The notes below the pieces were generated by a model. It ran no database searches and was not told the DNA's origin. It saw only the letters and a program-made list of their open reading frames with translations. Below, piece by piece: positions 1-64,000 of a stretch of 64,000 bases of DNA; within the stretch, counting starts at the first letter, position 1, and the number at the start of each line of letters is the position of its first letter. The stretch comes from an uncultured Alphaproteobacteria bacterium. Its GTDB lineage: Bacteria > Pseudomonadota > Alphaproteobacteria > Methylaequorales > Methylaequoraceae. The position numbers were made by a program, and so were the translations under genes. The stretch spans positions 64,504 through 128,503 of the forward strand of contig CACHGK010000001.1 of NCBI GenBank assembly GCA_902579395.1. The letters are read 5' to 3'.

Positions 1-137
1 TTAAAAATAAATGAAATCAGTATCTTAGATATAGAATCTGATTCACCGCTTTATTTAAAAACGTTTTAATATCTCATATTTACATCAACCTTAAATAAAA
101 TTTTCTTCAAAAATATTATTAAAAATAAAAAGTAGTG

Positions 138-758
138 TTAAATTTCTTTGTTAAGTGTGATTAAACGAAATCTACCACCTTGATATTTAGAATCTTTTTT
201 TGTAAGTATCTCAAAAATAGTAACGCTTTGATTATTGATTTCTACCCCAACTGAATATTCAGGTTTTATTCGAAGGGCATGTGATAAAATTGCTCTTATA
301 GTTCCTGCATGTGAAATGATCACTAAATTCTCATTATTCACAAAATTTAAGTTTTCAATCCAATATTTTACTCTTTTACATTGTTGTGCATAACTTTCTC
401 CATTTGGAGGAGATATTTCTGGAGATAAAAATGAAAAATTATGTTTAGTTTTATTTTCTCTAATAGTTTTCCAAATTATAGAAACCTTTTTTCCTGACCA
501 ATCACCAAAATTTTGTTCGCTAAGATTTTCTTCCTGAATTATTTTAGAGTAAGGCACATATTTTGATAGTGCTTTTGCAGTTTGGATTGCTCTTTTTAAG
601 GGACTAACATACCAAACACAATCGCGAGGAATAAGTGTAGATAATTTTTTTAATTTACTAAGTTGTATGATGGCATCTGGATTATGTTCTGGAAAAAAAC
701 CTGAAAATGATTTCACAGGGGCGTGACGAATTAAAAATAATTTTCCCGGCTTAATCAA
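138..758 (-). CDS. cobC: alpha-ribazole phosphatase (histidine phosphatase / PGAM-like family)
   Basis: 206-aa ORF with histidine-phosphatase motifs: LIRHAP near the N-terminus, SPLKRAIQTA, FGDWSG and ISHAGTIRA. It overlaps the upstream cobS by 4 nt, so the specific function is assigned from context. Confidence 0.6.
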   Translation of the reverse strand: MIKPGKLFLIRHAPVKSFSGFFPEHNPDAIIQLSKLKKLSTLIPRDCVWYVSPLKRAIQTAKALSKYVPYSKIIQEENLSEQNFGDWSGKKVSIIWKTIRENKTKHNFSFLSPEISPPNGESYAQQCKRVKYWIENLNFVNNENLVIISHAGTIRAILSHALRIKPEYSVGVEINNQSVTIFEILTKKDSKYQGGRFRLITLNKEI

Positions 759-1540
759 TTTATTAAAGATATTACGATAACATTTCCAAATAGAAACATT
801 AACTCTGTTAGAAAAGCTATTGCACCTAAAATATCACCGGTAATACCTCCTAGAGCATTTTTTGATTTTAGACCTACTACAAAAATAATGGAAAGCATTA
901 AAATTATACCTAATAATATTCCATCTAGTGGCAAAATAAATAATGTAGGAACAATCCAGATTAAAATTGCAATTATTAGATTTTTATTAGATATTTTTTT
1001 TACAATAGTTCCAGTTTTTGCAAATTTTGAATGCGAAAATAAGTTTCTTGAAAAAATAATTGCAATTTTTCCTGATGCAAAACCTATTGAAAGTATAGAA
1101 ATTAAAGAATATCCCATTTCAGCTAAAGAAATAATTAAACCAAGTCTTAAGAGTAAGCCTAAAACCAATGCCACAACTCCGTAAGTACCTAATCGACTAT
1201 CATGAATAATTCTATTAATTTTTTTTTCACTACCTCCAGCTCCTAAACCGTCTGATGTGTCAGCAAGACCATCTTCATGAAATGCACCAGTTAAAAGAAC
1301 GCTTATGGTAATTGAAATAACTGAGGATAAAAATATCGACAATCCCAAACTTATAAACCAATCACCTATTCCTCCTGATAAAAATCCAATAATAAAACCT
1401 ATAAGTGGAAAGGTCCATGCAGCATTTGTTAAATCTGGAGCTTTATTTGAAAAATACGACCATTTAACTGGAATTCTTGTGAAAAACATAATTGATGCCA
1501 TAAAATCTACAAAATATTTATTTTTAAAAAAAAATTGCAT
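755..1540 (-). CDS. cobS: adenosylcobinamide-GDP ribazoletransferase (cobalamin synthase)
   Basis: 261-aa polytopic membrane ORF. It carries N-terminal FFTRIPV and the FHEDGLADTSDGLG motif typical of CobS, and sits between cobT and cobC. Confidence 0.8.
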   Translation of the reverse strand: MQFFFKNKYFVDFMASIMFFTRIPVKWSYFSNKAPDLTNAAWTFPLIGFIIGFLSGGIGDWFISLGLSIFLSSVISITISVLLTGAFHEDGLADTSDGLGAGGSEKKINRIIHDSRLGTYGVVALVLGLLLRLGLIISLAEMGYSLISILSIGFASGKIAIIFSRNLFSHSKFAKTGTIVKKISNKNLIIAILIWIVPTLFILPLDGILLGIILMLSIIFVVGLKSKNALGGITGDILGAIAFLTELMFLFGNVIVISLIN

Positions 1541-1542
1541 AA

Positions 1543-2559
1543 TTAGGTTTTTGTGCTGATACCAGCCTCTGAAAATGTTGCCATTTTATTATGGGTAACT
1601 AAAGCTGCCTTAATTATTAATGCTGCTACAGCACCGCCGCTAGCCTCACCAAGCCTCATATTTAAATCAAGAATAGGCTTTTTTTTGAGGCATGAAAGAA
1701 TGTGTTGATGACCTGGCTCGGAAGAAAGATGAGAAATTTGACAATGATCGAGAAAATCTTTTTTAAAAAGTGTTAATGTAGCCGCAGATACTGTTGATAT
1801 AAAACCATCTAATAAAACCGGAATTCCCATTACTCTTGCAGCAATGACTGATCCAGCAATTGCAGCCATTTCTTTACCTCCAAACGCTGCCAAAATATTA
1901 CAAAAACTATCGAATTTTTTCCCATGCAATTTTAACCCAGCCTTAATTACTGCAATTTTATTTTTGAGCCTTCGACTTGATATACCAGTTCCTAATCCAA
2001 TTAGTTGTTTTAAAGGTCCATTAAAAAGTGCACATGAAATAGCTGTTGCAGCCGTTGTATTTGATATACCCATTTCTCCAAGTATTAACAAATTACATTT
2101 TTTTGGAACTGAATTATATCCTAATTCCAACAAATTAATGGTTTCATCATAATTCATGGCTTTTTCTCTTGAAAAATCTTTTGTAGGTTTTGTTAGTTCA
2201 ATTGGAATAACAGATAACTTTATATTTGCTAAATCACAAAGTTGATTTATGGCGGCACCACCATTCTTAAAGTTTTTTACCATCTGTTCAGTTACTTCGG
2301 CTGGGTATGCTGATACTTTTTTTTTTGCAACACCGTGGTTACCAGCAAAAACTAAACATTTAAAATTATTTATTGATGGTTTTTTTTTTTTCTTCCATCC
2401 AGCCATCCAAACTGCATAGTTTTCTAAATCACCCAAACTTCCTTTAGGTTTAGTAAGTTTGTTTTGATGTTTTCTTGCTAAATTTGCATAATGATTATCA
2501 AAATTTTTGAGCAAAATTTTTCCATTTAATAAATTTTTAATAATTTTTTTATTATCCAT
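1543..2559 (-). CDS. cobT: nicotinate-nucleotide--dimethylbenzimidazole phosphoribosyltransferase
   Basis: 338-aa ORF with GEMGISNTTAATAI, PVLLDGFISTVSAA and MRLGEASGGAVA motifs characteristic of CobT. There is a 2-nt gap to cobS. Confidence 0.85.
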   Translation of the reverse strand: MDNKKIIKNLLNGKILLKNFDNHYANLARKHQNKLTKPKGSLGDLENYAVWMAGWKKKKKPSINNFKCLVFAGNHGVAKKKVSAYPAEVTEQMVKNFKNGGAAINQLCDLANIKLSVIPIELTKPTKDFSREKAMNYDETINLLELGYNSVPKKCNLLILGEMGISNTTAATAISCALFNGPLKQLIGLGTGISSRRLKNKIAVIKAGLKLHGKKFDSFCNILAAFGGKEMAAIAGSVIAARVMGIPVLLDGFISTVSAATLTLFKKDFLDHCQISHLSSEPGHQHILSCLKKKPILDLNMRLGEASGGAVAALIIKAALVTHNKMATFSEAGISTKT

Positions 2560-2685
2560 AATTAAATTTTAGATTAATATTATTAGAAAGTAAATTTTTA
2601 GAAAACCTATTTTGGGTTCAAAAGTTAAACTAAACAAATTTTTATTTTATTGTTTATTTTCTTTTAATCAAAAATATTTTTTAAT

Positions 2686-4290
2686 TTAAGATGTTAATTT
2701 TAAATCTTTAAAATTTTCTGGTAAGTAATTATTAAAATAATTTTTTAATGCAGGTAAATTGGATGCCATTAATTTAAAACTATCTTTTTCAATTTTTAAA
2801 ACCTCAGAATTCCTTGTTGCTTTAATAGTCCCTGTTCTTCTTCCACCCTCAAGAATTACTCTTGAACCAAAATGATCGCCTTTTTTATAAATTTTCTTAA
2901 AAATTTTACCATTTTTTGTATTTTTATACGTATTAATAAATTCACCTTTTTGTACGATGTAGAAACCGTCTGCAATCATACCCTCTGTAAAAATAACATC
3001 ATTTTTTTTATAGTTTTGAAACTCAAATGAATTTTTTTTAATAGAATCTGTCAGTACTGCATTTCTTGGAACAATACACTCTACTAACCATCCAACAAAT
3101 ACCCTAATTTTTGTTGAGATTGACGGTAATAGAGAAAGGTAGAAAATCTTCCATACAACCCAAGCAACAAATCCTTTCAACTGTATGAAGTAGATTTTGC
3201 CTACTCCAACTTTTGAACCCAGAGATGCTAATGCACCCTGAGATCTAAAATTGAACGGCTTCATTTTCTTACTTAATGTTTTTAATAATATGTTCTTGGA
3301 TAATACATGTGCCTGTCTTACTGCGCATTGTGCAGTTAGAGGAGAATCAATCAAAACATCTTTTGAATTAGAAGGAACAAATGCGCAATCACCTAAGGCC
3401 CAAATATTTGTATTATTTACTACCTCTAAATATTGATTTGTAAGGATTCTGCCTTTTTCTAATTTCATATTAGCTTGTTTTATAATATCAGAAACAGATG
3501 ATCCAATTGTGGAAATTACTGTATTTGTATCAATAGATATATCATTTGATAGATAAACCTTTAAAGATGAAACCTCTTTGAGTTTTGTGTTTAAATGAAG
3601 TTTAATATTTAAATTTCTAAAAACTTTTTGAGTATACAAACTCATTTTTGTGTCTAACTCTGGAAGAAGTCTGTTGGAAATTTCCACAACATGAATTTTA
3701 ATTTCAGATTTGTCTATATTTTTATAATATATAAGAAGTCTATCTATCATCTCTTTTAACTCGCCGGATGTTTCAACTCCAGAAAAACCTCCTCCAATTA
3801 TGACAAAATTCAATAACCTTTTTTTGAGTTTACAATCATTTGTAACATCTGCTAGTTCTAAGCATCTGATTACATGGTTTCTTATATTGTAAGCATCTTT
3901 CAGATTTTTGATCGTCATTGAATTGTTCTTAAGACCGGGTATAATGTCTGAGTTATTTTCTTGACCTAACGCTATAACTAAATGATCAAATGAAATATAA
4001 TGCTGTCGTCTTCTAAAACCTTGTACTATACCAACATTTTTATCGTTAAGATTAATTGAATTTACTTCTGCATGTCTAAATTTTATTGAATCTAACATTT
4101 GCCTGATAGGAGTTACTGCATCTGAGGCAGAAATAACACCTGATGCAACCTCAGGTAATAAAGGTTGAAATACGAAATAATTATTATTACTAATTAGTTC
4201 AATTTCAAATGAATTTAGTTTAATTTTCTGTAAACGTTTAGCACAATAAATTCCTCCAAAGCCTCCACCTATAATTAAAATTTTCGTCAT
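2686..4290 (-). CDS. ndh: type II NADH dehydrogenase (NDH-2) with C-terminal cyclic-nucleotide-binding domain
   Basis: The N-terminus has two dinucleotide-binding motifs (ILIIGGGFGGIY and FVIIGGGFSGVETSGEL) and FQPLLPEVASG, typical of NDH-2. An amphipathic or hydrophobic segment (FVAWVVWKIFYLSLLP) follows. The last ~120 aa look like a cNMP-binding fold (FYIVQKGEF ... GDHFGSRVILEGGRRTGTIKA). Confidence 0.75.
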   Translation of the reverse strand: MTKILIIGGGFGGIYCAKRLQKIKLNSFEIELISNNNYFVFQPLLPEVASGVISASDAVTPIRQMLDSIKFRHAEVNSINLNDKNVGIVQGFRRRQHYISFDHLVIALGQENNSDIIPGLKNNSMTIKNLKDAYNIRNHVIRCLELADVTNDCKLKKRLLNFVIIGGGFSGVETSGELKEMIDRLLIYYKNIDKSEIKIHVVEISNRLLPELDTKMSLYTQKVFRNLNIKLHLNTKLKEVSSLKVYLSNDISIDTNTVISTIGSSVSDIIKQANMKLEKGRILTNQYLEVVNNTNIWALGDCAFVPSNSKDVLIDSPLTAQCAVRQAHVLSKNILLKTLSKKMKPFNFRSQGALASLGSKVGVGKIYFIQLKGFVAWVVWKIFYLSLLPSISTKIRVFVGWLVECIVPRNAVLTDSIKKNSFEFQNYKKNDVIFTEGMIADGFYIVQKGEFINTYKNTKNGKIFKKIYKKGDHFGSRVILEGGRRTGTIKATRNSEVLKIEKDSFKLMASNLPALKNYFNNYLPENFKDLKLTS

Positions 4291-4319
4291 TTTACCTTAG
4301 TTTTTTTTAAATAATTAAA

Positions 4320-4745
4320 TTATTTTGCTCGATTTCCTCTTAACGCAAAAAATAATCCAGCACAGTATAAAATTATATGGAAATGATCATATAATAAAAC
4401 TTCTATGAAACTATCAGGCTTACTGACAAGTATCACCCCACTGATAACAATCACCACGATTGTTCCAGAAAACCTTGTTAATAAATCACCAAATAACCTT
4501 AAAAAACCTAATGATCTAAAAATTCCTCCGAAAAGCAGTCCAAACCCTGCTAATAATTCGCTTATTATAACAAATAACCAGATTATTATAGGTAAATCAT
4601 ATGAATCTGCATCACTGGGATCAATTGGAAGTTTATCTAAGCCTTGTTGAATAAAAACAATGGCTAAGGGCATCCTAATCAACCAATTTGAGCCATTAAA
4701 ATCTGGGAGTTTGTTATTAATTTTTCTTAAATATGCGTCAAACAT
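4320..4745 (-). CDS. DoxX-like small integral membrane protein
   Basis: 141-aa ORF with about 4 hydrophobic helices. The N-terminal segment RMPLAIVFIQQGLDKL resembles the DoxX family. There is a 29-nt gap to the ndh-like gene. The family assignment is weak. Confidence 0.35.
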   Translation of the reverse strand: MFDAYLRKINNKLPDFNGSNWLIRMPLAIVFIQQGLDKLPIDPSDADSYDLPIIIWLFVIISELLAGFGLLFGGIFRSLGFLRLFGDLLTRFSGTIVVIVISGVILVSKPDSFIEVLLYDHFHIILYCAGLFFALRGNRAK

Positions 4746-4899
4746 ACTTAAAATAATAACAACAAAATATAATTGATCAAATTTATTTACTGAACAAAGT
4801 ATATTTATATTATGAATAAACTATTCTTGATTTTTTGGTAGTGGGTTTTCATAAACATCCATAACTGAGGTTAGATTTGCAAAAGTCTAATATATTAAT

Positions 4900-6264
4900 T
4901 TAAATCCAAATATCAGATGAGCAATCACCGCCGGGATATCTTGTTTCATGAGCTCGAGAAGGACCATTTGGTTCTTTTCCAAAATCTATTAAAAAATTAT
5001 CTCTAATTTTCATACCACCTTTTTCATTGTCACAATCAACAATTAGCATCATGCCTCCAGATTCGTTCATTTTTGGATAGAATTGATTATCCCAGGATGA
5101 AAATAAAGATGTAGTTACATACAATCTTTTACCATCAAGTGAGAGTTGAATCATTTGAGGAGCACCGTTAACTTCTCTTCCGTTAACATTATTAGCTTTT
5201 CCTAATAATCCTCCTATCCAAACTTGTCCTGTAAGTTTAGGTTGTGAAGGATTAGAAATATCATACTGCCTTAGATCACCGTGAAGCCAATTAGAAAAAT
5301 AAAGGTATTTATCATCCATTGATACTAAAATATCTGTGATTAAGCCAGGCATTGGGACTGGGAGAATTTTGTTATCTATTGACTCTACATCTATAATTTT
5401 TTCTATTCTATAATCATTATCTGAGGTTTTATACCAGTGGAATATATTTGAGCTTAATGCGGCTCCAACGAAGCCATGACTTGAATCAGGATTGTGATGA
5501 AATCTTACCTCTAACGGAATCAAACCCTCATCACCAAGGTCTACAGATTTAATTATCTTTTTTTCTTTGAAATTCCAAAAATGAATGTGCCTTCCGTAAT
5601 TATTTTTTGAAACGTCCTCTAAGTTAAAACCAGGTATAAATGTTTTTGGAGCACCCCATTCTGTGGATACCATAATATTATGCCTTGGTTGATACCAAAA
5701 ATCATAACTAAAATTCATCCCTTTTATATCTTTCTCCCATCTTCCTACAATTTCAAAATCCTTGTTTAGATGAAGAAATCCTCCAGGAGCATTACCATTG
5801 GCGTCACCAAGCATTGAAACGATTATTTCTGAGCCTAGACAATGGACAGTATGAGGAGAAGAAAGATTTGTTTTCTGCTTTATTTCTTCTCCAGAAATTG
5901 TTTTATATAAAGTTGGTTTTTTGGAATCAGTTGCCGTGTCTACTATATAAAAATTACTACTTTGTAATCCAGGTATGATTAAATATTTTCTTTGCATTTT
6001 TTCATCATCATGACATGATGAACAAGCATTCCAACCCATATGATGCAACTCATCTCCATAATTTCCAAGTTCAGTTCTACATATAACTTTGCCATAAGTT
6101 GGACTTTCAATATCAACATCAATAGTAGCAAGATAGTCCGGTTTTTTAATATTACTTCCAGTATAGATGCATACTGTGTAAACTACTTTCTCCTTAGGCG
6201 CTTTTAATGCTTCTTGTGGAGAGGCATAGCCTGGTCCTGAACAACATTTAACTTCATCTAACAT
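4900..6264 (-). CDS. selenium-binding protein 56 family / methanethiol oxidase homologue, no signal peptide
   Basis: 454-aa ORF that aligns end to end, from memory, with eukaryotic SELENBP1. Shared segments include N-terminal CCSGPGYASPQEALK, DELHHMGWNACSSC, YDFWYQPRHNIMVSTEW, MPGLITDILVSMDDKYLYFSNWLHGDLRQYDIS, PQMIQLSLDGKRLYVTTSL and C-terminal RYPGGDCSSDIWI. Confidence 0.85.
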   Translation of the reverse strand: MLDEVKCCSGPGYASPQEALKAPKEKVVYTVCIYTGSNIKKPDYLATIDVDIESPTYGKVICRTELGNYGDELHHMGWNACSSCHDDEKMQRKYLIIPGLQSSNFYIVDTATDSKKPTLYKTISGEEIKQKTNLSSPHTVHCLGSEIIVSMLGDANGNAPGGFLHLNKDFEIVGRWEKDIKGMNFSYDFWYQPRHNIMVSTEWGAPKTFIPGFNLEDVSKNNYGRHIHFWNFKEKKIIKSVDLGDEGLIPLEVRFHHNPDSSHGFVGAALSSNIFHWYKTSDNDYRIEKIIDVESIDNKILPVPMPGLITDILVSMDDKYLYFSNWLHGDLRQYDISNPSQPKLTGQVWIGGLLGKANNVNGREVNGAPQMIQLSLDGKRLYVTTSLFSSWDNQFYPKMNESGGMMLIVDCDNEKGGMKIRDNFLIDFGKEPNGPSRAHETRYPGGDCSSDIWI

Positions 6265-6344
6265 AATTTATTCCCTTAAAATTATTTAATATTATATAAT
6301 CATTTTAAAGATCTTTTTTTCTTTTTTATTTAAGGTAAAATTTA

Positions 6345-6725
6345 TTAAAAGATTTTTGTTGCCAAAAAAGCAAAGAAAAAACCAATTAAATAAAGTATCG
6401 ATGAAATATACAGCATTGTTAAATTTATATATCTAAGTTTCGAGCAAAGATTTGCCAATTTAGCATCAGATGGACATGGAGATTTTCTTTCCTTCAAAAA
6501 TAGTATAATTGAAAAAAAAATCATAAATCCAGCTGTTATAAAAATCTCAATTTTATATTTAGATATAATTGTTATCCAGGGAAATACAGAGATTATACTA
6601 GCTAATGCTGCGCCCATTCCAAGTGTTATAAGTAATGCAGGTAAGGCACAGCAAATCAATGTACTAAAGCTTGCAAACAAACTTAGTATAGGTGTAAAAA
6701 ATTGTTTAAATAAGCTTCTATTCAC
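6345..6725 (-). CDS. MerT-topology small metal-transport membrane protein (putative)
   Basis: 126 aa with three predicted TM helices. TM1 carries the vicinal cysteines LICCALPALL, comparable to the MerT CCLGPL motif. The loop before TM3 carries a second Cys pair (SPCPSDAKLANLC). It overlaps the upstream HMA gene by 8 nt. Confidence 0.4.
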   Translation of the reverse strand: MNRSLFKQFFTPILSLFASFSTLICCALPALLITLGMGAALASIISVFPWITIISKYKIEIFITAGFMIFFSIILFLKERKSPCPSDAKLANLCSKLRYINLTMLYISSILYLIGFFFAFLATKIF

Positions 6726-7023
6726 GGTTTATCTCAACTATATCATAACCAGAATCATTTATTATTTGTTTTATGGTTTGATTATCCAAGTTTTTATTTT
6801 TCTTTAATCTCACCGTTATTAACATTTTTTCTAAATTTACATCAATATCTAAAACTGATTCTCTTTTCATAAAAAGTTTTTCAATTGATCTTGCGCAAAA
6901 ATCACAAACCAACCCATTCACTGATATAGTAAAAAAATCTTTAGTATTTTCCTTATTCTCTGCATTTGTCAGATTACTCATAAGAATCAATATAGAAAAA
7001 GTTATATAAAAAAATAATTTCAT
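6718..7023 (-). CDS. periplasmic heavy-metal-associated (HMA, MerP/CopZ-like) protein
   Basis: 101 aa with an N-terminal signal peptide (ILILMSNLTNA-EN). An HMA fold signature follows: ISVNGLVCDFCARSIEKLF (CxxC) ... DVNLEKMLITVRL ... DSGYDIVEI. Confidence 0.7.
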   Translation of the reverse strand: MKLFFYITFSILILMSNLTNAENKENTKDFFTISVNGLVCDFCARSIEKLFMKRESVLDIDVNLEKMLITVRLKKNKNLDNQTIKQIINDSGYDIVEINRE

Positions 7024-7034
7024 TTTTATTCTCC

Positions 7035-7682
7035 CTAAAATCTTTTTATAAAATTAAAAGTAAAGTTATTATTGTTGCTAAGCCCTGTCTCTAACAAATA
7101 ATCGTCTTTAAACAATCTCAGCAAAGGTGTAAAAACCATTTTGTCTTGAACATTGGGCATATGTTGAATTTCTAACATAAACCAAGTATGCAAATCCCCA
7201 TATTTTCCTATATAAGGAGAGTATCCTACTCGAGCTTTTTGAACAAAAAATTTATCAATCGAAGAGTTATAATTTATTCTATTTTCATAACTTGTGAAAT
7301 ACCGCCTATCTTCCCAGTCAAAAGACAAACCAGAAAAAAAATTTGGCTCAATTTTTTTTTCAAAGTTTTTATAATCACTAAAGGCAATACCTAAACCATT
7401 TTTAAGATAAAAATTTGTCTGAGATTTCGACGTGTTTATTCGTTTTATGAGATAATTTAACTGTGTGCCATGAAACTGCCACTCTTTTTTTCTCCAAAAC
7501 TCACTTTTATAACCGATAGAATATTTTATTGAAGGAGAAAAATGAAAATGGAAACTATGTTTATTAAAATCATTCATTTGCATAATTGTCCAACCTCCTG
7601 CATAAGAAATTGGTCTAGCATGTGATTTGGTTATAAAAATCAACACTGATAAAAAAAAACAGCGAAGTATAATTTTATTCAT
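7035..7682 (-). CDS. putative small outer-membrane beta-barrel protein
   Basis: 215 aa with a signal peptide (FITKSHA-RP). It has alternating aromatic/polar strands rich in Y/F/W/N and a C-terminal ...FNFIKRF ending in Phe, as in OMP barrels. I recognise no family. Confidence 0.35.
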   Translation of the reverse strand: MNKIILRCFFLSVLIFITKSHARPISYAGGWTIMQMNDFNKHSFHFHFSPSIKYSIGYKSEFWRKKEWQFHGTQLNYLIKRINTSKSQTNFYLKNGLGIAFSDYKNFEKKIEPNFFSGLSFDWEDRRYFTSYENRINYNSSIDKFFVQKARVGYSPYIGKYGDLHTWFMLEIQHMPNVQDKMVFTPLLRLFKDDYLLETGLSNNNNFTFNFIKRF

Positions 7683-7739
7683 TACATTCTCCTTCTAAAT
7701 ATGGGCTGAAAAGAAAGTTATCTTCTTTTCTTTAAATTT

Positions 7740-8081
7740 TCAGGATAAAAATCTTGGTGGTGGATCCTCTGTTTTGAGGTTTAATGAATTAAATTTTTCG
7801 AGAAAGTTATTCAAATGGGGTGTAAAATTTACAGAAATTAAAAATTTAATATATTCAAGTTTTTGTATTTGAATTAAATGACAATCACATTTAAAGCAAA
7901 ATTGTAATGTTTTTTTTTCTGTAGAATGACTGTGACAATTCTCATCGTTCTTGACTTTTTTATATAAATGATCTTTTAATTCGTGTTTGCTAATACAAAT
8001 GGAGATGGATTTGCTTAAAACATTTGAAGTCATCAATCCACTGATAAGCAAAAAAAATAAAAAAAATTTATAAAATTTCAC
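7740..8081 (-). CDS. secreted Cys/His-rich small protein, unknown function
   Basis: 113 aa with a signal peptide and clustered potential metal ligands (ENCHSHS, CFKCDCH). It is the first gene of the minus-strand arm, divergent from the TonB-dependent receptor. Confidence 0.3.
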   Translation of the reverse strand: MKFYKFFLFFLLISGLMTSNVLSKSISICISKHELKDHLYKKVKNDENCHSHSTEKKTLQFCFKCDCHLIQIQKLEYIKFLISVNFTPHLNNFLEKFNSLNLKTEDPPPRFLS

Positions 8082-8218
8082 ATTATTAATTTAATATAAA
8101 TTTTTTTAAATAAAAGGCCTTTAGTATTAAATTCTTAAACATTCACGGAATAATTATAAGTTTCAGTGCGTCTAAATTAGTACTTACGAAATTTTAATCT
8201 ATTTTGTTAGGTGAAGGG

Positions 8219-8248
8219 TTGACAAAATAATAAGTGTTATAATATAAC
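8219..8248 (+). promoter_or_regulatory. sigma70-type promoter candidate for the TonB-dependent receptor operon
   Basis: TTGACA lies at 8219-8224. An 18-nt spacer leads to TATAAC (8243-8248). A consensus TATAAT at 8238-8243 would have only a 13-nt spacer. AGGAAA, a possible RBS, lies at 8272-8277 before the ATG at 8282. Confidence 0.45.
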
Positions 8249-8253
8249 GTTTA
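8231..8253. promoter_or_regulatory. Zur-type (Fur-family) operator candidate
   Basis: The sequence is TAAGTGTTATAATATAACGTTTA. Its core GTTATA-A-TATAAC (8236-8248) is a perfect 13-nt palindrome. It matches 18 of 22 specified positions of the proteobacterial Zur box as I recall it (GAAATGTTATAnTATAACATTTC). It overlaps the -10 region. Confidence 0.5.
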
Positions 8254-8281
8254 TATTAATTACTTAACCTCTAGGAAATCA

Positions 8282-10246
8282 ATGTTCAAAAAATTTATCC
8301 CCTTTTTAATCTTGCTATTTGCAGCAAATTTAAATGCTGAAAATATAGAATCTATTTTTGTTGCACCTGATGTATTTATTACATCAAAAATTAAGCCAAG
8401 TACTGAGTATGAAAGTGACAGAGGCAATATTTTATTTGATGGTCATGAAATTGAAAAAAAAAGAAAATACTCTATTGGTGATATGTTAAAAGATTTACCT
8501 GGTATTTCTTCAAAAGGTCTTGGTAACGCTTCGCGACCTATAATACGAGGTATGACTAATTCGAGAGTTAAAATTCTTCAGAATAGTAGTGGTACTACAG
8601 ATGTATCTGAATTTGGTGAGGATCACATAGTAGGTTATGATCCAATGCTGATTGACAAAATTGAGATTATTAAAGGTCCTGGAACATTATTGTATGGTAA
8701 TAATGGATTTGCAGGTGTAGTTAATATAATTAATCCTCTAGTAGCTGTTGACAAACCTGTAACTGACGAAAATGTGGAGGCAAATTTTGGTTACACTACA
8801 TCCGGCGGTGAACTAAAAGGAAGCATTAAAGCTGCTCAATCAATTGAAAACTTTATTGTTAGACTTAATGCAAGTGGACTAAGTTCAGGTCCTTACGATT
8901 TAGCAAATACCTCAAATAAACAACCAAATTCTTCAAAATTTATGGCATCTGGTGGTGTTGGTTTAACATATAATGATGGTGACAATTATATTGGATTTTC
9001 TTTTGATAAACTTGAAGCTGTTTATGGAAATCCTGGTCCTGAAGGTGAGGAAAACATGACCTCATTAAATCCTACTAAGAATTCATTTAATTTTCAATCG
9101 TCGTTTTCACTTAATACTGCATATTTTAGTAAGTTTAACTTGCAAGGTGCAGTATCCGAATATAATCATTCTGAGAGAACTGGTGACGGAAATAATCACA
9201 ATATTAATTTCTTTAGTGATTTATATGAAATTAAAACTTCTCTTAATCACAAATCAATCATTGATGTTAATAGCGAAGGATTAATTGGGTTCCATTTTCA
9301 AAATTATGATCAAGGTGCCTTAGGGCAAGAGGAAAGTCATTTAGTTCATACAAGAACATCTAGTTTTGCATTATTCGCTCTTGAAAGCTTTAATTTTGAT
9401 TTATTTGACTTGGATATCGGAGGTCGTGTGGAATCAGTTAATTTAAAAAATACTAGTATGGAAAAAGGGTTTTTTCCTGGTGCATTTTCTTCAACAATTA
9501 AAAAAGAAATATTTAATAATAACTCTGTTTTTGGTGGTTTTGACTTTACTCAGAGAGCACCTAATGCAGTTGAATTATTTGCTAATGGTCCACATCATGC
9601 ACAAGAACAATTTGAAATCGGGGATAGCAACATGGATGTCGAAACCTCTTATAATTTTTCTTTAGGGTATAGCTATAATAATGGCTTAGATACCTTTAAA
9701 ATTGAAACATATTATAATTATATTGACGATTTTATTGCGGCAGACAGAGATGGTACTACTACATTAGTTGAGGGTGAAGACATGAACGATGTTAATTTTA
9801 CTCAATATAATGCAATCTTCACTGGTTTAGAGGTTGGTGGTCAGTATGCTTTTGCCAAAGTTAATGACTTTGATTTCATTTCTAATGTTATGATTGACTT
9901 TCTAAAAGGATACCGAACTTCAAATGATAAAGCTTTATCATTAATACCTCAAACAAAGATGAACTTTGGTATAAAAGCCATAAATGAAAATTGGGATGCA
10001 AATCTAAATTACTTCCATTATTTTGATAAGGAATTTATAGGGCCATTTCAAACTAGAACTGGGGGGCACTCAAGATTGGATTTTGATTTAACACGAGACT
10101 TTAACTATTCTGATCTCTCTGGTCATTTAATGTTTACGGCTTCTAATTTACTTGATGTTGTTGGAAGAAATCATTTAGAGGCGAAAAAAGCAAATGTCCA
10201 ATTGCCTGGAAGAAGTTTTATGTTTATGCTTAAATTATTTTACTAA
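8282..10246 (+). CDS. TonB-dependent outer-membrane receptor (metal-type)
   Basis: 654 aa with a signal peptide (LLFAANLNA-EN). Plug-domain motifs are present (DLPGISSKGLGNASRPIIRGM, IEIIKGPGTLLYGNNGFAGVVNI). The barrel motif RAPNAVELFANGPHHAQEQFEIGD and a C-terminal aromatic residue (...LKLFY) are also present. Confidence 0.85.
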   Translation: MFKKFIPFLILLFAANLNAENIESIFVAPDVFITSKIKPSTEYESDRGNILFDGHEIEKKRKYSIGDMLKDLPGISSKGLGNASRPIIRGMTNSRVKILQNSSGTTDVSEFGEDHIVGYDPMLIDKIEIIKGPGTLLYGNNGFAGVVNIINPLVAVDKPVTDENVEANFGYTTSGGELKGSIKAAQSIENFIVRLNASGLSSGPYDLANTSNKQPNSSKFMASGGVGLTYNDGDNYIGFSFDKLEAVYGNPGPEGEENMTSLNPTKNSFNFQSSFSLNTAYFSKFNLQGAVSEYNHSERTGDGNNHNINFFSDLYEIKTSLNHKSIIDVNSEGLIGFHFQNYDQGALGQEESHLVHTRTSSFALFALESFNFDLFDLDIGGRVESVNLKNTSMEKGFFPGAFSSTIKKEIFNNNSVFGGFDFTQRAPNAVELFANGPHHAQEQFEIGDSNMDVETSYNFSLGYSYNNGLDTFKIETYYNYIDDFIAADRDGTTTLVEGEDMNDVNFTQYNAIFTGLEVGGQYAFAKVNDFDFISNVMIDFLKGYRTSNDKALSLIPQTKMNFGIKAINENWDANLNYFHYFDKEFIGPFQTRTGGHSRLDFDLTRDFNYSDLSGHLMFTASNLLDVVGRNHLEAKKANVQLPGRSFMFMLKLFY

Positions 10247-10249
10247 TAA

Positions 10250-10618
10250 ATGTTTAAATATTACTCATCATACGCATTGGTTTTCAGTAATTTTACCCAT
10301 CTTTTATGTTGTGGTTTGCCCACTATCATCGGTTTAAGTTCATTGCTAACCAATTTTATGTTTATTGAAGTGTTCATTTCCAATATAGAGGCATTCGAAG
10401 CTTTTGAAATTTATCTTTTTGTAATATCCTCTTCAATTCTATTAATGCTTGTTTTACAAGAAATTTACAACAGAAAAATTAAATGTTCTGATGACATAGA
10501 TTGTTGTGAAGCTAAAGAATGTGAGTCCACAAAAAAAAAAATAAAGATCAATATTATTTTTTCCTTAGTGCTATATATATTTAACAGTACATTGTTTCTA
10601 TATGAGATTATCACTTAA
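10250..10618 (+). CDS. MerT-topology small membrane protein, paralogue-like of 6345..6725
   Basis: 122 aa. TM1 carries HLLCCGLPTIIG, a second TM follows, then a Cys-rich loop (KCSDDIDCCEAKECES) and a third TM. It starts 3 nt after the receptor stop. Confidence 0.35.
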   Translation: MFKYYSSYALVFSNFTHLLCCGLPTIIGLSSLLTNFMFIEVFISNIEAFEAFEIYLFVISSSILLMLVLQEIYNRKIKCSDDIDCCEAKECESTKKKIKINIIFSLVLYIFNSTLFLYEIIT

Positions 10619-10620
10619 AA

Positions 10621-11265
10621 ATGATTTATTATTTTAACGAAAGTGATTCTTTTGATATTTTTAAAAAAAGAGACGAACAAATAGGAGTTCTAAACAGAAA
10701 GTCTCCTAAAAACTGCATGAATTTTTTTAAAAAATTACTTAAAACACCTTTTTCTATATCTGGAATTGTAGGTCAAAAAAATACAAGAATGGACATCGAG
10801 AGACATCTTAAACATAATATTTCCAAAAGCATTCAATATGATTCATTTTATGATAACTGGTTAAATGATATGAGTGAGATCTGTAAAATGTTCTGTATTT
10901 TTCAAAAGCAAAAGAAAGTTAGTTTTTGGCTTGGATCTGATAGAGGTTGTAAGCGTTATCATGTCGATATGGTTCCTTTTAGATTATTAGTTACTTATTC
11001 TGGTCAGGGCACTGAAATTTTACCCAATGAAGCTGCTGATCGTAATGCATTTATTCAGGGTGAATCTAATGAAAAAATTGTGAGGGATAAATCTAAATTA
11101 ATGCATTTAAGTGATTGGGATATTTCTATATTTCGAGGCGGAAAGAACGGGATACTTCATCGGACACCAAATTCGGCTTTAGAAGGCAAATCATCTGTTC
11201 TAATGCGTCTAGATCACGAAGATTACCTTACTGAGATTTATAAAATAAATGGAGCTTATGGCTAA
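10621..11265 (+). CDS. cytoplasmic protein with HxD...H motif, DUF1826-like (tentative)
   Basis: 214 aa with no signal peptide. The segment CKRYHVDMVPFRLLVTYSGQGTEIL ... GILHRTP resembles, from memory, the DUF1826 family, which is often found in Zur regulons. HVD...H could form a metal facial triad. It starts 2 nt after the previous gene. Confidence 0.35.
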   Translation: MIYYFNESDSFDIFKKRDEQIGVLNRKSPKNCMNFFKKLLKTPFSISGIVGQKNTRMDIERHLKHNISKSIQYDSFYDNWLNDMSEICKMFCIFQKQKKVSFWLGSDRGCKRYHVDMVPFRLLVTYSGQGTEILPNEAADRNAFIQGESNEKIVRDKSKLMHLSDWDISIFRGGKNGILHRTPNSALEGKSSVLMRLDHEDYLTEIYKINGAYG

Positions 11266-11291
11266 ATCCCAGTATATTAATGACTAAATAG

Positions 11292-11879
11292 TTATTCTCC
11301 AATAAATTTATGGTTTTTGAATCTTCCTATTTGAACATCTCCATTTTCAAAAGTAAATTTACCGTTACCATTAAATAAATTATTTCTAAATTCACCTTCG
11401 TATTTATCACCATTAGCATATGTAAAAACCCCCTTTCCGTTTATAAAACCATCCTTAAAATCTCCAGTATAAATATCCCCAGAGGAAAAGGTCTGTGTTC
11501 CTTTACCATGAGGTAGATCATTTACAAAATCTCCCTCATAATGTTCTCCGTCGGAAAAAATAGATTTCCCCCTACCATGATATAAACCATTTCTAAACTC
11601 TCCCTCATACCTGTCACCATTTGAAAAAGTAAATATACCTTGACCATTTTGGAGTCCATCTAAGAATTCCCCTTCATATATGTTTCCATTTTGATAAAGA
11701 TAGGTTCCATTGCCGTTGTATTTATAATTTTTTATTTCACCGACGTATTTTTCCCCATTCTTATGGACTATTGTTCCAAAACATAGTGTATCAAAATTAC
11801 CATTACATGGTGGAAGAGAGTATGAATGACTTGAAATAAATAAAAATATTGTAAGAGCCAACTTATAGAATTTGTACAT
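11292..11879 (-). CDS. secreted MORN-repeat protein
   Basis: 195 aa with a signal peptide. About seven tandem 23-aa units of the form YxGEfxnGxxnGxGxxxfxnGd follow, for example YEGEFRNGLYHGRGKSIFSDGEH. Confidence 0.8.
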   Translation of the reverse strand: MYKFYKLALTIFLFISSHSYSLPPCNGNFDTLCFGTIVHKNGEKYVGEIKNYKYNGNGTYLYQNGNIYEGEFLDGLQNGQGIFTFSNGDRYEGEFRNGLYHGRGKSIFSDGEHYEGDFVNDLPHGKGTQTFSSGDIYTGDFKDGFINGKGVFTYANGDKYEGEFRNNLFNGNGKFTFENGDVQIGRFKNHKFIGE

Positions 11880-11942
11880 GTAAATTAGATAATCATTAAT
11901 TAATAAATCTACTACATAAAAAAAATTATTTTTGGTTAATAA

Positions 11943-12944
11943 TTAAAACTTTCCTTTTATTAAAAGCCAAAATTCTTTATAAACATCACTATTAAAATTC
12001 CTCAAATTTTTATATTTTACGTGCTGATTCTCATTTTTTGGATCGACCTCTATTCCCCATAATGATTTATAATCATAAGGTAAAGTACCATAACGAAGGT
12101 CAGCAATTATATTATTATAATCTGGATGTATAAAGATAAAATCTTGAGAAAAAAAAGAGAACCTTCTAATATCCTCTCTTTGAATAGAATTTTTACCTAA
12201 TTCAGGAAATACCTTTTCCTTATCAATAACCTTTAAACGCACTCCATCTTTTATTTTTATTTTACCAAATAATGGGGCATAGACTGCATCAACATAATAG
12301 TAATTATTAGATTGATAAATACTTCTCCACAATATGTTATTGCCTATAGTTGGATTAAATAATTTTCGACTGATAATATGATTTCTTTCTTCAGCTACAT
12401 TCTGAATTGACTGATCCACTCTATTTTTTTGAAAAAAACCAAGAAATAAATATAAGACTGAAATTAAGATCCCAAAACTTACATATTTAGTCGATTTAGT
12501 TAAAATTCCAGCGATCAAAAATATTAAAAGAACGCTAGTGTAAATTGGATCAATTATAGAAATTATGTTTAAAGATACTCTTTTTTCAGAAAAAGGCCAG
12601 AATATATTTGTACCATAACTTGTACATGCATCAAGTAAACCGTGAGTTAGGAAACCTAATGTAACAAACAAATATATGTTTTTAAAAGATTGTTTATTTT
12701 TAAAAAAAATATAAAGAAACATAGTCACAAGTAGAGCACCAAAAGGAACAAAAAATAATGAGTGTGAAAAATGTCTATGATATTCGATAAATAATAATGA
12801 GTCATTTGCTGACCTTATTAAAATGTCTAAATCGGCACTCACTCCACCTATAAAGCCGAAAAAAAATGCAGATTTAAGATCTTTTTTTTTTGCTTTTGAA
12901 CAAGCTAAACTCGCTCCAATTAAACCTTGAGAACACGGATCCAT
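11943..12944 (-). CDS. membrane-bound metal-dependent hydrolase (YdjM/YbcI, DUF457-like) with C-terminal extension
   Basis: 333 aa. The N-terminal ~170 aa are polytopic, with MDPCSQGLIGASLA, HRHFSHSL and LTHGLLD His-rich motifs typical of DUF457. A soluble tail of ~150 aa follows. Confidence 0.5.
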   Translation of the reverse strand: MDPCSQGLIGASLACSKAKKKDLKSAFFFGFIGGVSADLDILIRSANDSLLFIEYHRHFSHSLFFVPFGALLVTMFLYIFFKNKQSFKNIYLFVTLGFLTHGLLDACTSYGTNIFWPFSEKRVSLNIISIIDPIYTSVLLIFLIAGILTKSTKYVSFGILISVLYLFLGFFQKNRVDQSIQNVAEERNHIISRKLFNPTIGNNILWRSIYQSNNYYYVDAVYAPLFGKIKIKDGVRLKVIDKEKVFPELGKNSIQREDIRRFSFFSQDFIFIHPDYNNIIADLRYGTLPYDYKSLWGIEVDPKNENQHVKYKNLRNFNSDVYKEFWLLIKGKF

Positions 12945-12947
12945 TAA

Positions 12948-13226
12948 TTATTCACCAATTTTTTTTGGACAATCTTGTTTAGTACTTGGAAGTGTAATTT
13001 TTTTTTGACCTTTGATATTATTATAAATACAAAATTTCTGATTATTATATTCAAAGGATTTTATTAGTCCCATGCCCATTGGACCAGAAAATGTTCTTTC
13101 ATTAGTAATATATTGGTCATCAGGGATATATAATGCTTTAGGTAGCTTAATCTCAGCGTTAAGAACCTTAGGTATGTAAAATAAAGACTGATAAATAATT
13201 ATACAGTAAATTATAATTATTGGCAT
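12948..13226 (-). CDS. hypothetical small membrane-anchored protein
   Basis: 92-aa ORF with an N-terminal hydrophobic anchor. It ends 3 nt upstream of the DUF457-like gene. I recognise no family. Confidence 0.3.
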   Translation of the reverse strand: MPIIIIYCIIIYQSLFYIPKVLNAEIKLPKALYIPDDQYITNERTFSGPMGMGLIKSFEYNNQKFCIYNNIKGQKKITLPSTKQDCPKKIGE

Positions 13227-13302
13227 CGATTACAAGTAAAAAAAATTTTAAGGTTTACGAAATTCTTTAAGGAAAATATGGAATGACTCAGTTCTATCAA
13301 AT

Positions 13303-13341
13303 CAAGAAAGAAAAACTCGCGTCATTTAAAAATGACGCGAG
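13303..13341 (-). terminator. rho-independent terminator of the cytochrome c / sugar dehydrogenase operon
   Basis: On the minus strand the hairpin is CTCGCGTCAT-TTTTAA-ATGACGCGAG, a 10-bp GC-containing stem at 13316-13341. It is followed by TTTTTCTTTCTTG and starts 15 nt after the stop codon at 13356. Confidence 0.8.
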
Positions 13342-13355
13342 CAAATCTTCTATAT

Positions 13356-14660
13356 TTACTTAGCCGTTGCAGTAATTTTGTAGATTTCTCCTTCATCTAC
13401 AGCTGCGTAAAGAGCTCCATCAGGACCTAATCTTAGACCTCTGAATCTCTTTGTTAGACCAGTTGGCATGTGAATCACACTTTTAATTGATTGACCATCT
13501 TTAGCAATGTCAACAACATCAATTCTCATACCAGAAGGTGTTCCACCGAAACCAATACCCATGATTCCAACAGCCATACGACCTTCCCAGTAACCCCAGT
13601 TACTTCCTTTTAAGAAAGCAGCTGAGCCAGTACCTTGAGATAAGCCGTTATTGTTCCATGCCGGTGGCATCAAGTCACTAAAACGAGTGTCACTCATAGG
13701 CATGAACTGAGCACGCTTAGCAGGAAGCATACCTTCTTTTTGATTTGGCATATATCCACAATATTTATCAGGACAATCACCACGTCCACCAACGTTAGGA
13801 CGAGGATCCCATCCGCCGTTACCACCGTTTACTAAAGCAGTGATTTCGTCATTTTGCCATGGACCATGTTCAGCAGTAAATGCTCTTCCATCACTAGGAC
13901 GGAAATCAATTCCCTGAACATTTCTGTGACCATAAGTATACATACGCTTATCGAAACCTCTTGGAGGTTTGTTTCCAGGATGTGCTTTTCCGTCAGTATC
14001 AATTCTTAATACGTTTCCACCTAATAATTTAGGAGATTGCGGAACAACACCTCTATGACGGTCACCAGTTGTAGCCCAAAGATATCCTTCAGGACCGAAA
14101 CGTAATCTGTTTCCGTTATGTGCACCTGGTCCACCAAATGGGTGATTTGATTCGAATGGTTTATATTGAATATCTTTTACAATATCAACACGGTTAGATA
14201 CACTTTTGAAGTCTTTACTAACTTCCATTCTCATAATGATGTTACCATCACATTTTTCAAAGTTAGTTTTACAACCACTACCATGATATTTATCTGAAGT
14301 GGAAGCTACGTAAATCCTTCTATTCTTATTGAAATTAGGATCTACAGCTACGCCCATCATACCAGCTTGTCCTGAGCAGAAAAGATCGTCATTAGTACTA
14401 GCGTACCCTTTAGAACCTTTCATACCTGCAAGAGCATTAACAGCTCCTGAACTTGTTTTTACAGATAAACCTTTACATTTTTCTGTATAAAACATGTCAC
14501 CACCACTAGTAAATGCCATGTCCCACGGATTTTCCAAACCGTTCATTATAGACATTGCACTAATATTTGGGGTATTCATTGTATCAGCATTACTTGGCGA
14601 TGCCATAAGAGCTGCAGTAGCAACAACAGCTGCTGATAAAAGTTTAGATTTTTTAATCAT
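13356..14660 (-). CDS. periplasmic PQQ-dependent (soluble glucose/sorbosone dehydrogenase family) sugar dehydrogenase
   Basis: 434 aa with a signal peptide (AALMASPSNA-DT). GSDH-family motifs are present: LENPWDMAF, HNGNRLRFGPEGYLWATTGD, GNVLRIDTDG, YGHRNVQGIDF, EHGPWQNDEI and GGNGGWD. Confidence 0.8.
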   Translation of the reverse strand: MIKKSKLLSAAVVATAALMASPSNADTMNTPNISAMSIMNGLENPWDMAFTSGGDMFYTEKCKGLSVKTSSGAVNALAGMKGSKGYASTNDDLFCSGQAGMMGVAVDPNFNKNRRIYVASTSDKYHGSGCKTNFEKCDGNIIMRMEVSKDFKSVSNRVDIVKDIQYKPFESNHPFGGPGAHNGNRLRFGPEGYLWATTGDRHRGVVPQSPKLLGGNVLRIDTDGKAHPGNKPPRGFDKRMYTYGHRNVQGIDFRPSDGRAFTAEHGPWQNDEITALVNGGNGGWDPRPNVGGRGDCPDKYCGYMPNQKEGMLPAKRAQFMPMSDTRFSDLMPPAWNNNGLSQGTGSAAFLKGSNWGYWEGRMAVGIMGIGFGGTPSGMRIDVVDIAKDGQSIKSVIHMPTGLTKRFRGLRLGPDGALYAAVDEGEIYKITATAK

Positions 14661-14697
14661 TTAAATAATCTCCCTTTATTATTGTTAATGTTAAATG

Positions 14698-15015
14698 TTA
14701 TTTTTGCGCATTTAAATACGCGGCTAAATTTGCGATTTCAATATCTGACAAAGGTTGAGCCATCATAATCATCAAATCAGAGTTAGGCCCTATCTTTGTT
14801 CCAGCTCTATACGTATTAAGTCTATCGATAAGATAAGAAACTTCTTTACCTTTAATTTTAGGATAGCTAGCTAATCCCATGCCGGCGGGACCATGGCAGT
14901 TACCGCAATTTTGTGCATAACGGGCTTCACCTGCTTTGATATCTCCTGCGATAACTTTGTTAGTACCAAAGACAACAAAATTAAGGCAAACTAATCCTAG
15001 AATTAAATGTTTCAT
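14698..15015 (-). CDS. class I c-type cytochrome (c551/c552-like)
   Basis: 105 aa with a signal peptide, the haem-binding motif CGNCHG and a distal Met region (LMIMMAQPLS). It lies 37 nt upstream of the dehydrogenase on the same strand. Confidence 0.8.
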   Translation of the reverse strand: MKHLILGLVCLNFVVFGTNKVIAGDIKAGEARYAQNCGNCHGPAGMGLASYPKIKGKEVSYLIDRLNTYRAGTKIGPNSDLMIMMAQPLSDIEIANLAAYLNAQK

Positions 15016-15181
15016 TTGCTTCCTCCAAGCGAATAAACTAAGTTTATATAAGCTGTTTGTTAGATATAAACTAAATCACAAACATTATTTATATTATATC
15101 GTAACTTACTTGTTACAACTAGTTTTTAATCAATTTTTCTAATTTTTTTTACTAATTTGAATTTGTTTTAAGATTGCATCA

Positions 15182-16927
15182 CTAAATATTAGAAATTAAA
15201 GGGTCTGACACATTTAGCACATAAATAAAAAATATAACAATTATTCCTGCTAAAAAGAGATAGTAAAGTGTTGGGATTATTGTTATGCGTAAAACAATAC
15301 CCTCTTTTCCCAACAAACCAACTGTAGCCGAAGCTGCAACAACATTATGAATAGCTACCATGTTGCCTGCCGCCGCACCAACACTTTGAGCTGCCACCAT
15401 GAGTGCACCTGAAATTTGTAATAAATTTGCAGTTTCAAACTGAAATTGGCTTAACATTAGGTTACTCACTGTGTTAGAACCAGCCAAAAAAGCTCCTATT
15501 CCACCTACAGTTGGTGCAAAAAATGGATAGATATTCCCCATTAATGAAGACACTCCATTGGCCATACTTAAAGGCATACTGAAAAAATCATTTGAATTAA
15601 TACCTGAATTAATCATTATTCTTACCATTGGAACTGTAAAAATTAACACAAATCCAGCACTTATCATTGTTTTTGAGGATTCTTTAATCGACGAAGTAAT
15701 TTGAAAAAGACTCATCCTGTGAAGAAAAAATGTAATCAAACATACAAAAATTAAAATGCTACCAGGAAGATAAAGAATTTGAAAGCTTGCGTTTATTTTT
15801 GGTTCATCGAGAATATTTGTGAAATGTAAATTAAAAGAATTTAGAAATGTCTTAATAGGTTCAAATGTTCTAGAAAATACCAGAATAATTGCTAGAATTA
15901 GGTATGGCAACCAAGCATTTAAACTTTGTATTCTATTCTTTTGTTCAGTTGGAAATGGTTTAATGTTCCCATTCCAAAAAGATGGCCATTTTATTAAAGG
16001 CTCAAAATCCCAAGTATCTTTTGGAATTAAGAATCTCTTTTTTACCGCAGTTGTGACGATTGCCAAACCAATTATTCCACCAATGATTGATGGAAATTCT
16101 GGTCCAATTAAAACTCCAGACAATACATAGGGTATAGTGAAGCTTAAGGCTGAAAAAATGGCAAATGGGAATATTGACAATCCCTCTGTCCATGATTTAT
16201 TTTTGCCAAAATATTTGGTCATTATTATTACAAGAAGTAAAGGCATAAATGTTCCACATAAAGCGTGAATAATTGCTACTTCCGAAACTATTAGTCTAAA
16301 AAATGAATCCCATTCAGAGCCTTTCTCTATTAAATTCTCTGTTAAATTTATTTTATCCAAACCACCTTGAACCCCTACAATTAATGGAGTTCCAACTGCA
16401 CCAAAAGACACTGGAGTAGATTGGATCATCATACCAAAGACAACTGCGGCCAATGCCGGAAATCCAACTGCAACCATTAATGGGGCTGCAACTGCAGCCG
16501 GTGTTCCAAAACCAGATGCACCTTCAATAAAGCAACCAAATAACCAAGCTATCAATATTACTTGAACCCGTCTGTCTGGACTTAAATCAGAAAATCCGGC
16601 TCTAATTGTATTTATTGCTCCTGAATATTTAAGTGTATTAAGAAGCATTATTGCCCCAAAGATTATCCATAAGATTCCAGCACTTATTATTAAACCTTGA
16701 AAGATTGAGGCAACAATCCTTAAATTCGACATTCCCCAAAAAAAATAAGCAACTATGCAAGTGTATAAAAAAACTAAAGGCATAGCCAATTTTGCAACCA
16801 CTCTAAAACCAATTAGTAGTAATCCTGCAAAAAAAATTGGAGAAAAAGCCAAAAGAGGTAAAAAAATATCTGTCAAAGAATATGTCTTAAATGATAAATT
16901 AATTTTTAAAATTAATCCTAGCATCAA
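15182..16927 (-). CDS. lctP: L-lactate/glycolate permease (LctP family)
   Basis: 581-aa polytopic protein with [22 protein letters not shown] and [21 protein letters not shown] segments typical of LctP. Confidence 0.8.
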
Positions 16928-17130
16928 TACAAGAAATTTTGCAATAGAAAGAATTATTATAACTTTGAAAGTTAATTATTTTTGGCGAATTGGATTGTTT
17001 TGTATTGAAAAACTTTTGGTATGTTTTTAAAAACTTTTTGCAAAAAACCAAATGGCTTAAGATAATAATTGAGCTTTTTTAAAAATACACCATAATAATT
17101 ATTTGATCCATCCAAGAGTTACATAAAATA

Positions 17131-18618
17131 ATGAATTATTTTAAGCTAAAAAATCTTTTTGAAGAACAAAGTATTCTTAACGATATTAATGGAATCCTTA
17201 ATTGGGATATGGCCACTTATATGCCAGTAAAATCAAGAGGAGAGAGAATAAAACAGATTAAAAAGATTTATGACTACAAAAAAAAAATTATTGATGAAAT
17301 AAAAAAAAATAATCTATTGCAAAAAATTGATGATACTAAATTAAGTTCAGAGGACAAATTAAATTTTACTCTAATGAAAGAAAAATTAGATTATTATGAA
17401 ATAGTTCCTTATGAAAAAATAAAAAAAAAAGCTTCATTATCTATTGAATGTGAAGGAAAATGGAGAGATGCCAGAGAAAAGTCTAACTTTAATATTGTAA
17501 AAAAATCTTTTAAAAAACTAGTAAATGTAATTCGCGAAGAAGCTGAAACATTATCTCAAGAAAAAAATAAAAATAGATATGATTGCTTACTTAATAACTA
17601 TGATCGATCTCTTGATACTAAAATATTAAAGAAAATATTTAATAGATTAGAGAAATTTATAAAAAAAAAACTTCCTTTAATTTTAAAAAAACAAAATTTT
17701 ACAGATGATCCCTTAAATTCAAATTCTCTCTCAGAAGAAGAACAAATTCATCTTTCTAAAATATTTATGACAAAATTAGGTTTTGATTTCAATAAAGGTA
17801 GAATAGATAAGAGTATTCATCCATTTTGTGGTGGCACAACGAATGATATTAGAATAACAACTAGATTTAATAAAAATGATTCTTTTTCTTGTTTTGATGC
17901 ACTTATGCACGAAACAGGACACGGCCTATATGAACAAAATCTTCCAAAAAAATGGTCCCATCAACCTTTGGGTAAATCTGGGGGTATGTCGTTACATGAA
18001 AGTCAGTCTTTATTTATAGAAATGCAAATAATAAAATCTCTACCAGTTAGTAAATTTATCCAGAAAGTTTTACAAACTAAAATTAAAAAAAGTTTTAGAG
18101 AGTTAAATTATAAAAATATCTATAAATTTAGAAAAAAAGTAAAAAAAGGGTTTATTAGAGTTGATGCTGACGAAGTACATTATCCTTTGCATATAATTCA
18201 TAGATTCAATATTGAACATAAAATTATTGAAGAGAATTTTAACGTTGAAGATCTTCCTGACCTTTGGAATGACGAATTTTTTAGGCTTTTTGAAATTAAT
18301 GTCGATACTGATACAAACGGTTGTTTACAAGATATTCATTGGTATGGGGGAGACTTTGGATATTTTCCGACTTACAGTCTTGGAGCAATTATTGCTGCGC
18401 AATTAATGAATAAAATTAAAAAAAAAATACCAAAGTTTAGTTTTCATCTAGAGAAAGGAAATTTTAAACACATGATACGATGGCTAAAAGAAAACGTACA
18501 TGAAAAAGGCAACTTCTACAAAATAAACGAAATTTTAGAGAAAATTACAGGAGAAAAGCTCAATCTAAATCACTATGAAAATCATATCTCTGATAGATAT
18601 ATAAAAGAAATTTATTAA
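17131..18618 (+). CDS. carboxypeptidase Taq-type metallopeptidase (M32)
   Basis: 495 aa with HETGHGLYE (HExxH), HESQS, IRVDADEVHYPLHII and DIHWYGG motifs of the M32 family. Confidence 0.85.
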   Translation: MNYFKLKNLFEEQSILNDINGILNWDMATYMPVKSRGERIKQIKKIYDYKKKIIDEIKKNNLLQKIDDTKLSSEDKLNFTLMKEKLDYYEIVPYEKIKKKASLSIECEGKWRDAREKSNFNIVKKSFKKLVNVIREEAETLSQEKNKNRYDCLLNNYDRSLDTKILKKIFNRLEKFIKKKLPLILKKQNFTDDPLNSNSLSEEEQIHLSKIFMTKLGFDFNKGRIDKSIHPFCGGTTNDIRITTRFNKNDSFSCFDALMHETGHGLYEQNLPKKWSHQPLGKSGGMSLHESQSLFIEMQIIKSLPVSKFIQKVLQTKIKKSFRELNYKNIYKFRKKVKKGFIRVDADEVHYPLHIIHRFNIEHKIIEENFNVEDLPDLWNDEFFRLFEINVDTDTNGCLQDIHWYGGDFGYFPTYSLGAIIAAQLMNKIKKKIPKFSFHLEKGNFKHMIRWLKENVHEKGNFYKINEILEKITGEKLNLNHYENHISDRYIKEIY

Positions 18619-18716
18619 GATTTTATTTCAAATTTATTTCAATTTTAAATAAATAATTATTTTTTAATTTTAATTTTTATTAAATTACTGTAAGATTTAC
18701 GTGTGTGGAGTTTTAA

Positions 18717-20843
18717 ATGGATGATTATTCCCTAAAAAAACATTTCGGTGGCTGTCCTCACGACTGCCCAGATACATGTGCAATGATCTACGAGGTTTCC
18801 GACAATAAGTTAGTTGCGGTCAAAGGTAATGAAGATCACCCAATGACCAACGGAGTACTTTGCGTTAAGTTGAAAGATTATGAAAACAGACATTATCATC
18901 CTGACCGTTTGCTTTACCCACACAAAAGAGTTGGCAAGAAAGGTGAAAAAAAATTTGAAAGAATCACTTGGGACGAAGCTTTAGAGACTATCACAGATAA
19001 ATGGAAAGACCTTATTAATCAATTTGGACCCGAATCAATAATTCCATATAGTTATCTCGGGAATCAGGGTTTAGTTCATGGGTTAAATGGAGGCGATTCA
19101 TTTTTTAATGCACTAGGTGCTACAGTTTGTGAAAGAACGTTTTGTGGAGAGGGTTCCTGTACAGCTTGGCTTACAACAATTGGACCGACTGCTGGTTTAG
19201 ATCCGGAAAGTTATATTCACAGTAAATACATTGTAATCTGGGCTTGTAATAGTGTGAGCACTAATCTTCATCACTGGTCTATTGTTCAAGATGCAAAAAA
19301 AAAGGGAGCAAAAGTTGTTGTAATTGATTCTTACAAATCTAGAACTGCAAAACAAGCAGATTGGCATATAGAACCTAAACCAGGTTCAGATGGTGCTTTA
19401 GCAATGGCTATTATAAACTATATTATCTCAAATGATTTAGTTGATACTGAATATGTTAAAAATTATACTAACGGATTTGATGAGTTAAAAAATCATATTG
19501 TTGGCAAAGATGCAGAATGGGCTTCAAAAATAACTGGTATAAATTCTGACGATATAAAAAAACTTGCTTATGAAATTGCTACTAATCAACCAGTTGGTAT
19601 TAGGATTGGCGTTGCGTTAGAAAGGCATTATGGTGGTGGACAAACAATAAGAGCGGTAACTTGTATTCCTGCACTTACAGGTTCTTGGAAACATGTTGGA
19701 GGTGGAATTACTCAATTTCCTGTTTGGGAACATCCATATAAATTTGATGTGATTTGCAGACCAGACTTAATTCCTAAGGAAACAAGAGTAATAAATGCAT
19801 TACAAATAGGTAGGGCACTATTAGGCGAAAACATAGAAAAAGAAAAGCCAATTATGTCAATGATGTGTTGGAATGCCAACCCAGTAACTCAAGCTGCTGA
19901 AACTGAGAAAATTATAAAGGGTCTTGAAAGAGAAGATTTGTTTCTAGTGTCAGCGGAACATTTTATTTCAGATACCGCCTCATATGCTGATATACTTTTA
20001 CCTGCAACAATGGGAGCAGAGCACGAAGATATGATTCTATCTTGGGGACATTTATACTTAACATATAATGAAAAATGTGTAGAGGCCCCAGGAGAAGCAA
20101 TTCCTAATTATGAAATATTTAGAAGACTTGCAAAAAAAATGGGTATGAACCACGAACAGTTTTCATGGAGTGACGAAGAGTGTCTAAAGAATTATGTAGA
20201 TTGGAATGCACCAGCCTGTGAGGGAATTACATTAGAGCTATTAAAAAAGAAGGGATTTGCAAGACTAAACGTTGGCTGTAAAGATACAAGAACACCGCAT
20301 AAAAATGGAAATTTTCCAACTGCGTCTGGAAAATGCGAGTTCTTCTTAAAAGATGCAAAAAACTTTGTGGCTGGTCCTTTTAGACAAATGTATGACGATT
20401 ATCAGCCTGGACAAGATTTACCGTCTTTGCCAGATTATGTTCCTCAATTAGAAACTAAAGAAACCAACCCTATTTTGGCAAAAAAATATCCACTAAATAT
20501 TATATCTCCCAAAAGTCATGCTTTTTTAAATTCTTGTTATGCGAATATGGAAGATAAACAAAGAGTTCAAGGAAAACAGTTTGTTTTATTAAATAAAGAA
20601 GATTCCGAAAAAAGACAAATTAAAAATGGTGACAATGTAAGGGTTTACAATGACAGAGGCTCTTATGAAGGAATTGCACAAATTACAGATGATGTTTCAG
20701 CAGGAATAATTGTTTCTTCACTAGGATATTGGAGACAGTTACACAAAGGTACTGTAAATAGTATTAGTTCAGCGAATCTAGCTGATATGGGGAATGCCCC
20801 AACATTTTCAGATAATCTCGTTGAAGTCAAAAAATTACCCTAA
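18717..20843 (+). CDS. cytoplasmic molybdopterin (Mo-bisPGD) oxidoreductase, substrate unknown
   Basis: 708 aa. The N-terminal 4Fe-4S Cys motif is CPHDCPDTC...C. A molybdopterin oxidoreductase core follows (IVIWACNSVSTN, VVVIDSYKSRTA), then a C-terminal MopB/ADC-like barrel (NGDNVRVYNDRGS). There is no twin-arginine signal. GGAG lies 8 nt before the ATG. Confidence 0.8.
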   Translation: MDDYSLKKHFGGCPHDCPDTCAMIYEVSDNKLVAVKGNEDHPMTNGVLCVKLKDYENRHYHPDRLLYPHKRVGKKGEKKFERITWDEALETITDKWKDLINQFGPESIIPYSYLGNQGLVHGLNGGDSFFNALGATVCERTFCGEGSCTAWLTTIGPTAGLDPESYIHSKYIVIWACNSVSTNLHHWSIVQDAKKKGAKVVVIDSYKSRTAKQADWHIEPKPGSDGALAMAIINYIISNDLVDTEYVKNYTNGFDELKNHIVGKDAEWASKITGINSDDIKKLAYEIATNQPVGIRIGVALERHYGGGQTIRAVTCIPALTGSWKHVGGGITQFPVWEHPYKFDVICRPDLIPKETRVINALQIGRALLGENIEKEKPIMSMMCWNANPVTQAAETEKIIKGLEREDLFLVSAEHFISDTASYADILLPATMGAEHEDMILSWGHLYLTYNEKCVEAPGEAIPNYEIFRRLAKKMGMNHEQFSWSDEECLKNYVDWNAPACEGITLELLKKKGFARLNVGCKDTRTPHKNGNFPTASGKCEFFLKDAKNFVAGPFRQMYDDYQPGQDLPSLPDYVPQLETKETNPILAKKYPLNIISPKSHAFLNSCYANMEDKQRVQGKQFVLLNKEDSEKRQIKNGDNVRVYNDRGSYEGIAQITDDVSAGIIVSSLGYWRQLHKGTVNSISSANLADMGNAPTFSDNLVEVKKLP

Positions 20844-21036
20844 TTTGTTACCATTAATATTTTGACTGAAATATTGGATATCCTTGTCTGTATAGTTGGA
20901 TAATTATTAAGAATTTAGTATTTTTAAGAATTAATAAATTTGATAATTTGTTTAATAAATCTTATGAAAAATATTTAATTATTGAATAGTTATTATTTAT
21001 TACAAATTAATAATATAAACAAAAGGTATAACTTAA

Positions 21037-21339
21037 ATGTTTATTGCAATGAACAGATTCAAAATTATTAAAGGTAAAGAGGAAATTTTTGAAAGTATCT
21101 GGAAAAATAGAGACTCTCATTTAGAAAATGTACCTGGCTTTAAAAATTTTAATTTAATTAAAGGAAAAGAAGAAGAGGAATTTGTAATCTACGCATCTCA
21201 TAGTACATGGGAATCAGAGAAAAGTTTCCTTGCGTGGACAAAATCTGAAGCATTTAAAGAAGCACATAAAAATGCTGGTCAACACAGAGAAATTTACATT
21301 GGTCACCCTGAATTTGAAGGCTTTAATGTAATCCTGTAG
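21037..21339 (+). CDS. antibiotic-biosynthesis-monooxygenase (ABM) domain protein
   Basis: 100 aa with a ferredoxin-like ABM pattern: IAMNRFKI..G.E..FE..W..R...L..VPGF ... YASHSTWESEKSFLAWTKSEAFKEAH. Confidence 0.6.
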   Translation: MFIAMNRFKIIKGKEEIFESIWKNRDSHLENVPGFKNFNLIKGKEEEEFVIYASHSTWESEKSFLAWTKSEAFKEAHKNAGQHREIYIGHPEFEGFNVIL

Positions 21340-21374
21340 TTTGTGTACTAAGAGTGTCAATAAAGCTAGATAAT

Positions 21375-23513
<2,139 letters not shown>

Positions 23514-23673
23514 TCAAATCCTTTCTATAAATCATGGACATATGGGGAAAAAGTTTGACCGCGAATGATCAATTTAATTACTCTCCACATATCTTATATG
23601 TTAAAAAATCAAATATTTTCAATATTTTTATATTAAACTTAATTCATATTTTTTACAATATTAATTAAGGTTT

Positions 23674-23694
23674 AAATTAGAATTATTCTAATTT
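23674..23694. promoter_or_regulatory. perfect 10-1-10 palindrome, candidate operator upstream of katG
   Basis: The sequence is AAATTAGAAT-T-ATTCTAATTT. Its inner 7-1-7 part, TTAGAATtATTCTAA, has Fur/PerR-family box architecture. It lies about 165-185 nt upstream of the katG ATG and about 20 nt upstream of a possible TTGTAA-17-TAATAT promoter on the minus strand. It is also 22 nt downstream of the stop of 23716..24384. Confidence 0.3.
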
Positions 23695-23715
23695 TCTATT
23701 TTGTTCAAAATTTGG

Positions 23716-24384
23716 TTAACTTAGCTCATCTTCTGAATCATCATTTAAAATTTGTAAATTTGAATCATTAAAGTTTGAATTGTCATTCAAGGTTTCATCT
23801 TTAGAAACTTTTGATGCTTGATCATCCATATCTACTTTTAGTTTATCTAAATTTTTTTCGTCATCTGAACTAACTATATCTACATTATTTTCATCAGATT
23901 TTATATCTGCAAGTGTAGGCGGTCCATATTCAATTTTTTCATTAGAATTTATTGAATCATTTACATACTTAACAGCTTCATTAAAAGAAAGACCTTTGGC
24001 CATTGCTTGGTCAATCAATATAGAATTATCAAATTTCGATGAATTTGCGAAGTCCAAACTATATGAATTACTACTATCAATATCATTCCCAATTTTTGGA
24101 TCAGATGACATGGATTGACTTAGAACAGTATCAATTGTATCGAAGGTTTCTTTAAAAGCCTCTTCAGGTGACATGCCCTCCTGAATGTTAGATTTAAATG
24201 TTTGTGTTAAATTTGATTTTAAATCATCTATAATATTTTCATTTAGTCCCATCTGATCCATGAGAGATGAAATCTCAGTTATACTTGAGGACAAAGCTTC
24301 TTCAATATTTTGCGGATACTCATTAATGTTATTATTTCCAATTTCTTGGATATTTTTTGTAATATGATCTATTAAATTTGCCAT
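23716..24384 (-). CDS. highly acidic hypothetical protein
   Basis: 222 aa, rich in D/E/S/N, with no signal peptide or TM helix. It has an internal duplicated motif (GMSPEEAFKETFDTI and GLSFNEAVKYVNDSI) and an acidic tail (DDSEDELS). I recognise no family. Confidence 0.4.
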   Translation of the reverse strand: MANLIDHITKNIQEIGNNNINEYPQNIEEALSSSITEISSLMDQMGLNENIIDDLKSNLTQTFKSNIQEGMSPEEAFKETFDTIDTVLSQSMSSDPKIGNDIDSSNSYSLDFANSSKFDNSILIDQAMAKGLSFNEAVKYVNDSINSNEKIEYGPPTLADIKSDENNVDIVSSDDEKNLDKLKVDMDDQASKVSKDETLNDNSNFNDSNLQILNDDSEDELS

Positions 24385-24480
24385 TTGCTTTATTAAATTT
24401 ATCTATTAATAAATTACTCTAATTATCGTTAATGATCAAATACTATAGAATGCTAGAAATACTTAAATTTAAAATTATTT

Positions 24481-24858
24481 TTAAACGCCAAAGATTTTTG
24501 CTTTTTCATAAAGTCTATCTGTTTCTGAAATGTAAACACCTTTACTTATATAACCACCAACATAGAGTTCTCTAATAGCAGTCATTTCCTCTTCTATTGC
24601 AACTAAAACATCTATAAATTCGTTGTCATCACTTACATTTAGGTTTCTTGAATTAACTATGTCATCTAAGTTAGGTTGTTTTCTCTCAACATCTTGTTTA
24701 ACAATTTTTTTTGATGATGATTTTATTAGAATTGAGAAAATAATGAAAATGGTTAAGAATATTAAAAAAAAAAATATGTAAATATTCTTAGTTTCACTTA
24801 AAAAAGGTAGAAGATTCTGTAGTCCCTCTAAATCAAATATATTATTAAATCTTTCCAT
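24481..24858 (-). CDS. hypothetical single-pass membrane protein
   Basis: 125 aa with one TM helix (IYIFFFLIFLTIFIIFSILI). The C-terminal segment IRELYVGGYISKGVYISETDRLYEKAK is faintly SHOCT-like. Confidence 0.35.
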   Translation of the reverse strand: MERFNNIFDLEGLQNLLPFLSETKNIYIFFFLIFLTIFIIFSILIKSSSKKIVKQDVERKQPNLDDIVNSRNLNVSDDNEFIDVLVAIEEEMTAIRELYVGGYISKGVYISETDRLYEKAKIFGV

Positions 24859-24912
24859 CTGTTTTCAACATATTGTGTTTACATTTCCTTTTTTATACAT
24901 TATCTTGTATAT

Positions 24913-25302
24913 ATGGTTCTTTTTAATATTTATAATAAAGCAAAAAAACATATTAACAAAACATATTTTAGTGAAAAAAATGTTATATCTTTTCAAGCTT
25001 ATAACTTACTAAAGAAATATGTTGTCAAAGGTCTAACTCATCCCAGCAGTTTAGATAAGGCTTACCCAAAAAATTTAAGATTAAATGTTTTAAAAAATGT
25101 TTCTCGTCGTTCTATGAAAACATTCTACAAACTTTCCGATCATTATAAAAAAAATAAAAATGGAGTTTTATTCCAATCCAATGAATTTCCTGTAAAAGAA
25201 AAAATTTCACCTAAAGCTAAGTCACTCTTAAAAAAATTAAACAATAATCTTCCTCGCTATACAAAAATTGATGAAATAATTAAAAAGCACAAATCAACCT
25301 GA
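24913..25302 (+). CDS. hypothetical basic protein
   Basis: 129-aa Lys-rich ORF, divergent from 24481..24858 across a 54-nt spacer. I recognise no family. Coding status rests only on ORF length and the absence of a competing gene. Confidence 0.3.
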   Translation: MVLFNIYNKAKKHINKTYFSEKNVISFQAYNLLKKYVVKGLTHPSSLDKAYPKNLRLNVLKNVSRRSMKTFYKLSDHYKKNKNGVLFQSNEFPVKEKISPKAKSLLKKLNNNLPRYTKIDEIIKKHKST

Positions 25303-25518
25303 TTTTTTTTTCCTATATATACCTGATTTGACCTTACCCGCTATACTTATCAGAAAATCAGCCACTTTATCGTCTGTATTTAAAGTTGATAATTCTCTTA
25401 TTGTTTCGTCAATAAAGGCTCCTATAGCTATGTATGGGTTTATTTTCTTTTTTCTGCATTCTTCTCTTGCTTTTAAAACAATTGCTGATGCTAATTTTTT
25501 CTGTTCATTTTCATTCAT
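25294..25518 (-). CDS. hypothetical 74-aa protein co-transcribed with umuDC
   Basis: Its start overlaps the umuC stop by 8 nt on the same strand. It is predicted helical and has a basic tail (YRKKKSG). I recognise no family. Confidence 0.35.
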   Translation of the reverse strand: MNENEQKKLASAIVLKAREECRKKKINPYIAIGAFIDETIRELSTLNTDDKVADFLISIAGKVKSGIYRKKKSG

Positions 25519-26842
25519 TTTTAACCTTAACTTTTGGTATATCGTCCCAACTCGTTGTATAACAAGGCGAACGATATTCTGATTTCATTTGCCAGCTAAT
25601 TTCTTCATTACTATTTTTTTCTTTAGAAAAGAAGTTTTTATCACAGTCCGAAGATAACTTAATTTTACCATACCCGAATCTATTATTAATGATATCAATT
25701 AACTTCATAATTTTCACTCCATTTTTTTTAGATATATCATTATTTAACTTTTCATCTATTAATGACATTTGTATTGATTCTTTTTTACAAAAGTCTGACA
25801 AGATAACACCAACCTTACTGTATATAAATGATTCCTTGTAAATCTCCTTTAATAATTTATCAGACACTTTCCAGATTAATCTCAAGTCAATTGTTGGTTC
25901 AATTAGTGTATACGTTTTGCTATTCTTGTATAAATTACTTTCATATCTAGATGTTTTCAGGAATATTGTTATAGTTCTACAAAATAAATTACTCATTCTC
26001 ATTTTAGATGCCGCCTTTTGAACATAAACAATTAACGCACTTCTCAAACTATCATAATAACGCAATTTTCTTCCAAATGATCTTGAAACACAAATTGACT
26101 TTTTATCAGGTAAAACATCTTCAATTTGATTACACAATACACCTCTTAGTTCAAGTACTGTTCTTTCTAATATAACACCTTTTTTTTTTCTAATAAAACT
26201 CTCGTTACATTCTTTTAAATTAAAGGCATTTTTTACATTATTGTCCTTAAGAAAAATTGAAAGTTTCTTACCTACTCCCCAGACATCTTCAACATCAGTA
26301 GTTTTCAGCACATATTCTAGATCTTCTTTTCTTCTGATTTCTAGCACATTTGAGCTATGAAAATCTAATTTACTATATATATTTTTCTTTTTAATTACTC
26401 TGTTAGTAATTTTCGCCAAAGTTTTTGTTTTTGCTATACCAATACTTACCGGAATACCTGTCCATTTTAATATCTTATTGGCCAAATCAACACATTCTTC
26501 TTCCTTGTTATTTAACTTATCTAAACTAAAAAATGCCTCATCTATTGAATATATTTCAACTTTATCGAAGTTATTCTTCAGAATATTCATTATTCTATTG
26601 GAAATATCTCCATAAACAGAATAATTTGATGAACAAACCACAACTTTATTATTAGTTAATTTATCTTTAATCTTAAAGAGTGGCTCACCCATTTTTATCC
26701 CAATATTTTTTGCTTCGTCAGAACGAGAGATAATACAACCGTCGTTATTTGAAAGAACAACAACCGGTTTCCCGACTAGTTTAGGATTGAATAATCTCTC
26801 ACAAGAAACATAAAAATTATTACAATCTAAAAGCGCAATCAT
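25511..26842 (-). CDS. umuC: Y-family translesion DNA polymerase (Pol V catalytic subunit)
   Basis: 443 aa with MIALLDCNNFYVSCERLFNP, SNNDGCIISRS and YSIDEAF motifs of UmuC/DinB-type polymerases. It lies 4 nt downstream of umuD. Confidence 0.85.
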   Translation of the reverse strand: MIALLDCNNFYVSCERLFNPKLVGKPVVVLSNNDGCIISRSDEAKNIGIKMGEPLFKIKDKLTNNKVVVCSSNYSVYGDISNRIMNILKNNFDKVEIYSIDEAFFSLDKLNNKEEECVDLANKILKWTGIPVSIGIAKTKTLAKITNRVIKKKNIYSKLDFHSSNVLEIRRKEDLEYVLKTTDVEDVWGVGKKLSIFLKDNNVKNAFNLKECNESFIRKKKGVILERTVLELRGVLCNQIEDVLPDKKSICVSRSFGRKLRYYDSLRSALIVYVQKAASKMRMSNLFCRTITIFLKTSRYESNLYKNSKTYTLIEPTIDLRLIWKVSDKLLKEIYKESFIYSKVGVILSDFCKKESIQMSLIDEKLNNDISKKNGVKIMKLIDIINNRFGYGKIKLSSDCDKNFFSKEKNSNEEISWQMKSEYRSPCYTTSWDDIPKVKVKNE

Positions 26843-26846
26843 AAAA

Positions 26847-27233
26847 TTACTTTAAGCTATGTAAAACGTAGGTAACAACACCCCATATCATAGTATCTGT
26901 ATTAGAATTGAGTTTAATGTTTGGATAATTATTATTTTCAGACTTTAGGTAATAATTTTTTAATTTGTCTTTTATTATTTTTTTTATAACTAGTTCACCG
27001 TCTATAGAGGCCAAGATTATAGATTGTCTTACTGGAGTCAAAGATCTGTCAACAATTAGTATATCATTGTCAAATATACCTACGTTAATCATAGAGTCAC
27101 CTGATACTCTTACAAAGAATGAAGACTCTTTATTCTTAATAAGATATTTATTTAAATCTAGCTGCTCTTCTACATAATTTTCAGCGGGTGATGGGAAACC
27201 TGCTGCAGCACTAACTAATTTTATTTTTTTCAC
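26847..27233 (-). CDS. umuD: S24 peptidase, translesion synthesis accessory protein UmuD
   Basis: 128 aa with a GTG start and an Ala-Gly cleavage region (SAAAGFPSPA). The catalytic Ser is in VSGDSM and the catalytic Lys in LVIKKI. Confidence 0.85.
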   Translation of the reverse strand: MKKIKLVSAAAGFPSPAENYVEEQLDLNKYLIKNKESSFFVRVSGDSMINVGIFDNDILIVDRSLTPVRQSIILASIDGELVIKKIIKDKLKNYYLKSENNNYPNIKLNSNTDTMIWGVVTYVLHSLK

Positions 27234-27253
27234 TCTAATTTTTCCTCATAATA

Positions 27254-27281
27254 ATTATAAGAACAAAAGGAGAACTTTCAA
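27254..27281 (-). promoter_or_regulatory. umuDC promoter
   Basis: The minus strand reads TTGAAA (27281-27276), a 16-nt spacer, then TATAAT (27259-27254). GAGGAAAAA, a likely RBS, and the GTG start at 27233 follow. The -35 element overlaps the stop codon of the upstream ligase gene. Confidence 0.65.
27261..27275 (-). promoter_or_regulatory. alphaproteobacterial-type LexA (SOS) box
   Basis: The minus strand reads GTTC-TCCTTTT-GTTC, which is GAAC-N7-GAAC on the plus strand. This is an exact match to the GTTC-N7-GTTC direct repeat. It sits in the spacer between the -35 and -10 elements of the umuD promoter. Confidence 0.7.
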
Positions 27282-28873
27282 GAATTAATTAATTTTTTTA
27301 AATCCTCTAATATGGAAACATCTGATATAGGTTTATCCCATCTAATTCTTGAAAATCTTGGAAATCTTAATGCAACTCCAGACTTATGTCTGGAAGAAAC
27401 ATTGATATTATCAAAAGAAATTTCTATGACTAGACCAGGCTTAACAGATCTTACAGGCCCGAATCTTTCTGTTGTATTATTTCTAACCCAAAGATCAAGT
27501 TTTTTTAATTCTTCATTGGAATATCCAGAATAAGCCTTACCTACAGGCACAAGTTTTTCAAACTTATTATTAATCCAACAACCAAAAGTGAAATCTGAAT
27601 AAAAAGAGGATCGTTTACCGTGACCTCTTTGAGCATACATAATAATAAAATCAAAAGAATAAGGATCTCTTTTCCATTTGTACCAACCATTCAAAACTCT
27701 ACCTTTTTGGTAGATACTTTCTTTTTTTTTTACTACGACGCCTTCGACATGGTTATTAAGTGTGTTCTCTTTAATATTTTTCAAATGACCCCAACTAGAA
27801 AAATTAATAAGTTTAGATAATGAAATGTTATTAAGTTTTTTTAGTCTAATGAAATCATTAAGATAATTTCTTCTATCTAAAAAAGGTAATGATCTACAAT
27901 CCAAATCATTAAAAAAAAGAATATCATAAGCAATAAAATGAATAGGAAACTTATCAATTAATTTTTTAGAAACCTTTTTCCTACCAATTCTTTTTTGTAA
28001 ATTATTAAAAGAAAGAATATCTTCTCCTTTTTTAATAACTAATTCACCATCGACAACATAATAACCACTATCAGAAATATTTATATCAGGAAAAGATTGA
28101 GTTATATCCTCCCCACCTCTAGAGAAGATTTTTCCTATTTTCGAAAAAATTATTTGAGCCCTAATACCGTCCCATTTATATTCCGCAGTAAATTTGTTTG
28201 AATTTAGTTTTATAAATTCTTCATACTTAAAATTATTTGCTAACATAAAAGAATTGAATAATTGTTTCCTGTCAATATATCCTGGCAAGTTCTGTCCATC
28301 CAACCATTCAAAGAAGTCTTTAAAATGATATTGAAATCCATGAAAATATTCTTCAATTTCATTTGATGTTCTTGATCCATAAATAGTCAGTGATTCTTTT
28401 ATTATACCATAAGACACCCCTACTCTAAGCCCACCCGTTAAAATCTTTAAAATACAATATCTTTGATCTTCAGATGAACTATCGAGATTAAATTTAATCT
28501 TTTTTTTTAATTTTTCTTTATCACTACATTCTGATATTGATCTCATAAATTGACTTAAATTTATATTCGATCTTATATTTTCATTTGACTCCCATAACAA
28601 TGAAATTGTTTCTGCCAAGTCACCAACATAGTCATAAGAATATTTAAATAAAGTATTACCAACTTTCTCGGTAATCATTTCCTTTAAATCTTTGCTACTA
28701 AGAAATTTTCTTTCAAACCTATTTAAAAGTATTGATAATGCCCAAGCTTTATCTTCCAACCTGGATTTTTTAAAATATTTATAAATAAGTATAATTTTTT
28801 TTTTTTTGGAAGAAGTTAATAATAAATCATTTAATAATTGTGAAAAATTATTCATTCTCATCCTCAAATCCAA
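27278..28873 (-). CDS. ATP-dependent DNA ligase (ligase-associated DNA damage response cluster)
   Basis: 531 aa with adenylation motif I (AEYKWDGIRAQI, the KxDG motif) and the motifs VVDGELV, EGVVVKK and WYKWKRD, plus an OB-fold C-terminus. It overlaps the upstream exonuclease gene by 26 nt. Confidence 0.85.
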   Translation of the reverse strand: MDLRMRMNNFSQLLNDLLLTSSKKKKIILIYKYFKKSRLEDKAWALSILLNRFERKFLSSKDLKEMITEKVGNTLFKYSYDYVGDLAETISLLWESNENIRSNINLSQFMRSISECSDKEKLKKKIKFNLDSSSEDQRYCILKILTGGLRVGVSYGIIKESLTIYGSRTSNEIEEYFHGFQYHFKDFFEWLDGQNLPGYIDRKQLFNSFMLANNFKYEEFIKLNSNKFTAEYKWDGIRAQIIFSKIGKIFSRGGEDITQSFPDINISDSGYYVVDGELVIKKGEDILSFNNLQKRIGRKKVSKKLIDKFPIHFIAYDILFFNDLDCRSLPFLDRRNYLNDFIRLKKLNNISLSKLINFSSWGHLKNIKENTLNNHVEGVVVKKKESIYQKGRVLNGWYKWKRDPYSFDFIIMYAQRGHGKRSSFYSDFTFGCWINNKFEKLVPVGKAYSGYSNEELKKLDLWVRNNTTERFGPVRSVKPGLVIEISFDNINVSSRHKSGVALRFPRFSRIRWDKPISDVSILEDLKKLINS

Positions 28874-29861
28874 TTAAATTTAATGCACTACTTTGATAAT
28901 TTAAACTTTTAAGATAGTGAACTAACGCCTCTTCTCTTCCATGAGTAACTAATACTTCACTTGGATTTACATCATTTACAGTTTGGAGAATTCCGTTCCA
29001 ATCAACGTGATCTGAGATTATAATGGGTAGTTCAATATTTTTTTGTTTAACTCTTTGTTTAATTCTCATCCATCCGGAGACATAACCTTTAATTGTATTT
29101 TTAAATTTTTGAGACCATTTATCATTTAATGATGAAGGAGGACAAAGTATTAAATTACTTATTAATTCGGATGGCGATTTGTCAGAAACTTTTTGAACCC
29201 TTCCCAAACTAATACCAACCTCTGAGTAATATTCTGAGATTTTCATTAAAGCACCATGCAAGTATATTGTTTTTTCATATCCAAGATTCCTAAGTAAAGT
29301 AATAAGTCTTTGACACTTACCCAGTGCATAAACTCCAATTAAATGTGTAGATTTATCATTATTAGTTAGCGAGGTTATTAATTTTTTCGCTTCTTCTTTA
29401 TCATCTGGATGATTAAAAATTGGTAATCCAAATGTTGCTTCTGTAATAAAAGTATTACATTTTATAGGTTCATACGTTTTACAAGTTAAATCAAATGTTC
29501 TTTTATAATCTCCACTTATCAGTAATTTATAACCTTTATATTCAATTAAGAATTGAACACTTCCGAGTATATGTCCAGCAGGCAAAATACGAATTTTTAA
29601 ATTGTTTAAACTTACTGTTTCATCATAACGTATTGACTGGTGGGTAGAACAATAGTTGTTACCATACCTTAATTTCATTAGCTCTAAAGTTTCTTTTGAT
29701 GATAGAATTAGTTTATTATTTGGCCTTGCATGATCGGTGTGGGCGTGTGTTATTAAGGCACGGTGTACAGGTGCAATTGGATCAATAAAAAAATCTCCAG
29801 GAATGCAATATAAGCCTTGTTTTTTTTTTACTAACCAATTTATTTTTGTTTCTGTCATCAT
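28848..29861 (-). CDS. metallo-beta-lactamase-fold (beta-CASP-like) ligase-associated exonuclease
   Basis: 337 aa with ITHAHTDHA (HxHxDH), ATFG and a later THG motif. It sits directly upstream of the ligase. Confidence 0.75.
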   Translation of the reverse strand: MMTETKINWLVKKKQGLYCIPGDFFIDPIAPVHRALITHAHTDHARPNNKLILSSKETLELMKLRYGNNYCSTHQSIRYDETVSLNNLKIRILPAGHILGSVQFLIEYKGYKLLISGDYKRTFDLTCKTYEPIKCNTFITEATFGLPIFNHPDDKEEAKKLITSLTNNDKSTHLIGVYALGKCQRLITLLRNLGYEKTIYLHGALMKISEYYSEVGISLGRVQKVSDKSPSELISNLILCPPSSLNDKWSQKFKNTIKGYVSGWMRIKQRVKQKNIELPIIISDHVDWNGILQTVNDVNPSEVLVTHGREEALVHYLKSLNYQSSALNLIGFEDENE

Positions 29862-29890
29862 TATATATTATCTAAATAATTCTTATTTCA

Positions 29891-32215
29891 ATGAACGATT
29901 TAAAATTACCAACAAAACTTATAAATTTTCTTGAAAAAAAAGATTGGAAACTCTTTGATTATCAAATTAATTTTCTTAAAGATTTAAATAACTCTTCCAT
30001 AAGTAGATTTTTAATTTCATCTGATACTGGGACTGGAAAAACGATATCTTTATTCCTACCCGTGATAATCGATAATCTAAACAAACAAAATACAAAAATC
30101 ATCTATATATCCCCATTAAAATCAATTCTTTCAGATCTTTATGACAATTTAAAAATTATTATATCCGAGCTAGGTCTAAATATTGGAATTGACAAAAGAA
30201 CTGGTGACGAATCGTCATTAAAAAAAAAGAAGCAACTAGAAAACCCTAATAATATTATTTTAACTACTCCAGAATCACTTGCTTTAATGATTACTAAAAA
30301 AGAGTCTGATAAAATATTCGAACAAACTGATTATTTAGCAGTAGATGAACTTAATGAAATTATAAATAATAAAAGAGGCGACCAATTAGCACTAGTAATC
30401 TCCAGAATTTTAGATTTTAATAACAAAATCAAACTATTCAGTTCTTCAACTAACATAGCAAATTATAAATATCTCAGCAACTGGCTTTCATTTAATAAAA
30501 AAACAAAAATTATTAAAAATAAATTTAGCAAAGCTTTAAAACTTGATATTTCTCTTTTAGATAACACACCTGACTCTGGACATTCAGCACATTTTGCGAT
30601 TGATAAAATTTATAGAATAGCAAAAAATAGAAAAACAATTATTTTTGTTAATACTAGAGCTCAATCAGAAATTTTATTTAAAAACTTGTTTGTAAAATAT
30701 CCCGATATGAAGATAGGTATATATCATAGTTCTTTATCAAAAAAAATAAGGCAGGAGACAGAACAAAAAATAAAAAATAATGAAATAAATTCAATAATAA
30801 GTACTTCGGCATTGGAAATGGGCATTGATTGGAAGAATATTGAGATGGTAATTAATATTGGAACACCAAAAAGTGTTAATAGGCTCATACAAAGGACAGG
30901 AAGATCAAATCATAATTACAAACAAATTTCTAAATCAATAATAATACCAACAAATAAATTTGAATATCTCGAGTCTATTGCACTAAGAAATTTAATAAAA
31001 AAAAAATCTTATGATCATGTAAATGAAAAGAAAGGATCGAAAGATGTTTTGTGTCAACATATTCTGTTAATTTCATGTCACTCCAGTTTTTCCCCAAAAA
31101 ATTCTTATAATTCAATTAAAAAATCATATCCATATAAAAATCTTTCAATTAATGAATTCAACTCAATATTATCATTCGTTTATGATGGCGGATACGTTCT
31201 TAAACAATACAAAAATTGGACGAAATTAAAAAAATTAGAAAATGGACAATATCAAATCAAAGATAAAATAATAAAAAGACAAGTACTCATGAATGTTGGA
31301 ACAATAATTGATTCAGGCACTTTCAAAGTAATTACCTCAAGGGGTAAATTATTAGGTACTGTTGAAGAGTCATTTTTTAATTCAATTAAAGTTAAAGGAA
31401 CTTTTATATTTGCTGGATTAACACTTACTTGTAAAAAAATAAATAATGATGAAATAATTGTTGAGTCAAGAAACAAAAAATCTAATAAAGTTCCAGTTTA
31501 TTGGGGCGGAACAATATCAGTAAAATCAAACCTTTCAGATGAAATTCTAAAGATTTTAAAAAATTATAACAAACAAAATTTTCCTAATCAGATAAATAAA
31601 TTCTTAAATAGACAAAAAATGTACTCTAGTATTCCAGAAAGAGAGCAAATTCTTATTGAAAACTTTCCTTATAAAAACGGTCAATATATTTTCTTTCATA
31701 CATTTCTTGGAAAAGAAACAAATCAAACTGTTTCAAATTTATTAATAAATTTTTTAAATAATAATAATCTTTATACATTAAGTTATATTTTAAATGATTA
31801 CTCTTTTGGAATTTTCTTCAATAATGAAAAAAAATTTAAAAAGAAATATTTAGAAAAATTTTTTCTTTCGAGCTTTAAAAATTTAAATTCTCTTGATACA
31901 GGCATTGCAAAAAGAATATTTAAAGAAATAGCCATGATAAGTGGTTTAATAAAAAAAAATGATATTTATTCAATGAAAAAAAGTAAAAATTTTGTAAATA
32001 GTGACATTATTTTTGACACGTTAAGAAAATATGAGCCAGAACACATCATTCTAAAAATCACAAAAGAAGAGATTGATAATCATCTTATTCAATCAAGTCA
32101 AATTGAGAGATTGAAAAAGACTAAATTCAAATATATAGAGTTAAATTATTACTCTGAGTTTTCTAAATCATTAATAATGGAAAAAGAAAAAGTAAAAATA
32201 AATGAATTAATATGA
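29891..32215 (+). CDS. ligase-associated Lhr-core-like superfamily 2 helicase
   Basis: 774 aa. Motif I is SSDTGTGKT. Motif II reads VDELNE where DExH is expected. Also present are KRGDQLALVISRI, motif VI QRTGRSNH and a long winged-helix-like C-terminal region. Confidence 0.8.
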   Translation: MNDLKLPTKLINFLEKKDWKLFDYQINFLKDLNNSSISRFLISSDTGTGKTISLFLPVIIDNLNKQNTKIIYISPLKSILSDLYDNLKIIISELGLNIGIDKRTGDESSLKKKKQLENPNNIILTTPESLALMITKKESDKIFEQTDYLAVDELNEIINNKRGDQLALVISRILDFNNKIKLFSSSTNIANYKYLSNWLSFNKKTKIIKNKFSKALKLDISLLDNTPDSGHSAHFAIDKIYRIAKNRKTIIFVNTRAQSEILFKNLFVKYPDMKIGIYHSSLSKKIRQETEQKIKNNEINSIISTSALEMGIDWKNIEMVINIGTPKSVNRLIQRTGRSNHNYKQISKSIIIPTNKFEYLESIALRNLIKKKSYDHVNEKKGSKDVLCQHILLISCHSSFSPKNSYNSIKKSYPYKNLSINEFNSILSFVYDGGYVLKQYKNWTKLKKLENGQYQIKDKIIKRQVLMNVGTIIDSGTFKVITSRGKLLGTVEESFFNSIKVKGTFIFAGLTLTCKKINNDEIIVESRNKKSNKVPVYWGGTISVKSNLSDEILKILKNYNKQNFPNQINKFLNRQKMYSSIPEREQILIENFPYKNGQYIFFHTFLGKETNQTVSNLLINFLNNNNLYTLSYILNDYSFGIFFNNEKKFKKKYLEKFFLSSFKNLNSLDTGIAKRIFKEIAMISGLIKKNDIYSMKKSKNFVNSDIIFDTLRKYEPEHIILKITKEEIDNHLIQSSQIERLKKTKFKYIELNYYSEFSKSLIMEKEKVKINELI

Positions 32216-32898
32216 CTCATCTTAATCTAAAAAAAAGAATTTTTGATTTCAACTTAATCTTTGATAGATCTGGAGTCTTATTTATAGAAGATACAAAAAC
32301 ACTCCTAGTTTCTGATCTTCATTTGGGTAAGAGTATCTCTATGAACAAAAACGGTAATCTTATACCTCCTTATGATAACATGGAAACAATAATAAATTTA
32401 AAAAAGATGATTTCATATTACAAACCTAATCAAGTTATTTCGTTAGGAGATACCTTCCATGAGAATTCTTCAGTTCAAACAATGGAAAAGAATTTTCTAA
32501 ATGAAATTAAATGTATGACAAAAAAAATTAAATTCGTTTGGATAATAGGCAATCATGACAATAGTCTGATAAATAGTAAAAAGCTAGGTGGAAATTTTCT
32601 CGAAAATTTAAGTCAAGATAATTTGTTTTTTACACATATTAAAACAAAGAACTTGAATAAAAAATATTTTGAGTTTTCAGGACATTATCATCCAAAAACT
32701 TTTTTAAAAATTAATAATTCTAGATATTATTATAAATGCTTTGTTATAGGGCAAAATTTTTGTATTTTACCTTCTTTTGGATATTATACTGGCGGAACTG
32801 ATGTCAAATTAAGTATATTTAAAGAGATAAAAAACCAAAATATTCAACTTATAATTCTTGGAAAAAGAAAAATCATTCAACAAAAATATACACTATGA
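32212..32898 (+). CDS. pdeM: ligase-associated metallophosphoesterase (PdeM-type nuclease)
   Basis: 228 aa with calcineurin-like motifs: VSDLHLGK, LGDTFHE, GNHD and GHYHP. It overlaps the helicase gene by 4 nt. Confidence 0.7.
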   Translation: MTHLNLKKRIFDFNLIFDRSGVLFIEDTKTLLVSDLHLGKSISMNKNGNLIPPYDNMETIINLKKMISYYKPNQVISLGDTFHENSSVQTMEKNFLNEIKCMTKKIKFVWIIGNHDNSLINSKKLGGNFLENLSQDNLFFTHIKTKNLNKKYFEFSGHYHPKTFLKINNSRYYYKCFVIGQNFCILPSFGYYTGGTDVKLSIFKEIKNQNIQLIILGKRKIIQQKYTL

Positions 32899-33590
32899 TC
32901 CCACTTAAAGACGATAATCCTACAAAAAATAAAACATATGTTAGATTTATTATTCTTTCAATTTGTACCTTAGTTTTTATCTTACAAATTTCCACTGAAA
33001 ACAGAGATTTTTATACATACTATTTTGGATTTAAACCAGCATCACTCTTTTTGGATGATCATTCTACTTTTTTTCCAATACTTACCATATTTACTTCACT
33101 TTTCATGCACGGTGGATGGATGCATTTTTTAGGTAACATGCTTTATTTATGGATATTTGCAGATAATGTAGAAGATATATTTGGAAAAAAGAAATTCATA
33201 ATTTTTTATCTTGTTTCTGGAGTTTTTGCATCCTTATCACAGGCTTTGGTAGATTTAAATTCCAATATTCCTATGATCGGCGCTTCAGGTGCGATTGCAG
33301 GTGTACTTGGGGCTTATTTAAGATTATTTCCGAGAGCTAAAGTCTTAGTTTTATTTCCTTTTATTATTTTTTTTACATTCAGAATACCTGCTTCAATCTT
33401 ATTGATAATTTGGTTTTTTTTTCAATTCCTCAACTTAAGCGATCAAGGCTCAAATGTAGCATGGATTGCACATATCGGCGGATTTTTATTTGGATTTATA
33501 TACTCAATATTATTTGAATCATCACATAGAATTATAAAAAAAAGCGAAGGTAAATCAATATTTCTGAACAAAAAAGGTCCGTGGGATTAG
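32895..33590 (+). CDS. rhomboid-family intramembrane serine protease
   Basis: 231 aa with HGGWMHFLGNMLYLW, the catalytic Ser in GASGAIAGVLGAY and the catalytic His in AHIGGFLFG. Confidence 0.85.
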   Translation: MIPLKDDNPTKNKTYVRFIILSICTLVFILQISTENRDFYTYYFGFKPASLFLDDHSTFFPILTIFTSLFMHGGWMHFLGNMLYLWIFADNVEDIFGKKKFIIFYLVSGVFASLSQALVDLNSNIPMIGASGAIAGVLGAYLRLFPRAKVLVLFPFIIFFTFRIPASILLIIWFFFQFLNLSDQGSNVAWIAHIGGFLFGFIYSILFESSHRIIKKSEGKSIFLNKKGPWD

Positions 33591-34747
33591 TTTATATTAA
33601 AAAATCTTAAAATTTCATCCTCGTCCTGATTTAATTCGGGTGCTAACTCCATTTCTTCATTTTTTTTACAGAAAGAAAAATGCAAAGGACTTTTAGTAAC
33701 TTTAATTATTTTATTTGGATTCATTTTGTATTCTCCAACCATTTTTCTGAAATTAACCTGTTTATTATTAACAACATCTCCTATATTGTTAATCATTGCA
33801 CATGGAATTTTCCCCTTTCCAAATATTTTAATCCAATTTTTTGAGTTTTTTTTTGATAATTTTTGTTCTATTCTCTCTTTCAATTCTTTTAGGTTTATAC
33901 ACCTATTAAGATTTGAATTATATTTTTTATCTTTATGCATTTTAAGATCATCAATTAATACACAAAATTCTTTAAATAATTTTTCATTTCCAATAGCTAT
34001 TACAATTTTTTCATCTTTAGTTTGAAAAGCACCAAATGGTGCAATTGAAGGATGATCTGTTCCCAAGGGAATTGGATTAACATTATCAATAGAAAACCTA
34101 GCTATTGCATTTTCTAAAATCGCAACTTGACAATCCAACATACTTAAATCTAATTTAGAACCTAAATCAGTTTTGTTTCTAAAAATTAGTTGACTTAGGA
34201 TACCAATTACACAAAAAAGACTAGATGCTATATCACCTATAGATGTACCAACCCTGACAACATTTTCACTATCTTGACCAGTAAGACTCATCAACCCTCC
34301 CATTGCTTGAACTATTACATCATATGCTGGTTGATCTTTTAATGGACCTGTTTCACCATAACCACTTATTTTACCATGAATTAATTTAGGAAATTTTTTG
34401 GATAAATAACTCCAATCATAACCAATCTTTTCTAATGTGCCAGGTTTAAAATTATCAATAAGAACGTCGGATTTAGTTAGAATTTTCTCAAATATTTTTT
34501 GGTGTTTCTTAGATTTGAGATTAAGTAATATGCTTTTTTTTCCCCTATTTAAAGATACAAAATAACAAGACTTTTCATCAATAAATGGTCCAAATTTCCT
34601 AGAGTCGTCTCCACCAGGCTTTTCCACTTTAATTATTTTTGCTCCAAGATCACGCAAAATCATCGTTGCATAAGGTCCTGACAATACATTTGTAAGATCT
34701 AATACTACAATACCTTCGAGTGGCAAATTATTTATTTTTTTTTCCAA
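33587..34747 (-). CDS. family III CoA-transferase (CaiB/BaiF)
   Basis: 386 aa with a TTG start. It carries GIVVLDLTNVLSGPYATMILRDLGAKIIKVEKPGGDDSR, typical of CoA-transferase family III. Confidence 0.8.
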   Translation of the reverse strand: MEKKINNLPLEGIVVLDLTNVLSGPYATMILRDLGAKIIKVEKPGGDDSRKFGPFIDEKSCYFVSLNRGKKSILLNLKSKKHQKIFEKILTKSDVLIDNFKPGTLEKIGYDWSYLSKKFPKLIHGKISGYGETGPLKDQPAYDVIVQAMGGLMSLTGQDSENVVRVGTSIGDIASSLFCVIGILSQLIFRNKTDLGSKLDLSMLDCQVAILENAIARFSIDNVNPIPLGTDHPSIAPFGAFQTKDEKIVIAIGNEKLFKEFCVLIDDLKMHKDKKYNSNLNRCINLKELKERIEQKLSKKNSKNWIKIFGKGKIPCAMINNIGDVVNNKQVNFRKMVGEYKMNPNKIIKVTKSPLHFSFCKKNEEMELAPELNQDEDEILRFFNIN

Positions 34748-34789
34748 TAAAATACTTGAGATTTTTTTTTAATATTATCAAAATAAAGC

Positions 34790-37372
34790 ATGAATTTTGA
34801 TCAATTCAATGAAAAAAGTAAAATAATAATTAATGATGCTCAAAATAAAGCCATTTCATTGAATAATCAGCAAGTGACTGTTGTTCATCTCCTATTTTCA
34901 ATATTCAACACGGAAGACGAATTTATAGGAGAAATAATAAGAACATGTAATTTAAAAAAATCAAATATCTTAAATCATATTGAATTAAATTTAAAAAAAA
35001 TTGCAAGGGTTTCTGGAACAAATATTAATTTTTTTTTCTCAAATGATTTAATTAAAGTTTTAGAAAATTCAAAAGAAATAAAAAATGACTTTAATGATTC
35101 TTTCGTTTCCCCAGAAATTATATTATACAGTATTTTGTGTGAAGTTAATTCAGATATTACCGAATTTTTAAAAAAAAATGATTTAGATAAAGAAAAATTA
35201 AAATTTGTAATTCTTAAATTAAGAAAGGGGCAAACCATAGACGATAACAAAACATCAATTGAAACAGATGTACTAAAGAAATACTCTGTTGATCTAACTG
35301 AATTGGCAAGAGTTGGTAAACTAGATCCGGTAATAGGAAGAGAAGAAGAAATTAGAAGAAGTATTCAGGTCCTATCAAGACGAACAAAAAACAATCCTGT
35401 GCTAATAGGTGAACCCGGTGTTGGTAAAACGGCAATTGTTGAGGGTTTAGCTCTAAGAATAATCAATAATGACGTGCCTGATTCACTAAAAAATAAAAAA
35501 GTTTTTTCGTTAGATCTTGGATCTTTAGTCGCTGGAGCTAAGTTTAGAGGAGATTTTGAAGAGAGGTTAAAAAAAATACTTAAAGAAGTAAGTGAAAACG
35601 AAAACTCATTAATTTTATTTATAGATGAAATACATACCCTTGTGGGAGCTGGTAAGTCAGATGGAGCAATGGATGCATCAAATCTGTTAAAACCTGCCCT
35701 TGCTAGAGGAGAATTGCACTGTATTGGTGCAACAACACTTAATGAATATAGAGAAAATATTGAAAAAGATACTGCTTTAGCACGGAGATTTCAACAGGTT
35801 CTAATTGAAGAGCCTTCTATTGAAGATTCAATTTCGATTTTGAGAGGTTTGAAAGAAAAGTATGAAGTTCATCATGGAGTGAAGATTCTTGACTCAGCAA
35901 TTGTATCAGCAGTAGAGTTATCAACAAGGTATATCAACGATAGATTTTTACCTGATAAGGCAATTGATCTAATGGACGAAGCAGCTTCAAGAATAAGACT
36001 CCAAATTGATTCAAAACCTGAAAAATTAGATAAAATAGAGAGAAAGATTCTTCAAAGTAAAATTGAATACGAGAGTTTAAAAAAAGAAAATGATAAAAAG
36101 TCCAATGACAGAGCTATTAATTTAGAAGAAGAAATAAAAAAATTAGAAAAAGAATTTGATGAATATAATAAAAATTGGAAAAAAGAAAAAGAAAAAATTT
36201 TGGATATTCAAAAATTAAAATCAACAATTGATCACAATAAAAATATTTTAAATATTTTGCAAAGAGAAGGAAAATTATCAGAAGCAGGTGAATTAGCTTA
36301 CAGCAAGATACCAAACCTAGAAAATGAGTTAAAACAATTAGAATCAAAAAAAGAACAAAAGATACTCAGTAAATCTGTTTCAGCTGATGAAATAGCAGAG
36401 GTAATTTCCAAAGCAACAGGGATTCCTGTAGAAAGAATGCTAGAGGGTGAAAAACAAAAAATCATCAATATGGAGAGTGAACTCAAAAAAAAAGTTATTG
36501 GACAAGATAAAGCAATAGAAAAAATTTCAAAATCTGTTTTAAGATCTAGAGCAGGAATTCAAGATCCAAATAGACCAATTGGAATTTTTCTATTTTTAGG
36601 ACCTACTGGTGTTGGAAAAACCGAACTAACAAAAATTGTATCTGAATTTCTTTTTAATAATTCTCAATCTTTATTTAGATTAGATATGTCAGAATATATG
36701 GAAAAACACTCTATTTCAAAATTAATTGGATCTCCTCCAGGTTATGTAGGTTATGAAAGCGGAGGAATTTTGACTGAAAGTATAAGACGAAAACCCTATC
36801 AACTAATACTTTTAGATGAAATTGAGAAAGCACATTCAGATGTATTCAACTTACTGTTACAAGTCTTTGATGAGGGTAGATTAACTGATTCTCAGGGGAG
36901 ATTAGTTAATTTTAAAAATACTTTAATTATTATGACTTCAAATATAGGCGCCGAACTTATAAATTTTTCAGAGGATCAAAAAAGTGAAATAGAAATTTTT
37001 ACTCAAGAAAAAATAAAAGATGTAGTAAAAAAAAAATTCAAACCTGAATTTTTGAATAGAATAGATGACTTAATTATTTTTAACAGATTAACTAAGAATG
37101 AAATACAAAAGATTATACAAATTCAAATAGAAGAATTAAGAAAATTACTTAAACAAAGAAAAATATTAATAGAAATAGACCAAAAAGCCAAAGATTGGAT
37201 TTCAAATGAAGGATTTTCAACAACCTATGGTGCGAGACCCTTAAAAAGATTAATTCAAACTGAAATAATTGATAAAATTGCCAACTTAATAATGAGCAAC
37301 CAAATAAAAGAAGAGGCAAAACTTATAATTACAACTAATAAGAAAAGTGAGTTAGAAATAATTTATGCATAA
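34790..37372 (+). CDS. clpB: ATP-dependent chaperone/disaggregase ClpB
   Basis: 860 aa with a Clp N-domain and two AAA+ modules ([13 protein letters not shown] and [12 protein letters not shown]). A long coiled-coil middle domain and RPLKRLIQ are also present. Confidence 0.97.
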
Positions 37373-38240
37373 AAATGTTGGTATAATTGGACTTGGAATT
37401 ATGGGATATCATATAGCATCTCATTTGATAAAAAAGAAATCAATTCATATTTTAGAAAGAGAATCAAAGAAGACCCAAGATTTTATTAAAAGGTTTGGAA
37501 AGAACAAAAATTTCACTTTACATAGAAAGCTGAATGAAATATCCAATAATTGTTCATTTATTATTACTTGTGTGGGTGACGATAATGATCTTAATCAGAT
37601 TTTTTTTGGTAAAGATAGTATTCTCGAAGGCATCAAAAAAAACTCTGTGATAATAGATCATACAACAGCTTCTGTGAAGGTAACAAGAAAACTCTATAAG
37701 GTGTGTAGAAAAAAAAAATCATTTTTTTTTGATGCACCAATGAGTGGTGGAGAAATAGGAGCTAAAAAAGGAAATTTATCGTTAATGGTTGGAGGAGATA
37801 AATCAAAGTATGAATTACTTAAAAAAATTTCAAGTATTTACTCTAAGTCTGTAGTTTATATGGGAAAAAGTGGATCAGGTCAACTAACTAAAATGGTGAA
37901 CCAAATTTGTGTTGCATCCATAATTCAAGGACTCGCAGAAGGTATAAATTTCGCAAAGAAAAAAAAATTAAATATTGATGACCTTATTAAGGTAATTAAA
38001 AATGGAGCAGCGCAATCATGGCAACTTGAAAATAGAGCAAAAACAATGTGGAAAAATGAGTTTAATTTTGGTTTTATGAATAAACTTATGCTTAAAGACT
38101 TGAATCTAATATTTGAGGAAATAAAAAACTCAAATCATAAACTGCCAATAACAAAAGTAATAAAAGGAAAATATAAAAAACTCACAAGCATGGGTTTTGA
38201 AAAAGAGGATACATCAAATTTAATAAGGTTGTTGAGATAA
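37365..38240 (+). CDS. NAD(P)-dependent beta-hydroxyacid dehydrogenase (3-hydroxyisobutyrate dehydrogenase family)
   Basis: 291 aa with a Rossmann motif (VGIIGLGIMGYHIA) and DAPMSGGEIGAKKGNLSLMVGG. It overlaps clpB by 8 nt. Confidence 0.75.
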   Translation: MHKNVGIIGLGIMGYHIASHLIKKKSIHILERESKKTQDFIKRFGKNKNFTLHRKLNEISNNCSFIITCVGDDNDLNQIFFGKDSILEGIKKNSVIIDHTTASVKVTRKLYKVCRKKKSFFFDAPMSGGEIGAKKGNLSLMVGGDKSKYELLKKISSIYSKSVVYMGKSGSGQLTKMVNQICVASIIQGLAEGINFAKKKKLNIDDLIKVIKNGAAQSWQLENRAKTMWKNEFNFGFMNKLMLKDLNLIFEEIKNSNHKLPITKVIKGKYKKLTSMGFEKEDTSNLIRLLR

Positions 38241-39335
38241 TTTTTTACTTTCTCTATCGCTAACCAAAATTTCTAAGATCTTTTTTTTTAATGCATCTAC
38301 ACCCTTACTATTCTTCGCTGAAATCATTATTGACTTATGATTAAGCAAATTATGAAAATTAGACTTATTTTCTACAAGATCAATTTTATTTATTACTTCA
38401 ACTATTCTTTTATCATCTTTTTCTATCCCAATTTCTGAAAGAATTTTTTGAACCTCTGTTTTATGGATTAAATACTGCGAATCTGAAATATCTCTTACGT
38501 GAAGAATAAGATCTGAGTTGATAATTTCATCTAAAGTTGATTTAAATGCGTCAATTAAAGTTGTTGGTAAATCTCTTATAAATCCAACTGTATCAATAAA
38601 AATAAAATTAGAACCATTTAAATAACCATTTCTAATAGTTGAGTCTAATGATGCAAATAACATATCTTTAGATAATACTGACGATTTTGTGATAAGATTA
38701 AATAAGGTCGATTTACCAGAATTTGTATATCCAACAAGCGATATTACAGGTATTTTATTTTTTATTCTTCTATATCTCTGAATATCCCGTATTTTATTAA
38801 TTTTTAAAATTTTTTTCTTTAAACGATTAATTCTTTCAGTGAGTTGTCTTTTATCCGATTCAATTTGTTTTTCACCAGGACCACCCATAAAACCAGCACC
38901 ACCTCTTTGCCTTTCTAAATGCGTCCAAGACCTAACAAGTCTGCTTTTTTGAAATCTTAGGCTTGCAAGTAAAACGCTTAACTTCCCCTCATTCGATTTT
39001 GCTCTAGAACCAAAAATTTCGAGGATAAGACCAGTTCTATCTATAATTTTGCAGTTTATAGATTTTTCAAGATTTCTTTGTTGAATGGGTGAAAGGTTTG
39101 TATTGATGAAAATTAAATTAACACTTAATTCAGTAGCTTTGATTTTTATTAATTCAACGTAACCTGAGTTTAAATATGTTTTTGAATTAATTTTATCAAG
39201 ACCAACAGTATCTGAAAAAATACAATTTAAGTTAATAGCCCTCGCAAGGCTGACTGCCTCATTAAGCAAAAGAAGCTTATCATATTTTGTTTTTTTCAGA
39301 TATGGATGAATAACAAATGTATTAGTATTTTCCAT
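38220..39335 (-). CDS. hflX: ribosome-associated GTPase HflX
   Basis: 371 aa with an HflX N-domain (RTGLILEIFGSRA, GGPGEKQIESDKR) and G-domain motifs GYTNSGKST, DTVGF and NKID. Confidence 0.9.
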   Translation of the reverse strand: MENTNTFVIHPYLKKTKYDKLLLLNEAVSLARAINLNCIFSDTVGLDKINSKTYLNSGYVELIKIKATELSVNLIFINTNLSPIQQRNLEKSINCKIIDRTGLILEIFGSRAKSNEGKLSVLLASLRFQKSRLVRSWTHLERQRGGAGFMGGPGEKQIESDKRQLTERINRLKKKILKINKIRDIQRYRRIKNKIPVISLVGYTNSGKSTLFNLITKSSVLSKDMLFASLDSTIRNGYLNGSNFIFIDTVGFIRDLPTTLIDAFKSTLDEIINSDLILHVRDISDSQYLIHKTEVQKILSEIGIEKDDKRIVEVINKIDLVENKSNFHNLLNHKSIMISAKNSKGVDALKKKILEILVSDRESKKLSQQPY

Positions 39336-40182
39336 TAATTTGACTATTTATAAAATCGTTGTATTCAGACATTAATTTTCTTGTTATTAAACCTGGCTTA
39401 CCATTATTGATTTTATTCTTTTGAATTTTTACAACTGGAAGAATTCTTACGGTAGTACTGGTCAAAAATGCTTCTTTGCACGTATCAATATCACAAGCTG
39501 TAAAAGCTTTTTCTCTAATTTTAAGATCTAGTCTTTTCGCAACTTCTATCACTGAATCTCTTGTTACTCCGCCAAGAATAAAGTTATTAGCTGGATGTGT
39601 TTGGATTTCATTTTTTTTATTAATAATAAAAGCATTTGATGTTGATCCTTCAGTAATATAATTATTTCTGATCTGCCAAGATTCATAATAACCATTTTCC
39701 GAGGCATTCTGTTTTTCAAGAACATTTGGCAATAGAGAAATAGATTTTATATCGCACCTACTCCATCTTTTATCACTAGTTAAATTTACTTTTACTCCAT
39801 CTATAATATGCTTATCATCAATTTTTGTATTAAAGGTAAAGATTACTATATTTGGAGAAGTAATTTTAGGAAAAAGATGATTCCTTGAGGCACTACCTCT
39901 GGTGATTTGAAGATATAAAAAACCATGATTTAATTTATTCAATTTGATTAATTTATTAAGAATTAATTTTAGTGTCTTAGTATTTTTAAATGGATAGTGT
40001 ATTTTTAATTCTTTAAGCGATAAATTTAACCTATTAATATGTTTTTGAAAGTTAATAACTTTTGTATTTGAAAAAGACATAACCTCGTAAACACCATCAG
40101 AAAAATTAAACCCACGATCTTGTATTGAAATCCTAGCATCAAATTTCGTTTGATAAGAGCCATTAAGATAACAAATAGACAT
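39322..40182 (-). CDS. dat: class IV aminotransferase (D-amino-acid / branched-chain type)
   Basis: 286 aa with ISIQDRGFNFSDGVYEVM and EGSTSNAFII motifs. It occupies the position between trkA and hflX, as in other alphaproteobacteria. Confidence 0.75.
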   Translation of the reverse strand: MSICYLNGSYQTKFDARISIQDRGFNFSDGVYEVMSFSNTKVINFQKHINRLNLSLKELKIHYPFKNTKTLKLILNKLIKLNKLNHGFLYLQITRGSASRNHLFPKITSPNIVIFTFNTKIDDKHIIDGVKVNLTSDKRWSRCDIKSISLLPNVLEKQNASENGYYESWQIRNNYITEGSTSNAFIINKKNEIQTHPANNFILGGVTRDSVIEVAKRLDLKIREKAFTACDIDTCKEAFLTSTTVRILPVVKIQKNKINNGKPGLITRKLMSEYNDFINSQINGKY

Positions 40183-41564
40183 TAAAAAAACTCAATATTT
40201 ACTTCAGAATATTTTTCTATTTCCTTAATAGATGAAGGTTCAGAAAAAATAATTAATTTATCTTTGACAAAAATTGTAGTATTCTCATCTGGAAAAATAA
40301 CTTCGTCTCCTCTAACTATACCCCCAATTACCACTCCCTCAGGCATATCAAGATCAGATATTTTTTTGTCAGCAAATTTTGTTGTAGGTAATATCTCAAT
40401 TTCCATAATTTCTCCCCTATCATTACCAAAATCGTGAATCTCTTTAACTTTTCCTCTTCTAACATATTGCAGAATAGCTGAGGTTGTAATATTCCCGGGA
40501 TTTATCAAAACATCCAAATCAAGTTTTTTAGATAAATTTCTGTAATTGTTATTATTTACTATTGCCATTGTTCTTTTACAACCAAGATCTTTAGCTAATA
40601 ATGAAGAAAAAATATTCACCTCATCATCATTTGTCACAGTTATAATCACTTCTGCAGTAGATGCGCCTGCTTCTTTTAGCAAATTTGCATCTATTGCATC
40701 TCCATATAAAATTGTTGTTTGTTTGGAAATTAAAGAAGAAATTCCCTTTGTTCTTTCTAAATCATTATCTATTATTTTACAATTTATATCAGGATAATCT
40801 TTTTCTAAGATTTTGAGTATATTTAAGCCAATATTTCCTGCTCCAACAATAATTAATTTTCTATTTTCTTGAGATTTAATACCAAAAACCCTTAATGCTC
40901 TGAGAATATCCTTATTTCTAATACATATATAAATATCATCTCCAGGATACAATTCAACTTTACCTGATGGAATTAATATTTGATTTTTTCTAAAAATGGA
41001 TAAAATTTTTACATCTAGACCAGAAAATATTCCAGGTAGCATCCTTAGTGGTGTATTTATAATTGGACAATCGTCATGAATTGATATTCCAACAATCCTA
41101 GCTTTTTTATTTCCAAGATAAAATGAGTCAAATGCGCCAGGTGTGTTCAACTTTCTAATAATATCTTTTGCAACTTCAAGTTCAGGTGAAATAACTGCGT
41201 CAACATCAATTTTTCCAGCAGAAAAAAGTTTGTTAGAATAATTTGCTTTTAAGTACTGAGGTTCTTTTATTCGAGCAACTTTTAGAGGTATCTTAAACAA
41301 GTGATTTGCCATTTCACATGATATTATATTTAATTCATCGCTATCAGTTACAGCGATTATCATGTCAGCCTCATCAGCTCCTGCTTTTTCAAGAATTTCT
41401 GGATGGGATGTTTTCCCACAAACGCTTTTCAAATCAAGGCTTTTATTTAATGATCTTAACAATGTTTCAGATTCATCAATTATAGTTACATCATTATCTT
41501 CATAGACCAACTGCTTAGCAATGTTTGAACCTATTTCTCCAGCTCCACAAACAATTATTTTCAT
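40182..41564 (-). CDS. trkA: Trk potassium uptake system NAD-binding protein
   Basis: 460 aa with two tandem RCK N/C units and Rossmann motifs (IIVCGAGEIGSNIA and IIVGAGNIGLNIL). Confidence 0.9.
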   Translation of the reverse strand: MKIIVCGAGEIGSNIAKQLVYEDNDVTIIDESETLLRSLNKSLDLKSVCGKTSHPEILEKAGADEADMIIAVTDSDELNIISCEMANHLFKIPLKVARIKEPQYLKANYSNKLFSAGKIDVDAVISPELEVAKDIIRKLNTPGAFDSFYLGNKKARIVGISIHDDCPIINTPLRMLPGIFSGLDVKILSIFRKNQILIPSGKVELYPGDDIYICIRNKDILRALRVFGIKSQENRKLIIVGAGNIGLNILKILEKDYPDINCKIIDNDLERTKGISSLISKQTTILYGDAIDANLLKEAGASTAEVIITVTNDDEVNIFSSLLAKDLGCKRTMAIVNNNNYRNLSKKLDLDVLINPGNITTSAILQYVRRGKVKEIHDFGNDRGEIMEIEILPTTKFADKKISDLDMPEGVVIGGIVRGDEVIFPDENTTIFVKDKLIIFSEPSSIKEIEKYSEVNIEFF

Positions 41565-42929
41565 TTATATCTCCGTGTTGATTTTTAAAAGCTTTAATTT
41601 TCTGTACAAAGCTGTTCTTTCCATTCCAATTTCTTGAGACATTTTAGCTACGTTATACTTAAATTTTTCCAAATTATAAATCAAATAATTTTTTTCAAAA
41701 CCTTCTCTAGCATCCTTAATTTTTAAGTTCATTGAATCATTTAAGAATGTACTATCAAAATCTGAGAGATTTTTGTTTAGTTCTAATAAGTCATTTTTTG
41801 AAATTTTTTCTACATCCTTGTCATTCAGCATAAAAATTATCCATTCCACAAATTTTTTAAGTTGTGAAATATTTTTAATACAATCAAGGTTTTTTAAATA
41901 TAATAAAGCATCTGAGGAAAAACTTTTATTTTTAAGACTTTTTTCGACAATTACTTGTGAAGAAAATATTGAAATTAATTCATCAAGATCCTCTTTTCTT
42001 TTCTCTAAATTAGGAACCTCAATTACATTAAGATTTAACTTTTTAAATAAATCCTCTCTTAAAATTTTTTTTAATTTAAATTTTTGATGACAAGATGCAA
42101 TTACTCTTAAATTAAGTGTTTTAGAGTTTAATGCTCCAATTCTATAAAATTTTTTCTCTTCCAAAATTCTTAAAATCTTTCCTTGCAATTTATTAGACAT
42201 TAAATTGATATTTTTAAAATAAATTGTCCCATTATTTATTTCTTCAAAAACGCCTAAAATCTCAATTACTTGGTTTTCTTCATATCCAAAAAGATCTTTT
42301 TCAAGCTTTTCTTGATCAAGTTTACAATCTATAAACTTAAAGTTCTTATTCGATCTGTGTGAAAGAGCGTGAATTTTTGAAGCAATGAATTCTTTTCCAC
42401 TGCCATCACTGCCTAACAATAAAATATTAGAATCTGTTTTACTTATTTGGTTGATTTGTTTTTCTAGAATTTTTGCTGATTTAGAAAAAGTAACTAATTT
42501 TGATTCAGAATCTTTTCTGACAAAATCTTGGATTTTTTTTTTTAAAATTAGATTTTCTAATGCTTTTTTAATTTTAAAAATAAGCAAATCACTATCAAAT
42601 GGTTTTTCAATAAAATCATAAGCACCTTTTTTTATCGAATTAACTGCCGTTTCAATATTTCCATGACCACTTATCATTATCACGGGTATATTTTGATCAA
42701 TTTCCAGAAATTTTTCTAACGCTTGAAAACCATCGAATTTGGAATTATTTAACCAAATATCAAGTAAAATTATGGAAAACTTTTTTTTCTTAAAAAGTTC
42801 CAATCCTTTTTCTGAAGATGTTGTATATTCGCATGAATAGCCTATATCCCTCAAAAGACCAGATAGTTGTTCGCAAATATCTGGTTCATCATCTACTATC
42901 AAAATTTTACTTTCTTTGCCAATCATCAC
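41565..42929 (-). CDS. ntrX: two-component response regulator NtrX (receiver + AAA+ + HTH, no GAFTGA)
   Basis: 454 aa with a receiver domain (ILIVDDEPDI ... LLDIWL). The AAA+ domain has the Walker A motif GSDGSGKE but lacks a GAFTGA loop. A C-terminal Fis-type HTH is present. It is adjacent to ntrY. Confidence 0.8.
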   Translation of the reverse strand: MMIGKESKILIVDDEPDICEQLSGLLRDIGYSCEYTTSSEKGLELFKKKKFSIILLDIWLNNSKFDGFQALEKFLEIDQNIPVIMISGHGNIETAVNSIKKGAYDFIEKPFDSDLLIFKIKKALENLILKKKIQDFVRKDSESKLVTFSKSAKILEKQINQISKTDSNILLLGSDGSGKEFIASKIHALSHRSNKNFKFIDCKLDQEKLEKDLFGYEENQVIEILGVFEEINNGTIYFKNINLMSNKLQGKILRILEEKKFYRIGALNSKTLNLRVIASCHQKFKLKKILREDLFKKLNLNVIEVPNLEKRKEDLDELISIFSSQVIVEKSLKNKSFSSDALLYLKNLDCIKNISQLKKFVEWIIFMLNDKDVEKISKNDLLELNKNLSDFDSTFLNDSMNLKIKDAREGFEKNYLIYNLEKFKYNVAKMSQEIGMERTALYRKLKLLKINTEI

Positions 42930-42941
42930 AAATAAAGTCTA

Positions 42942-45065
42942 TCACTTTCTAAACAATTTGATTTGAACACATGCACCTCTAAATTTAATACTGTCCAAGA
43001 GATTAATATCTCCATTATGATCTTCAATAATTTTTTTACATATAGCAAGGCCTAATCCAGTTCCATTTGGTTTATTCGTGATGTAAGGCTCAAAAAGTTT
43101 ATCTCTATTTTCAGGAAAACCATCACCATTATCTTCTATATTAATTGAAACATACTTGCCATCTTTAAATATTTTTATGGATATAATTTTATTTTTTTTT
43201 GAAGAGGATTCGAAAGAATTTTTAAGCACATTAAGAAAAACTCTACCTAACTGATTACTATCACAATTTATACTTACATCCTTCAACTCATTCTTATATA
43301 TAATTTTAATTTTTTCATCAAGCATTTTAATTGTACTAATCTGAGTTTCGATTATAGGTTGAAGCTTTACAATTCTAAATTCACTTTCAGGCATTCTTGC
43401 AAAGTTTGAAAATTCTGTGACTAGTTTTTGAATATTATTAACCTGTCTTTTTATAGTATTCGTACAATTAATAAAAATATTTTTATTCTCCGTGTTTTTT
43501 GAGAAAGAATTTTCGAGTCTTTGTGCTGATAACTTTATTGGAGTAAGTGGATTTTTTATTTCATGTGCCATATACCTTGCAACACTTGCCCATGCAGCAT
43601 TTTTTTGGGCTGATACTAATTCTGATACGTCATCAACACTTATTACAAAACCCTTAAGTATTCTTTTTTCAATAATTTCAGAGATCTTTATATTTAAAAA
43701 TTTTAATTTATTTGTAGCAGAATATTTTATTTGCAATTCATTAGTTTTTATTTTTTTTTCTTTATATTTTTTTAAAATATTACTTAGTATAGAATTATCT
43801 TTTAATAATCCTTTTGAAATTTTATTCTCAAAAATCTCCTGTGAATTTTTGTTATATAAAAGAACTTTATTATTCAAATCCACGTAAATAATTCCTGTAT
43901 TTATATTGTTGATAATCTTTTCAGTGAATTTTCTTCTTAGATTAATAATTTCTTTTGCTTTTAATAATTTATTTCTTTGATCATTGAGTATATCCAGCAT
44001 TTTATTTAATACATTTGATAAAATATTAAACTCAGTATTACTGGAAAAGACTCTAATCCGAGTTGAGAAGTCATCTTTTATTATTTTCTCAGAATCAAAA
44101 ATAATTTGCATTATTGGCTCAATGATTCTATTTGAGAATCTCAACCCAAACCACACAGCGAGAAGTATCATTAAAAAATTTATAGCTATAAAAAGCTGGT
44201 TAAATTGAAATTGAAAATCGTCTAATTTTTTAGTCAAATTTAAATATTCATTGGCAGCTATATCAACAGTTTCAACTCTACTCAAAACATTAGGATCTAC
44301 GTCTTTCCCAATAAAGAGATACGTTGATATTGCTCTTTGAATTTTCATCAATGCCCTTACCTTTGTTTTTTCATTATTTGGAAAAACTGCAACATCCCCA
44401 TCATCTGCAATCAAAAAAGACCACAGTGGAGGAGCTGTTTCAGTTTCAATTAAAAAACTCCCTACTTTTGCCAATAATTGTCCAGAACTTTCAAATATTA
44501 TAGCTTCATCAAGATCTTTAACTTCAACGAAATATCTTAAAAATTCTGTCAACCTATCTTTATCAGTAAAAAAAACAATCTTTTCATTATTTATTTCACT
44601 TCTGATAAACAAAATATCATTTTGTATATTCTTAATATGTTCGTTAAAGTATGATTCTGATATATTTTTTGAACCACTTATTACTTGCTTAATTTTATCA
44701 TTCAACCAAATTTTAATTCCTTGATCAAAAAAGATTAGCGAGAAGACTGTTATTAATGTTGAGGGAATTAATGTAATGAAAAGAAATAATAGTGTGAATT
44801 GAATTTTAAACTTTGATTTAAACCTTTCCTTGATAAAATTTTCTTTAATTTTTCTAAATGAAATAATAATTAGTATTATTATTAAAAGAAAATTAACTGA
44901 GATTAATTTAGATACGTTTTCAACCTCCTCTAAATTCGATAAGTTTCCAGATAGAGTAAGAAATATTAATAAACTAAGAATAAATGATAATAAAAAAACT
45001 CCTAAAAAAAAAATATTAATCGTATCTTTTTTATCAATAATGTCCGATAATTTAGATGACATCAT
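42942..45065 (-). CDS. ntrY: sensor histidine kinase NtrY
   Basis: 707 aa with N-terminal TM helices, HAMP and PAS regions, the H-box MAHEIKNPLTPI and ATPase motifs (DNGDGF, GTGLGLAICKKI). Confidence 0.8.
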   Translation of the reverse strand: MMSSKLSDIIDKKDTINIFFLGVFLLSFILSLLIFLTLSGNLSNLEEVENVSKLISVNFLLIIILIIISFRKIKENFIKERFKSKFKIQFTLLFLFITLIPSTLITVFSLIFFDQGIKIWLNDKIKQVISGSKNISESYFNEHIKNIQNDILFIRSEINNEKIVFFTDKDRLTEFLRYFVEVKDLDEAIIFESSGQLLAKVGSFLIETETAPPLWSFLIADDGDVAVFPNNEKTKVRALMKIQRAISTYLFIGKDVDPNVLSRVETVDIAANEYLNLTKKLDDFQFQFNQLFIAINFLMILLAVWFGLRFSNRIIEPIMQIIFDSEKIIKDDFSTRIRVFSSNTEFNILSNVLNKMLDILNDQRNKLLKAKEIINLRRKFTEKIINNINTGIIYVDLNNKVLLYNKNSQEIFENKISKGLLKDNSILSNILKKYKEKKIKTNELQIKYSATNKLKFLNIKISEIIEKRILKGFVISVDDVSELVSAQKNAAWASVARYMAHEIKNPLTPIKLSAQRLENSFSKNTENKNIFINCTNTIKRQVNNIQKLVTEFSNFARMPESEFRIVKLQPIIETQISTIKMLDEKIKIIYKNELKDVSINCDSNQLGRVFLNVLKNSFESSSKKNKIISIKIFKDGKYVSINIEDNGDGFPENRDKLFEPYITNKPNGTGLGLAICKKIIEDHNGDINLLDSIKFRGACVQIKLFRK

Positions 45066-46528
45066 TTTTTTCCATACTTAGAGGGAATATCTAATTTCTT
45101 TATTTTGGCTCTTAAAGTATTTCTGTTTATACCTAATACTTTTGAAGTTTTTATCTGATTCCCTTTACAAAAATCAAGTGTTTTTAGTATTAATGGTCTT
45201 TCAAATTCATCCATAAATTTTTCATATAAATCAATTGCCTCGCTGTCATTATCTAGTGATTTAAAAAATTTATTTAGAAAACTATCAAGATAATTACGTA
45301 AATTTTCCTTTTCGGATTTATTATTTAGATCATTATTTTTAATTTCATTCTGAAAAATATCAGGATCAATAAAATCCTCAATTAAAATTGAAGTTATAGT
45401 ATTTTCAGAAGTTAAAACAGAAATTCTTTTCAATAGATTTTCTAATTCTCTTACATTACCTGGCCATGAATATTGTTTCATGAAATTAATTGCTGAACTA
45501 TCAAATTGTTTTTTTCCCTCAGAATAAATATTTAAATAATGCCTGGCCAAAGATATTATATCGTTTTCTCTTTCTCTTAATGGAGGTAAAACTATATTTA
45601 TAACATTTAACCTATAAAATAAATCCTCTCTAAATTTTCCGTTTTCGATTGAATTTTTTAAATTTTTATTAGTCGCTGAAATTATTCTCACATCTGTTTT
45701 TATGAGTTCTCTTCCTCCTACTCTTGTAAATTCTCCAAACTGCAGGACTCTTAGTAGTCTAGATTGAACTTCATAAGGCATATCACCAATTTCATCCATA
45801 AAAAGTGTTCCACCAGAAGCCTTTTCAAAAAAACCCTGGGTCCTTTTTTCAGCTCCTGTAAATGCACCTTTCTCATAACCAAACAACTCACTTTCTATCA
45901 AGTTCTCTGGTAAAGATGCCATATTTATAACCGTAAAAGGGAATTGTGATCTATCACTAAAATTATGAATTGTTTTAGCAACCAATTCTTTTCCTGTCCC
46001 AGATTCACCATTTATTAGTACAGAAAAATTTGTTTTTGTAATCTTAGCTATATTCCTGTAGACAACTTGCATTGATGAAGAGGTCCCTATCATTGGTAAA
46101 TTTTCATCGATTTTAATCTGTTGATGAGTATTCATTTTTTTTTTCAAGGATCTATCGACGGTAATTACTAAATCGTTGAGATCTAAGGGTTTAGGTATAT
46201 ATTCAAAAACATCCAATTGATCAGCTTTAATAGCAGTCAATATATTATTCTGTGCGCTAATAATAATAAATTCTAAGTGATTAAATTTATTTTTAAGTTT
46301 TTTAACTAACTCTAAACCATCACCATCAGGTAACATTACATCACAAATAACAAGATCAAAATGTTCCTTATCCAACAAAACCCATCCTTCAGAAATTGTA
46401 GATGAGGTTTTAATTAAAATTTTTGAAGTACTTAAAGCTTTTACCATTACAGATTTTAAAGAATGATCATCATCAATTATAAGGATTTTTTTTTGCATAT
46501 TAAAATTAAAACGGTAGTTGGATTTCAA
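45062..46528 (-). CDS. ntrC: sigma54-dependent response regulator NtrC
   Basis: 488 aa with a receiver domain, the Walker A motif [11 protein letters not shown], the intact GAFTGA loop (YEKGAFTGA), GNVRELEN and a C-terminal HTH. Confidence 0.9.
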
Positions 46529-47558
46529 CAGAAGTTAACCCATTAATAGATTGTATATCAATGGAACCATCATGATCATCAATTATTTTTTTAACAAGAA
46601 ATAAACCAATCCCAGATCCTCTTTGTTTTGTTGAAAAGAAAGGTAAAAATACCTTTTTTAAAATTTCCTTAGAAATTCCCTTGCCATTGTCAGAAAAAGT
46701 AATACTGATTGAATTTTTTTTTATACTGTCCTTCAAATTTGGAATTTTAATACTCTCACCTGCAATAAATCTTGTTCTGATTCGAAGAAATGAATTTTCA
46801 TTAAAATTAGAAGACTCATAAGAATTTATTAATAGGTTGTCAAAAGCTTGCATTATTAAATCTCTATTTATTCTAATCGTTGGTAGAGATGGATCAAACT
46901 CTTCTAATATTTTTATATCATTAGGCATCTGTTTGATTTTGAATAGGCATAACCTTATTAGTTCATGAATATTTTCTGCATTCTTTTTTTGAAGTTGATT
47001 AGAATCTGTTTTGGTAAAATTTGAAAATAATCTATTAATTCTTAAAGCTTCTGATTTAATTATTTCTAAAAGTTCAGAATCAACATTTAAGTATCTTTTT
47101 TTTATCAAATCAGATGCGAGCTTGATTGATGATAAAGGATTGTTAATTTCATGCGATATTATTGAAAACATCTCATTAAAAAAATCTAAATTTTCGCTAA
47201 GAAATATGTTTTCTTTATTTTCAATTTTACTAAAAATCATAACGAATTCATCTTCAATCTCTTCAGAAACAATGCATTTAATTTCATAAAATGAGCTATC
47301 AACTTTAATTTTATCTTTAATAACAAAATTTTCATTTCTATTATTTGCTTCTTTAATATTGGATAATATCATAAATTCTTTTTTAAATAACTCATCTAGT
47401 AACTTTCCTGAAAGATAATCATTGCTTTTTTTAAATAAATTCTGGAATTCAGTATTACAAAGTTTAATTACATATTTTTTCTTATCCACAATAATTGTGG
47501 GATCTGGATAAAGATCAAAAATAGTTTTAAAAAAAACTAGGGGGTTTTTATTTAACAT
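46506..47558 (-). CDS. ntrB: nitrogen regulation sensor histidine kinase NtrB
   Basis: 350 aa with a PAS-like N-terminus, the H-box SHEINNPLSSI and ATP-binding motifs (DNGKGI, GSGIGLFLVKKI). It lies directly upstream of ntrC. Confidence 0.8.
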   Translation of the reverse strand: MLNKNPLVFFKTIFDLYPDPTIIVDKKKYVIKLCNTEFQNLFKKSNDYLSGKLLDELFKKEFMILSNIKEANNRNENFVIKDKIKVDSSFYEIKCIVSEEIEDEFVMIFSKIENKENIFLSENLDFFNEMFSIISHEINNPLSSIKLASDLIKKRYLNVDSELLEIIKSEALRINRLFSNFTKTDSNQLQKKNAENIHELIRLCLFKIKQMPNDIKILEEFDPSLPTIRINRDLIMQAFDNLLINSYESSNFNENSFLRIRTRFIAGESIKIPNLKDSIKKNSISITFSDNGKGISKEILKKVFLPFFSTKQRGSGIGLFLVKKIIDDHDGSIDIQSINGLTSVEIQLPF

Positions 47559-48502
47559 TAAAAAAAGTCATTTATAAGTCTCTTCAATTTAGTTTTATCT
47601 AAACATTTATTTATTTTAAAACGAAATTCATTAGAATTATCAAGACTCCTTGAGTACCAACCAAGATGTTTTCTAAATGTTTTTATTCCTATTTCTTGAC
47701 CGTAATGCTCAATATTTAATTCAAAGTGATTCAGAATAATATCCTTTTTCTCTTTTAAATCTATCTTAAACTGATTCTCTTTATTATTTTTAATCTCCTG
47801 AAAAATCCATGGTCTACCGTAGGAACCTCTTCCTATCATAACACCGTCAGCATTTGATTCTTTTAATGCCTCTTTTACATCCCTTATCGAATTTATATCC
47901 CCATTAACAAGAACAGGGATTTGAACACTGTTTTTTACTTTTTCAACGAATTTCCAGTCTGACTTTCCCTTAAACATTTGACATCTTGTTCGACCATGTA
48001 TGGTAATCATTTTTATACCGTTATCCTCAGCTATTTTAGCAATAATTGGAGCATTTAATGAATTATCATCCCAACCTTTTCTTGTTTTAAGAGTAACAGG
48101 GATTTTTACAGAAGATGTCACAGATTTAAGAATATTCGATGCCAGCAACTCATCTCTCATTAAAGCAGATCCAGCATATCCATTAACTACTTTTTTTACA
48201 GGACAGCCCATATTAATATCAATTAAATCAGCTCCATTTTCTTCACAAATCTTTGCAGCTTCTCCCATTATTTCAGGATCGCAACCTGCAATCTGAACTG
48301 CTGACAAAAAATTGTCAGTTCTCTTTATCATTTTCATTGTTTTTTTATTCTGTTCTAATAATGCTCTACTCGCAATCATTTCAGAAAAAACTAAACCAGG
48401 TTTGAATGATTTTACTATTTCTCTATATGGATAATCAGATATACCTGACATAGGAGCCAATAAATAATTACTTTCTAATTTAAGATTTCCAATTTTTAAC
48501 AT
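47558..48502 (-). CDS. dusB: tRNA-dihydrouridine synthase B
   Basis: 314 aa with LAPMSGISDYPYR, DINMGCPVKKV and TIHGRTR motifs. It occupies the conserved position upstream of ntrBC. Confidence 0.9.
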   Translation of the reverse strand: MLKIGNLKLESNYLLAPMSGISDYPYREIVKSFKPGLVFSEMIASRALLEQNKKTMKMIKRTDNFLSAVQIAGCDPEIMGEAAKICEENGADLIDINMGCPVKKVVNGYAGSALMRDELLASNILKSVTSSVKIPVTLKTRKGWDDNSLNAPIIAKIAEDNGIKMITIHGRTRCQMFKGKSDWKFVEKVKNSVQIPVLVNGDINSIRDVKEALKESNADGVMIGRGSYGRPWIFQEIKNNKENQFKIDLKEKKDIILNHFELNIEHYGQEIGIKTFRKHLGWYSRSLDNSNEFRFKINKCLDKTKLKRLINDFF

Positions 48503-49308
48503 TATCCTAGTAACTTAATTCCAAAATATGAGAAACTTATAAATATATAAGACAGCAAAATCATTTTAAAAACCATTTGACCAGATAATCCTATCACTCT
48601 TCTAACGGTAATAATTAGAATAGTAATAAAAAGTGTAAATAGACTTAAGATTACCTTTTCGTTAAAAAAATAAATTAATTTTTCTCCAGTTTCAATAAAA
48701 TAATTAAGTCCTGATAGAAGAGAAATTGTCAAAAAAACTATTGTTAAATATAAGAATCTTACAGCAAGAAGTTCACTTTCGTAAATTGAAGGTAGAGAAT
48801 CATTAATAATTCTGTTAAATCTCATTTTTTTAATGTATCTATCCTGAATAAAAGTACAAAAAGAAGTTGCCAAACTAATTGTGATTAGAGAATAAGCTAG
48901 GAGTGATGTAATTATATGTAATATTAAATATGTATTATCAAATAATTCAAACACATCATTATCATTGATCGACGATATTCCTACGAAGAATCTAAAAATA
49001 AATAAAATTAAAAAGAAAGGAATAAAAATAATTCTAAGCCTGATAAATTGATAAGAAATAAAAGATAAAAATAAAAAAGTAAAAAAAGTAATCAATGTTA
49101 ATAGTGATATCACTAACGTAAGTGTATTGGATATGTGATTTAGCACATAAACATAATGAACAAAACCAATTACAAATAAAAAAAATAAATTAAATAAATA
49201 AACCAACCTATGAATATCTATGGTAGTTTGAATGCGAGTAAAACAGAGTAAAGAATAAAGTAGGAAACCTAAAAAAGAAATTATTTCTATAGATATATAT
49301 AAGTTCAT
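48502..49308 (-). CDS. cytochrome c assembly-family membrane protein (YpjD/CcsA-like)
   Basis: 268-aa protein with about 8 TM helices. The central conserved His-containing helix (LILHIITSLLAYSL) and overall layout resemble the YpjD/CcsA family. The assignment is tentative. Confidence 0.45.
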   Translation of the reverse strand: MNLYISIEIISFLGFLLYSLLCFTRIQTTIDIHRLVYLFNLFFLFVIGFVHYVYVLNHISNTLTLVISLLTLITFFTFLFLSFISYQFIRLRIIFIPFFLILFIFRFFVGISSINDNDVFELFDNTYLILHIITSLLAYSLITISLATSFCTFIQDRYIKKMRFNRIINDSLPSIYESELLAVRFLYLTIVFLTISLLSGLNYFIETGEKLIYFFNEKVILSLFTLFITILIITVRRVIGLSGQMVFKMILLSYIFISFSYFGIKLLG

Positions 49309-49332
49309 GTAATATCTATACTACAATTTTTT

Positions 49333-50493
49333 ATGCAAAAAAATAACTTAGCAATAATACTTAGCGGTGGTCTAGGAACAAGGTTTAGATCTTCATTACC
49401 AAAACAACTTCATAAAATTAATAATCTTACATTACTTCAGTTAAGCATAAAAAAATTTTCTGACTCCAAATTATTCACCAATATAATTGTTGTAAGTCAT
49501 AAAGATTTCATTGAAGATACCAGAGAATTAATAACTGGAAAAAATATTAATATTGTGGAAGGTGGAATATCAAGACAAAAATCTGTACAAAACGGTTTGA
49601 ACGAAGCAAAAAAATATACTCCTAAAAATGTTTGCATTCACGATGCTGTCAGACCTTTCTTTTCAATTAACCTTCTCAAAGAAATTTTAGCTAAATTAGA
49701 TAAATATGATGGGGTAATTCCATCCATAAATGTATATGACTCAGTTAGATACATTTTAAAAAAGAATTTTAAAGATATTAAAAGGGAAAACTTAAAGCTA
49801 ATTCAAACTCCTCAGGGATTTAAATTTAATTCAATTTTTGAAGCACACCAAAAATATAAAAAAAATAATTCAACAGACGATTCTCTTATTTTGTATAAGA
49901 TAAATAAAAACATAAAATTAATAGATGGAGAAAAATTTAATTTTAAAATAACCACTAAAGACGACCTGGAATTTGGTAAATTATTATTCGAAGGAGCTAA
50001 TCAAATGCAAAATGTTAGAGTTGGTAATGGTTTTGATGTTCACAAATTTAAAAAGGGTAAACACCTAAAACTATTTGGAATTGAACTACCTTTTGAAAAG
50101 AGTCTAGAAGGTCACTCAGATGCGGATGTTGGCTTTCATTCGATAGTTGATGCTATTTTAGGTGCATTATGTATGGGTGACATTGGAAATCATTTCCCAC
50201 CAAGCGATATAAAATGGAAAAACAAACCGTCTATATTTTTTATGGAATATACAAGAAATCTTCTAACTGAAAATAAATTTAGAATAAATAACTTGGACAT
50301 TACTTTAATTTGTGAGGAACCAAAAGTATCAAAGTATAAAAATGAATTTATTAAAAGTGTTTCAAAAGCTCTAGAATTAGATCAAAAATTAATTAATATA
50401 AAAGGAACTACAACTGAAAAGCTTGGATTTCTTGGAAGAGGAGAAGGTATTGCATGTCAAGTTTCAGTAACCATCTCAAAAAATGAGAATTAA
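49333..50493 (+). CDS. ispDF: bifunctional 2-C-methyl-D-erythritol 4-phosphate cytidylyltransferase / MEcPP synthase
   Basis: 386 aa. The IspD N-half has AIILSGGLGTRF and HDAVRPF. The IspF C-half has GNGFDVHKF, GHSDADVGFH and GDIGNHFPPSD. Confidence 0.92.
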   Translation: MQKNNLAIILSGGLGTRFRSSLPKQLHKINNLTLLQLSIKKFSDSKLFTNIIVVSHKDFIEDTRELITGKNINIVEGGISRQKSVQNGLNEAKKYTPKNVCIHDAVRPFFSINLLKEILAKLDKYDGVIPSINVYDSVRYILKKNFKDIKRENLKLIQTPQGFKFNSIFEAHQKYKKNNSTDDSLILYKINKNIKLIDGEKFNFKITTKDDLEFGKLLFEGANQMQNVRVGNGFDVHKFKKGKHLKLFGIELPFEKSLEGHSDADVGFHSIVDAILGALCMGDIGNHFPPSDIKWKNKPSIFFMEYTRNLLTENKFRINNLDITLICEEPKVSKYKNEFIKSVSKALELDQKLINIKGTTTEKLGFLGRGEGIACQVSVTISKNEN

Positions 50494-50938
50494 AAAATTC
50501 ATATCTACTTTTTTTTGTGCTGGCTTTGGAGTAGGATTTTCACCTTATTTTCCTGGCACATTGGCATCATTTACTATCCTTCCAGTTTGTTGGTTTCTAA
50601 AAGAAAACTTTAGTACTCAATTTTTTGTATTAACAGTTTGTGTGTATATATTAATTTGTTTCTTTTTGCTTAAAATTATTTTAATTGACAAAAATAATAT
50701 GGATCCAAAATATGTTGTATGTGACGAACATATCGGACAGGCAATCGCAATAATATTTTGCAATCAAAAAGTACTTGAGTACTTTATAGCATTTTTGCTT
50801 TTTAGAATATTAGATATATTCAAACCCTATCCAATAAGTTATTTCGATAAGTTAAAAAATGTCTCAGGAGTTATTTTGGACGATGTTTTAGCTGGTTTAA
50901 TAGTATCTTTGGTATTTTTGATTTATCATGGTATGTAA
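50483..50938 (+). CDS. pgpA: phosphatidylglycerophosphatase A
   Basis: 151 aa with GFGVGFSPYFPGTLAS, CDEHIGQ and FRILDIFKPYPIS motifs. Confidence 0.8.
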   Translation: MRIKKFISTFFCAGFGVGFSPYFPGTLASFTILPVCWFLKENFSTQFFVLTVCVYILICFFLLKIILIDKNNMDPKYVVCDEHIGQAIAIIFCNQKVLEYFIAFLLFRILDIFKPYPISYFDKLKNVSGVILDDVLAGLIVSLVFLIYHGM

Positions 50939-51413
50939 AAAAAATATTATAAAATTTATTAAAATTCTCTATAAGAATAAAATTAGGCTATGCATCGCTG
51001 AATCAGTTACAGGTGGAGGCTTTGCATTTGAAATGATCAAGAAAAAAAACGCTTCAAAAATAATTGATTTTTCAATTGTTTGTTATACAGAAAAATCAAA
51101 AGGAGAGATTTTAAATATTTCCAAGGACATTGAAAAATATGGAGTTGTAAGCAAACAGGTTGCAGAATTAATGGCAATAAAGGTTTTGAAATATTCAAAA
51201 TATAAAAAAGTTTTAGCTTTGTCTTGCACGGGTCAAGCTGGCCCAACAAAAATCAATCAGAAAGAAAAAATTGGAACTGTTTTTATAGGTGTGTCTTATC
51301 GCAATAATAATTTTTCAATTAAAAAAGTAATTAAATCAACTGAAAGGTTAAAAATAATAAAGGAAGTTATTAATGAGATGGTAAATGTTGGTATCAAAAC
51401 TATTTCAGATTAG
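50928..51413 (+). CDS. pncC: CinA-family nicotinamide-nucleotide amidohydrolase domain protein
   Basis: 161 aa with IAESVTGGGFA and SCTGQAGP motifs of the CinA C-terminal domain. Confidence 0.8.
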   Translation: MVCKKNIIKFIKILYKNKIRLCIAESVTGGGFAFEMIKKKNASKIIDFSIVCYTEKSKGEILNISKDIEKYGVVSKQVAELMAIKVLKYSKYKKVLALSCTGQAGPTKINQKEKIGTVFIGVSYRNNNFSIKKVIKSTERLKIIKEVINEMVNVGIKTISD

Positions 51414-51690
51414 ATTCATAGCGTAATATCTTTTCGTCTGAATATTTATAAAATAATTTATCTTTAATTACGATTTCTCTAAATTTTTTAGAACTCTTAA
51501 AATCATTTAAAAAATTATTATACTCATTGTAAATTTGATATTTTGATTGTAAGTCAGATTCGTTGACTTGTATTTTTTTAGAATTATTAAGAAAAACAAA
51601 AATATTTTTTTTACTAAATAACATCTCAAATAATAGAAAAAAAAGAAATAAAAAGTAAAAAAAGAATAAAATTTTTTTATTTATTTTCAT
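51400..51690 (-). CDS. ftsB: septum formation initiator (FtsB/DivIC-like), tentative
   Basis: 96 aa with one N-terminal TM helix followed by a coiled-coil-like segment. It lies immediately downstream of eno (4-nt overlap), the conserved ftsB position in proteobacteria. Confidence 0.4.
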   Translation of the reverse strand: MKINKKILFFFYFLFLFFLLFEMLFSKKNIFVFLNNSKKIQVNESDLQSKYQIYNEYNNFLNDFKSSKKFREIVIKDKLFYKYSDEKILRYESNLK

Positions 51691-52967
51691 TTCAAAAACT
51701 TTTTAAATGGATTAATTCCAGAAAAAATTATTGAATCATCTCTATCTTCGATTCTTAATAACTGATTATACTTTGCAACTCTTTCAGAACGACATAAAGA
51801 GCCCGTTTTAATTTGACCTGAGGAGGTGCCAACTGAGAGGTCTGCAATAAATGTATCTTCCGTTTCTCCAGATCTATGGGAAATAATAGTGTTAAAATTA
51901 TTTTTTTTTGCCAGGTCTATTGTTTTAATTGTTTCAGATAAAGTGCCAATTTGATTAAGTTTTATCAGTATAGAATTTCCAGAATTACTCCTTATACCTT
52001 GTCCAAGTCTCTCAGAGGAAGTAACAAATAGATCGTCTCCAACAAGCTGACATTTTGAACCGAGTTCTGATGTTAGGTTGGCCCAACCTATCCAATCATT
52101 TTCATCTAGGCCATCTTCAATTGAAATAATAGGATATGATTTAATCAAGCTAGAGTAGTATTTTATCATTTCATCTTTGTTCAATTGTAATGATTCACCC
52201 TTCATTAAATATTTATCTTTATGAAAAAACTCCGATGCTGCAACGTCAAGTGCAATAAAAATATCTTTGCCAGGTGAATAACCAGATATTTCTACAGCTT
52301 TAATAATTAAATCCAAACATTCCCTATTTGATGAAATATCCGGAGCAAACCCACCTTCATCACCTACTGATGTTGACAGTTTTTTCTCAATAAGTATATT
52401 TTTAAGATTATAAAATATTTCACAACCTGCCCTAAGTGAGTCTCTAAAGGAGTCAAATCCGCAGGGAACTATCATAAACTCCTGAAAATCCAAGTTATTA
52501 TTGGAATGACAGCCACCATTTACTATATTCATCATTGGCGTTGGAAGAGAGTTTTGCATTCCACCTATATATTTATAAAGTGGAGTATTAGTAAAATTTG
52601 AAGCAGATTTGGCACATGCCAAAGAAACAGCTAGTATCGAATTAGCTCCAAGCCTTTTTTTATTTTTTGTGCCATCAAGTTCCATAAGAATATTATCGAT
52701 TTCATTTTGATTAGTTACTTCAAAACCTAGCAATGTTTCTTGTATTTCGGTATTGATCATTTCTACAGCTTTTGAAACACCTTTAGTAAAAAATCTTTTT
52801 TTATCCCCATCTCTTAACTCATGCGCTTCAAAAGTACCGGTTGATGCACCAGATGGTACAGACGAAACTCCCAAATGCTTAGAAGCTAAATGAACTTCAA
52901 CTTCAATTGTAGGAACTCCCCTACTATCAATTATTTCTCTTGCAAAAATTGATTTAATAATTGACAT
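51687..52967 (-). CDS. eno: enolase
   Basis: 426 aa with AREIIDSRGVPTIEVEV, GDEGGFAP, VGDDLFVT, ILIKLNQIGTLSET and SHRSGETED. Confidence 0.97.
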   Translation of the reverse strand: MSIIKSIFAREIIDSRGVPTIEVEVHLASKHLGVSSVPSGASTGTFEAHELRDGDKKRFFTKGVSKAVEMINTEIQETLLGFEVTNQNEIDNILMELDGTKNKKRLGANSILAVSLACAKSASNFTNTPLYKYIGGMQNSLPTPMMNIVNGGCHSNNNLDFQEFMIVPCGFDSFRDSLRAGCEIFYNLKNILIEKKLSTSVGDEGGFAPDISSNRECLDLIIKAVEISGYSPGKDIFIALDVAASEFFHKDKYLMKGESLQLNKDEMIKYYSSLIKSYPIISIEDGLDENDWIGWANLTSELGSKCQLVGDDLFVTSSERLGQGIRSNSGNSILIKLNQIGTLSETIKTIDLAKKNNFNTIISHRSGETEDTFIADLSVGTSSGQIKTGSLCRSERVAKYNQLLRIEDRDDSIIFSGINPFKKFLK

Positions 52968-53800
52968 TAATTTAAGTCCTCATTTTTAGATAAGTTGTCA
53001 TAAAGAATAAGACTTTGAATAAGTTTCCCTAATTCCTTTAAGGGTACCATGCTTGACCCATCTGAAGGAGCTTTTCTTGGGTTATTATGAGTTTCTATAA
53101 ATAAAGCAGATATGCCAGTAGTTGTAGCAGCTTTCGCAAGTACAGAAACAAACTCATAATCACCACCAGATGAGTCTTTATTTTCACCAGGAAGTTGAAC
53201 TGAATGAGTTGCATCAAAAATTACTGGAAATCCTGTCTTTTTCATTATAGGAAGAGATCTCATATCAGATACTAAGTTATTGTATCCAAACATAGTACCC
53301 CGCTCAGTTAGAAGCAAATTTTTATTTCCAGTTGATAAAAACTTTTTGACTATATTTTGAGTCTCTTTAGGTGACAAAAATTGGCCTTTTTTAATATTTA
53401 CCGGCAAATTAGTTTTTCCAGCCTCTAAAATAATATCTGTCTGCCTACACAGAAACGCTGGAATCTGAATAACATCAAGGAAGTCTTTTGCCATTTTACA
53501 TTGAAAAACGTCATGTATATCAGATATGACAGGACAATTGAATTTTTGCCTTACTTGAGCAAGAATATCAAGGCCTTTTTTTATTCCGACTCCTCTTCGA
53601 CTTTTATGGCTAGACCTATTTGCCTTATCATATGAACTTTTATAGATATATTTGAATCCAATTTTTTTTGATAGTTTTTCTATTACATAACAAGTTTCAA
53701 AAGCATGCTGTTTGCTTTCAATTTGGCAAGGTCCTAAAATAAATTTTAGTTCAAGATTATTAGATAAAAAGAAATCTTTAAAAACTTTTACTCGTTTCAT
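52967..53800 (-). CDS. kdsA: 3-deoxy-8-phosphooctulonate synthase
   Basis: 277 aa with GPCQIES, KSSYDKANRSS, QIPAFLCRQTD and DATHSVQLPG. Confidence 0.93.
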   Translation of the reverse strand: MKRVKVFKDFFLSNNLELKFILGPCQIESKQHAFETCYVIEKLSKKIGFKYIYKSSYDKANRSSHKSRRGVGIKKGLDILAQVRQKFNCPVISDIHDVFQCKMAKDFLDVIQIPAFLCRQTDIILEAGKTNLPVNIKKGQFLSPKETQNIVKKFLSTGNKNLLLTERGTMFGYNNLVSDMRSLPIMKKTGFPVIFDATHSVQLPGENKDSSGGDYEFVSVLAKAATTTGISALFIETHNNPRKAPSDGSSMVPLKELGKLIQSLILYDNLSKNEDLN

Positions 53801-55422
53801 TTAAAACTATTTTCCAATAAAGCATTTATAAAAGAATTGAAAATTGGATGAGGATTAAAAGGTGTTGATTTTAATTCCGGGTGAAATTGCACTCCCAAGA
53901 ACCATGGATGATCATTTCTTTCAATTATTTCAACTAGATTTCCATCTGGTGACATTCCCGACAAGACGACTCCACTTTTTTCAATTTGTTTTTTATAGTT
54001 GTAATTTACCTCATAACGATGTCTATGTCTTTCACTGATTTTGTTTTTTTTATAAATGCTATGAGCTTTAGATTTTTTTTTTAGAATTGCAGTGTAGGAA
54101 CCAAGTCTCATGCTTCCACCAAGATTATTTTTATCATGAATAAAAATTTTTTTATTTTTCTTCCATTCATGTATCATTGAAATTACCGGTAGAGAAGTCT
54201 TACCAAATTCAGTTGATGAAGCTTTCTCATATCCTTTCAAATTACTAATTGATTCTAAAATAGCTAATTGCATACCAAAACATATTCCCAAATATGGAAT
54301 AGAATTTTTTTTTGAAATTTTTATAGCATTGATTTTACCAAGTGTACCATCCTTTCCAAAACCACCAGGAACTAAGATACCATTACAATTATTCAATTCT
54401 TTTTCACATTTTTTTAAATCTTCAATTTTCTTTGAATCCACCCATTTTATTTCAACTTTAGTATTATTGAATATCCCACTATGAAATAAGGCTTCGTTCA
54501 ATGATTTATATGATTCAGATAAATTTGTATACTTTCCTACTATAGCAACTTTAACTTTTGATTTAAGTTGACTTATTTTTTTTAAAAAATCTTCCCATGG
54601 TCTCAAATTAAGTGTTCTTTTATTTTTAATTTCAAAATGATTTAATAATTGTTTAAGTAACCCTTGGTTATACAACATTAAAGGGATTTCATAAATTGTA
54701 ATGGCGTTCTCAACTAAAATTACTGAATCTAAAGAGGTATTACAAAAAAGTGAGATTTTACTTTTTTCCTTCTTATCAAATTTTTTTTCAGCTCTACATA
54801 AAAGTAAGTCTGGTTGGATTCCCAGACCAAGAAGTTCCTTAACTGAATGTTGAGTAGGTTTGGTCTTAAATTCATTTGCAGAAGTTAAAAAAGGTACAAG
54901 TGTTAAATGAATAAAAAGAGTTTGATTTTTCCCCAATTCGTTTCTTAATTGTCTAATAGCTTCAAGAAAAGGCAAACTTTCTATATCACCAACAGTCCCT
55001 CCGATTTCACAAATAACAAAATCTTCATTTTTTAAATCTTTTTTTATAAATTTTTTTATCTCATTAGTAACATGAGGAATCACTTGAACTGTTGAACCAA
55101 GATAATCTCCTCTTCTTTCTTTTTTTAATACCTCTTCATAAATTTTTCCAGTTGTAATGTTATCATTTTTCTTTGAAATAATACCTGTAAATCTTTCATA
55201 ATGTCCTAAATCCATATCAGTTTCAGCACCATCATCTGTTACGAAAACCTCACCATGCTGAGAGGGATTCATAGTTCCTGGATCTATATTTAAGTAAGGG
55301 TCTAACTTTCTGACTCTAACTTTATAATTACTTAAGCTTAAAAGAGATGCAATTGAGGAGGAGACAATACCTTTACCCAGTGATGAAACAACACCACCGG
55401 TAATAAAGATAAATTTAGTCAT
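53797..55422 (-). CDS. pyrG: CTP synthase
   Basis: 541 aa with FITGGVVSSLGKGI, EIGGTVGDIES, the glutaminase motif GICFGMQ and VQFHPE. Confidence 0.97.
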   Translation of the reverse strand: MTKFIFITGGVVSSLGKGIVSSSIASLLSLSNYKVRVRKLDPYLNIDPGTMNPSQHGEVFVTDDGAETDMDLGHYERFTGIISKKNDNITTGKIYEEVLKKERRGDYLGSTVQVIPHVTNEIKKFIKKDLKNEDFVICEIGGTVGDIESLPFLEAIRQLRNELGKNQTLFIHLTLVPFLTSANEFKTKPTQHSVKELLGLGIQPDLLLCRAEKKFDKKEKSKISLFCNTSLDSVILVENAITIYEIPLMLYNQGLLKQLLNHFEIKNKRTLNLRPWEDFLKKISQLKSKVKVAIVGKYTNLSESYKSLNEALFHSGIFNNTKVEIKWVDSKKIEDLKKCEKELNNCNGILVPGGFGKDGTLGKINAIKISKKNSIPYLGICFGMQLAILESISNLKGYEKASSTEFGKTSLPVISMIHEWKKNKKIFIHDKNNLGGSMRLGSYTAILKKKSKAHSIYKKNKISERHRHRYEVNYNYKKQIEKSGVVLSGMSPDGNLVEIIERNDHPWFLGVQFHPELKSTPFNPHPIFNSFINALLENSFK

Positions 55423-55454
55423 AATTCATTAAAATTTTTGTATTTGTTTTTTTA

Positions 55455-55811
55455 TCACTCAACAGGCACACTTACGCCTTTATTATTATCATTCTCAACA
55501 TCAAATTCTTCAGGAATCAAATCCAGTCTGTCTATAATAGAGTCCTCACTTGAATCAATTATAGATTCTTTCTTATAGTTTTTATTAGCTATTATAACCA
55601 GGGAAAAGCTTGTTAAAAAAAAACATAAAGCAAGAAACGAAGTTGTTTTGGTAAGTATATTAGAAGTGCTTCTCGTAGACAGAAAATCGCCTAAACCACC
55701 ACTATTTGATTGACCTATTCCTAAACCTCCACCCTCTGATTTTTGCAGCAGGACAAAAAAAACGAGAAAAATACAGATCAAAATGTGGATTGATAATACA
55801 ATTGCGAACAT
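55455..55811 (-). CDS. secG: preprotein translocase subunit SecG
   Basis: 118 aa with two TM helices flanking VLLQKSEGGGLG. It occupies the conserved tpiA-secG-pyrG position. Confidence 0.75.
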   Translation of the reverse strand: MFAIVLSIHILICIFLVFFVLLQKSEGGGLGIGQSNSGGLGDFLSTRSTSNILTKTTSFLALCFFLTSFSLVIIANKNYKKESIIDSSEDSIIDRLDLIPEEFDVENDNNKGVSVPVE

Positions 55812-55842
55812 ATTTCATACAATAGTAAATTAAAACAAAAAA

Positions 55843-56577
55843 TCAAGATTTTGTAAGAATTTTCTTTATTTCTTTAAAATTTAAACTTGCCCCACCTATT
55901 AAAGCTCCATCTACATCTGTATTATCCAATATTTTCTTAAAATTTTCTGAATTCACTGATCCTCCGTATAAAAAATAAAAATCTTTAATTTTTTTGTTAT
56001 TTCTTAGAAATAACTTAGTTAAACTATAAATTTCGTTTATTTCATTTAAAGTTGGTACCAATCCCGAACCAATCGACCAAATTGGCTCGTAGGCAATAAC
56101 AATATGATTTTGGTTTGTTGGAATACAATTATTAAGCTGTTTTTTTAAAATATATTTATATTTGTTCGATTTTCTTTGTTTTAATGATTCCCCAACACAT
56201 ACTATAGGTTTTAATTTATTTAATAAGACATGTTCAACTTTCTTTCTTACAATACTGTCAGTTTCTTTATGGTTGTGTCTTCTCTCAGAATGACCAATTA
56301 TAACGTATTTGCAATTGTTCTCTTTCAACAATTTTATGCTAGTATCGCCAGTATATGCACCCTCATTAATATAGTGACAATCTTGTGAACCTAAAATTAT
56401 TTGATTTTGATTTATTAATCTTGAAACTAAAGGAATAAGCATGAATTGTGGACAAATAATATTTTTAAAATTAGGATGTATTTTTTTTAATTTTTTGAGA
56501 TTAGTAATCAATCTAGTTGCTTGTTTGCTATCTAGGTTCATTTTCCAATTTGAAACTATTAATTTAACTTGCCCCAT
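55843..56577 (-). CDS. tpiA: triosephosphate isomerase
   Basis: 244 aa with SNWKMN, IGHSERR, YEPIWSIGSG and YGGSV. Confidence 0.9.
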   Translation of the reverse strand: MGQVKLIVSNWKMNLDSKQATRLITNLKKLKKIHPNFKNIICPQFMLIPLVSRLINQNQIILGSQDCHYINEGAYTGDTSIKLLKENNCKYVIIGHSERRHNHKETDSIVRKKVEHVLLNKLKPIVCVGESLKQRKSNKYKYILKKQLNNCIPTNQNHIVIAYEPIWSIGSGLVPTLNEINEIYSLTKLFLRNNKKIKDFYFLYGGSVNSENFKKILDNTDVDGALIGGASLNFKEIKKILTKS

Positions 56578-56610
56578 AATTATGATATAGAATAAAAAAA
56601 AAAGATTATT

Positions 56611-58497
56611 ATGTTAACAACTTTAAGAAATAGCTCAAAAAACTCAATACTCAAAATAATTTTTGGCACATTACTTACTGTGCTCATAATTAGCTTCGGT
56701 ATGTGGGGCACTGAAGATCTTGTAGGTGTTACGCAAAAACAGTCGAGCGTTGCAACTGTTGGGAAAATTGATATTTCGTCTCGTGAATTTTATTCTCTTT
56801 ATTCAAGGCAAACTGAAGAAATTAGAAAATTACTTGGTTCATCCCTAGATATAAAAAAATCTAGAGAGTTCGGTTATGTGGATAGGGCATTAAGTTCCTT
56901 AATTAATCGTGCCCTTTTTAATAACGAAGCGTCCGAACTTGGATTGTCAGTAAGTGATATAAATGTAAGAGACAAGATTTTAAAAGATAATGCATTTAAA
57001 GATGATCTCGGTCAATTTAGTGAGTTAGTTTTTAGACAATTAATCTCTGAATCAGGTTATACTGAGGATTCTTACGTAGAGGGAACTCGTCAAGACCTTG
57101 CAAGAGAACAAATGGTTGAAACAATAAGTTCGAGTTTAATAATACCTAAAATTATGAGAGATAGACTGGCTGAATACAATTTGGAAGAGAGATCAGTAGA
57201 TTATATTACTATAAAGGTTGAAAATGAAAAATTAGATAAACTAAAGAATCATGAAATTCTTGAATACTACGAGAAAAATAAAGAGATTTTTATGTCTAAG
57301 GAGTATAGGGATGCAAATACTCTTCTTCTTGATGCCAAAGAATATGCTAAAAAGTCAACAGTCACTGAAGAAGAGATTAAACTTTTGTATGAGGAGAGAA
57401 AAGATCTTTTAGTAGAGCCAGCACAAAGGTTCCTCCATCAAATAATTGTAGATTCAGAAAACATGGCTAAATCAATAAAAAAGAAGGTTAATTTTAAAAA
57501 TTTTACAGATATCGCAAACAAAGAAGCCGGACTTAATGCAGATGATATCAACTTAGGTTGGAACACAAAAAATGAATTACCAGATGAGATAATTGATGCA
57601 ACATTTAAACTTAATAAAGGCGATGTTTCTGATCCAATTCAAAGTAGTTTTGGATGGCACATATTAAAAGTAATCGATCTAAAGAATAGAAAAGAAATAA
57701 AATATTCAGAAATCAAGGATAAATTTAAAACAGAAATTTTACTTGAAAAAGGTAAAGAGGCCGTGTTTGACTTGCAAGATGAATTAGAAGATTTATTAGC
57801 TTCAGGAAGTAATTTTGAAGAAATATCAAAACTACTAGATGTGAAAATGATTATTGCTAAAGACATTGATTCCGATGGAAAAAATATTGAAGGTAAGATA
57901 GTAAAAGACTTTAATGATGAAAGAATACTAAGAACAATATTTAACCAGAAATTAAATGAAGAAGGTAATATAATTGATATAGATAAGGATGAAGGTTTAG
58001 CAATAAGCATTGTAACCAAGATTACGGAACCGAGACAATTAAATTTCGAAGAGGCCAAGAATAGTGTCATAGAAAAACTAACTTTCGAAAATAAATTAAA
58101 AAAAGCCTATAAGAAAGCCGATGAAATTAAACAAAAAGTAAATAATGGTGGTAATTTTAATCAGATTGCAAAATCATTGGACTTAAATATCAAGGGTGTT
58201 AAACCTTTTACAAGAATATTACCCGACAGCAGTGAGTTACCAATTCCATTGATAAGTAAAATTTTTGAATCTAAAGTTGGTGAGGTTAATGTTGAGAAGA
58301 GGGGTGGAAATGAAATTATAGTTGCTCAAACCGCGGATATACTCAAGACCTTGAAAAACGATAAAAAAGAAATCAAAGATTTTACAAAGAAAATCAAAGA
58401 AGATTTAACAATTGATTTGTTAGCTCAATTTTCAGAAGCATTAAGAAAAAAGTATAAAATTACGATTAATGACGATGTTATTGATCAATTAAATTAA
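56611..58497 (+). CDS. ppiD: periplasmic chaperone / peptidyl-prolyl isomerase PpiD-like
   Basis: 628 aa with an N-terminal membrane anchor, a SurA-N-like domain and a parvulin segment (HQIIV ... SFGWHILKV). It lies upstream of trpE, as in other alphaproteobacteria. Confidence 0.75.
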   Translation: MLTTLRNSSKNSILKIIFGTLLTVLIISFGMWGTEDLVGVTQKQSSVATVGKIDISSREFYSLYSRQTEEIRKLLGSSLDIKKSREFGYVDRALSSLINRALFNNEASELGLSVSDINVRDKILKDNAFKDDLGQFSELVFRQLISESGYTEDSYVEGTRQDLAREQMVETISSSLIIPKIMRDRLAEYNLEERSVDYITIKVENEKLDKLKNHEILEYYEKNKEIFMSKEYRDANTLLLDAKEYAKKSTVTEEEIKLLYEERKDLLVEPAQRFLHQIIVDSENMAKSIKKKVNFKNFTDIANKEAGLNADDINLGWNTKNELPDEIIDATFKLNKGDVSDPIQSSFGWHILKVIDLKNRKEIKYSEIKDKFKTEILLEKGKEAVFDLQDELEDLLASGSNFEEISKLLDVKMIIAKDIDSDGKNIEGKIVKDFNDERILRTIFNQKLNEEGNIIDIDKDEGLAISIVTKITEPRQLNFEEAKNSVIEKLTFENKLKKAYKKADEIKQKVNNGGNFNQIAKSLDLNIKGVKPFTRILPDSSELPIPLISKIFESKVGEVNVEKRGGNEIIVAQTADILKTLKNDKKEIKDFTKKIKEDLTIDLLAQFSEALRKKYKITINDDVIDQLN

Positions 58498-58498
58498 A

Positions 58499-60004
58499 AT
58501 GGATATAAGTAAACCCGACTTAAAACTTTTTAAAAACAATTATATTTCGGGTAAGAAACAACTTCTTTATCTATCATTCGCTGCTGATGTTCACACCCCA
58601 GTTTCAGCATTAATTAAATTAAAAAATGAAAAATACACTTTTTTATTTGAATCAGTTGAAAAAGGAGGACAAAGAGGTAGATATTCAGTAATTGGATTAA
58701 AACCAGATCTTATTTGGGAGTGCAAAAATAATATTTGCAACTTAAAGGATCTGAATCTTTCAAATAAAAAAAAAAAAATTAATAAAAAACCCCTGCAAAG
58801 CCTTAAAGATTTAATGAATAGTAATAAGTTGGTTTTATCTCCCGATATACCGTCCATTTCATCTGGACTTTTTGGCTATATGGGTTACGAAATGATTCAA
58901 TATTTTGAAAATGTAAAACTAAAAAAAGAAAATAGTCTAAATTTACCTGATTCTATTTTTATAAGACCCTCAATAACCTTAGTTTTTGACAATGTTAATG
59001 ATAAACTCTTAGTTACAAAACTTATTTGTAAAAACTCTCTAAAAGCTGAAGAGTCCTTTGAAAACGCTAAAAAAGAAATATTCAAAATAATAAGCTTAAT
59101 TAACAAACCAATGCCGAAAGAAAACTTTAGTTCTATACATCAAAACAAAAAAATCAATATTTTTAAAAACGTTAAATCAAATACAAACTTTAATGAATTT
59201 AAAAAAATGGTTAATAAAGCAAAAAAATATATATTTGAGGGTGAAATTTTTCAGGTTGTAATTTCTAGAGTTTTTAAGAAAAAAATCGAAACAGACTCTC
59301 TTTCTATTTACAGAGCATTAAGATATCTTAACCCCTCCCCTTATCTTTTTTTTATGAATTTCAAAGATTTTTCGATTGTTGGGTCAAGTCCAGAAATCCT
59401 GATTAAATTAGAGGATAAAAAAGTAACTATAAGACCAATTGCTGGAACAAGAAAACGAGGAAAAACAAAAATTGAGGATGAACATCTCAAACGTGATCTG
59501 TTAAATGATCCAAAAGAAATTTCAGAGCACCTCATGCTTTTAGACTTAGGAAGAAATGATCTCAGTAGAGTTACAAAACCAGGTTCTGTAAAAGTTACTG
59601 ACAAGATGTATATAGAATACTTTTCTCATGTGATGCATATCGTTTCAAATATTGAGGGAGACATTGATAAAAGTAAAAAACAAACAGACGTTCTATTCAG
59701 TGGTTTTCCTGCAGGGACTGTAACTGGTGCACCAAAAATAAGGGCTATTCAAATTATTGAAGAACTTGAAAAAAATAGAAGGAACGTGTATGCAGGGTCT
59801 GTCGGTTACATCTCTGCTAATGGTAATATTGATACATGTATAGCTCTAAGAACTGCACTTATAAAAGATAACTATATTTACATACAATCTGGTGCTGGTA
59901 TAGTTGCTGATAGCAAACCAGCTAATGAGTTTAAAGAAACGGAAAATAAAGCTTTGGCACTTCTAACTGCTTGCGAAGAAGCAAGAAAGTTTAAAAAATG
60001 TTAG
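58499..60004 (+). CDS. trpE: anthranilate synthase component I
   Basis: 501 aa with LFESVE, SPYLFF, RPIAGTRKRG, GAPKIRA and GAGIVADS motifs. Confidence 0.93.
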   Translation: MDISKPDLKLFKNNYISGKKQLLYLSFAADVHTPVSALIKLKNEKYTFLFESVEKGGQRGRYSVIGLKPDLIWECKNNICNLKDLNLSNKKKKINKKPLQSLKDLMNSNKLVLSPDIPSISSGLFGYMGYEMIQYFENVKLKKENSLNLPDSIFIRPSITLVFDNVNDKLLVTKLICKNSLKAEESFENAKKEIFKIISLINKPMPKENFSSIHQNKKINIFKNVKSNTNFNEFKKMVNKAKKYIFEGEIFQVVISRVFKKKIETDSLSIYRALRYLNPSPYLFFMNFKDFSIVGSSPEILIKLEDKKVTIRPIAGTRKRGKTKIEDEHLKRDLLNDPKEISEHLMLLDLGRNDLSRVTKPGSVKVTDKMYIEYFSHVMHIVSNIEGDIDKSKKQTDVLFSGFPAGTVTGAPKIRAIQIIEELEKNRRNVYAGSVGYISANGNIDTCIALRTALIKDNYIYIQSGAGIVADSKPANEFKETENKALALLTACEEARKFKKC

Positions 60005-60585
60005 TTTTAATCGATAACTATGATAGTTTTACTTACAATCTTGTTCACTATTTTGAAGAAATTGGAGAAAAAGTTAAGGTATTTAGAAATGATGAAATAA
60101 CCACTGAAAAGGTTATAAAGTTAAAGCCCGAATTTATTGTTATTTCTCCAGGACCAAGCGTTCCTTCAAATTCTGGAATTTGTATGGATCTAGTGAAAAC
60201 TAATTCCAAAATAAAAAAAACCATTCCTACGCTTGGGGTTTGCCTTGGACATCAAGTTATTGCCGAATGTTTTAACTCTTCGGTAATTCAAAGCGGCAAA
60301 CCAATTCATGGAAAAGTAAGTAAGATTTACTGGCAAAAATCTAAGTTATTTGATGGAATGCAGAATCCATTTAACGCAACTAGATATCATTCATTAATCG
60401 TTGATAATAAAAAGATTAATAATCAACTTAAAATAACTGCCAAGACAGATGAAAATATAATAATGGCAATTGAACATAAAACTTTGCCATTTTTTGGTGT
60501 TCAATTTCATCCAGAAAGTATTGCAACTGAGGACGGACACAAACTTTTAAAAAACTTTCTGAAAATCAGAGAGTTTCAAAATTAG
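59998..60585 (+). CDS. trpG: anthranilate synthase component II (glutamine amidotransferase)
   Basis: 195 aa with MLVLIDNYDSFTYNL, GVCLGHQ and VQFHPES. Confidence 0.92.
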   Translation: MLVLIDNYDSFTYNLVHYFEEIGEKVKVFRNDEITTEKVIKLKPEFIVISPGPSVPSNSGICMDLVKTNSKIKKTIPTLGVCLGHQVIAECFNSSVIQSGKPIHGKVSKIYWQKSKLFDGMQNPFNATRYHSLIVDNKKINNQLKITAKTDENIIMAIEHKTLPFFGVQFHPESIATEDGHKLLKNFLKIREFQN

Positions 60586-60608
60586 TTATTATTAGTTAAA
60601 GTAAAAGA

Positions 60609-61616
60609 ATGAGTATTTCCAAGGATATTTTTGAAAAAATTATTTCGAATAAAAAACTTACAGAAAATGAATCCTACGATATTGCAAAGAAAGTAATTAA
60701 TGGAAATCTAAACTCTTATGAAGTAACTAGTTTATTGAGTTTTTTTTTTATGAGAGGAGAAACATTCAATGAAATTTTTTCGTTTGTTAAAATTCTCAGA
60801 AATAAAATGGATAAAATTTCACTTCGTGGTGATTTGATGGATACATGTGGAACAGGAGGTGATAATAAAAATAGCTTTAATTTTTCTACTGCTACCGCAT
60901 TTGCATTATCTGCATGTAATGTAAAAATAGCTAAACACGGGAATAGATCTGTAACGTCAAAATCTGGGAGTTTTGATATTATTGAATCACTGGGAATAAA
61001 ATTTGACATTAATAAAAGTCAAACAAAAAAATTCTTCGATAAAAATAATATCTGCTTCCTTTTTGCTCCAAAATATCATTCAATTTTAAAAAATTTTGCA
61101 GAACTTAGGAAATCACTTCAATTTAGAACCATTTTTAATCTTCTTGGACCTTTGTTAAATCCTGCGAAATTAAAATATCAGATGTTAGGAGTAAGCAGCG
61201 AAAATAATTTAGAAACACATGCAAAATGTTTGGCAAAATTAAAATTAAAAAAAGCATGGGTTGTTTATAATCTGAATGGATATGATGAATTAACTACCAC
61301 ATCTAAAAATTTGTATATAGAAATTAAAAATGGAAAAGTAAGTAAAAAAAAAATTCTAGATCCCAAAGAATTTGGGCTTAAAACGAGAAAAGAAATTGAA
61401 TTAAAGGGTGGAACAGCTGATGAGAATGCTTTTCTTTTAAAAAGAGTTTTTGAGGGAGAAACCGGCCCAATAAGGGATAATCTAGTATTAAATACAGCTG
61501 TTGGTCTTCTTATAAGCGAAAAAGTAGATAATCTGAGAGATGGTATAAAATTAATTGAAAAAAATATTGATAATGGATTAGTTTATAAAAAACTAATGTC
61601 ACTCATAAGTAAATAA
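60609..61616 (+). CDS. trpD: anthranilate phosphoribosyltransferase
   Basis: 335 aa with DTCGTGGD, KHGNRSVTSKSGS and NLLGPLLNP. Confidence 0.92.
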   Translation: MSISKDIFEKIISNKKLTENESYDIAKKVINGNLNSYEVTSLLSFFFMRGETFNEIFSFVKILRNKMDKISLRGDLMDTCGTGGDNKNSFNFSTATAFALSACNVKIAKHGNRSVTSKSGSFDIIESLGIKFDINKSQTKKFFDKNNICFLFAPKYHSILKNFAELRKSLQFRTIFNLLGPLLNPAKLKYQMLGVSSENNLETHAKCLAKLKLKKAWVVYNLNGYDELTTTSKNLYIEIKNGKVSKKKILDPKEFGLKTRKEIELKGGTADENAFLLKRVFEGETGPIRDNLVLNTAVGLLISEKVDNLRDGIKLIEKNIDNGLVYKKLMSLISK

Positions 61617-61617
61617 A

Positions 61618-62391
61618 ATGAATATACTAGAAAAAATTTGCAAAGAAAAAAAACTTGAAATTGTAAAATTGAAAAATTTAATTGATTATAAGGATAAGAT
61701 AGCTATAAAAAAAAGAAGAGGTTTTATAGAAAGTTTGATTAAATTTAAAAAAGATAAATTTAATCTTATAGCTGAAATAAAAAGAGCCTCTCCAAGTAAA
61801 GGTGAGATTTGTAAAAAATTTGAACTAAGCAAAATTGCTACGGATTACGAAAAAGCTGGAGCATCATGCTTGTCAATCTTAACAGAAAAGAATTTTTTTT
61901 CTGGTGACATCTCTTTTATTAACAAAGTTAAAGAAATTGTAAAAATACCTATATTGAGAAAGGACTTTATAATTGACGAATGGCAAATTTATGAAAGTTA
62001 CTATCATGGAGCAGATTGTATTCTTTTAATTTTAGCCATTCTTAATGATGAAGAAGCAAAAAAATTTCTTAATTTAGCAAATGAAATTAATTTAGACGTA
62101 ATTGTGGAAGTTCATGATATTGATGAACTTAGAAGAGCCATAAAACTTAAACCAAATTGTATTGGTATTAATAATAGAAATTTAAAAACTCTTAGAATTG
62201 ATATAAATACATTCAAGAAACTATCTAAAGAGATACCAGATGGAATTTTAAAGATATGTGAAAGTGGTCTTAGCAAGAACTCTGAACTAAGAGATTTATA
62301 TAAACATGGAGCCAATGCATTTCTGGTAGGTGAGTCTTTAATGTCATCCAGCAATTTAAAACTAAGAACTAGTAGGTTAATTCGAAAATGA
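61618..62391 (+). CDS. trpC: indole-3-glycerol phosphate synthase
   Basis: 257 aa with IAEIKRASPSKG, LSILTE, LRKDFI, GINNRNL and ESG motifs. Confidence 0.92.
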   Translation: MNILEKICKEKKLEIVKLKNLIDYKDKIAIKKRRGFIESLIKFKKDKFNLIAEIKRASPSKGEICKKFELSKIATDYEKAGASCLSILTEKNFFSGDISFINKVKEIVKIPILRKDFIIDEWQIYESYYHGADCILLILAILNDEEAKKFLNLANEINLDVIVEVHDIDELRRAIKLKPNCIGINNRNLKTLRIDINTFKKLSKEIPDGILKICESGLSKNSELRDLYKHGANAFLVGESLMSSSNLKLRTSRLIRK

Positions 62392-62867
62392 ATTTTACAC
62401 ATATTAAAGATAAGAAGAAAATTAACATGGTTGATGTTACAAAGAAAAAAAAAACCGAAAGAGTCGCAAGTGCCCGTGCTTTAGTTAAATTCACAAAAAC
62501 AACCTTTGAAAAAATTACATTAGATAATTCTCCTAAAGGCGAGATTTTTAATACAGCAAGACTGGCTGGGACTATGGCTGCTAAAAAAACATACGATCTA
62601 ATTCCTCTTTGCCACAATATAAATCTTAACTTAATTGAAATAAATTTTAGAATAATTAAAAAAAAATTTATCGTTGAAGTTTTAGTTTCTGTTAAAAGTA
62701 GTTCAAAAACTGGAGTTGAGATGGAGGCACTTACAGCTTGTTCTATTGCTTCTCTTACAATATATGACATGTGTAAAAGTTTTGACAAAAAAATTATTAT
62801 CGAAGATTTAAGATTATTATCCAAGAGTGGTGGGAAATCAGGAGATTATATTGATGATAACGTTTAA
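62388..62867 (+). CDS. moaC: cyclic pyranopterin monophosphate synthase
   Basis: 159 aa with NTARLAGTMAAKKTYDLIPLCH and TGVEMEALTACSIASLTIYDMCK. Confidence 0.92.
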   Translation: MNFTHIKDKKKINMVDVTKKKKTERVASARALVKFTKTTFEKITLDNSPKGEIFNTARLAGTMAAKKTYDLIPLCHNINLNLIEINFRIIKKKFIVEVLVSVKSSSKTGVEMEALTACSIASLTIYDMCKSFDKKIIIEDLRLLSKSGGKSGDYIDDNV

Positions 62868-64000
62868 TAGAGCCTGTGAAGTTATAACTAAAACAGTCAT
62901 TGAGTCAAAAAAGAATGAATTAATAAATACAGAAAATTGTATTGGAAGAATACTAAGTAAAAATTATTTATCTAATATAAATCTACCTAGAATAAATCTT
63001 TCTTCAATGGATGGTGCAGCAATATTATTTAATGAGAAAAAAAAAATTCTTAAAATTTCTGGTGAATCAAAAGCAGGAGATAAATTAGCAAGTGAAATAA
63101 AAAAAGGTGAATGTCAGTTAATTTATACAGGAGCTCCAGTAAAAGGTGAAAATAAGAAAATAATTCCCAAAGAGAATTTTGAAATTAAAAATGGATACAT
63201 TTATATTAAAACTTATCCAAAAACTGACCTTATAAGAAAAAAAGGGTCAGATCTAAAAAAAAAAAATATTTATCTACATAAAAAGGAATTAATTACTCTA
63301 AGAGCTATCGGCTTGGGTAAATCGATGAAGCTTAAAAAATTAAGTGTTAAAAGAAAACCAAAAATTTTTGTTATTTGTACTGGTGATGAAATTTTAAATC
63401 ATAATGGTAAAAGTGCGTTAGTTACATCAACAAATAATATTTTTATTAAAAACCTCGTAGAAATATTTGGAGGAGAAGTTGTTAAAATAATCTTTTCAAG
63501 AGATACTAAAGAAGATTTTATTCAAAAATTTAATTCAGAAAAGAATTTTAATATTCTTATTACATCTGGTGGTATATCAAGAGGTAAGTATGATATTGTT
63601 AAAAATTCACTAAAAGAAAAAGGACTAAAAATATATTTTGATAGAGTAGCAATTAAACCTGGAAAACCCACAACATTTGGAAAATTCTCTAAAAATAAAT
63701 ACTTTCTTGGTCTTCCTGGGAATCCAATATCTTGTTATATGTCAATGATAAATTTTTTTCCAATCTTTATTAATTCATTTTATGGAACAAAACATTCAAG
63801 ATTTACATCAAAGGAATTCGTATCAAAAAAATTTATAGAAAAAAATAAAAACCTTACTTTATTCAATAGGGTGACTGTAGATGAAAAATTTTTTAAAGTT
63901 TTTGATAATCAAGATAGCTCAATGCTTCATTTACTTAAAAAAGCCAATGGAATTTTAATCAGAAAACCATATGACAAGGAAATCCATCCAAATGAAAAAA
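62854..64000 (+). CDS. moeA: molybdopterin molybdenumtransferase (partial, runs off the window end)
   Basis: This ORF is not in the supplied track because it has no stop in the window. The ATG at 62854 overlaps moaC by 14 nt. My hand translation gives MITFNRACEVITK ... SSMDGAAI ... ITSGGISRGKYDIVK ... DRVAIKPGKPTTFGK, which is typical of MoeA. Confidence 0.8.
   Translation, partial: MITFNRACEVITKTVIESKKNELINTENCIGRILSKNYLSNINLPRINLSSMDGAAILFNEKKKILKISGESKAGDKLASEIKKGECQLIYTGAPVKGENKKIIPKENFEIKNGYIYIKTYPKTDLIRKKGSDLKKKNIYLHKKELITLRAIGLGKSMKLKKLSVKRKPKIFVICTGDEILNHNGKSALVTSTNNIFIKNLVEIFGGEVVKIIFSRDTKEDFIQKFNSEKNFNILITSGGISRGKYDIVKNSLKEKGLKIYFDRVAIKPGKPTTFGKFSKNKYFLGLPGNPISCYMSMINFFPIFINSFYGTKHSRFTSKEFVSKKFIEKNKNLTLFNRVTVDEKFFKVFDNQDSSMLHLLKKANGILIRKPYDKEIHPNEK

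Follow-up and report, generated by a model that had tools for sequence, protein, structure and literature searches.

Region 4320-11265 of the window, by which we mean the whole 64-kb stretch of DNA that was analyzed, probably carries two separate metal modules of a low-GC marine bacterium rather than a single integrated system. Module A is the core of the minus arm (6345-8081), with a Cys/His peptide, a porin, an HMA protein and a 126-aa CC protein, and module B is the plus arm (8219-11265), with a promoter and Zur box, a ZnuD-like receptor, a 122-aa CC protein and a DUF1826 protein (Table 1). The explanation that we favor as the likely one, judging from sequence, is that of an independent Zur-zinc operon and a soft-metal cassette that are neighbors in one clade, together with two unrelated later genes. 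The argument is built on gene identities, folds, conservation, Zur boxes and neighbor statistics, all of them observed. All nine ORFs of the region were confirmed at the coordinates given in a preliminary description, and its gene identities were correct. The description had also reported no MerA, MerR, P-type ATPase or ABC importer, and in our search of 4320-11265 with Pfam and NCBIfam profiles no MerA, MerR, P-type ATPase or ABC transporter was matched.

Table 1. Features of region 4320-11265, with the evidence or a remark for each
Feature	Position	Strand	Evidence or remark
DoxX-like membrane protein, 141 aa	4320-4745	-	DoxX 23.3 bits, cut-off 23.6
SBP56/SELENBP1-like protein, 454 aa, no signal peptide	4900-6264	-	Pfam SBP56, 711 bits
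Three-helix inner-membrane protein (MerT-A), 126 aa	6345-6725	-	8-nt overlap with HMA gene
Periplasmic HMA (MerP/CopZ-like) protein, 101 aa	6718-7023	-	Pfam HMA, 32.8 bits; signal peptide in translation
Outer-membrane 12-stranded beta-barrel, 215 aa	7035-7682	-	AlphaFold2, Foldseek
Secreted Cys/His peptide, 113 aa, CH.H ... C..C.C ... C-terminal PPPR	7740-8081	-	Translation, signal peptide
Plus-arm promoter: TTGACA (8219-8224), 18-nt spacer, TATAAC (8243-8248)	8219-8248	+	Read from sequence
Zur box GTTATAATATAAC (GTTA-N5-TAAC)	8236-8248	.	Center of a 12-1-12 imperfect palindrome
ZnuD-like TonB-dependent outer-membrane receptor, 654 aa	8282-10246	+	Pfam Plug and TonB_dep_Rec_b-barrel
Three-helix inner-membrane protein (MerT-B), 122 aa	10250-10618	+	Begins 3 nt past receptor stop codon
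DUF1826 protein, 214 aa	10621-11265	+	Pfam PF08856, 81.9 bits

The two arms diverge from a 200-nt intergenic region in which one operator could be recognized, the Zur box lying over the plus-arm promoter, where it covers both the spacer and the -10 element. GTTA-N5-TAAC is a proteobacterial Zur motif (PMC4176598), and the box is its sole exact copy in the 64 kb, where about 0.03 copies would be expected by chance from the base composition. The receptor start codon is found 34 nt downstream of the box. Every related locus with sequence available ahead of the receptor gene (L006, L009, L010, L013, L080 and 21 metagenome loci) had a Zur box with at most one mismatch, 30-90 nt before the receptor start, and the TTGACA beside it was also kept in related loci. 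Because a generic promoter scan was not above chance overall (47 sites vs 41.8 expected), we base the promoter call on its overlap with the Zur box together with the conservation of TTGACA. Relocated copies of the DUF1826 gene have their own Zur box, and in two loci from which the receptor is absent (L150 and L153) the box stands about 40 nt upstream of the 122-aa gene itself. We conclude that the plus arm is probably an operon for zinc starvation, controlled by Zur through the predicted site. The earlier view of this arm as a metal-acquisition unit is supported by the conserved Zur box and the ZnuD-like receptor, the uptake being specifically that of zinc, presumably under Zur control.

The top NCBIfam match of the receptor was ZnuD (210.6 bits, under the equivalog cut-off of 950), and its top PDB match was also ZnuD (4rdr, E = 1.5e-35), followed by OprC (4e-9). 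The operon resembles those of Neisseria ZnuD, the closest solved relative of the receptor, and Caulobacter ZnuK/L/M in having a Zur box over its promoter, and differs in how far the receptor scores below the ZnuD cut-off. The 122-aa gene lies directly 3' of the receptor gene in 46 of the 50 metagenome loci. According to the family alignment and hydropathy, its product bears H17-x2-C20-C21 in helix 1 and C79/C85/C86/C91 in a basic loop before helix 3; it belongs to no Pfam family, its sole match being NCBIfam MerT at E = 0.005, and the AlphaFold2 model was of low confidence (pLDDT 64.8). In the literature searched we found no description of a MerT-like membrane protein as the operon partner of a Zur-regulated receptor, and a Zur-regulated MerT-like protein appears to be new. 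The last protein, DUF1826, has a triad, H114-x-D116...H180, that was invariant in 42 homologues. Its family is reported to be Zur-linked (PMC5786701, PMC2770081), and it recurs as a Zur-regulon member.

We propose that, when zinc is scarce, Zur would leave the box covering the -10 region and the plus arm would be expressed. The ZnuD-like receptor would take zinc, or a complex of it, through the outer membrane, the 122-aa protein might use ligand exchange to move Zn(II) through the inner membrane, in the way MerT moves Hg(II), and DUF1826, with its HxD...H triad, would be a metal-dependent protein of the cytoplasm that the cell requires when zinc is short. For this module and for module A alike, the metals, the direction of transport and every biochemical step are what we infer from the sequences. 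In many relatives a zur gene and ZrgBCE-like ABC genes adjoin the plus-arm operon. The Zur island of the relatives is similar to Vibrio ZrgABCDE in having genes for an ABC ATPase, an FtsX-type permease and a DUF3299 protein, and L150 and L153 carry these directly downstream of the 122-aa gene; in the window, ZrgABCDE-type genes were not found and a ZnuC query gave no match. Because the zinc island of the relatives includes this ZrgBCE-like ABC system, the main inner-membrane zinc importer may be other than the 122-aa protein.

The minus-arm cassette is of a different kind, and three of its four proteins match no Pfam family. In its AlphaFold2 model the 215-aa barrel has 12 strands after a signal helix (pLDDT 89.9, pTM 0.80), and its top Foldseek matches were KdgM (4pr7, E = 3.6e-4, TM 0.61) and then NanC. 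The predicted barrel is similar in size to these 12-stranded monomeric porins (TM 0.5-0.6) but differs from them in having about 10% identity and no family match in Pfam or NCBIfam. Known KdgM/NanC members carry acidic sugars, not metals. The 113-aa Cys/His peptide likewise has no Pfam family; homologous small ORFs precede the porin gene in 39 of 73 genome loci, with a common motif order of PCH, a Cys cluster and RPP/PPP near the C-terminal end. The porin gene itself precedes that of the HMA protein in 86 of 91 loci. The metal loop of the HMA protein, GLVCDFCAR, is kept across loci as G[LM]VC[DAS]FCA[QR], and its matches to the CopZ and MerP models were under their cut-offs. The 126-aa protein has C25-C26 in helix 1 and C84 and C94 in a basic cytoplasmic loop. 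A search with this protein returned 706 clusters, and the cassette occurs in at least 279 species. Of the 80 genome loci retrieved with it, 78 had the gene order OMP-HMA-CC; the hosts were Alpha-, Beta- and Gammaproteobacteria, Bdellovibrionota and Thermodesulfobacteriota.

In other lineages the neighbors of the cassette point to a metal. A CsoR-family gene (Cys-His-Cys) directly adjoins it in eight loci, operon-like or divergent; CueR-like genes are divergent from it in L031 and L090 (the L031 protein scored 136.6 bits vs a cut-off of 147.4); CusF adjoins it in three loci and an ECF sigma factor in five. Because of these neighbors, module A most likely handles Cu(I) or a similar soft metal. 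We suggest that the 12-stranded porin, the secreted Cys/His peptide, the periplasmic CxxC HMA protein and the MerT-like inner-membrane protein would together form an envelope relay, widespread and complete in itself, for a thiol-loving metal, with Cu(I) as the most likely one. By analogy with MerP to MerT, transfer from periplasm to cytoplasm may be the more likely direction.

CsoR and CueR turn genes on under metal excess, not starvation. The acquisition role assigned to the minus arm in the preliminary description is not supported, as the regulators adjacent to the cassette elsewhere are CsoR, CueR-like proteins and ECF sigma factors, and excess-responsive CsoR/CueR fit an uptake role poorly. 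They fit better with the possibility, which we regard as a serious one though not the probable one, that module A is a tolerance device, one that removes, buffers or exports Cu(I) or some other soft metal present in excess in periplasm or cytoplasm. It would then be like a csoR-copZ-copA operon in which the ATPase has given way to the CC protein and the porin, and the secreted Cys/His peptide could serve as a periplasmic sink. The cassette does resemble the csoR-copZ-copA and CueR copper operons in its HMA protein and in its neighbors in other lineages, but it has no P-type ATPase, its HMA protein is periplasmic and, in the window, it has no adjacent regulator. Against tolerance, moreover, the cassette contains no energy-coupling component, the MerT/MerP precedent moves metal inwards, and the cassette is kept, with no regulator next to it, in streamlined genomes from the open ocean, where an excess of copper is unlikely.

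Zinc may also be the metal of module A, because znuABC-zur genes are beside the cassette in two unrelated lineages, co-directional with znuA and 3' of it in L033 and directly beside znuCB-zur/znuA in L038, and because a Zur operon is beside it in the window's clade, in four arrangements. A role of module A in handling zinc (or zinc and cadmium), in this clade at least, with a functional tie to the Zur regulon, nevertheless seems unlikely to us. Zinc-bound Zur could, for example, bind ahead of the -35 element of the cassette and activate it; Caulobacter offers a precedent, as Zur sites in this position can activate transcription there (PMC4176598). However, a zinc context was found in only 2 of 80 genome loci outside the window's clade, whereas at least 13 had copper-type sensors or CusF nearby, and no Zur box was found upstream of the cassette where it is convergent or alone.

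The two CC proteins were described earlier as distant paralogues, and this held: profiles of the 122-aa and 126-aa families matched each other in hhalign (95.3% probability, E = 2e-8) with both Cys sites aligned, and both proteins have the three hydrophobic segments and the Cys placement of Tn501 MerT. Their membership of the MerT family is not supported, every match being under the family thresholds. In Pfam MerT, 17 of 36 members of the 126-aa family matched below threshold (best E = 0.0016), and in hhalign against true MerT the 126-aa family reached a probability of 37.6%, with both Cys sites in register, and the 122-aa family one of 6.6%. Because the relationship to MerT is below threshold, transport by the CC proteins is an analogy rather than a demonstrated homology. 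Module A is like MerT-MerP of Tn501/Tn21 in placing the gene for a periplasmic CxxC HMA protein beside that for a three-helix inner-membrane protein of about 120 aa with a Cys pair in helix 1 and another in a basic cytoplasmic loop. It differs in lacking MerR and MerA, in its order (HMA and then the CC protein, the reverse of merT-merP) and in adding a dedicated porin and the Cys/His peptide. The 122-aa family differs further in its His-x2-CC motif, four loop Cys, Zur control and lack of an HMA partner.

It is quite unlikely, in our view, that the CC proteins, rather than transporting metal, serve as metal buffers, chaperones or thiol-redox proteins anchored in the membrane, and that the modules are adjacent only through conserved synteny in a variable region. 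The subthreshold kinship to MerT would agree with this, as would the farther relatives of the 122-aa family, which occur alone in unrelated contexts, and the shifting of SBP56, DoxX/NDH-2, peptidase M32 and ABC genes within the neighborhood. Yet in hundreds of species the CC gene adjoins or overlaps that of a periplasmic or outer-membrane partner, and the MerT relay has this very arrangement, with two Cys inside helix 1 and a cluster of them in the cytoplasmic loop.

SBP56 and DoxX, which had been taken as cytoplasmic end-points, do not belong to the cassette. SBP56 lies 80 nt 3' of the cassette on the same strand, but it was absent from all 91 loci of our first survey and comes after the cassette in just two loci, L096 and L092, which represent the window's species and a relative with 85% identity; in three related loci (L116, L131 and L147) it is found elsewhere, beside the plus-arm module. 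SBP56 is thus a lineage-specific neighbor outside the conserved cassette, and it would have been inserted downstream of module A later, in the window's species group only. Its scores were 152.7 bits for NCBIfam MtoX (cut-off 650) and E = 1e-116 for PDB 2ece. An SBP56-family enzyme beside putative copper-handling genes recalls the mtoX-SCO1/senC-mauG clusters of Hyphomicrobium and Ruegeria, from which the present case differs in its missing signal peptide, a score far under the MtoX equivalog level, the lack of SCO1 and MauG, and a neighborhood that is not conserved. The DoxX assignment is borderline because its score is just under the cut-off. The gene is separated by 29 nt from an NDH-2/cNMP-binding gene (2686-4290), and the pair shifts together in L012, L120, L121, L132 and L141, showing that DoxX belongs with the NDH-2/cNMP gene and not with the cassette.

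The comparison of neighborhoods that the preliminary description called for bears out part of its two-arm picture. Modules A and B are adjacent in 9 of 15 informative loci, all in a single alphaproteobacterial clade of low-GC marine bacteria. The receptor and DUF1826 genes are near the cassette in only 2 of the 80 genome loci (L013 and L080, both of the window's clade), the other 78 having the cassette only, and almost all cassette species have no receptor, DUF1826 or SBP56 gene nearby. A single control region is not supported either, as the Zur box overlaps the plus-arm promoter only and convergent layouts have no Zur box upstream of the cassette; among the related loci compared, no shared regulation of the modules was found. 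One integrated acquisition system with one control region, in which each arm leads to a cytoplasmic metalloenzyme and the minus arm brings copper to SBP56 as a methanethiol oxidase, would agree with the divergent layout, with the adjacency of the modules in related loci and the co-directional seven-gene array of L108, with the position of SBP56, with the copper dependence of SBP56 enzymes (PMC5739008) and with the need for cytoplasmic copper that follows from its missing signal peptide, but is made very improbable by the solitary cassettes, the restricted and shifting SBP56, the one-sided Zur box and the pairing of DoxX with NDH-2. With two independent modules, their adjacency through four rearrangements hints at some selective link between them.

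All the open reading frames of the preliminary description were present as mapped (see the table), and its interpretation was partly supported. The functions proposed here are inferred from sequence, predicted structure and gene context. In this stretch of about 30% G+C, the DUF1826 protein scored 81.9 bits against a gathering threshold of 22 (PF08856), SBP56 711 bits against 34 (PF05694) and the HMA domain, which carries the CxxC loop GLVCDFCAR, 32.8 bits against 24.8 (PF00403); DoxX was borderline, at 23.3 bits against 23.6 (PF07681). The HMA protein fell below the equivalog level of both CopZ (42.6 bits vs. 91) and MerP (19.4 vs. 92.55). No relative of DUF1826 was found among solved structures. 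An Rfam scan of the whole window returned no RNA elements, a generic scan returned no terminators, and a generic promoter scan was uninformative, with 47 promoter-like sites against 41.8 expected.

Genes of the two divergent arms and the adjoining gene, with their family assignments
Feature	Position	Strand	Assignment or spacing
Secreted Cys/His peptide, 113 aa	7740-8081	-	ORF map
Outer-membrane barrel (porin), 215 aa	7035-7682	-	AlphaFold2 fold
HMA protein with signal peptide, 101 aa	6718-7023	-	Pfam PF00403
CC-motif membrane protein, 126 aa	6345-6725	-	8-nt overlap with HMA gene
SBP56	4900-6264	-	80-nt gap after 126-aa gene; Pfam PF05694
DoxX protein, borderline	4320-4745	-	154-nt gap after SBP56; Pfam PF07681
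NDH-2-like flavoprotein fused to cNMP-binding domain	2686-4290	-	29 nt beyond DoxX gene
TonB-dependent receptor	8282-10246	+	ZnuD-like
CC-motif protein, 122 aa	10250-10618	+	3-nt gap to receptor gene
DUF1826	10621-11265	+	2-nt gap to 122-aa gene; Pfam PF08856

The plus arm is most probably a Zur operon, and a new variant of the Zur-controlled receptor operon. The sequence GTTATAATATAAC lies in the intergenic region at 8236-8248, where it overlaps TTGACA-18 nt-TATAAC, 34 nt 5' of the receptor start codon; it is the sole exact copy in 64 kb, against a chance expectation of about 0.03 copies estimated from base composition. It matches the proteobacterial Zur motif GTTA-N5-TAAC, and the operators of the Zur-repressed TonB receptors of Caulobacter lie over the -10 or between the -35 and -10 elements (PMC4176598). 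Among homologous loci from other genomes, metagenomes and plasmids (L-numbers), a Zur box with at most one mismatch was found 5' of the receptor in L006 (twice), L009, L010, L013 and L080, and in 21 of 21 metagenome loci with upstream sequence. Promoter overlap combined with conservation in orthologous loci, by which an operator is assigned to a Zur regulon, was seen for the plus arm only. In 46 of 50 loci, the 122-aa gene comes directly after the receptor. L150 and L153 have no receptor; there, a predicted Zur box lies about 40 nt 5' of the 122-aa gene, which leads a set of ABC genes. The DUF1826 copies that have moved elsewhere each have a Zur box of their own. A link of DUF1826 to Zur is already on record, from Francisella and from comparative genomics (PMC5786701, PMC2770081). 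The island of the plus-arm operon also contains, in relatives, a zur gene together with ABC genes of the ZrgBCE-like type.

The closest solved relative of the receptor was ZnuD, by a wide margin. Because its score was 210.6 bits against the ZnuD equivalog cut-off of 950 (NCBIfam NF038289), yet ZnuD was the best match in both NCBIfam and PDB, we regard the receptor as ZnuD-like but no ZnuD equivalog. In a Pelagibacteraceae MAG (L080, 15120-17755), DUF1826 comes straight after the Zur-boxed receptor and the 122-aa gene is missing from its place between the two, so the 122-aa CC protein is dispensable in some relatives. The literature that we searched contained nothing relevant on a MerT-like partner of either ZnuD or CsoR. 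A Zur-controlled MerT-like protein would be an undescribed route, or helper, for zinc entry.

The core of the minus arm (6345-8081), from the Cys/His peptide to the 126-aa CC protein, is a widespread, still uncharacterised mer-transport-like cassette that is separate from the plus arm. Members of the 126-aa family formed 706 protein-database clusters and came from at least 279 species of the genome collection, common ocean lineages included. At 78 of 80 genome loci, the gene order from porin through HMA to CC protein was constant. The taxa that carry the cassette include Alpha-, Beta- and Gammaproteobacteria, Bdellovibrionota and Thermodesulfobacteriota. A small secreted peptide was encoded 5' of the cassette in 39 of 73 loci, with the order of its motifs (PCH, a Cys cluster, a C-terminal RPP/PPP) retained, and the metal loop of the HMA protein was conserved as G[LM]VC[DAS]FCA[QR]. 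Three of the four cassette proteins have no family assignment. One of them, the 215-aa protein, had been described as a barrel-like outer-membrane protein, rightly so, since AlphaFold2 confidently predicted a signal helix and, after it, a barrel of 12 strands (41 homologues; pLDDT 89.9, pTM 0.80) and the best PDB fold matches were the 12-stranded porins KdgM and NanC; the likeness is at the level of fold and not of family membership, as no Pfam or NCBIfam family was matched.

Plasmids carrying the HMA-like and CC-protein gene pair were found only among Variovorax megaplasmids, and a RefSeq Variovorax plasmid record labels both genes "hypothetical protein". The MerT-HMA fusion that this search also returned, from a copper island of Vibrio, is unrelated. 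Small genes for a "GDCCVxC domain-containing (seleno)protein" were also seen on the plasmid loci L098 (3694-3906) and L156 (5748-5942), where they accompany true MerT/MerP or MerT-HMA fusions in metal islands of Alteromonas and Vibrio.

It had been proposed that the two arms form one metal-acquisition system around a single control region. Fifteen loci from the clade of the window are flanked by 3 kb or more on each side, and in 9 of these 15 the cassette lies no more than 6 kb from the Zur operon. The receptor and DUF1826 were near the cassette in only 2 of 80 genome loci (L013 and L080), both from that clade. Four layouts were observed, namely divergent as in the window, convergent (L006, L110, L130, L133, L149), co-directional (L108) and a few kb apart (L148, L153). 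The adjacency of the modules is more than nothing, yet the region shuffles other genes too, including SBP56, DoxX/NDH-2, peptidase M32 and ABC genes. The co-regulation that the preliminary description called for was not found. Convergent cassettes had no Zur box, the box of the divergent layout sits 5' of any plausible cassette promoter, and a search upstream of the cassette for a second motif common to the clade gave only the Zur box and the -35 element of the receptor. We concluded that the two modules are independent units in a common metal-gene neighbourhood. At L006, about 27 nt are duplicated in tandem (TTTTAAGTTTT[A/T]ATTGAACTTATTTAA) at 12800-12870, 5' of the convergent cassette and just upstream of the small peptide gene; this repeat may be regulatory.

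Genes that recur within 5 kb of the cassette were grouped into clusters and annotated. Repressors of the CsoR family, showing the Cys-His-Cys pattern, adjoined the cassette in 8 loci (median distance 22.5 nt), CueR-like MerR regulators were divergent from it in L031 and L090 (the L031 protein scoring 136.6 bits against a cut-off of 147.4), CusF was beside it in 3 loci, and ECF sigma factors in 5 Bdellovibrio-type loci. These neighbours point to a soft metal, Cu(I) or one like it, and to induction by excess rather than by starvation. The Cys/His peptide never occurred together with an adjacent CsoR, MerR-type regulator, ECF sigma factor or CusF (L012-L091): an adjacent regulator or CusF was present at none of the 39 loci with the peptide, as opposed to about 18 of the 34 without it. 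A ZntR-like MerR regulator adjoined the cassette in L079. Two zinc contexts argue against a purely copper reading, as the cassette lies 3' of znuA in L033 and beside znuCB-zur/znuA in L038. L033 also encodes, at 3544-4695, a 383-aa porin-like protein with a His/Asp-rich N-terminal segment (DDDHDHDHSAHSDE); its gene, just 3' of two tandem Zur boxes and adjoining znuCB-zur, could specify a zinc-regulated outer-membrane channel. Unlike a mer operon, which encodes MerR and MerA with the transport genes, the region 4320-11265 contains neither, and neither was among the recurrent neighbours of the 80 loci. Mercury is therefore an unlikely metal for the cassette, which is moreover retained in open-ocean genomes.

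One of the arms had also been considered as a possible cofactor supply for SBP56. The SBP56 protein is genuine (PDB 2ece). The cassette may supply it with copper in this one species, but this role finds no backing in conservation: none of the 80 genome loci had SBP56 near the cassette, and it was 3' of the cassette only in L096, from the same species, and L092, 85% identical. In L116, L131 and L147, SBP56 is convergent to the plus arm. Periplasmic MtoX has SCO1 and MauG as partner genes (PMC5739008), whereas the SBP56 of the window begins with MLDEVKCCSGPGY, which has no signal peptide, scored 152.7 bits against the MtoX equivalog cut-off of 650 (NF052453) and has neither SCO1 nor MauG nearby. 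DoxX travels with the NDH-2/cNMP gene, and this pair, in which the NDH-2 protein has a C-terminal cyclic-nucleotide-binding domain, moves as a unit in L012, L120, L121, L132 and L141.

Genes for assembly of the cobalamin lower ligand (CobT-like DBI_PRT, CobS and a CobC-like phosphatase) lie at 138-2559, just past the NDH-2 gene, and the same genes directly follow the cassette in L108. Between the cassette and the TonB receptor of L009, a short ORF at 7604-7681 (MAWTKPMISEISVGLEINSYACAEK) has PqqA-like E-x3-Y spacing; a hairpin and a T-run come next. A glucose/sorbosone dehydrogenase of the PQQ type (13356-14660) is encoded in the window itself, beside a cytochrome c (14698-15015).

The two CC proteins had been described as sharing topology and Cys placement with little sequence, which our comparison bore out. 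They were 20% identical by pairwise BLASTP, and the profiles of the 126-aa (A) and 122-aa (B) families aligned over 100 columns with 95.3% probability (E = 2e-8), as distant paralogues, with the helix-1 CC and the loop Cys in register. Each has three hydrophobic segments by hydropathy and Lys/Arg-rich loops, and the Cys residues are at 25,26/84,94 in family A, 20,21/79,85,86,91 in family B and 24,25/76,82 in Tn501 MerT, the comparison sequence for which was 100% identical to an annotated merT. Both therefore have the MerT architecture of three membrane helices, a Cys pair in helix 1 and a Cys pair in the loop that joins helices 2 and 3 on the cytoplasmic side. Neither reached the curated thresholds of the MerT family (PF02411/NCBIfam MerT). 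The 126-aa protein had no Pfam MerT match and scored 15.4 bits against the NCBIfam MerTP cut-off of 180; the 122-aa protein scored 16.9 bits against the NCBIfam MerT cut-off of 150, and E-values for these matches were 0.005-0.011. Sub-threshold matches to PF02411 were given by 17 of 36 members of family A (best E only 0.0016) and by 1 of 22 members of family B, and hhalign against true MerT gave 37.6% and 6.6%, respectively, which is weak support. The AlphaFold2 model of the 122-aa protein was of low confidence. We therefore regard the two CC proteins as distantly paralogous and of MerT-like architecture, yet as lying outside the MerT family.

Zinc and copper can be limiting or toxic for marine microbes, and their transport across two membranes is poorly known in abundant small-genome bacteria. 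A speculative reading, to which we give rather less than even weight, is that the CC proteins would represent a new and widespread superfamily of thiolate-relay inner-membrane transporters, distant from MerT and devoted to metals as nutrients instead of to the detoxification of mercury. One branch, for copper, would act together with a porin of its own, an HMA protein in the periplasm and a secreted Cys/His peptide; the second, under Zur control and partnering a TonB receptor, would bring zinc into streamlined ocean bacteria with no need of an ABC transporter. Both ideas, the cassette and the Zur-controlled MerT-like protein, are directly testable in cultured carriers, which for the cassette include Bdellovibrio sp. 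HCB-162 and HCB117, the Methylophilaceae isolate HalH-M7 and Variovorax sp. SRS16. If confirmed, they would provide new metagenomic and metatranscriptomic marker genes of metal stress.

A search with the profile of the 122-aa family, run against 1.84 billion proteins, returned 117 clusters, many of them part of a broader family that shows the pattern H-x-FCCG-x-P ... DC...GC-H-PC and has His-rich tails. The Zur link was not carried over to this broader family, since both of the gene contexts looked up (n=2) were stand-alone, with no TonB receptor or DUF1826. Its members among the database proteins P0293-P0380 are membrane proteins of 120-190 aa that fall in no Pfam family. They have H-x-FCCG-x-P in helix 1, W/H-x-E..E and a DC...GC-H-PC-x-KKK loop, and their C-terminal tails are frequently rich in His.

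What the first reader, a model, noticed from the sequence alone, without database searches (positions are those of the whole stretch)
8219..8253. Zur-type palindrome embedded in the promoter of the TonB-dependent receptor operon
TAAGTGTTATAATATAACGTTTA contains a perfect 13-nt palindrome, GTTATA-A-TATAAC. It matches 18 of 22 specified positions of the proteobacterial Zur box as I remember it (GAAATGTTATAnTATAACATTTC). It overlaps the -10 element downstream of a consensus TTGACA, the classic repressor position. This is a rare, clear cis-regulatory signal in an otherwise regulation-poor, AT-rich region. It predicts zinc-repressed expression of the operon. G/C at symmetric positions makes a chance AT-rich palindrome less likely, though not impossible.
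Basis: partly seen in the sequence, partly recalled or inferred. Interest (0 to 1): 0.6.

Follow-up and report, generated by a model that had tools for sequence, protein, structure and literature searches.

The report
Conserved Zur operator at zinc-receptor promoter
The short palindrome is very probably a real binding site for the zinc-sensing repressor Zur. It sits on the promoter of a zinc-uptake operon in an uncultured marine alphaproteobacterium, which makes it a sound but ordinary kind of gene switch.

Summary
GTTATAATATAAC lies at 8236-8248, 11 nt after TTGACA (8219-8224) and 33 nt before the ATG of a ZnuD-like TonB-dependent receptor.

Within the window alone the palindrome is not significant. 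Genome and comparative evidence make the case:
- The exact 13-mer occurs twice in the 1.3 Mb assembly, against about 0.1 expected.
- The second copy fills the -35/-10 spacer of a ZigA-like COG0523 zinc-chaperone gene 18.8 kb upstream.
- A matrix trained only on relatives finds just these two sites (26.5 and 27.8 bits; next 15.6; none of 40 simulated genomes reached 20).
- The box precedes the receptor in all 28 orthologous loci (25 distinct promoters), with a -35 at fixed distance while the flanks diverge.

This assembly has no zur gene, only Fur/Mur-like and Irr-like paralogues. The zur-bearing block of a close relative maps exactly into a gap between two contig ends. Zur is present in 20 of 24 relatives and often adjoins the receptor operon.

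No ZnuA or ZIP importer was found, so the regulon looks minimal. Binding and zinc response are untested. An earlier follow-up on this same operon reached the same Zur reading.

The parts
8219..8224 (+). -35 hexamer TTGACA of the receptor-operon promoter
   Evidence: Read directly. TTGAC(A) recurs at a fixed 11-12 nt upstream of the palindrome in most orthologous promoters. In the box-anchored profile it forms a second information island at -24 to -18.
8231..8253 (.). 23-nt Zur box TAAGTGTTATAATATAACGTTTA (predicted Zur operator)
   Evidence: It matches 18 of 22 positions of the gamma-proteobacterial consensus. It scores 26.5 bits with a matrix trained on relatives only, where the maximum in 40 simulated genomes was 18.2.
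8236..8248 (.). Perfect 13-nt palindromic core GTTATA-A-TATAAC (GTTA-N5-TAAC)
   Evidence: One of only two exact copies in the 1.3 Mb assembly. It is exact in 27 of 28 orthologous loci, and one has GATATATTATAAC.
8243..8248 (+). Candidate -10 hexamer TATAAC (18-nt spacer); the alternative is TAATAT at 8240-8245 (15-nt spacer). Both lie inside the palindrome.
   Evidence: From sequence only. The transcription start is not mapped. The consensus scan does not list it.
8273..8276 (+). Likely ribosome-binding site AGGA, 5 nt before the ATG
   Evidence: From sequence. GGAAA(T/A)CAATG is conserved in genus-level orthologues.
8282..10246 (+). ZnuD-like TonB-dependent receptor (654 aa), first gene of the controlled operon
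   Evidence: Pfam finds Plug and TonB barrel domains. The best NCBIfam hit is ZnuD at 210.6 bits, below the 950-bit cut-off. The best PDB hit is ZnuD 4rdr at E 1.5e-35, with the next at 3.9e-9.
10250..10618 (+). 122-aa cysteine-rich membrane protein (faint MerT likeness), second gene
   Evidence: It starts 3 nt after the receptor stop. It is conserved downstream of the receptor in relatives. The MerT match is only E 0.005 at 16.9 bits.
10621..11265 (+). DUF1826 protein (214 aa), third gene
   Evidence: Pfam PF08856 at 81.9 bits. Conserved in the operon. DUF1826 has been reported in Zur regulons. In relative G011 a stand-alone DUF1826 gene has its own box.

Best explanation
The palindrome is the operator of the zinc uptake regulator Zur, a Fur-family repressor. 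When zinc is sufficient, zinc-loaded Zur dimers would bind the 7-1-7 inverted repeat (consensus wAArTGTTATAwTATAACAyTTw). The repeat covers the -10 region and the distal spacer of the TTGACA promoter. Bound Zur would exclude RNA polymerase and shut off the three-gene operon: ZnuD-like outer-membrane receptor, small Cys-rich membrane protein and DUF1826 protein. When zinc is scarce, Zur loses its sensing zinc, leaves the DNA, and the operon is transcribed.

The same regulator would control a second promoter 18.8 kb upstream, at genome contig C1 positions 53946-53958, outside the window. There the box fills the spacer of TTGAAA-N17-TAATAT ahead of a ZigA-like COG0523 zinc metallochaperone.

Shown here: the sequence, its rarity, its conservation and fixed promoter geometry, its association with zinc genes, and the presence of Zur in relatives. 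Inferred: Zur binding, repression, zinc responsiveness, and the presence of zur in this organism's unassembled DNA.
For: (1) The site matches the published Zur consensus and the GTTA-N5-TAAC core used for proteobacteria, including Caulobacter.

(2) The genome holds only two exact copies, both in promoters of zinc-type genes. One is the ZnuD-like receptor. The other is a ZigA-like COG0523 scoring 589.4 bits against a 600-bit cut-off, matched over the full length of the model.

(3) A matrix trained without this genome's own sites gives 27.8 and 26.5 bits for these two sites and 15.6 for the next. None of 40 simulated genomes reached 20 bits.

(4) Phylogenetic footprint. The box lies upstream of the receptor in all 28 orthologous loci, which give 25 distinct promoters, down to 61% protein identity. 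It forms an information island at -10 to +9, with a -35 island at fixed distance and uninformative flanks. Five distant relatives carry two tandem boxes.

(5) Across 24 family relatives there are 36 exact boxes, against 3 for the reversed-sequence control.

(6) Relatives encode a third Fur paralogue of 143 aa with two CxxC pairs. Its best PDB matches are Zur proteins (7dh7 at 2.4e-25, 4mtd at 1.4e-20, against at best 2.7e-7 for PerR and Fur). Its best NCBIfam match is Zur. This gene lies within about 3.5 kb of the receptor operon in G011, G018, G019, G021, G022 and G024. In G011 the box sits in the short divergent zur-receptor region.

(7) The box sits at different places relative to the -35 in the two promoters: over the -10 here and mid-spacer at COG0523. 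That fits steric repression, as reported for the Zur-regulated Caulobacter receptors znuK and znuL.
Against: No zur gene is in this assembly. It holds only a Fur/Mur-like and an Irr-like paralogue, so the cognate regulator is inferred from a syntenic assembly gap and from relatives.

There are no expression or binding data, the transcription start is unmapped, and the -10 hexamer is non-canonical.

The regulon has only two sites here, and the classical corroborating targets (znuABC, zupT, ribosomal paralogues) are absent.

Co-occurrence of zur and box among relatives is imperfect. G007 and G010 have zur but no exact box. G006 has boxes but no zur was found, in a 58%-complete assembly.

Within the window alone the palindrome is not statistically remarkable.
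Confidence: 0.87

Rival explanations
1. The box is an operator for a regulator other than Zur and reports another signal such as iron. Candidates are the Fur/Mur-like or Irr-like proteins that this assembly does encode, or an unrelated dimeric factor.
For: The only Fur-family genes actually present in the assembly are Fur/Mur-like and Irr-like. TonB-dependent receptors are more often iron-regulated than zinc-regulated. Fur-family boxes are all AT-rich 7-1-7 repeats.
Against: The best match to the classical Fur box anywhere in 8082-8281 has 7 of 19 mismatches. The site fits the Zur consensus at 18 of 22 positions. The only co-regulated gene is a ZigA-like zinc chaperone, and the receptor is ZnuD-like rather than siderophore- or haem-type. 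The box is physically linked to the zur gene in several relatives. The family genomes in which no zur was found, G016, G017 and G001, have no exact box even though they have Fur paralogues.
Confidence: 0.06
2. It is a chance AT-rich palindrome, or merely the -10 and spacer sequence of a strong promoter, with no repressor bound.
For: The genome is 29.7% G+C. In the window alone a match at up to 1 mismatch is expected 0.30 times. At two mismatches the motif is no commoner than its reversed control. The palindrome contains TATAAT-like hexamers, which promoters need anyway.
Against: Both arms are conserved, including the left arm, which lies in the spacer where promoters are not sequence-constrained. 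This holds in all 28 orthologous loci while the flanks diverge. The second genomic copy sits at a different position in another zinc-gene promoter. There are 36 exact copies against 3 for the control in relatives. No simulated genome reached 20 bits.
Confidence: 0.03
3. It is a Zur box with a different or wider role. It could act bidirectionally, also controlling the divergent minus-strand cluster (113-aa Cys/His peptide, 215-aa protein, HMA protein, MerT-like protein and SBP56). Or it could act as an activator site for that arm.
For: The 200-nt intergenic region is shared with the minus-strand cluster. A promoter-like TTGTCA-N18-TAGATT on the minus strand at 8225-8196 overlaps the plus-strand -35. 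The divergent 113-aa gene is syntenic in several genus-level relatives. Zur activation from sites upstream of a -35 is documented in Caulobacter.
Against: In more distant relatives the upstream neighbour differs, while the box stays at a fixed distance from the receptor's -35 and ATG. So the box belongs to the receptor promoter. The minus-arm genes (HMA, SBP56) point to copper or sulfur chemistry rather than zinc. Nothing tested here links them to Zur.
Confidence: 0.1

Closest known systems
Gamma- and beta-proteobacterial Zur box (GAAATGTTATANTATAACATTTC; Panina 2003 as cited in PMC2706843; Yersinia pestis AATGTTATAWTATAACATT)
   Same: It has the same 7-1-7 inverted repeat and the same GTTATA-N-TATAAC core. 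The match is 18 of 22 here and 21 of 22 at the COG0523 site of the same genome. It overlaps core promoter elements and lies upstream of COG0523 and a TonB receptor.
   Different: The host is an alphaproteobacterium. PMC2706843 lists differently spaced boxes for two alphaproteobacterial groups: GTAATGTAATAACATTAC for Agrobacterium and GATATGTTATAACATATC for Rhodobacter. The outer positions here are A/T-biased, and this particular site has G instead of A after AAC.
Caulobacter crescentus Zur regulon: Zur-repressed TonB-dependent receptors ZnuK, ZnuL and ZnuM (PMC4176598)
   Same: It is an alphaproteobacterium with the GTTA-N5-TAAC core. The operator overlaps the -10 of TonB-dependent receptor promoters. 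The regulon is small and dominated by outer-membrane receptors.
   Different: In Caulobacter, binding and zinc response were shown by experiment, whereas here they are only predicted. The Caulobacter regulon includes the znuGHI ABC system under a box. Here a comparable ABC/DUF3299 cluster sits beside zur in relatives but shows no box in the roughly 300 nt examined.
Neisseria meningitidis ZnuD (PDB 4rdr), a Zur-regulated zinc receptor
   Same: It is the closest solved and curated relative of the controlled receptor (E 1.5e-35 in PDB; best NCBIfam model).
   Different: The score of 210.6 bits is far below the 950-bit ZnuD equivalog cut-off. The protein is 654 aa against 748 aa. The operon partners (Cys-rich membrane protein, DUF1826) are not those of Neisseria.

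Membership tests
Zur operator (Zur box) of a proteobacterial Zur regulon | Sequence fits the Zur consensus (GTTA-N5-TAAC core within an AT-rich repeat of about 19-23 bp) | tested here: met
   18 of 22 positions against GAAATGTTATANTATAACATTTC, with an exact GTTA-N5-TAAC core.
Zur operator (Zur box) of a proteobacterial Zur regulon | Dyad symmetry suited to a Fur-family dimer | tested here: met
   A perfect 6-1-6 palindrome, extended to 12-1-12 with 10 of 12 positions complementary.
Zur operator (Zur box) of a proteobacterial Zur regulon | Overlaps the -35, spacer or -10 of the regulated promoter | tested here: inconclusive
   By sequence it covers every plausible -10 that follows a conserved TTGACA at fixed spacing. 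At the COG0523 gene it fills TTGAAA-N17-TAATAT. However, no transcription start is mapped and the promoter scan did not call this pair.
Zur operator (Zur box) of a proteobacterial Zur regulon | The same motif precedes other zinc-homeostasis genes in the same genome | tested here: met
   The only other strong site (27.8 bits) precedes a ZigA-like COG0523 gene. There is no znuABC, zupT or ribosomal paralogue to test.
Zur operator (Zur box) of a proteobacterial Zur regulon | Conserved in orthologous promoters of related genomes | tested here: met
   Present in all 28 orthologous receptor loci, exact in 27, giving 25 distinct promoters. COG0523 sites are conserved in G003, G009 and G011.
Zur operator (Zur box) of a proteobacterial Zur regulon | A cognate zur gene in the same genome | tested here: inconclusive
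   None found in the 79.8%-complete assembly. The zur-bearing 29.6 kb block of relative G005 maps between the ends of contigs C3 and C7. Zur is present in 13 of 15 same-genus and 7 of 9 other family genomes.
Zur operator (Zur box) of a proteobacterial Zur regulon | Zinc-dependent Zur binding and zinc-repressed transcription | not testable with these tools
   This needs EMSA or footprinting and reporter or transcript assays.
Fur (iron) box | Match to GATAATGATAATCATTATC | tested here: not met
   The best match in 8082-8281 has 7 of 19 mismatches.
MerR-type activator operator | A dyad centred in an over-long (19-20 nt) spacer at fixed geometry | tested here: not met
   The dyad centre is 20.5 nt from the -35 centre here, over the -10. 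At the COG0523 promoter it is 10.5 nt away, mid-spacer, and the spacer is a normal 17 nt. The geometry is therefore not fixed.
ZnuD equivalog (NCBIfam NF038289), for the regulated receptor | Score above the curated cut-off | tested here: not met
   210.6 bits against a 950-bit cut-off. ZnuD is nevertheless the best hit in both NCBIfam and PDB, so the receptor is ZnuD-like and not a ZnuD equivalog.

The most novel reading that the evidence does not exclude
In this streamlined marine lineage Zur may govern a minimal regulon of two to four promoters, with no ZnuABC and no ZIP importer. If so, the box at 8231-8253 switches the cell's only high-affinity zinc route. The small Cys-rich MerT-like protein, perhaps with DUF1826, would then be a previously unrecognised inner-membrane or cytoplasmic step of zinc import.
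Probability: 0.3. Interest if true: 0.6.

Novelty: new member of a known kind. Interest (0 to 1): 0.35.

Why it matters
The site gives a confident cis-regulatory anchor in an uncultured, streamlined marine alphaproteobacterium, where almost nothing is known about regulation. It marks the receptor / Cys-rich membrane protein / DUF1826 operon and a ZigA-like chaperone as the zinc-starvation response. It also shows that this lineage uses the 7-1-7 box known from gamma-proteobacteria and Caulobacter.

The lineage appears to lack ZnuABC and ZIP transporters, so the switch probably controls its main zinc-acquisition route. That is relevant to zinc limitation in the surface ocean. As a mechanism, however, it is textbook Zur repression.

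Tried and rejected
- **Chance palindrome.** Rejected on the genome-scale statistics and on conservation, although the window-only statistic is weak.
- **Fur box.** Rejected: 7 of 19 mismatches.
- **MerR-type operator.** Rejected: the geometry differs between the two promoters.
- **Third matrix hit.** C11:16362 scores 15.6 bits. It is a half-site lying over the start codon of a membrane-protein gene and is treated as chance.
- **Two-mismatch search.** A search in five relatives was as frequent as its reversed control and so uninformative.
- **The 115-aa membrane protein.** It is box-associated in G011, G009 and G004, but in this genome it has no box (best score about -7.6) and sits in a different context.
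- **COG0523 no. 2 with a WD40 gene.** This is a further Zur target in relatives and was not found in this assembly.
- **Box in distant relative G027.** It does not precede any recognisable gene.
- **ABC/DUF3299 cluster next to zur.** Relatives show no box there.
- **zur and its neighbours in this genome.** tblastn found nothing, which is explained by the contig gap.
- **Tools and literature.** Literature searches found no description of a Zur regulon in this lineage.

Full report
**What is there.** The window is G000:C1:64504-128503 of a 1.30 Mb, 25-contig assembly with 29.7% G+C that is 79.8% complete. Between the divergent ORFs 7740-8081 (-) and 8282-10246 (+) lies a 200-nt intergenic region. 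It contains TTGACA at 8219-8224, then 11 nt, then the perfect palindrome GTTATA-A-TATAAC at 8236-8248. An AGGA ribosome-binding site follows at 8273-8276 and the ATG at 8282. The repeat finder extends the dyad to 12-1-12 at 8230-8254, with 10 of 12 positions complementary. The 23-mer at 8231-8253 matches 18 of 22 specified positions of GAAATGTTATANTATAACATTTC. One correction: the perfect TATAAT at 8238-8243 is only 13 nt from the -35. The hexamers at usable spacing are TAATAT (15 nt) and TATAAC (18 nt), and both lie inside the palindrome. The simple promoter scan did not call this pair.

**Is it more than chance?** Within the window alone it is not. One match at up to 1 mismatch compares with 0.30 expected, and 29 of 100 shuffles had a match. 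At genome scale it is. The exact 13-mer GTTATAWTATAAC occurs twice in 1.3 Mb, against a mean of 0.1 in 40 second-order Markov simulated genomes. I built a 23-column matrix from sites in relatives only, leaving out this genome's own sites. It gives 27.8 and 26.5 bits for the two sites. The next hit scores 15.6 bits and is a half-site lying over a start codon. No simulated genome reached 20 bits, and the maximum was 18.2.

**The second site.** It lies at C1:53946-53958, 18.8 kb upstream of the first site and outside the window (locus L085 1443-1455). The sequence is GAAATGTTATATTATAACATTTA. It exactly fills the spacer of TTGAAA-N17-TAATAT, 55 nt before the ATG of a 404-aa COG0523 GTPase. That protein scores 589.4 bits against the ZigA zinc-metallochaperone model, matched over the model's full length, against a cut-off of 600.

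**The regulated genes.**
- The 654-aa receptor has Plug and barrel domains. Its best curated family is ZnuD at 210.6 bits, well under the 950-bit equivalog cut-off. Its best solved relative is ZnuD 4rdr at E 1.5e-35, with the next hit at 3.9e-9.
- A 122-aa Cys-rich membrane protein follows after 3 nt. It has only a faint MerT likeness (E 0.005).
- A DUF1826 protein follows after a further 2 nt.

The three-gene order is conserved across the genus and family. DUF1826 proteins have been reported in Zur regulons of Francisella and Pseudomonas and next to Zur-regulated COG0523 genes.

**Comparative footprint.** Orthologous receptors at 61-97% protein identity were found in 17 family genomes and 10 further public records. 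The records are uncultured marine Alphaproteobacteria single-cell and metagenome genomes, some labelled Pelagibacteraceae or Rickettsiales. All 28 loci examined, including this one, have the box 30-90 nt before the start codon. It is exact in 27, and one has GATATATTATAAC. Five distant relatives have two tandem boxes 16-29 nt apart, an arrangement known from other Zur promoters. I anchored the 23 non-redundant sequences, drawn from 25 distinct promoters, on the box. Information content is high from -10 to +9. A second island at -24 to -18 corresponds to TTGAC(A), and the rest is about 0.1-0.3 bits. The box island is partly built in by the anchoring. The -35 island and the universal presence of the box are not. 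The left arm lies in the spacer, where promoters are unconstrained, so its conservation argues for a bound dimer and not merely a -10 element. Across 24 family relatives there are 36 exact boxes against 3 for the reversed-sequence control. Many genus genomes repeat the pair of sites about 18 kb apart on one contig.

**The regulator.** This assembly has two Fur-family genes. One is Fur/Mur-like, without Cys pairs. The other is Irr-like, scoring 149.2 bits against the 150-bit IrrA cut-off. Neither is a Zur. Thirteen of 15 same-genus genomes and 7 of 9 other family genomes carry a third paralogue. It is 143 aa with two CxxC pairs. Its best PDB matches are Zur proteins, 7dh7 at 2.4e-25 and E. coli Zur 4mtd at 1.4e-20, against at best 2.7e-7 for PerR and Fur. 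Its best NCBIfam model is Zur at 100.8 bits, below the 167-bit cut-off, with Fur next at 28.5 bits. tblastn finds neither this gene nor its neighbours in G000. I laid 46 kb around zur from relative G005, whose receptor is 97% identical, on G000. The flanks match contig C3 running to its position 1 and contig C7 starting at its position 1. The 29.6 kb between them, which includes zur, is missing. The absence is therefore best read as an assembly gap, although zur's presence in this organism remains unproven. In G011, G018, G019, G021, G022 and G024 the zur gene lies within about 3.5 kb of the receptor operon. In G011 the box sits in the short divergent zur-receptor region, and in G022 a box lies about 90 nt beyond the 5' end of zur. 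Family genomes in which no zur was found (G001, G016, G017) have no exact box. The exceptions are G007 and G010, which have zur but no exact box, and G006, which has boxes but no zur found at 58% completeness. Relatives are not independent, so this is suggestive only.

**Regulon size.** In the 98%-complete relative G011 the boxes precede four units:
- the receptor and zur pair;
- the ZigA-like COG0523;
- a 115-aa membrane protein divergent from a second COG0523 plus a WD40 gene;
- a stand-alone DUF1826 gene.

No ZnuA (PF01297) or ZIP (PF02535) gene was found in G000 or in four relatives that are 89-99% complete. The regulon seems minimal and receptor-centred, much like that of Caulobacter.

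**Mechanism.** The most likely mechanism is classical Zur repression by promoter occlusion, as reviewed in PMC6103462 and shown for the Caulobacter receptors znuK and znuL, where the operator overlaps the -10. The box lies over the -10 here and mid-spacer at the COG0523 promoter. That variation fits steric repression and not a MerR-type activator, which needs a fixed geometry. A Fur box is excluded by sequence, with 7 of 19 mismatches. Whether the site also affects the divergent minus-strand cluster is open. The box follows the receptor when upstream neighbours change.

**Limits.** An earlier follow-up in this scan on the same operon (e1-3340809) reached the same Zur reading. I did not rely on it and re-derived the evidence here.

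**Verdict.** This is a genuine, conserved Zur box and a new member of a well-known kind of element. It is a solid annotation of modest surprise. Its main added value is that it defines a minimal zinc regulon in an uncultured marine lineage that lacks the usual zinc importers.

Noticed in passing
Genome contig C1:53946-53958 (locus L085 1436-1464), 10.5 kb before the window start: A second Zur box, GAAATGTTATATTATAACATTTA, fills the spacer of TTGAAA-N17-TAATAT ahead of a ZigA-like COG0523 gene. It lies just downstream of a tRNA-Ser(TGA) gene.
   Followed up: yes
G005:C3 about 132-162 kb (loci L083, L062, L084), compared with the ends of G000 contigs C3 and C7: About 29.6 kb present in a close relative falls exactly between two contig ends of this assembly. 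It holds zur and an adjacent ABC ATPase, FtsX-like permease and DUF3299 cluster. The cluster recalls Caulobacter znuGHI but shows no Zur box in the roughly 300 nt examined.
   Followed up: partly
window 10250-10618: A 122-aa membrane protein with a vicinal Cys pair in its first helix (HLLCCGLP) and a CxxxxxCCxxxxC cluster. It has only a faint MerT likeness and is conserved as the second gene of the Zur-controlled operon. With no ZnuABC or ZIP found in this lineage, it is a candidate inner-membrane zinc carrier.
   Followed up: partly
window 4900-8081, minus strand: A divergent cluster comprising a 113-aa Cys/His-rich exported peptide, a 215-aa protein, an HMA (MerP-like) protein, a 126-aa protein and an SBP56 (methanethiol-oxidase-like) enzyme. 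It shares the intergenic region with the Zur-controlled operon. Whether Zur affects it is unknown.
   Followed up: no
L067 (G011:C13) 10695-13788; also L068 and L071: In relatives a further Zur box lies between a 115-aa membrane protein of no known family and a second, His/Asp/Glu-rich COG0523 (454 aa) followed by a bacterial WD40 beta-propeller (344 aa). The COG0523-WD40 pair was not found in this assembly.
   Followed up: partly
G005:C5:137269-137286 and G007:C6:15057-15074: A perfect 18-nt palindrome, TGTTGTAATATTACAACA, recurs in two same-genus genomes. It is absent from this assembly. It may be the operator of another regulator.
   Followed up: no
L044, L046, L047, L074, L078 (receptor promoters of distant relatives): These promoters carry two tandem Zur boxes with centres 16-29 nt apart in place of one, which suggests tighter or cooperative repression in those genera.
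   Followed up: partly

Follow-up and report, generated by a model that had tools for sequence, protein, structure and literature searches.

ZnuD, the outer-membrane zinc receptor of the host-associated pathogen Neisseria meningitidis, is encoded by a single gene and carries a His/Asp-rich extracellular capture loop. The ligands of its buried high-affinity zinc site are D99, H100, E340 and H499 (PMC4557270). In Caulobacter crescentus, TonB-dependent receptors are the main zinc scavengers, accompanied by an uncharacterised putative inner-membrane transporter, and the Caulobacter Zur operators, which have the form GTTAT-N3-ATAAC and overlap the -10 region, have been validated by EMSA and reporter assays (PMC4176598). 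The locus described here shares this operator type with the Caulobacter crescentus Zur regulon (znuK/L/M, znuGHI, zrpW) but differs from it in gene content: ZrpW is a six-TM protein of a different family, paired with a COG0523 protein, and no MerT-like or DUF1826 gene is reported in that regulon. We read the locus as a Zur-repressed zinc-acquisition operon of an uncultured, low-GC marine alphaproteobacterium, in which a small membrane protein serves as a MerT-type zinc carrier. Taken as a whole, this reading has in our view an even chance of being right. Its parts differ in strength: the three genes very probably form a Zur-controlled zinc-acquisition operon, and the proposal that the second gene product is itself the inner-membrane zinc carrier is tentative, falling slightly short of an even chance.

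The operon was analysed within a 64-kb stretch of DNA, hereafter the window (Table 1). Its three ORFs are tightly packed, with junctions reading TAA-TAA-ATG between genes 1 and 2 (3-nt gap) and TAA-AA-ATG between genes 2 and 3 (2-nt gap). The palindrome GTTATAATATAAC lies 33 nt before the ATG of gene 1, downstream of a TTGACA hexamer. It has no other exact copy in the window, and shuffled sequence gives 0.01 as the expected number. TTGACA recurs 11-13 nt ahead of the Zur box in most orthologous promoters, and a generic promoter scan was uninformative in this AT-rich DNA. A Zur box with at most one mismatch is present upstream of the receptor gene in 20/20 related loci covering that region, and the flanks are divergent. 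The box has the same GTTAT-N3-ATAAC architecture and the same overlap with the -10 region as the Caulobacter operators (PMC4176598). Judged from this perfect and conserved operator over the -10 region, expression of the receptor operon is predicted to be Zur-dependent. The trio is also kept together elsewhere, with all three genes present in 25/25 related loci and adjacent in 24/25; gene 2 lies directly downstream of the receptor gene in all 25, including the one locus (L024) from which the DUF1826 gene has moved away. An earlier note on this DNA had proposed a three-ORF operon behind a Zur-box promoter, and the short gaps, the uniqueness of the box in the window and its recurrence in all 20 orthologous promoters bear this out.

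Table 1 Features of the zinc-acquisition locus and its surroundings, in positions of the window.
Feature	Position	Strand	Length	Basis
Divergent neighbour cluster, linked to the operon	6345..8081	-		ORFs, Pfam/NCBIfam
Probable -35 hexamer, TTGACA	8219..8224	+		read from sequence
Zur operator, perfect palindrome GTTATAATATAAC, overlapping the -10 region	8236..8248	no strand		
Gene 1, receptor ORF; ZnuD-family TonB-dependent outer-membrane zinc receptor	8282..10246	+	654 aa	Pfam, NCBIfam, PDB search, ligand alignment
Gene 2, small membrane protein ORF; inner-membrane protein with three predicted TM helices	10250..10618	+	122 aa	family alignments, hydropathy
Gene 3, DUF1826 ORF; cytoplasmic DUF1826 protein	10621..11265	+	214 aa	PF08856, AlphaFold2, Foldseek

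Gene 1 contains the Plug (PF07715, E=1.8e-15) and TonB_dep_Rec_b-barrel (PF00593, E=1.7e-20) domains, both above their gathering scores. Its top NCBIfam match is ZnuD at about 210 bits, with the next family at 84 bits; the exact score of 210.6 is below the ZnuD cut-off of 950 bits, which belongs to a model of the 'exception' type, tailored to close orthologues of ZnuD. In the PDB search, Neisseria meningitidis ZnuD (4rdr) was found with E=1.5e-35, followed by OprC (4e-9) and BtuB (5e-7), which places ZnuD 26 orders of magnitude in E-value ahead of the next solved relative. Residues D114, H115, E298 and H438 of gene 1 align with D99, H100, E340 and H499 of ZnuD, identical at all four positions of the buried site, and are the predicted zinc ligands. 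All 17 orthologues examined keep the DH and E motifs, and a strict pattern for the motif of the fourth ligand matched in 10 of them. These observations indicate that the receptor takes up a metal, zinc, rather than a vitamin or a carbohydrate, as had been proposed before. None of the outcomes that the earlier note had named as speaking against it, such as a trio that is not conserved or a non-metal receptor, was found.

Gene 1 shares with ZnuD (4rdr, 4rdt, 4rvw) membership of the family with a Plug and a 22-strand barrel, and both are under Zur-box control. It differs from ZnuD in being shorter (654 against about 750 aa), with shorter loops, and in having no His-rich stretch, with at most two His in any 15 consecutive residues over the whole 654 aa. 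Unlike znuD, it is co-transcribed with two more genes, and it comes from a free-living marine oligotroph instead of a host-associated pathogen.

Gene 2 carries the motif H17-x2-C20-C21-x2-P24 (HxxCCxxP) in TM1, with the CC pair at residues 20-21. Loop 1, predicted to be periplasmic, is acidic and includes E50 and E53, and loop 2, predicted to be cytoplasmic, is K/R-rich and contains four Cys in the arrangement C79-x5-C85-C86-x4-C91. There are eight K/R in loop 2, whereas loop 1 has none and contains four D/E. According to hydropathy and the positive-inside rule, the loop between TM2 and TM3 should thus face the cytoplasm. The AlphaFold2 model of gene 2 was poor (pLDDT 71.6, pTM 0.33), so the three-helix fold and the topology are taken from hydropathy alone. 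Counting against a zinc carrier, the soft Cys-rich sites of gene 2 would also suit Cu(I) or Cd(II).

Comparison with mercury transporters suggests that gene 2 is remotely related to MerT, at a distance that misses the curated HMM cut-offs widely. The NCBIfam MerT model matched with E=0.005 and 16.9 bits, far under its 150-bit cut-off, and there was no match to Pfam MerT (PF02411) at E<=0.1. Among 83 members of the gene-2 family, the sub-threshold HMM matches were to MerTP in 23 cases and to MerT (NF010314) in five, all far below the cut-offs. When the family was aligned to authentic MerT with hhalign, the probability was 93.1% (E=3e-7, 92 columns), a value that comes from a MerT profile of only four sequences and that TM composition may inflate; the score was 43.6, compared with 26 for reversed MerT and at most 17 for column-shuffled MerT. 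This alignment places both Cys motifs in register. C20-C21-G-L-P24 of gene 2 corresponds to CCLGP, CCVIP and CCAGP in MerT proteins of mer operons, and C79-x5-C85 has the spacing of the MerT C-x5-C pair. The small protein had previously been described as MerT-like from the sequence of the window, and the CCxxP motif, the C-x5-C spacing and the predicted topology support this description, as does, more tentatively, the profile-profile comparison.

The proteins of the MerT, MerTP and MerF group fall in the same size class as gene 2 (about 116-128 aa) and have three TM helices, as is predicted for gene 2. MerT also has the CCxxP Cys pair in TM1 and the C-x5-C pair in the loop between TM2 and TM3. 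Two features of the gene-2 family are absent from MerT, namely an acidic or His-rich loop on the periplasmic side and a fully conserved His at the third position ahead of the CC pair. There are additional loop Cys as well, and half of the members end in a His-rich C-terminal tail. The genomic setting differs as well. No mer genes (merR, merP, merA) were found in the window or in related loci, and gene 2, unlike the genes of mer operons, is under predicted Zur control with zinc genes as its neighbours (the ZnuD-type receptor and DUF1826).

The gene-2 family contains at least 218 unnamed small proteins, with more than 200 homologues in other lineages, and has no Pfam or NCBIfam model. Across 83 diverse members, H17, C20, C21 and P24 never vary. 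His-rich C-terminal tails are present in 110/218 members, HxxxHxxE ahead of TM2 in 128/218, and three or more loop Cys in 188/218, and some members of the clade that occurs in the trio are without any loop Cys. The context of the wider family was sampled in 73 distinct, unrelated metagenome loci (350 kb). This sample contains 21 Zur boxes with at most one mismatch, and 19 of them are located no more than 130 nt ahead of a family gene, in a region that makes up 2.7% of the sequence; when two mismatches are allowed, 43 boxes are found upstream of family genes against 4.7 expected. The zur gene itself adjoins a family gene in four loci (L107, L114, L116 and L117). Because of these upstream boxes and adjacent zur genes, the family is, as far as genomic context tells, linked to zinc independently of the receptor, with a recognisable Zur box in only 25-37% of the wider-family genes. 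Unannotated yet tied to Zur, the gene-2 family is a candidate new family of zinc importers.

Of the readings of gene 2, a MerT-type zinc carrier has the most support but is as yet a proposal. We infer zinc as the ion of gene 2, and likewise the direction and mechanism of its transfer and the part played by DUF1826. Under zinc scarcity, Zur would come off its operator over the -10 region, and genes 1 to 3 would be co-transcribed. The ZnuD-type receptor would bind Zn(II) at its buried Asp/His/Glu/His site and pass it to the periplasm, where the acidic periplasmic loop of gene 2 would take it and hand it to the His17/Cys20/Cys21 site in TM1. From this site Zn(II) would move to the Cys cluster of the cytoplasmic loop, in the same kind of relay as that of MerT with Hg(II); the invariant His that is added to the MerT-like site would suit a borderline metal. 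DUF1826, with a predicted 2-His-1-carboxylate motif on an oxygenase-type fold, would be co-induced and would most likely act as a zinc-independent (iron-type) enzyme of the zinc-starvation response, its use as a cytoplasmic metal acceptor being the less likely option.

Among the about 60 ORFs scanned in the window, which is part of a larger genome, no member of the TonB, ExbB, ExbD, ZnuABC or ZIP families was found. The earlier note had suggested that the MerT-like protein stands in place of an ABC or ZIP importer, and this agrees with their absence from the window but not with the wider set of related loci. In 10/25 of these, a Zrg-like set lies 2-6 kb from the trio. Its permease is of the FtsX type and has a His-rich periplasmic insert, and its other members are an ABC ATPase and DUF3299 (ZrgE). 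Five of these loci were checked for Zur boxes, and all five have them upstream of this system; in three loci, the zur gene lies close by as well. The MerT-like carrier could thus be one of two routes or an auxiliary one, and in those genomes transport across the inner membrane can be explained without it. By comparison with the Zur-regulated ABC importers of the ZrgABCDE and PA4063-4066 type, the Zrg-like set is the conventional inner-membrane candidate beside the trio. Importers of this type are multi-subunit and ATP-driven, whereas gene 2 encodes a single three-helix polypeptide of unrelated sequence.

The Zrg-like system and its Zur boxes are also an argument for the strongest alternative, in which the operon does acquire zinc but gene 2 is an accessory protein. 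It would then be a membrane-anchored zinc relay or buffer to a conventional importer, which could be the Zrg-like ABC system or ZnuABC or ZupT elsewhere in the genome, or else a tethered metallation chaperone for envelope proteins. A three-helix protein of 122 aa is small for an autonomous pathway, and the loop Cys are dispensable in some members, both of which fit an accessory role. However, most of the wider-family genes, with their 25-37% of recognisable Zur boxes, are stand-alone and have no transporter partner within 4-7 kb, which is not expected of an obligate accessory factor. Neither the window nor the loci that match it best in synteny contain the Zrg-like ABC system, and MerT and MerF, which are of similar size or smaller, are recognised as carriers by themselves. 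We consider an accessory role unlikely, though it deserves more weight than any of the further alternatives below.

The Pfam scan assigned gene 3 to DUF1826 (PF08856) with E=7.6e-23 and 81.9 bits, the cut-off being 22 bits, and the match spans profile positions 13-202 of 202. Nothing besides DUF1826, and no match to a 2OG-oxygenase HMM, was found in the Pfam scan, and no sequence match was found in the PDB, even with a profile-based search. The residues H114-x-D116...H180 (HxD...H) are invariant in 45 homologues. The AlphaFold2 model is confident (pLDDT 91.6, pTM 0.88), and all 49 Foldseek matches in the PDB at E<=1e-3 belong to the Fe(II)/2OG-oxygenase fold class, with TM-scores of only 0.27-0.46. 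R181 and R196 are conserved and are candidate binders of the 2OG C5-carboxylate. The modelled fold looks like a double-stranded beta-helix of the Fe(II)/2OG-oxygenase-like kind, so DUF1826 would more likely be an enzyme than a simple metal acceptor. An oxygenase-like fold with HxD...H is not mentioned in three papers naming the DUF1826 family.

The DUF1826 gene has a Zur box of its own where it is detached from the trio (L024) or stands alone (L033-L035), and DUF1826 has been reported as a member of the Zur regulon in Pseudomonas and Francisella. The third gene is thus, as had been suggested, a DUF1826 gene of a kind known from Zur regulons, and Pseudomonas PA5534 is indeed, as the earlier note indicated, a DUF1826 protein in a zinc-responsive cluster. 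Gene 3 shares Pfam membership and the Zur regulon with Pseudomonas aeruginosa PA5534 and Francisella novicida FTN_1758, the Zur box being present here and in relatives. In Pseudomonas the DUF1826 gene adjoins a COG0523 GTPase gene (zigA), whereas in the window it follows the receptor and the MerT-like protein and no COG0523 gene lies close to it.

The divergent neighbour cluster encodes a secreted His/Cys protein of 113 aa, a probable small outer-membrane barrel of 215 aa, a secreted HMA (CopZ/MerP-like) protein and a second MerT-like protein of 126 aa. At least part of this cluster lies beside the trio in 18/25 related loci, in either orientation, and no Zur box of the cluster was found where it is not divergent from the trio. 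By hhalign (98.7%, E=2.5e-16), the 126-aa paralogue belongs to a family homologous to that of gene 2, and the HMA protein is nearest to Cu(I) domains among solved relatives. The cluster is linked to the trio, and we do not claim it as part of the operon.

This CopZ-like neighbour of a paralogue, whose closest solved relatives bind Cu(I), raises a second alternative, that the cargo is something other than free Zn(II): Cu(I), Cd(II), Co(II), Ni(II), or a metal-chelate whose ligand is processed by DUF1826 in the cytoplasm. Such a cargo would be compatible with the preference of Cys-rich sites for soft metals, with the relationship of the ZnuD fold to that of haem receptors, and with the enzyme-like appearance of DUF1826. 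Against this, the Zur operator is canonical here and across the small-protein family, and the receptor retains the exact four-residue zinc site of ZnuD. A chelate could hardly pass through a three-helix protein, and no zincophore biosynthesis genes are nearby. We regard another cargo as improbable.

Still less probable is that gene 2, in place of the zinc carrier we favour, is a membrane thiol-redox component, a CcdA/DsbD-like electron shuttle for DUF1826 or for envelope proteins in zinc starvation. Vicinal Cys in a TM helix together with a Cys-rich loop would suit such a function, and one locus of the wider family (L028) sits among DsbA, ScsC, SCO1 and DsbD genes. However, no similarity to CcdA/DsbD or DsbB was found in Pfam and NCBIfam, the recurring sub-threshold matches are to MerT and MerTP only, and the invariant His by the CC pair, the HxxxHxxE motif and the His-rich tails indicate metal binding. 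Finally, a chance open frame or decaying spacer, which might be considered as gene 2 has no database annotation and no Pfam match and ORFs are frequent in an AT-rich genome, can be dismissed, being already refuted by the conservation data. The ORF keeps a length of 120-124 codons in 25/25 related loci at 37-68% amino acid identity with invariant motifs, and it has the homologues in other lineages described above. With dN/dS of 0.09-0.27 in close pairs, gene 2 is a real gene under purifying selection.

The operon and its regulation by Zur, the zinc receptor, and DUF1826 are all well established, and each is of a known kind. The new element is the small protein encoded by gene 2, which belongs to a sizeable, unmodelled, Zur-linked family of MerT-like architecture and is hard-wired between a ZnuD receptor (gene 1) and a DUF1826 protein (gene 3). 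ORF calling placed the three genes exactly where the earlier note had located them. The junctions are tight, with a gap of 3 nt between genes 1 and 2 (...TAC TAA TAA ATG...) and of 2 nt between genes 2 and 3 (...ACT TAA AA ATG...). The Zur operator lies downstream of a TTGACA (8219-8224) and overlaps the -10 region. An exact match to GTTATAWTATAAC occurs once in the 64 kb, at the operator site, compared with 0.01 in dinucleotide-preserving shuffles. As the GC content of the window is 24-37% throughout, the exactness and position of the box carry weight. Matches with two mismatches show no excess over chance in the window, and a generic promoter and terminator scan was uninformative in DNA of 29% GC (38 promoter-like sites compared with 35 expected, and 0 terminators). 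The same operator architecture, including the overlap with the -10 element, is found at znuK and znuL, Zur-repressed receptor genes of Caulobacter crescentus, where the GTTAT-N3-ATAAC operator was validated by EMSA and reporter assays (PMC4176598).

Features of the operon, its surroundings, and the related loci (coordinates refer to the window unless a locus is named)
Feature	Position	Strand	Remarks
Gene 1, ZnuD-family receptor	8282-10246	+	654 aa
Gene 2, small MerT-like protein	10250-10618	+	122 aa
Gene 3, DUF1826	10621-11265	+	214 aa
Zur operator GTTATAATATAAC	8236-8248		perfect 13-bp palindrome, 33 nt 5' of first ATG
Second four-gene metal cluster	6345-8081	-	divergent from Zur operon
Paralogous MerT-like protein	6345-6725	-	126 aa; CCALP, C-x9-C; 1.5 kb upstream of operon
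SBP56-family protein	4900-6264	-	E=7e-214
Secreted MORN-repeat protein	11292-11879	-	6 repeats, E=1.6e-44
umuD/umuC-like pair	25511-27233	-	Peptidase_S24 and impB/mucB/samB polymerase
DNA ligase to Lhr-type helicase region	27278-32215		beside umuD/umuC-like pair
Zrg-like system and zur beside trio	L022 5315-8520		system also in L001, L004-L006, L013, L014, L016, L017, L024
Stand-alone DUF1826	L033 7001-7633		

Gene 1 encodes Plug and TonB-dependent barrel domains (Pfam), and ZnuD is its top NCBIfam model, with 210 bits compared with 84 for the next family, far below the strict ZnuD cut-off of 950. Among solved structures, the best match is Neisseria meningitidis ZnuD (E=1.5e-35), followed by OprC (4e-9) and BtuB (5e-7). 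The receptor groups with metal receptors, ZnuD being its best solved relative; the clustering with non-metal receptors that, according to the earlier note, would refute its reading was not seen. In a HMMER alignment, the zinc ligands of ZnuD (D99, H100, E340, and H499, PMC4557270) fall opposite D114, H115, E298, and H438 of gene 1, once a shift of 14 residues between the numbering of the deposited chain and the published one is allowed for. The FGEDH and YNHxE motifs are kept in all 17 orthologues examined, and GPHH, searched as a strict pattern, was found in 10 of them. Compared with ZnuD, the protein is ~100 residues shorter, and it has no His-rich stretch. By sequence, gene 1 is a ZnuD-family receptor rather than a strict ZnuD orthologue.

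Homologues of gene 2 with 47-83% identity come from marine metagenomes, single-cell genomes, and metagenome-assembled genomes (MAGs), in records labelled 'Alphaproteobacteria bacterium', 'Rickettsiales bacterium', or 'Rhodobacterales'. In tblastn searches with the window proteins, the receptor gene, the small gene, and the DUF1826 gene are adjacent and in the same order in 24 of the 25 related loci. In the exception (L024), DUF1826 is shifted 3 kb upstream and has its own perfect Zur box 5 nt before the start codon, and the small gene is still directly 3' of the receptor gene. A Zur box with at most one mismatch lies 5' of the receptor gene in all 20 related loci that cover this region, usually after TTGACA; three related loci have two boxes, and the sequence around the boxes is unconserved. 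The trio and its operator thus recur outside the window, and the lack of joint conservation that the earlier note said would refute its reading was not seen. We note that the stretch 8390-10340 of the window is 96-99% identical in DNA to 2780-4730 of L011, a related single-cell genome. This high identity does not extend beyond the receptor gene and the initial ~90 nt of gene 2; it falls sharply to 61-79% upstream of the tract and 67-72% downstream, and is 66-69% in flanking genes. Between diverged lineages, the zinc receptor thus seems to have undergone recent recombination or a gene-specific sweep.

The ORF of gene 2 keeps a length of 120-124 codons in all related loci and has a dN/dS of 0.09-0.27 in close pairs, and it is a real gene. 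Its hydropathy profile contains three hydrophobic segments (about residues 9-34, 54-72, and 101-119). Loop 1 contains no Lys or Arg and four Asp or Glu, and loop 2, between TM2 and TM3, contains eight Lys or Arg. According to the positive-inside rule, the N-terminus is predicted to be inside, loop 1 periplasmic, and loop 2 cytoplasmic, the same N-in arrangement as in the accepted topology of MerT. An AlphaFold2 model from a 23-sequence alignment contains long helices only (pLDDT 71.6, pTM 0.33) and is too poor for a fold search. Invariant positions in the clade alignment are H17, C20, C21, P24, and E53, with near-invariance at C79, C85, and C86; in an 83-sequence family alignment, the invariant residues are H17, C20, C21, and P24 only.

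Searching 1.84 billion representative proteins with a profile gave 116 family members at E<=1e-3, and a second, word-indexed search with a broader profile gave 129 further clusters. More than 200 distinct members were recovered, chiefly from alphaproteobacterial MAGs and varied environmental metagenomes, and the marine trio genes belong to metagenome clusters of hundreds of member sequences. Members are 105-190 aa long, have no Pfam domain, and are 'hypothetical' wherever named. Pfam searches with distant members gave no family, with scattered sub-threshold noise apart from MerT, and a PDB sequence search with the family profile gave nothing meaningful. Among 218 full-length members, 188 have at least three Cys in loop 2 (most commonly C-x4-C-x4-C within the motif DC..GC.HEPC.PKK), 128 have HxxxHxxE immediately N-terminal to TM2, and 110 carry three or more His in a C-terminal tail predicted to be periplasmic. 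The potential ligands would thus lie in three layers (periplasmic, intramembrane, and cytoplasmic), the pattern expected of a metal relay. Three marine-clade members (P0029, P0040, and P0041) have lost all loop-2 Cys and kept H17, C20, C21, P24, and E53, which makes the TM1 site the conserved core and the loop cluster dispensable. In MerT, the TM1 Cys pair is essential and the loop pair only contributory.

We compared the family with authentic MerT proteins encoded by annotated, plasmid-borne mer operons of Serratia, Pseudomonas, Vibrio, and Bradyrhizobium. In TM1, the CCxxP spacing is common to both (CCLGP, CCVIP, and CCAGP in MerT, CCGLP in gene 2), as is C-x5-C in loop 2 of MerT (C-KPGEV-C) and gene 2 (C79-SDDID-C85). 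When the 83-member profile was aligned by hhalign with only four MerT sequences, the probability was 93% (E=3e-7, 92 columns), with both Cys motifs in register. The score was 43.6, compared with 26 for the reversed MerT alignment and 11 ± 1.8 (maximum 17) for 60 column-shuffled MerT controls. In NCBIfam scans of the 83 members singly, MerTP (23 members) and MerT (5 members) were the sole recurrent functionally meaningful matches, all far below cut-off. The spacing, the hhalign result, and these sub-threshold matches argue that the family is a remote relative or a close structural analogue of MerT, outside the curated MerT family. Unlike MerT, the family has an invariant His that precedes the CC pair by one helical turn, an acidic or His-rich periplasmic loop, and extra loop Cys and His tails, and its genomic context is wholly different. 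No paper linking a MerT-like protein to zinc was found in our literature search.

Our main new result is that the small-protein family is tied to Zur independently of the receptor. Distant members stand alone among unrelated housekeeping genes, and no receptor or DUF1826 gene was found near the small gene in 7 stand-alone contexts and 80 metagenome loci. The trio is thus specific to the marine clade, but the link to Zur extends beyond it. Three of the first seven stand-alone contexts have a one-mismatch Zur box 21-57 nt 5' of the start. The 80 metagenome loci, collected with a narrower profile (alignment A4), form a wider sample of 73 distinct loci with 38-67% GC. Within their 350 kb, GTTAT-N3-ATAAC has 21 matches with at most one mismatch, and 19 of these, in 18 loci, are at most 130 nt upstream of the family gene, a region that makes up 2.7% of the sequence. 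With at most two mismatches, there are 43 upstream matches, in 27 of the 73 loci, compared with 4.7 expected. From these counts, we estimate that at least a quarter to a third of the family, in diverse bacteria, is under a recognisable Zur operator. Moreover, zur itself adjoins the family gene, divergent or directly downstream, in four loci (L107, L114, L116, and L117). The operators are close to the start and, where a -35 box is visible (e.g. L042), after it. This placement indicates repression and hence expression under zinc limitation, which favours a role in zinc acquisition or mobilisation and argues against efflux.

The operon as a whole very probably serves zinc acquisition, and the inner-membrane step is where the readings differ. 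No TonB, ExbB, ExbD, ZnuABC, or ZIP gene was found among the ~60 ORFs scanned across the 64-kb window. The absence of an ABC or ZIP importer holds for the window, but the non-canonical route proposed in the earlier note is weakened by the related loci: in 10 of the 25, a Zrg-like ABC system (ABC ATPase, FtsX-type permease, and DUF3299 protein) lies 2-6 kb from the trio. In L022, the system is preceded by a perfect Zur box and has zur (141 aa) beside it; the permease contains a His/Glu/Asp-rich repeat insert of ~70 residues (HEDHEEHEEH...) and is followed by the DUF3299 (ZrgE-like) protein. One-mismatch Zur boxes precede the system in L004, L005, L013, and L014. In the ZrgABCDE zinc system of Vibrio, the DUF3299 protein is ZrgE (PMC9817125). 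The lineage therefore has a conventional candidate for the inner-membrane step, with which the small protein coexists. This is the ground for the main rival explanation, that the small protein is an accessory zinc handler beside a Zrg-like ABC importer, which we consider rather unlikely. The Zrg-like system is absent from the window. The poor model of the small protein and the loss of loop cysteines in a few clade members also weaken the reading of a non-canonical route. The likeliest mechanism, which we favour with slightly less than even confidence, is that the small protein is a MerT-style carrier, by which Zn(II) would be relayed across the inner membrane. By analogy with ZupT beside ZnuABC, it may be a parallel low-cost route, or it may be an accessory relay.

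Zinc import across the bacterial inner membrane is ascribed to only a few families, namely ZnuABC, ZupT/ZIP, Zrg-type ABC systems, some P-type ATPases, and MntH-like carriers. A Zur-controlled small MerT-type carrier would add a mechanistically distinct importer class that needs no ATP, and the small protein is a concrete candidate for it. The wider proposal, that the HxxCCxxP family is a new Zur-controlled class of inner-membrane zinc importer derived from the MerT superfamily and coupled to ZnuD in a low-GC marine clade, is possible and we hold it only tentatively. If it is true, the ZnuD receptor and the small protein would form a minimal two-protein zinc route across both membranes without an ABC transporter, which would explain the zinc supply of genome-streamlined marine bacteria at picomolar free concentrations, and with DUF1826 an iron/2OG-type enzyme induced through Zur would for the first time be coupled to a route of this kind. 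Parts of the ocean are co-limited by the micronutrient zinc, and how abundant streamlined heterotrophs take it up therefore matters for trace-metal cycling in the sea.

Gene 3 matches PF08856 over nearly its full length (E=7.6e-23). The three papers found to mention DUF1826 all assign it to zinc regulons: PA5534 adjoins zigA in Pseudomonas aeruginosa, FTN_1758 is among the Zur-dependent genes of Francisella (Moreau et al. 2018), and the family is shown beside Zur-regulated COG0523 genes by Haas et al. (2009). H114, D116, and H180 do not vary among 45 aligned homologues, and neither do several Arg, Gly, Trp, and other residues. Sequence searches of solved structures with the single sequence and a profile gave nothing meaningful. 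The AlphaFold2 model is confident (pLDDT 91.6, pTM 0.88), and all 49 Foldseek matches in the PDB at E<=1e-3 are in the Fe(II)/2-oxoglutarate-oxygenase fold class, including ethylene-forming enzyme, HrmJ, PolD, FtmOx1, DAOCS, and FIH, with modest TM-scores of 0.27-0.46. Based on the fold matches and the invariant H/D/H residues, the description that fits DUF1826 best is that of a predicted double-stranded-beta-helix protein whose 2-His-1-carboxylate site is intact. The model suggests that it is an enzyme, perhaps an iron-dependent one induced under zinc scarcity. A Zur-regulon protein unexplained since 2009 is thus assigned a testable fold and metal site and becomes approachable by experiment. 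In L033-L035, from a different marine genome of low GC (26-27%), a DUF1826 gene stands alone, 40 nt downstream of a perfect GTTATAATATAAC box and with neither a receptor gene nor a MerT-like gene in the vicinity; DUF1826 is thus Zur-linked by itself. In the window, the MORN-repeat gene is convergent with DUF1826, and it is kept beside the trio in most related loci.

The second metal cluster contains the 126-aa MerT-like protein, a clear paralogue of the gene 2 family by hhalign (98.7% probability, E=2.5e-16). Its other members are a 113-aa secreted His/Cys protein, a 215-aa protein ending in Phe and without a Pfam or PDB match, which is probably a small outer-membrane barrel, and a secreted HMA/CopZ-like protein with a CDFC motif, whose nearest solved relatives are Cu(I) domains. 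In 18 of the 25 related loci, at least part of the cluster is found with the trio, its orientation flipping between divergent and convergent, and no Zur box of its own was found when it is convergent. The cluster may serve to carry a soft metal such as Cu(I) from the outer membrane to the cytoplasm. Directly downstream lies the SBP56-family gene (selenium-binding / methanethiol-oxidase type); we rejected it as a conserved copper tie of the cluster, as the adjacency is seen in the window only and in none of the 25 related loci.

Elsewhere in the window, the umuD/umuC-like pair is found next to genes for an ATP-dependent DNA ligase, a metallo-beta-lactamase-fold protein, and an Lhr-type helicase with a phosphoesterase. 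Judging from these gene assignments, functions in DNA-damage tolerance and repair are packed together at 25511-32215, within a region that is streamlined otherwise.
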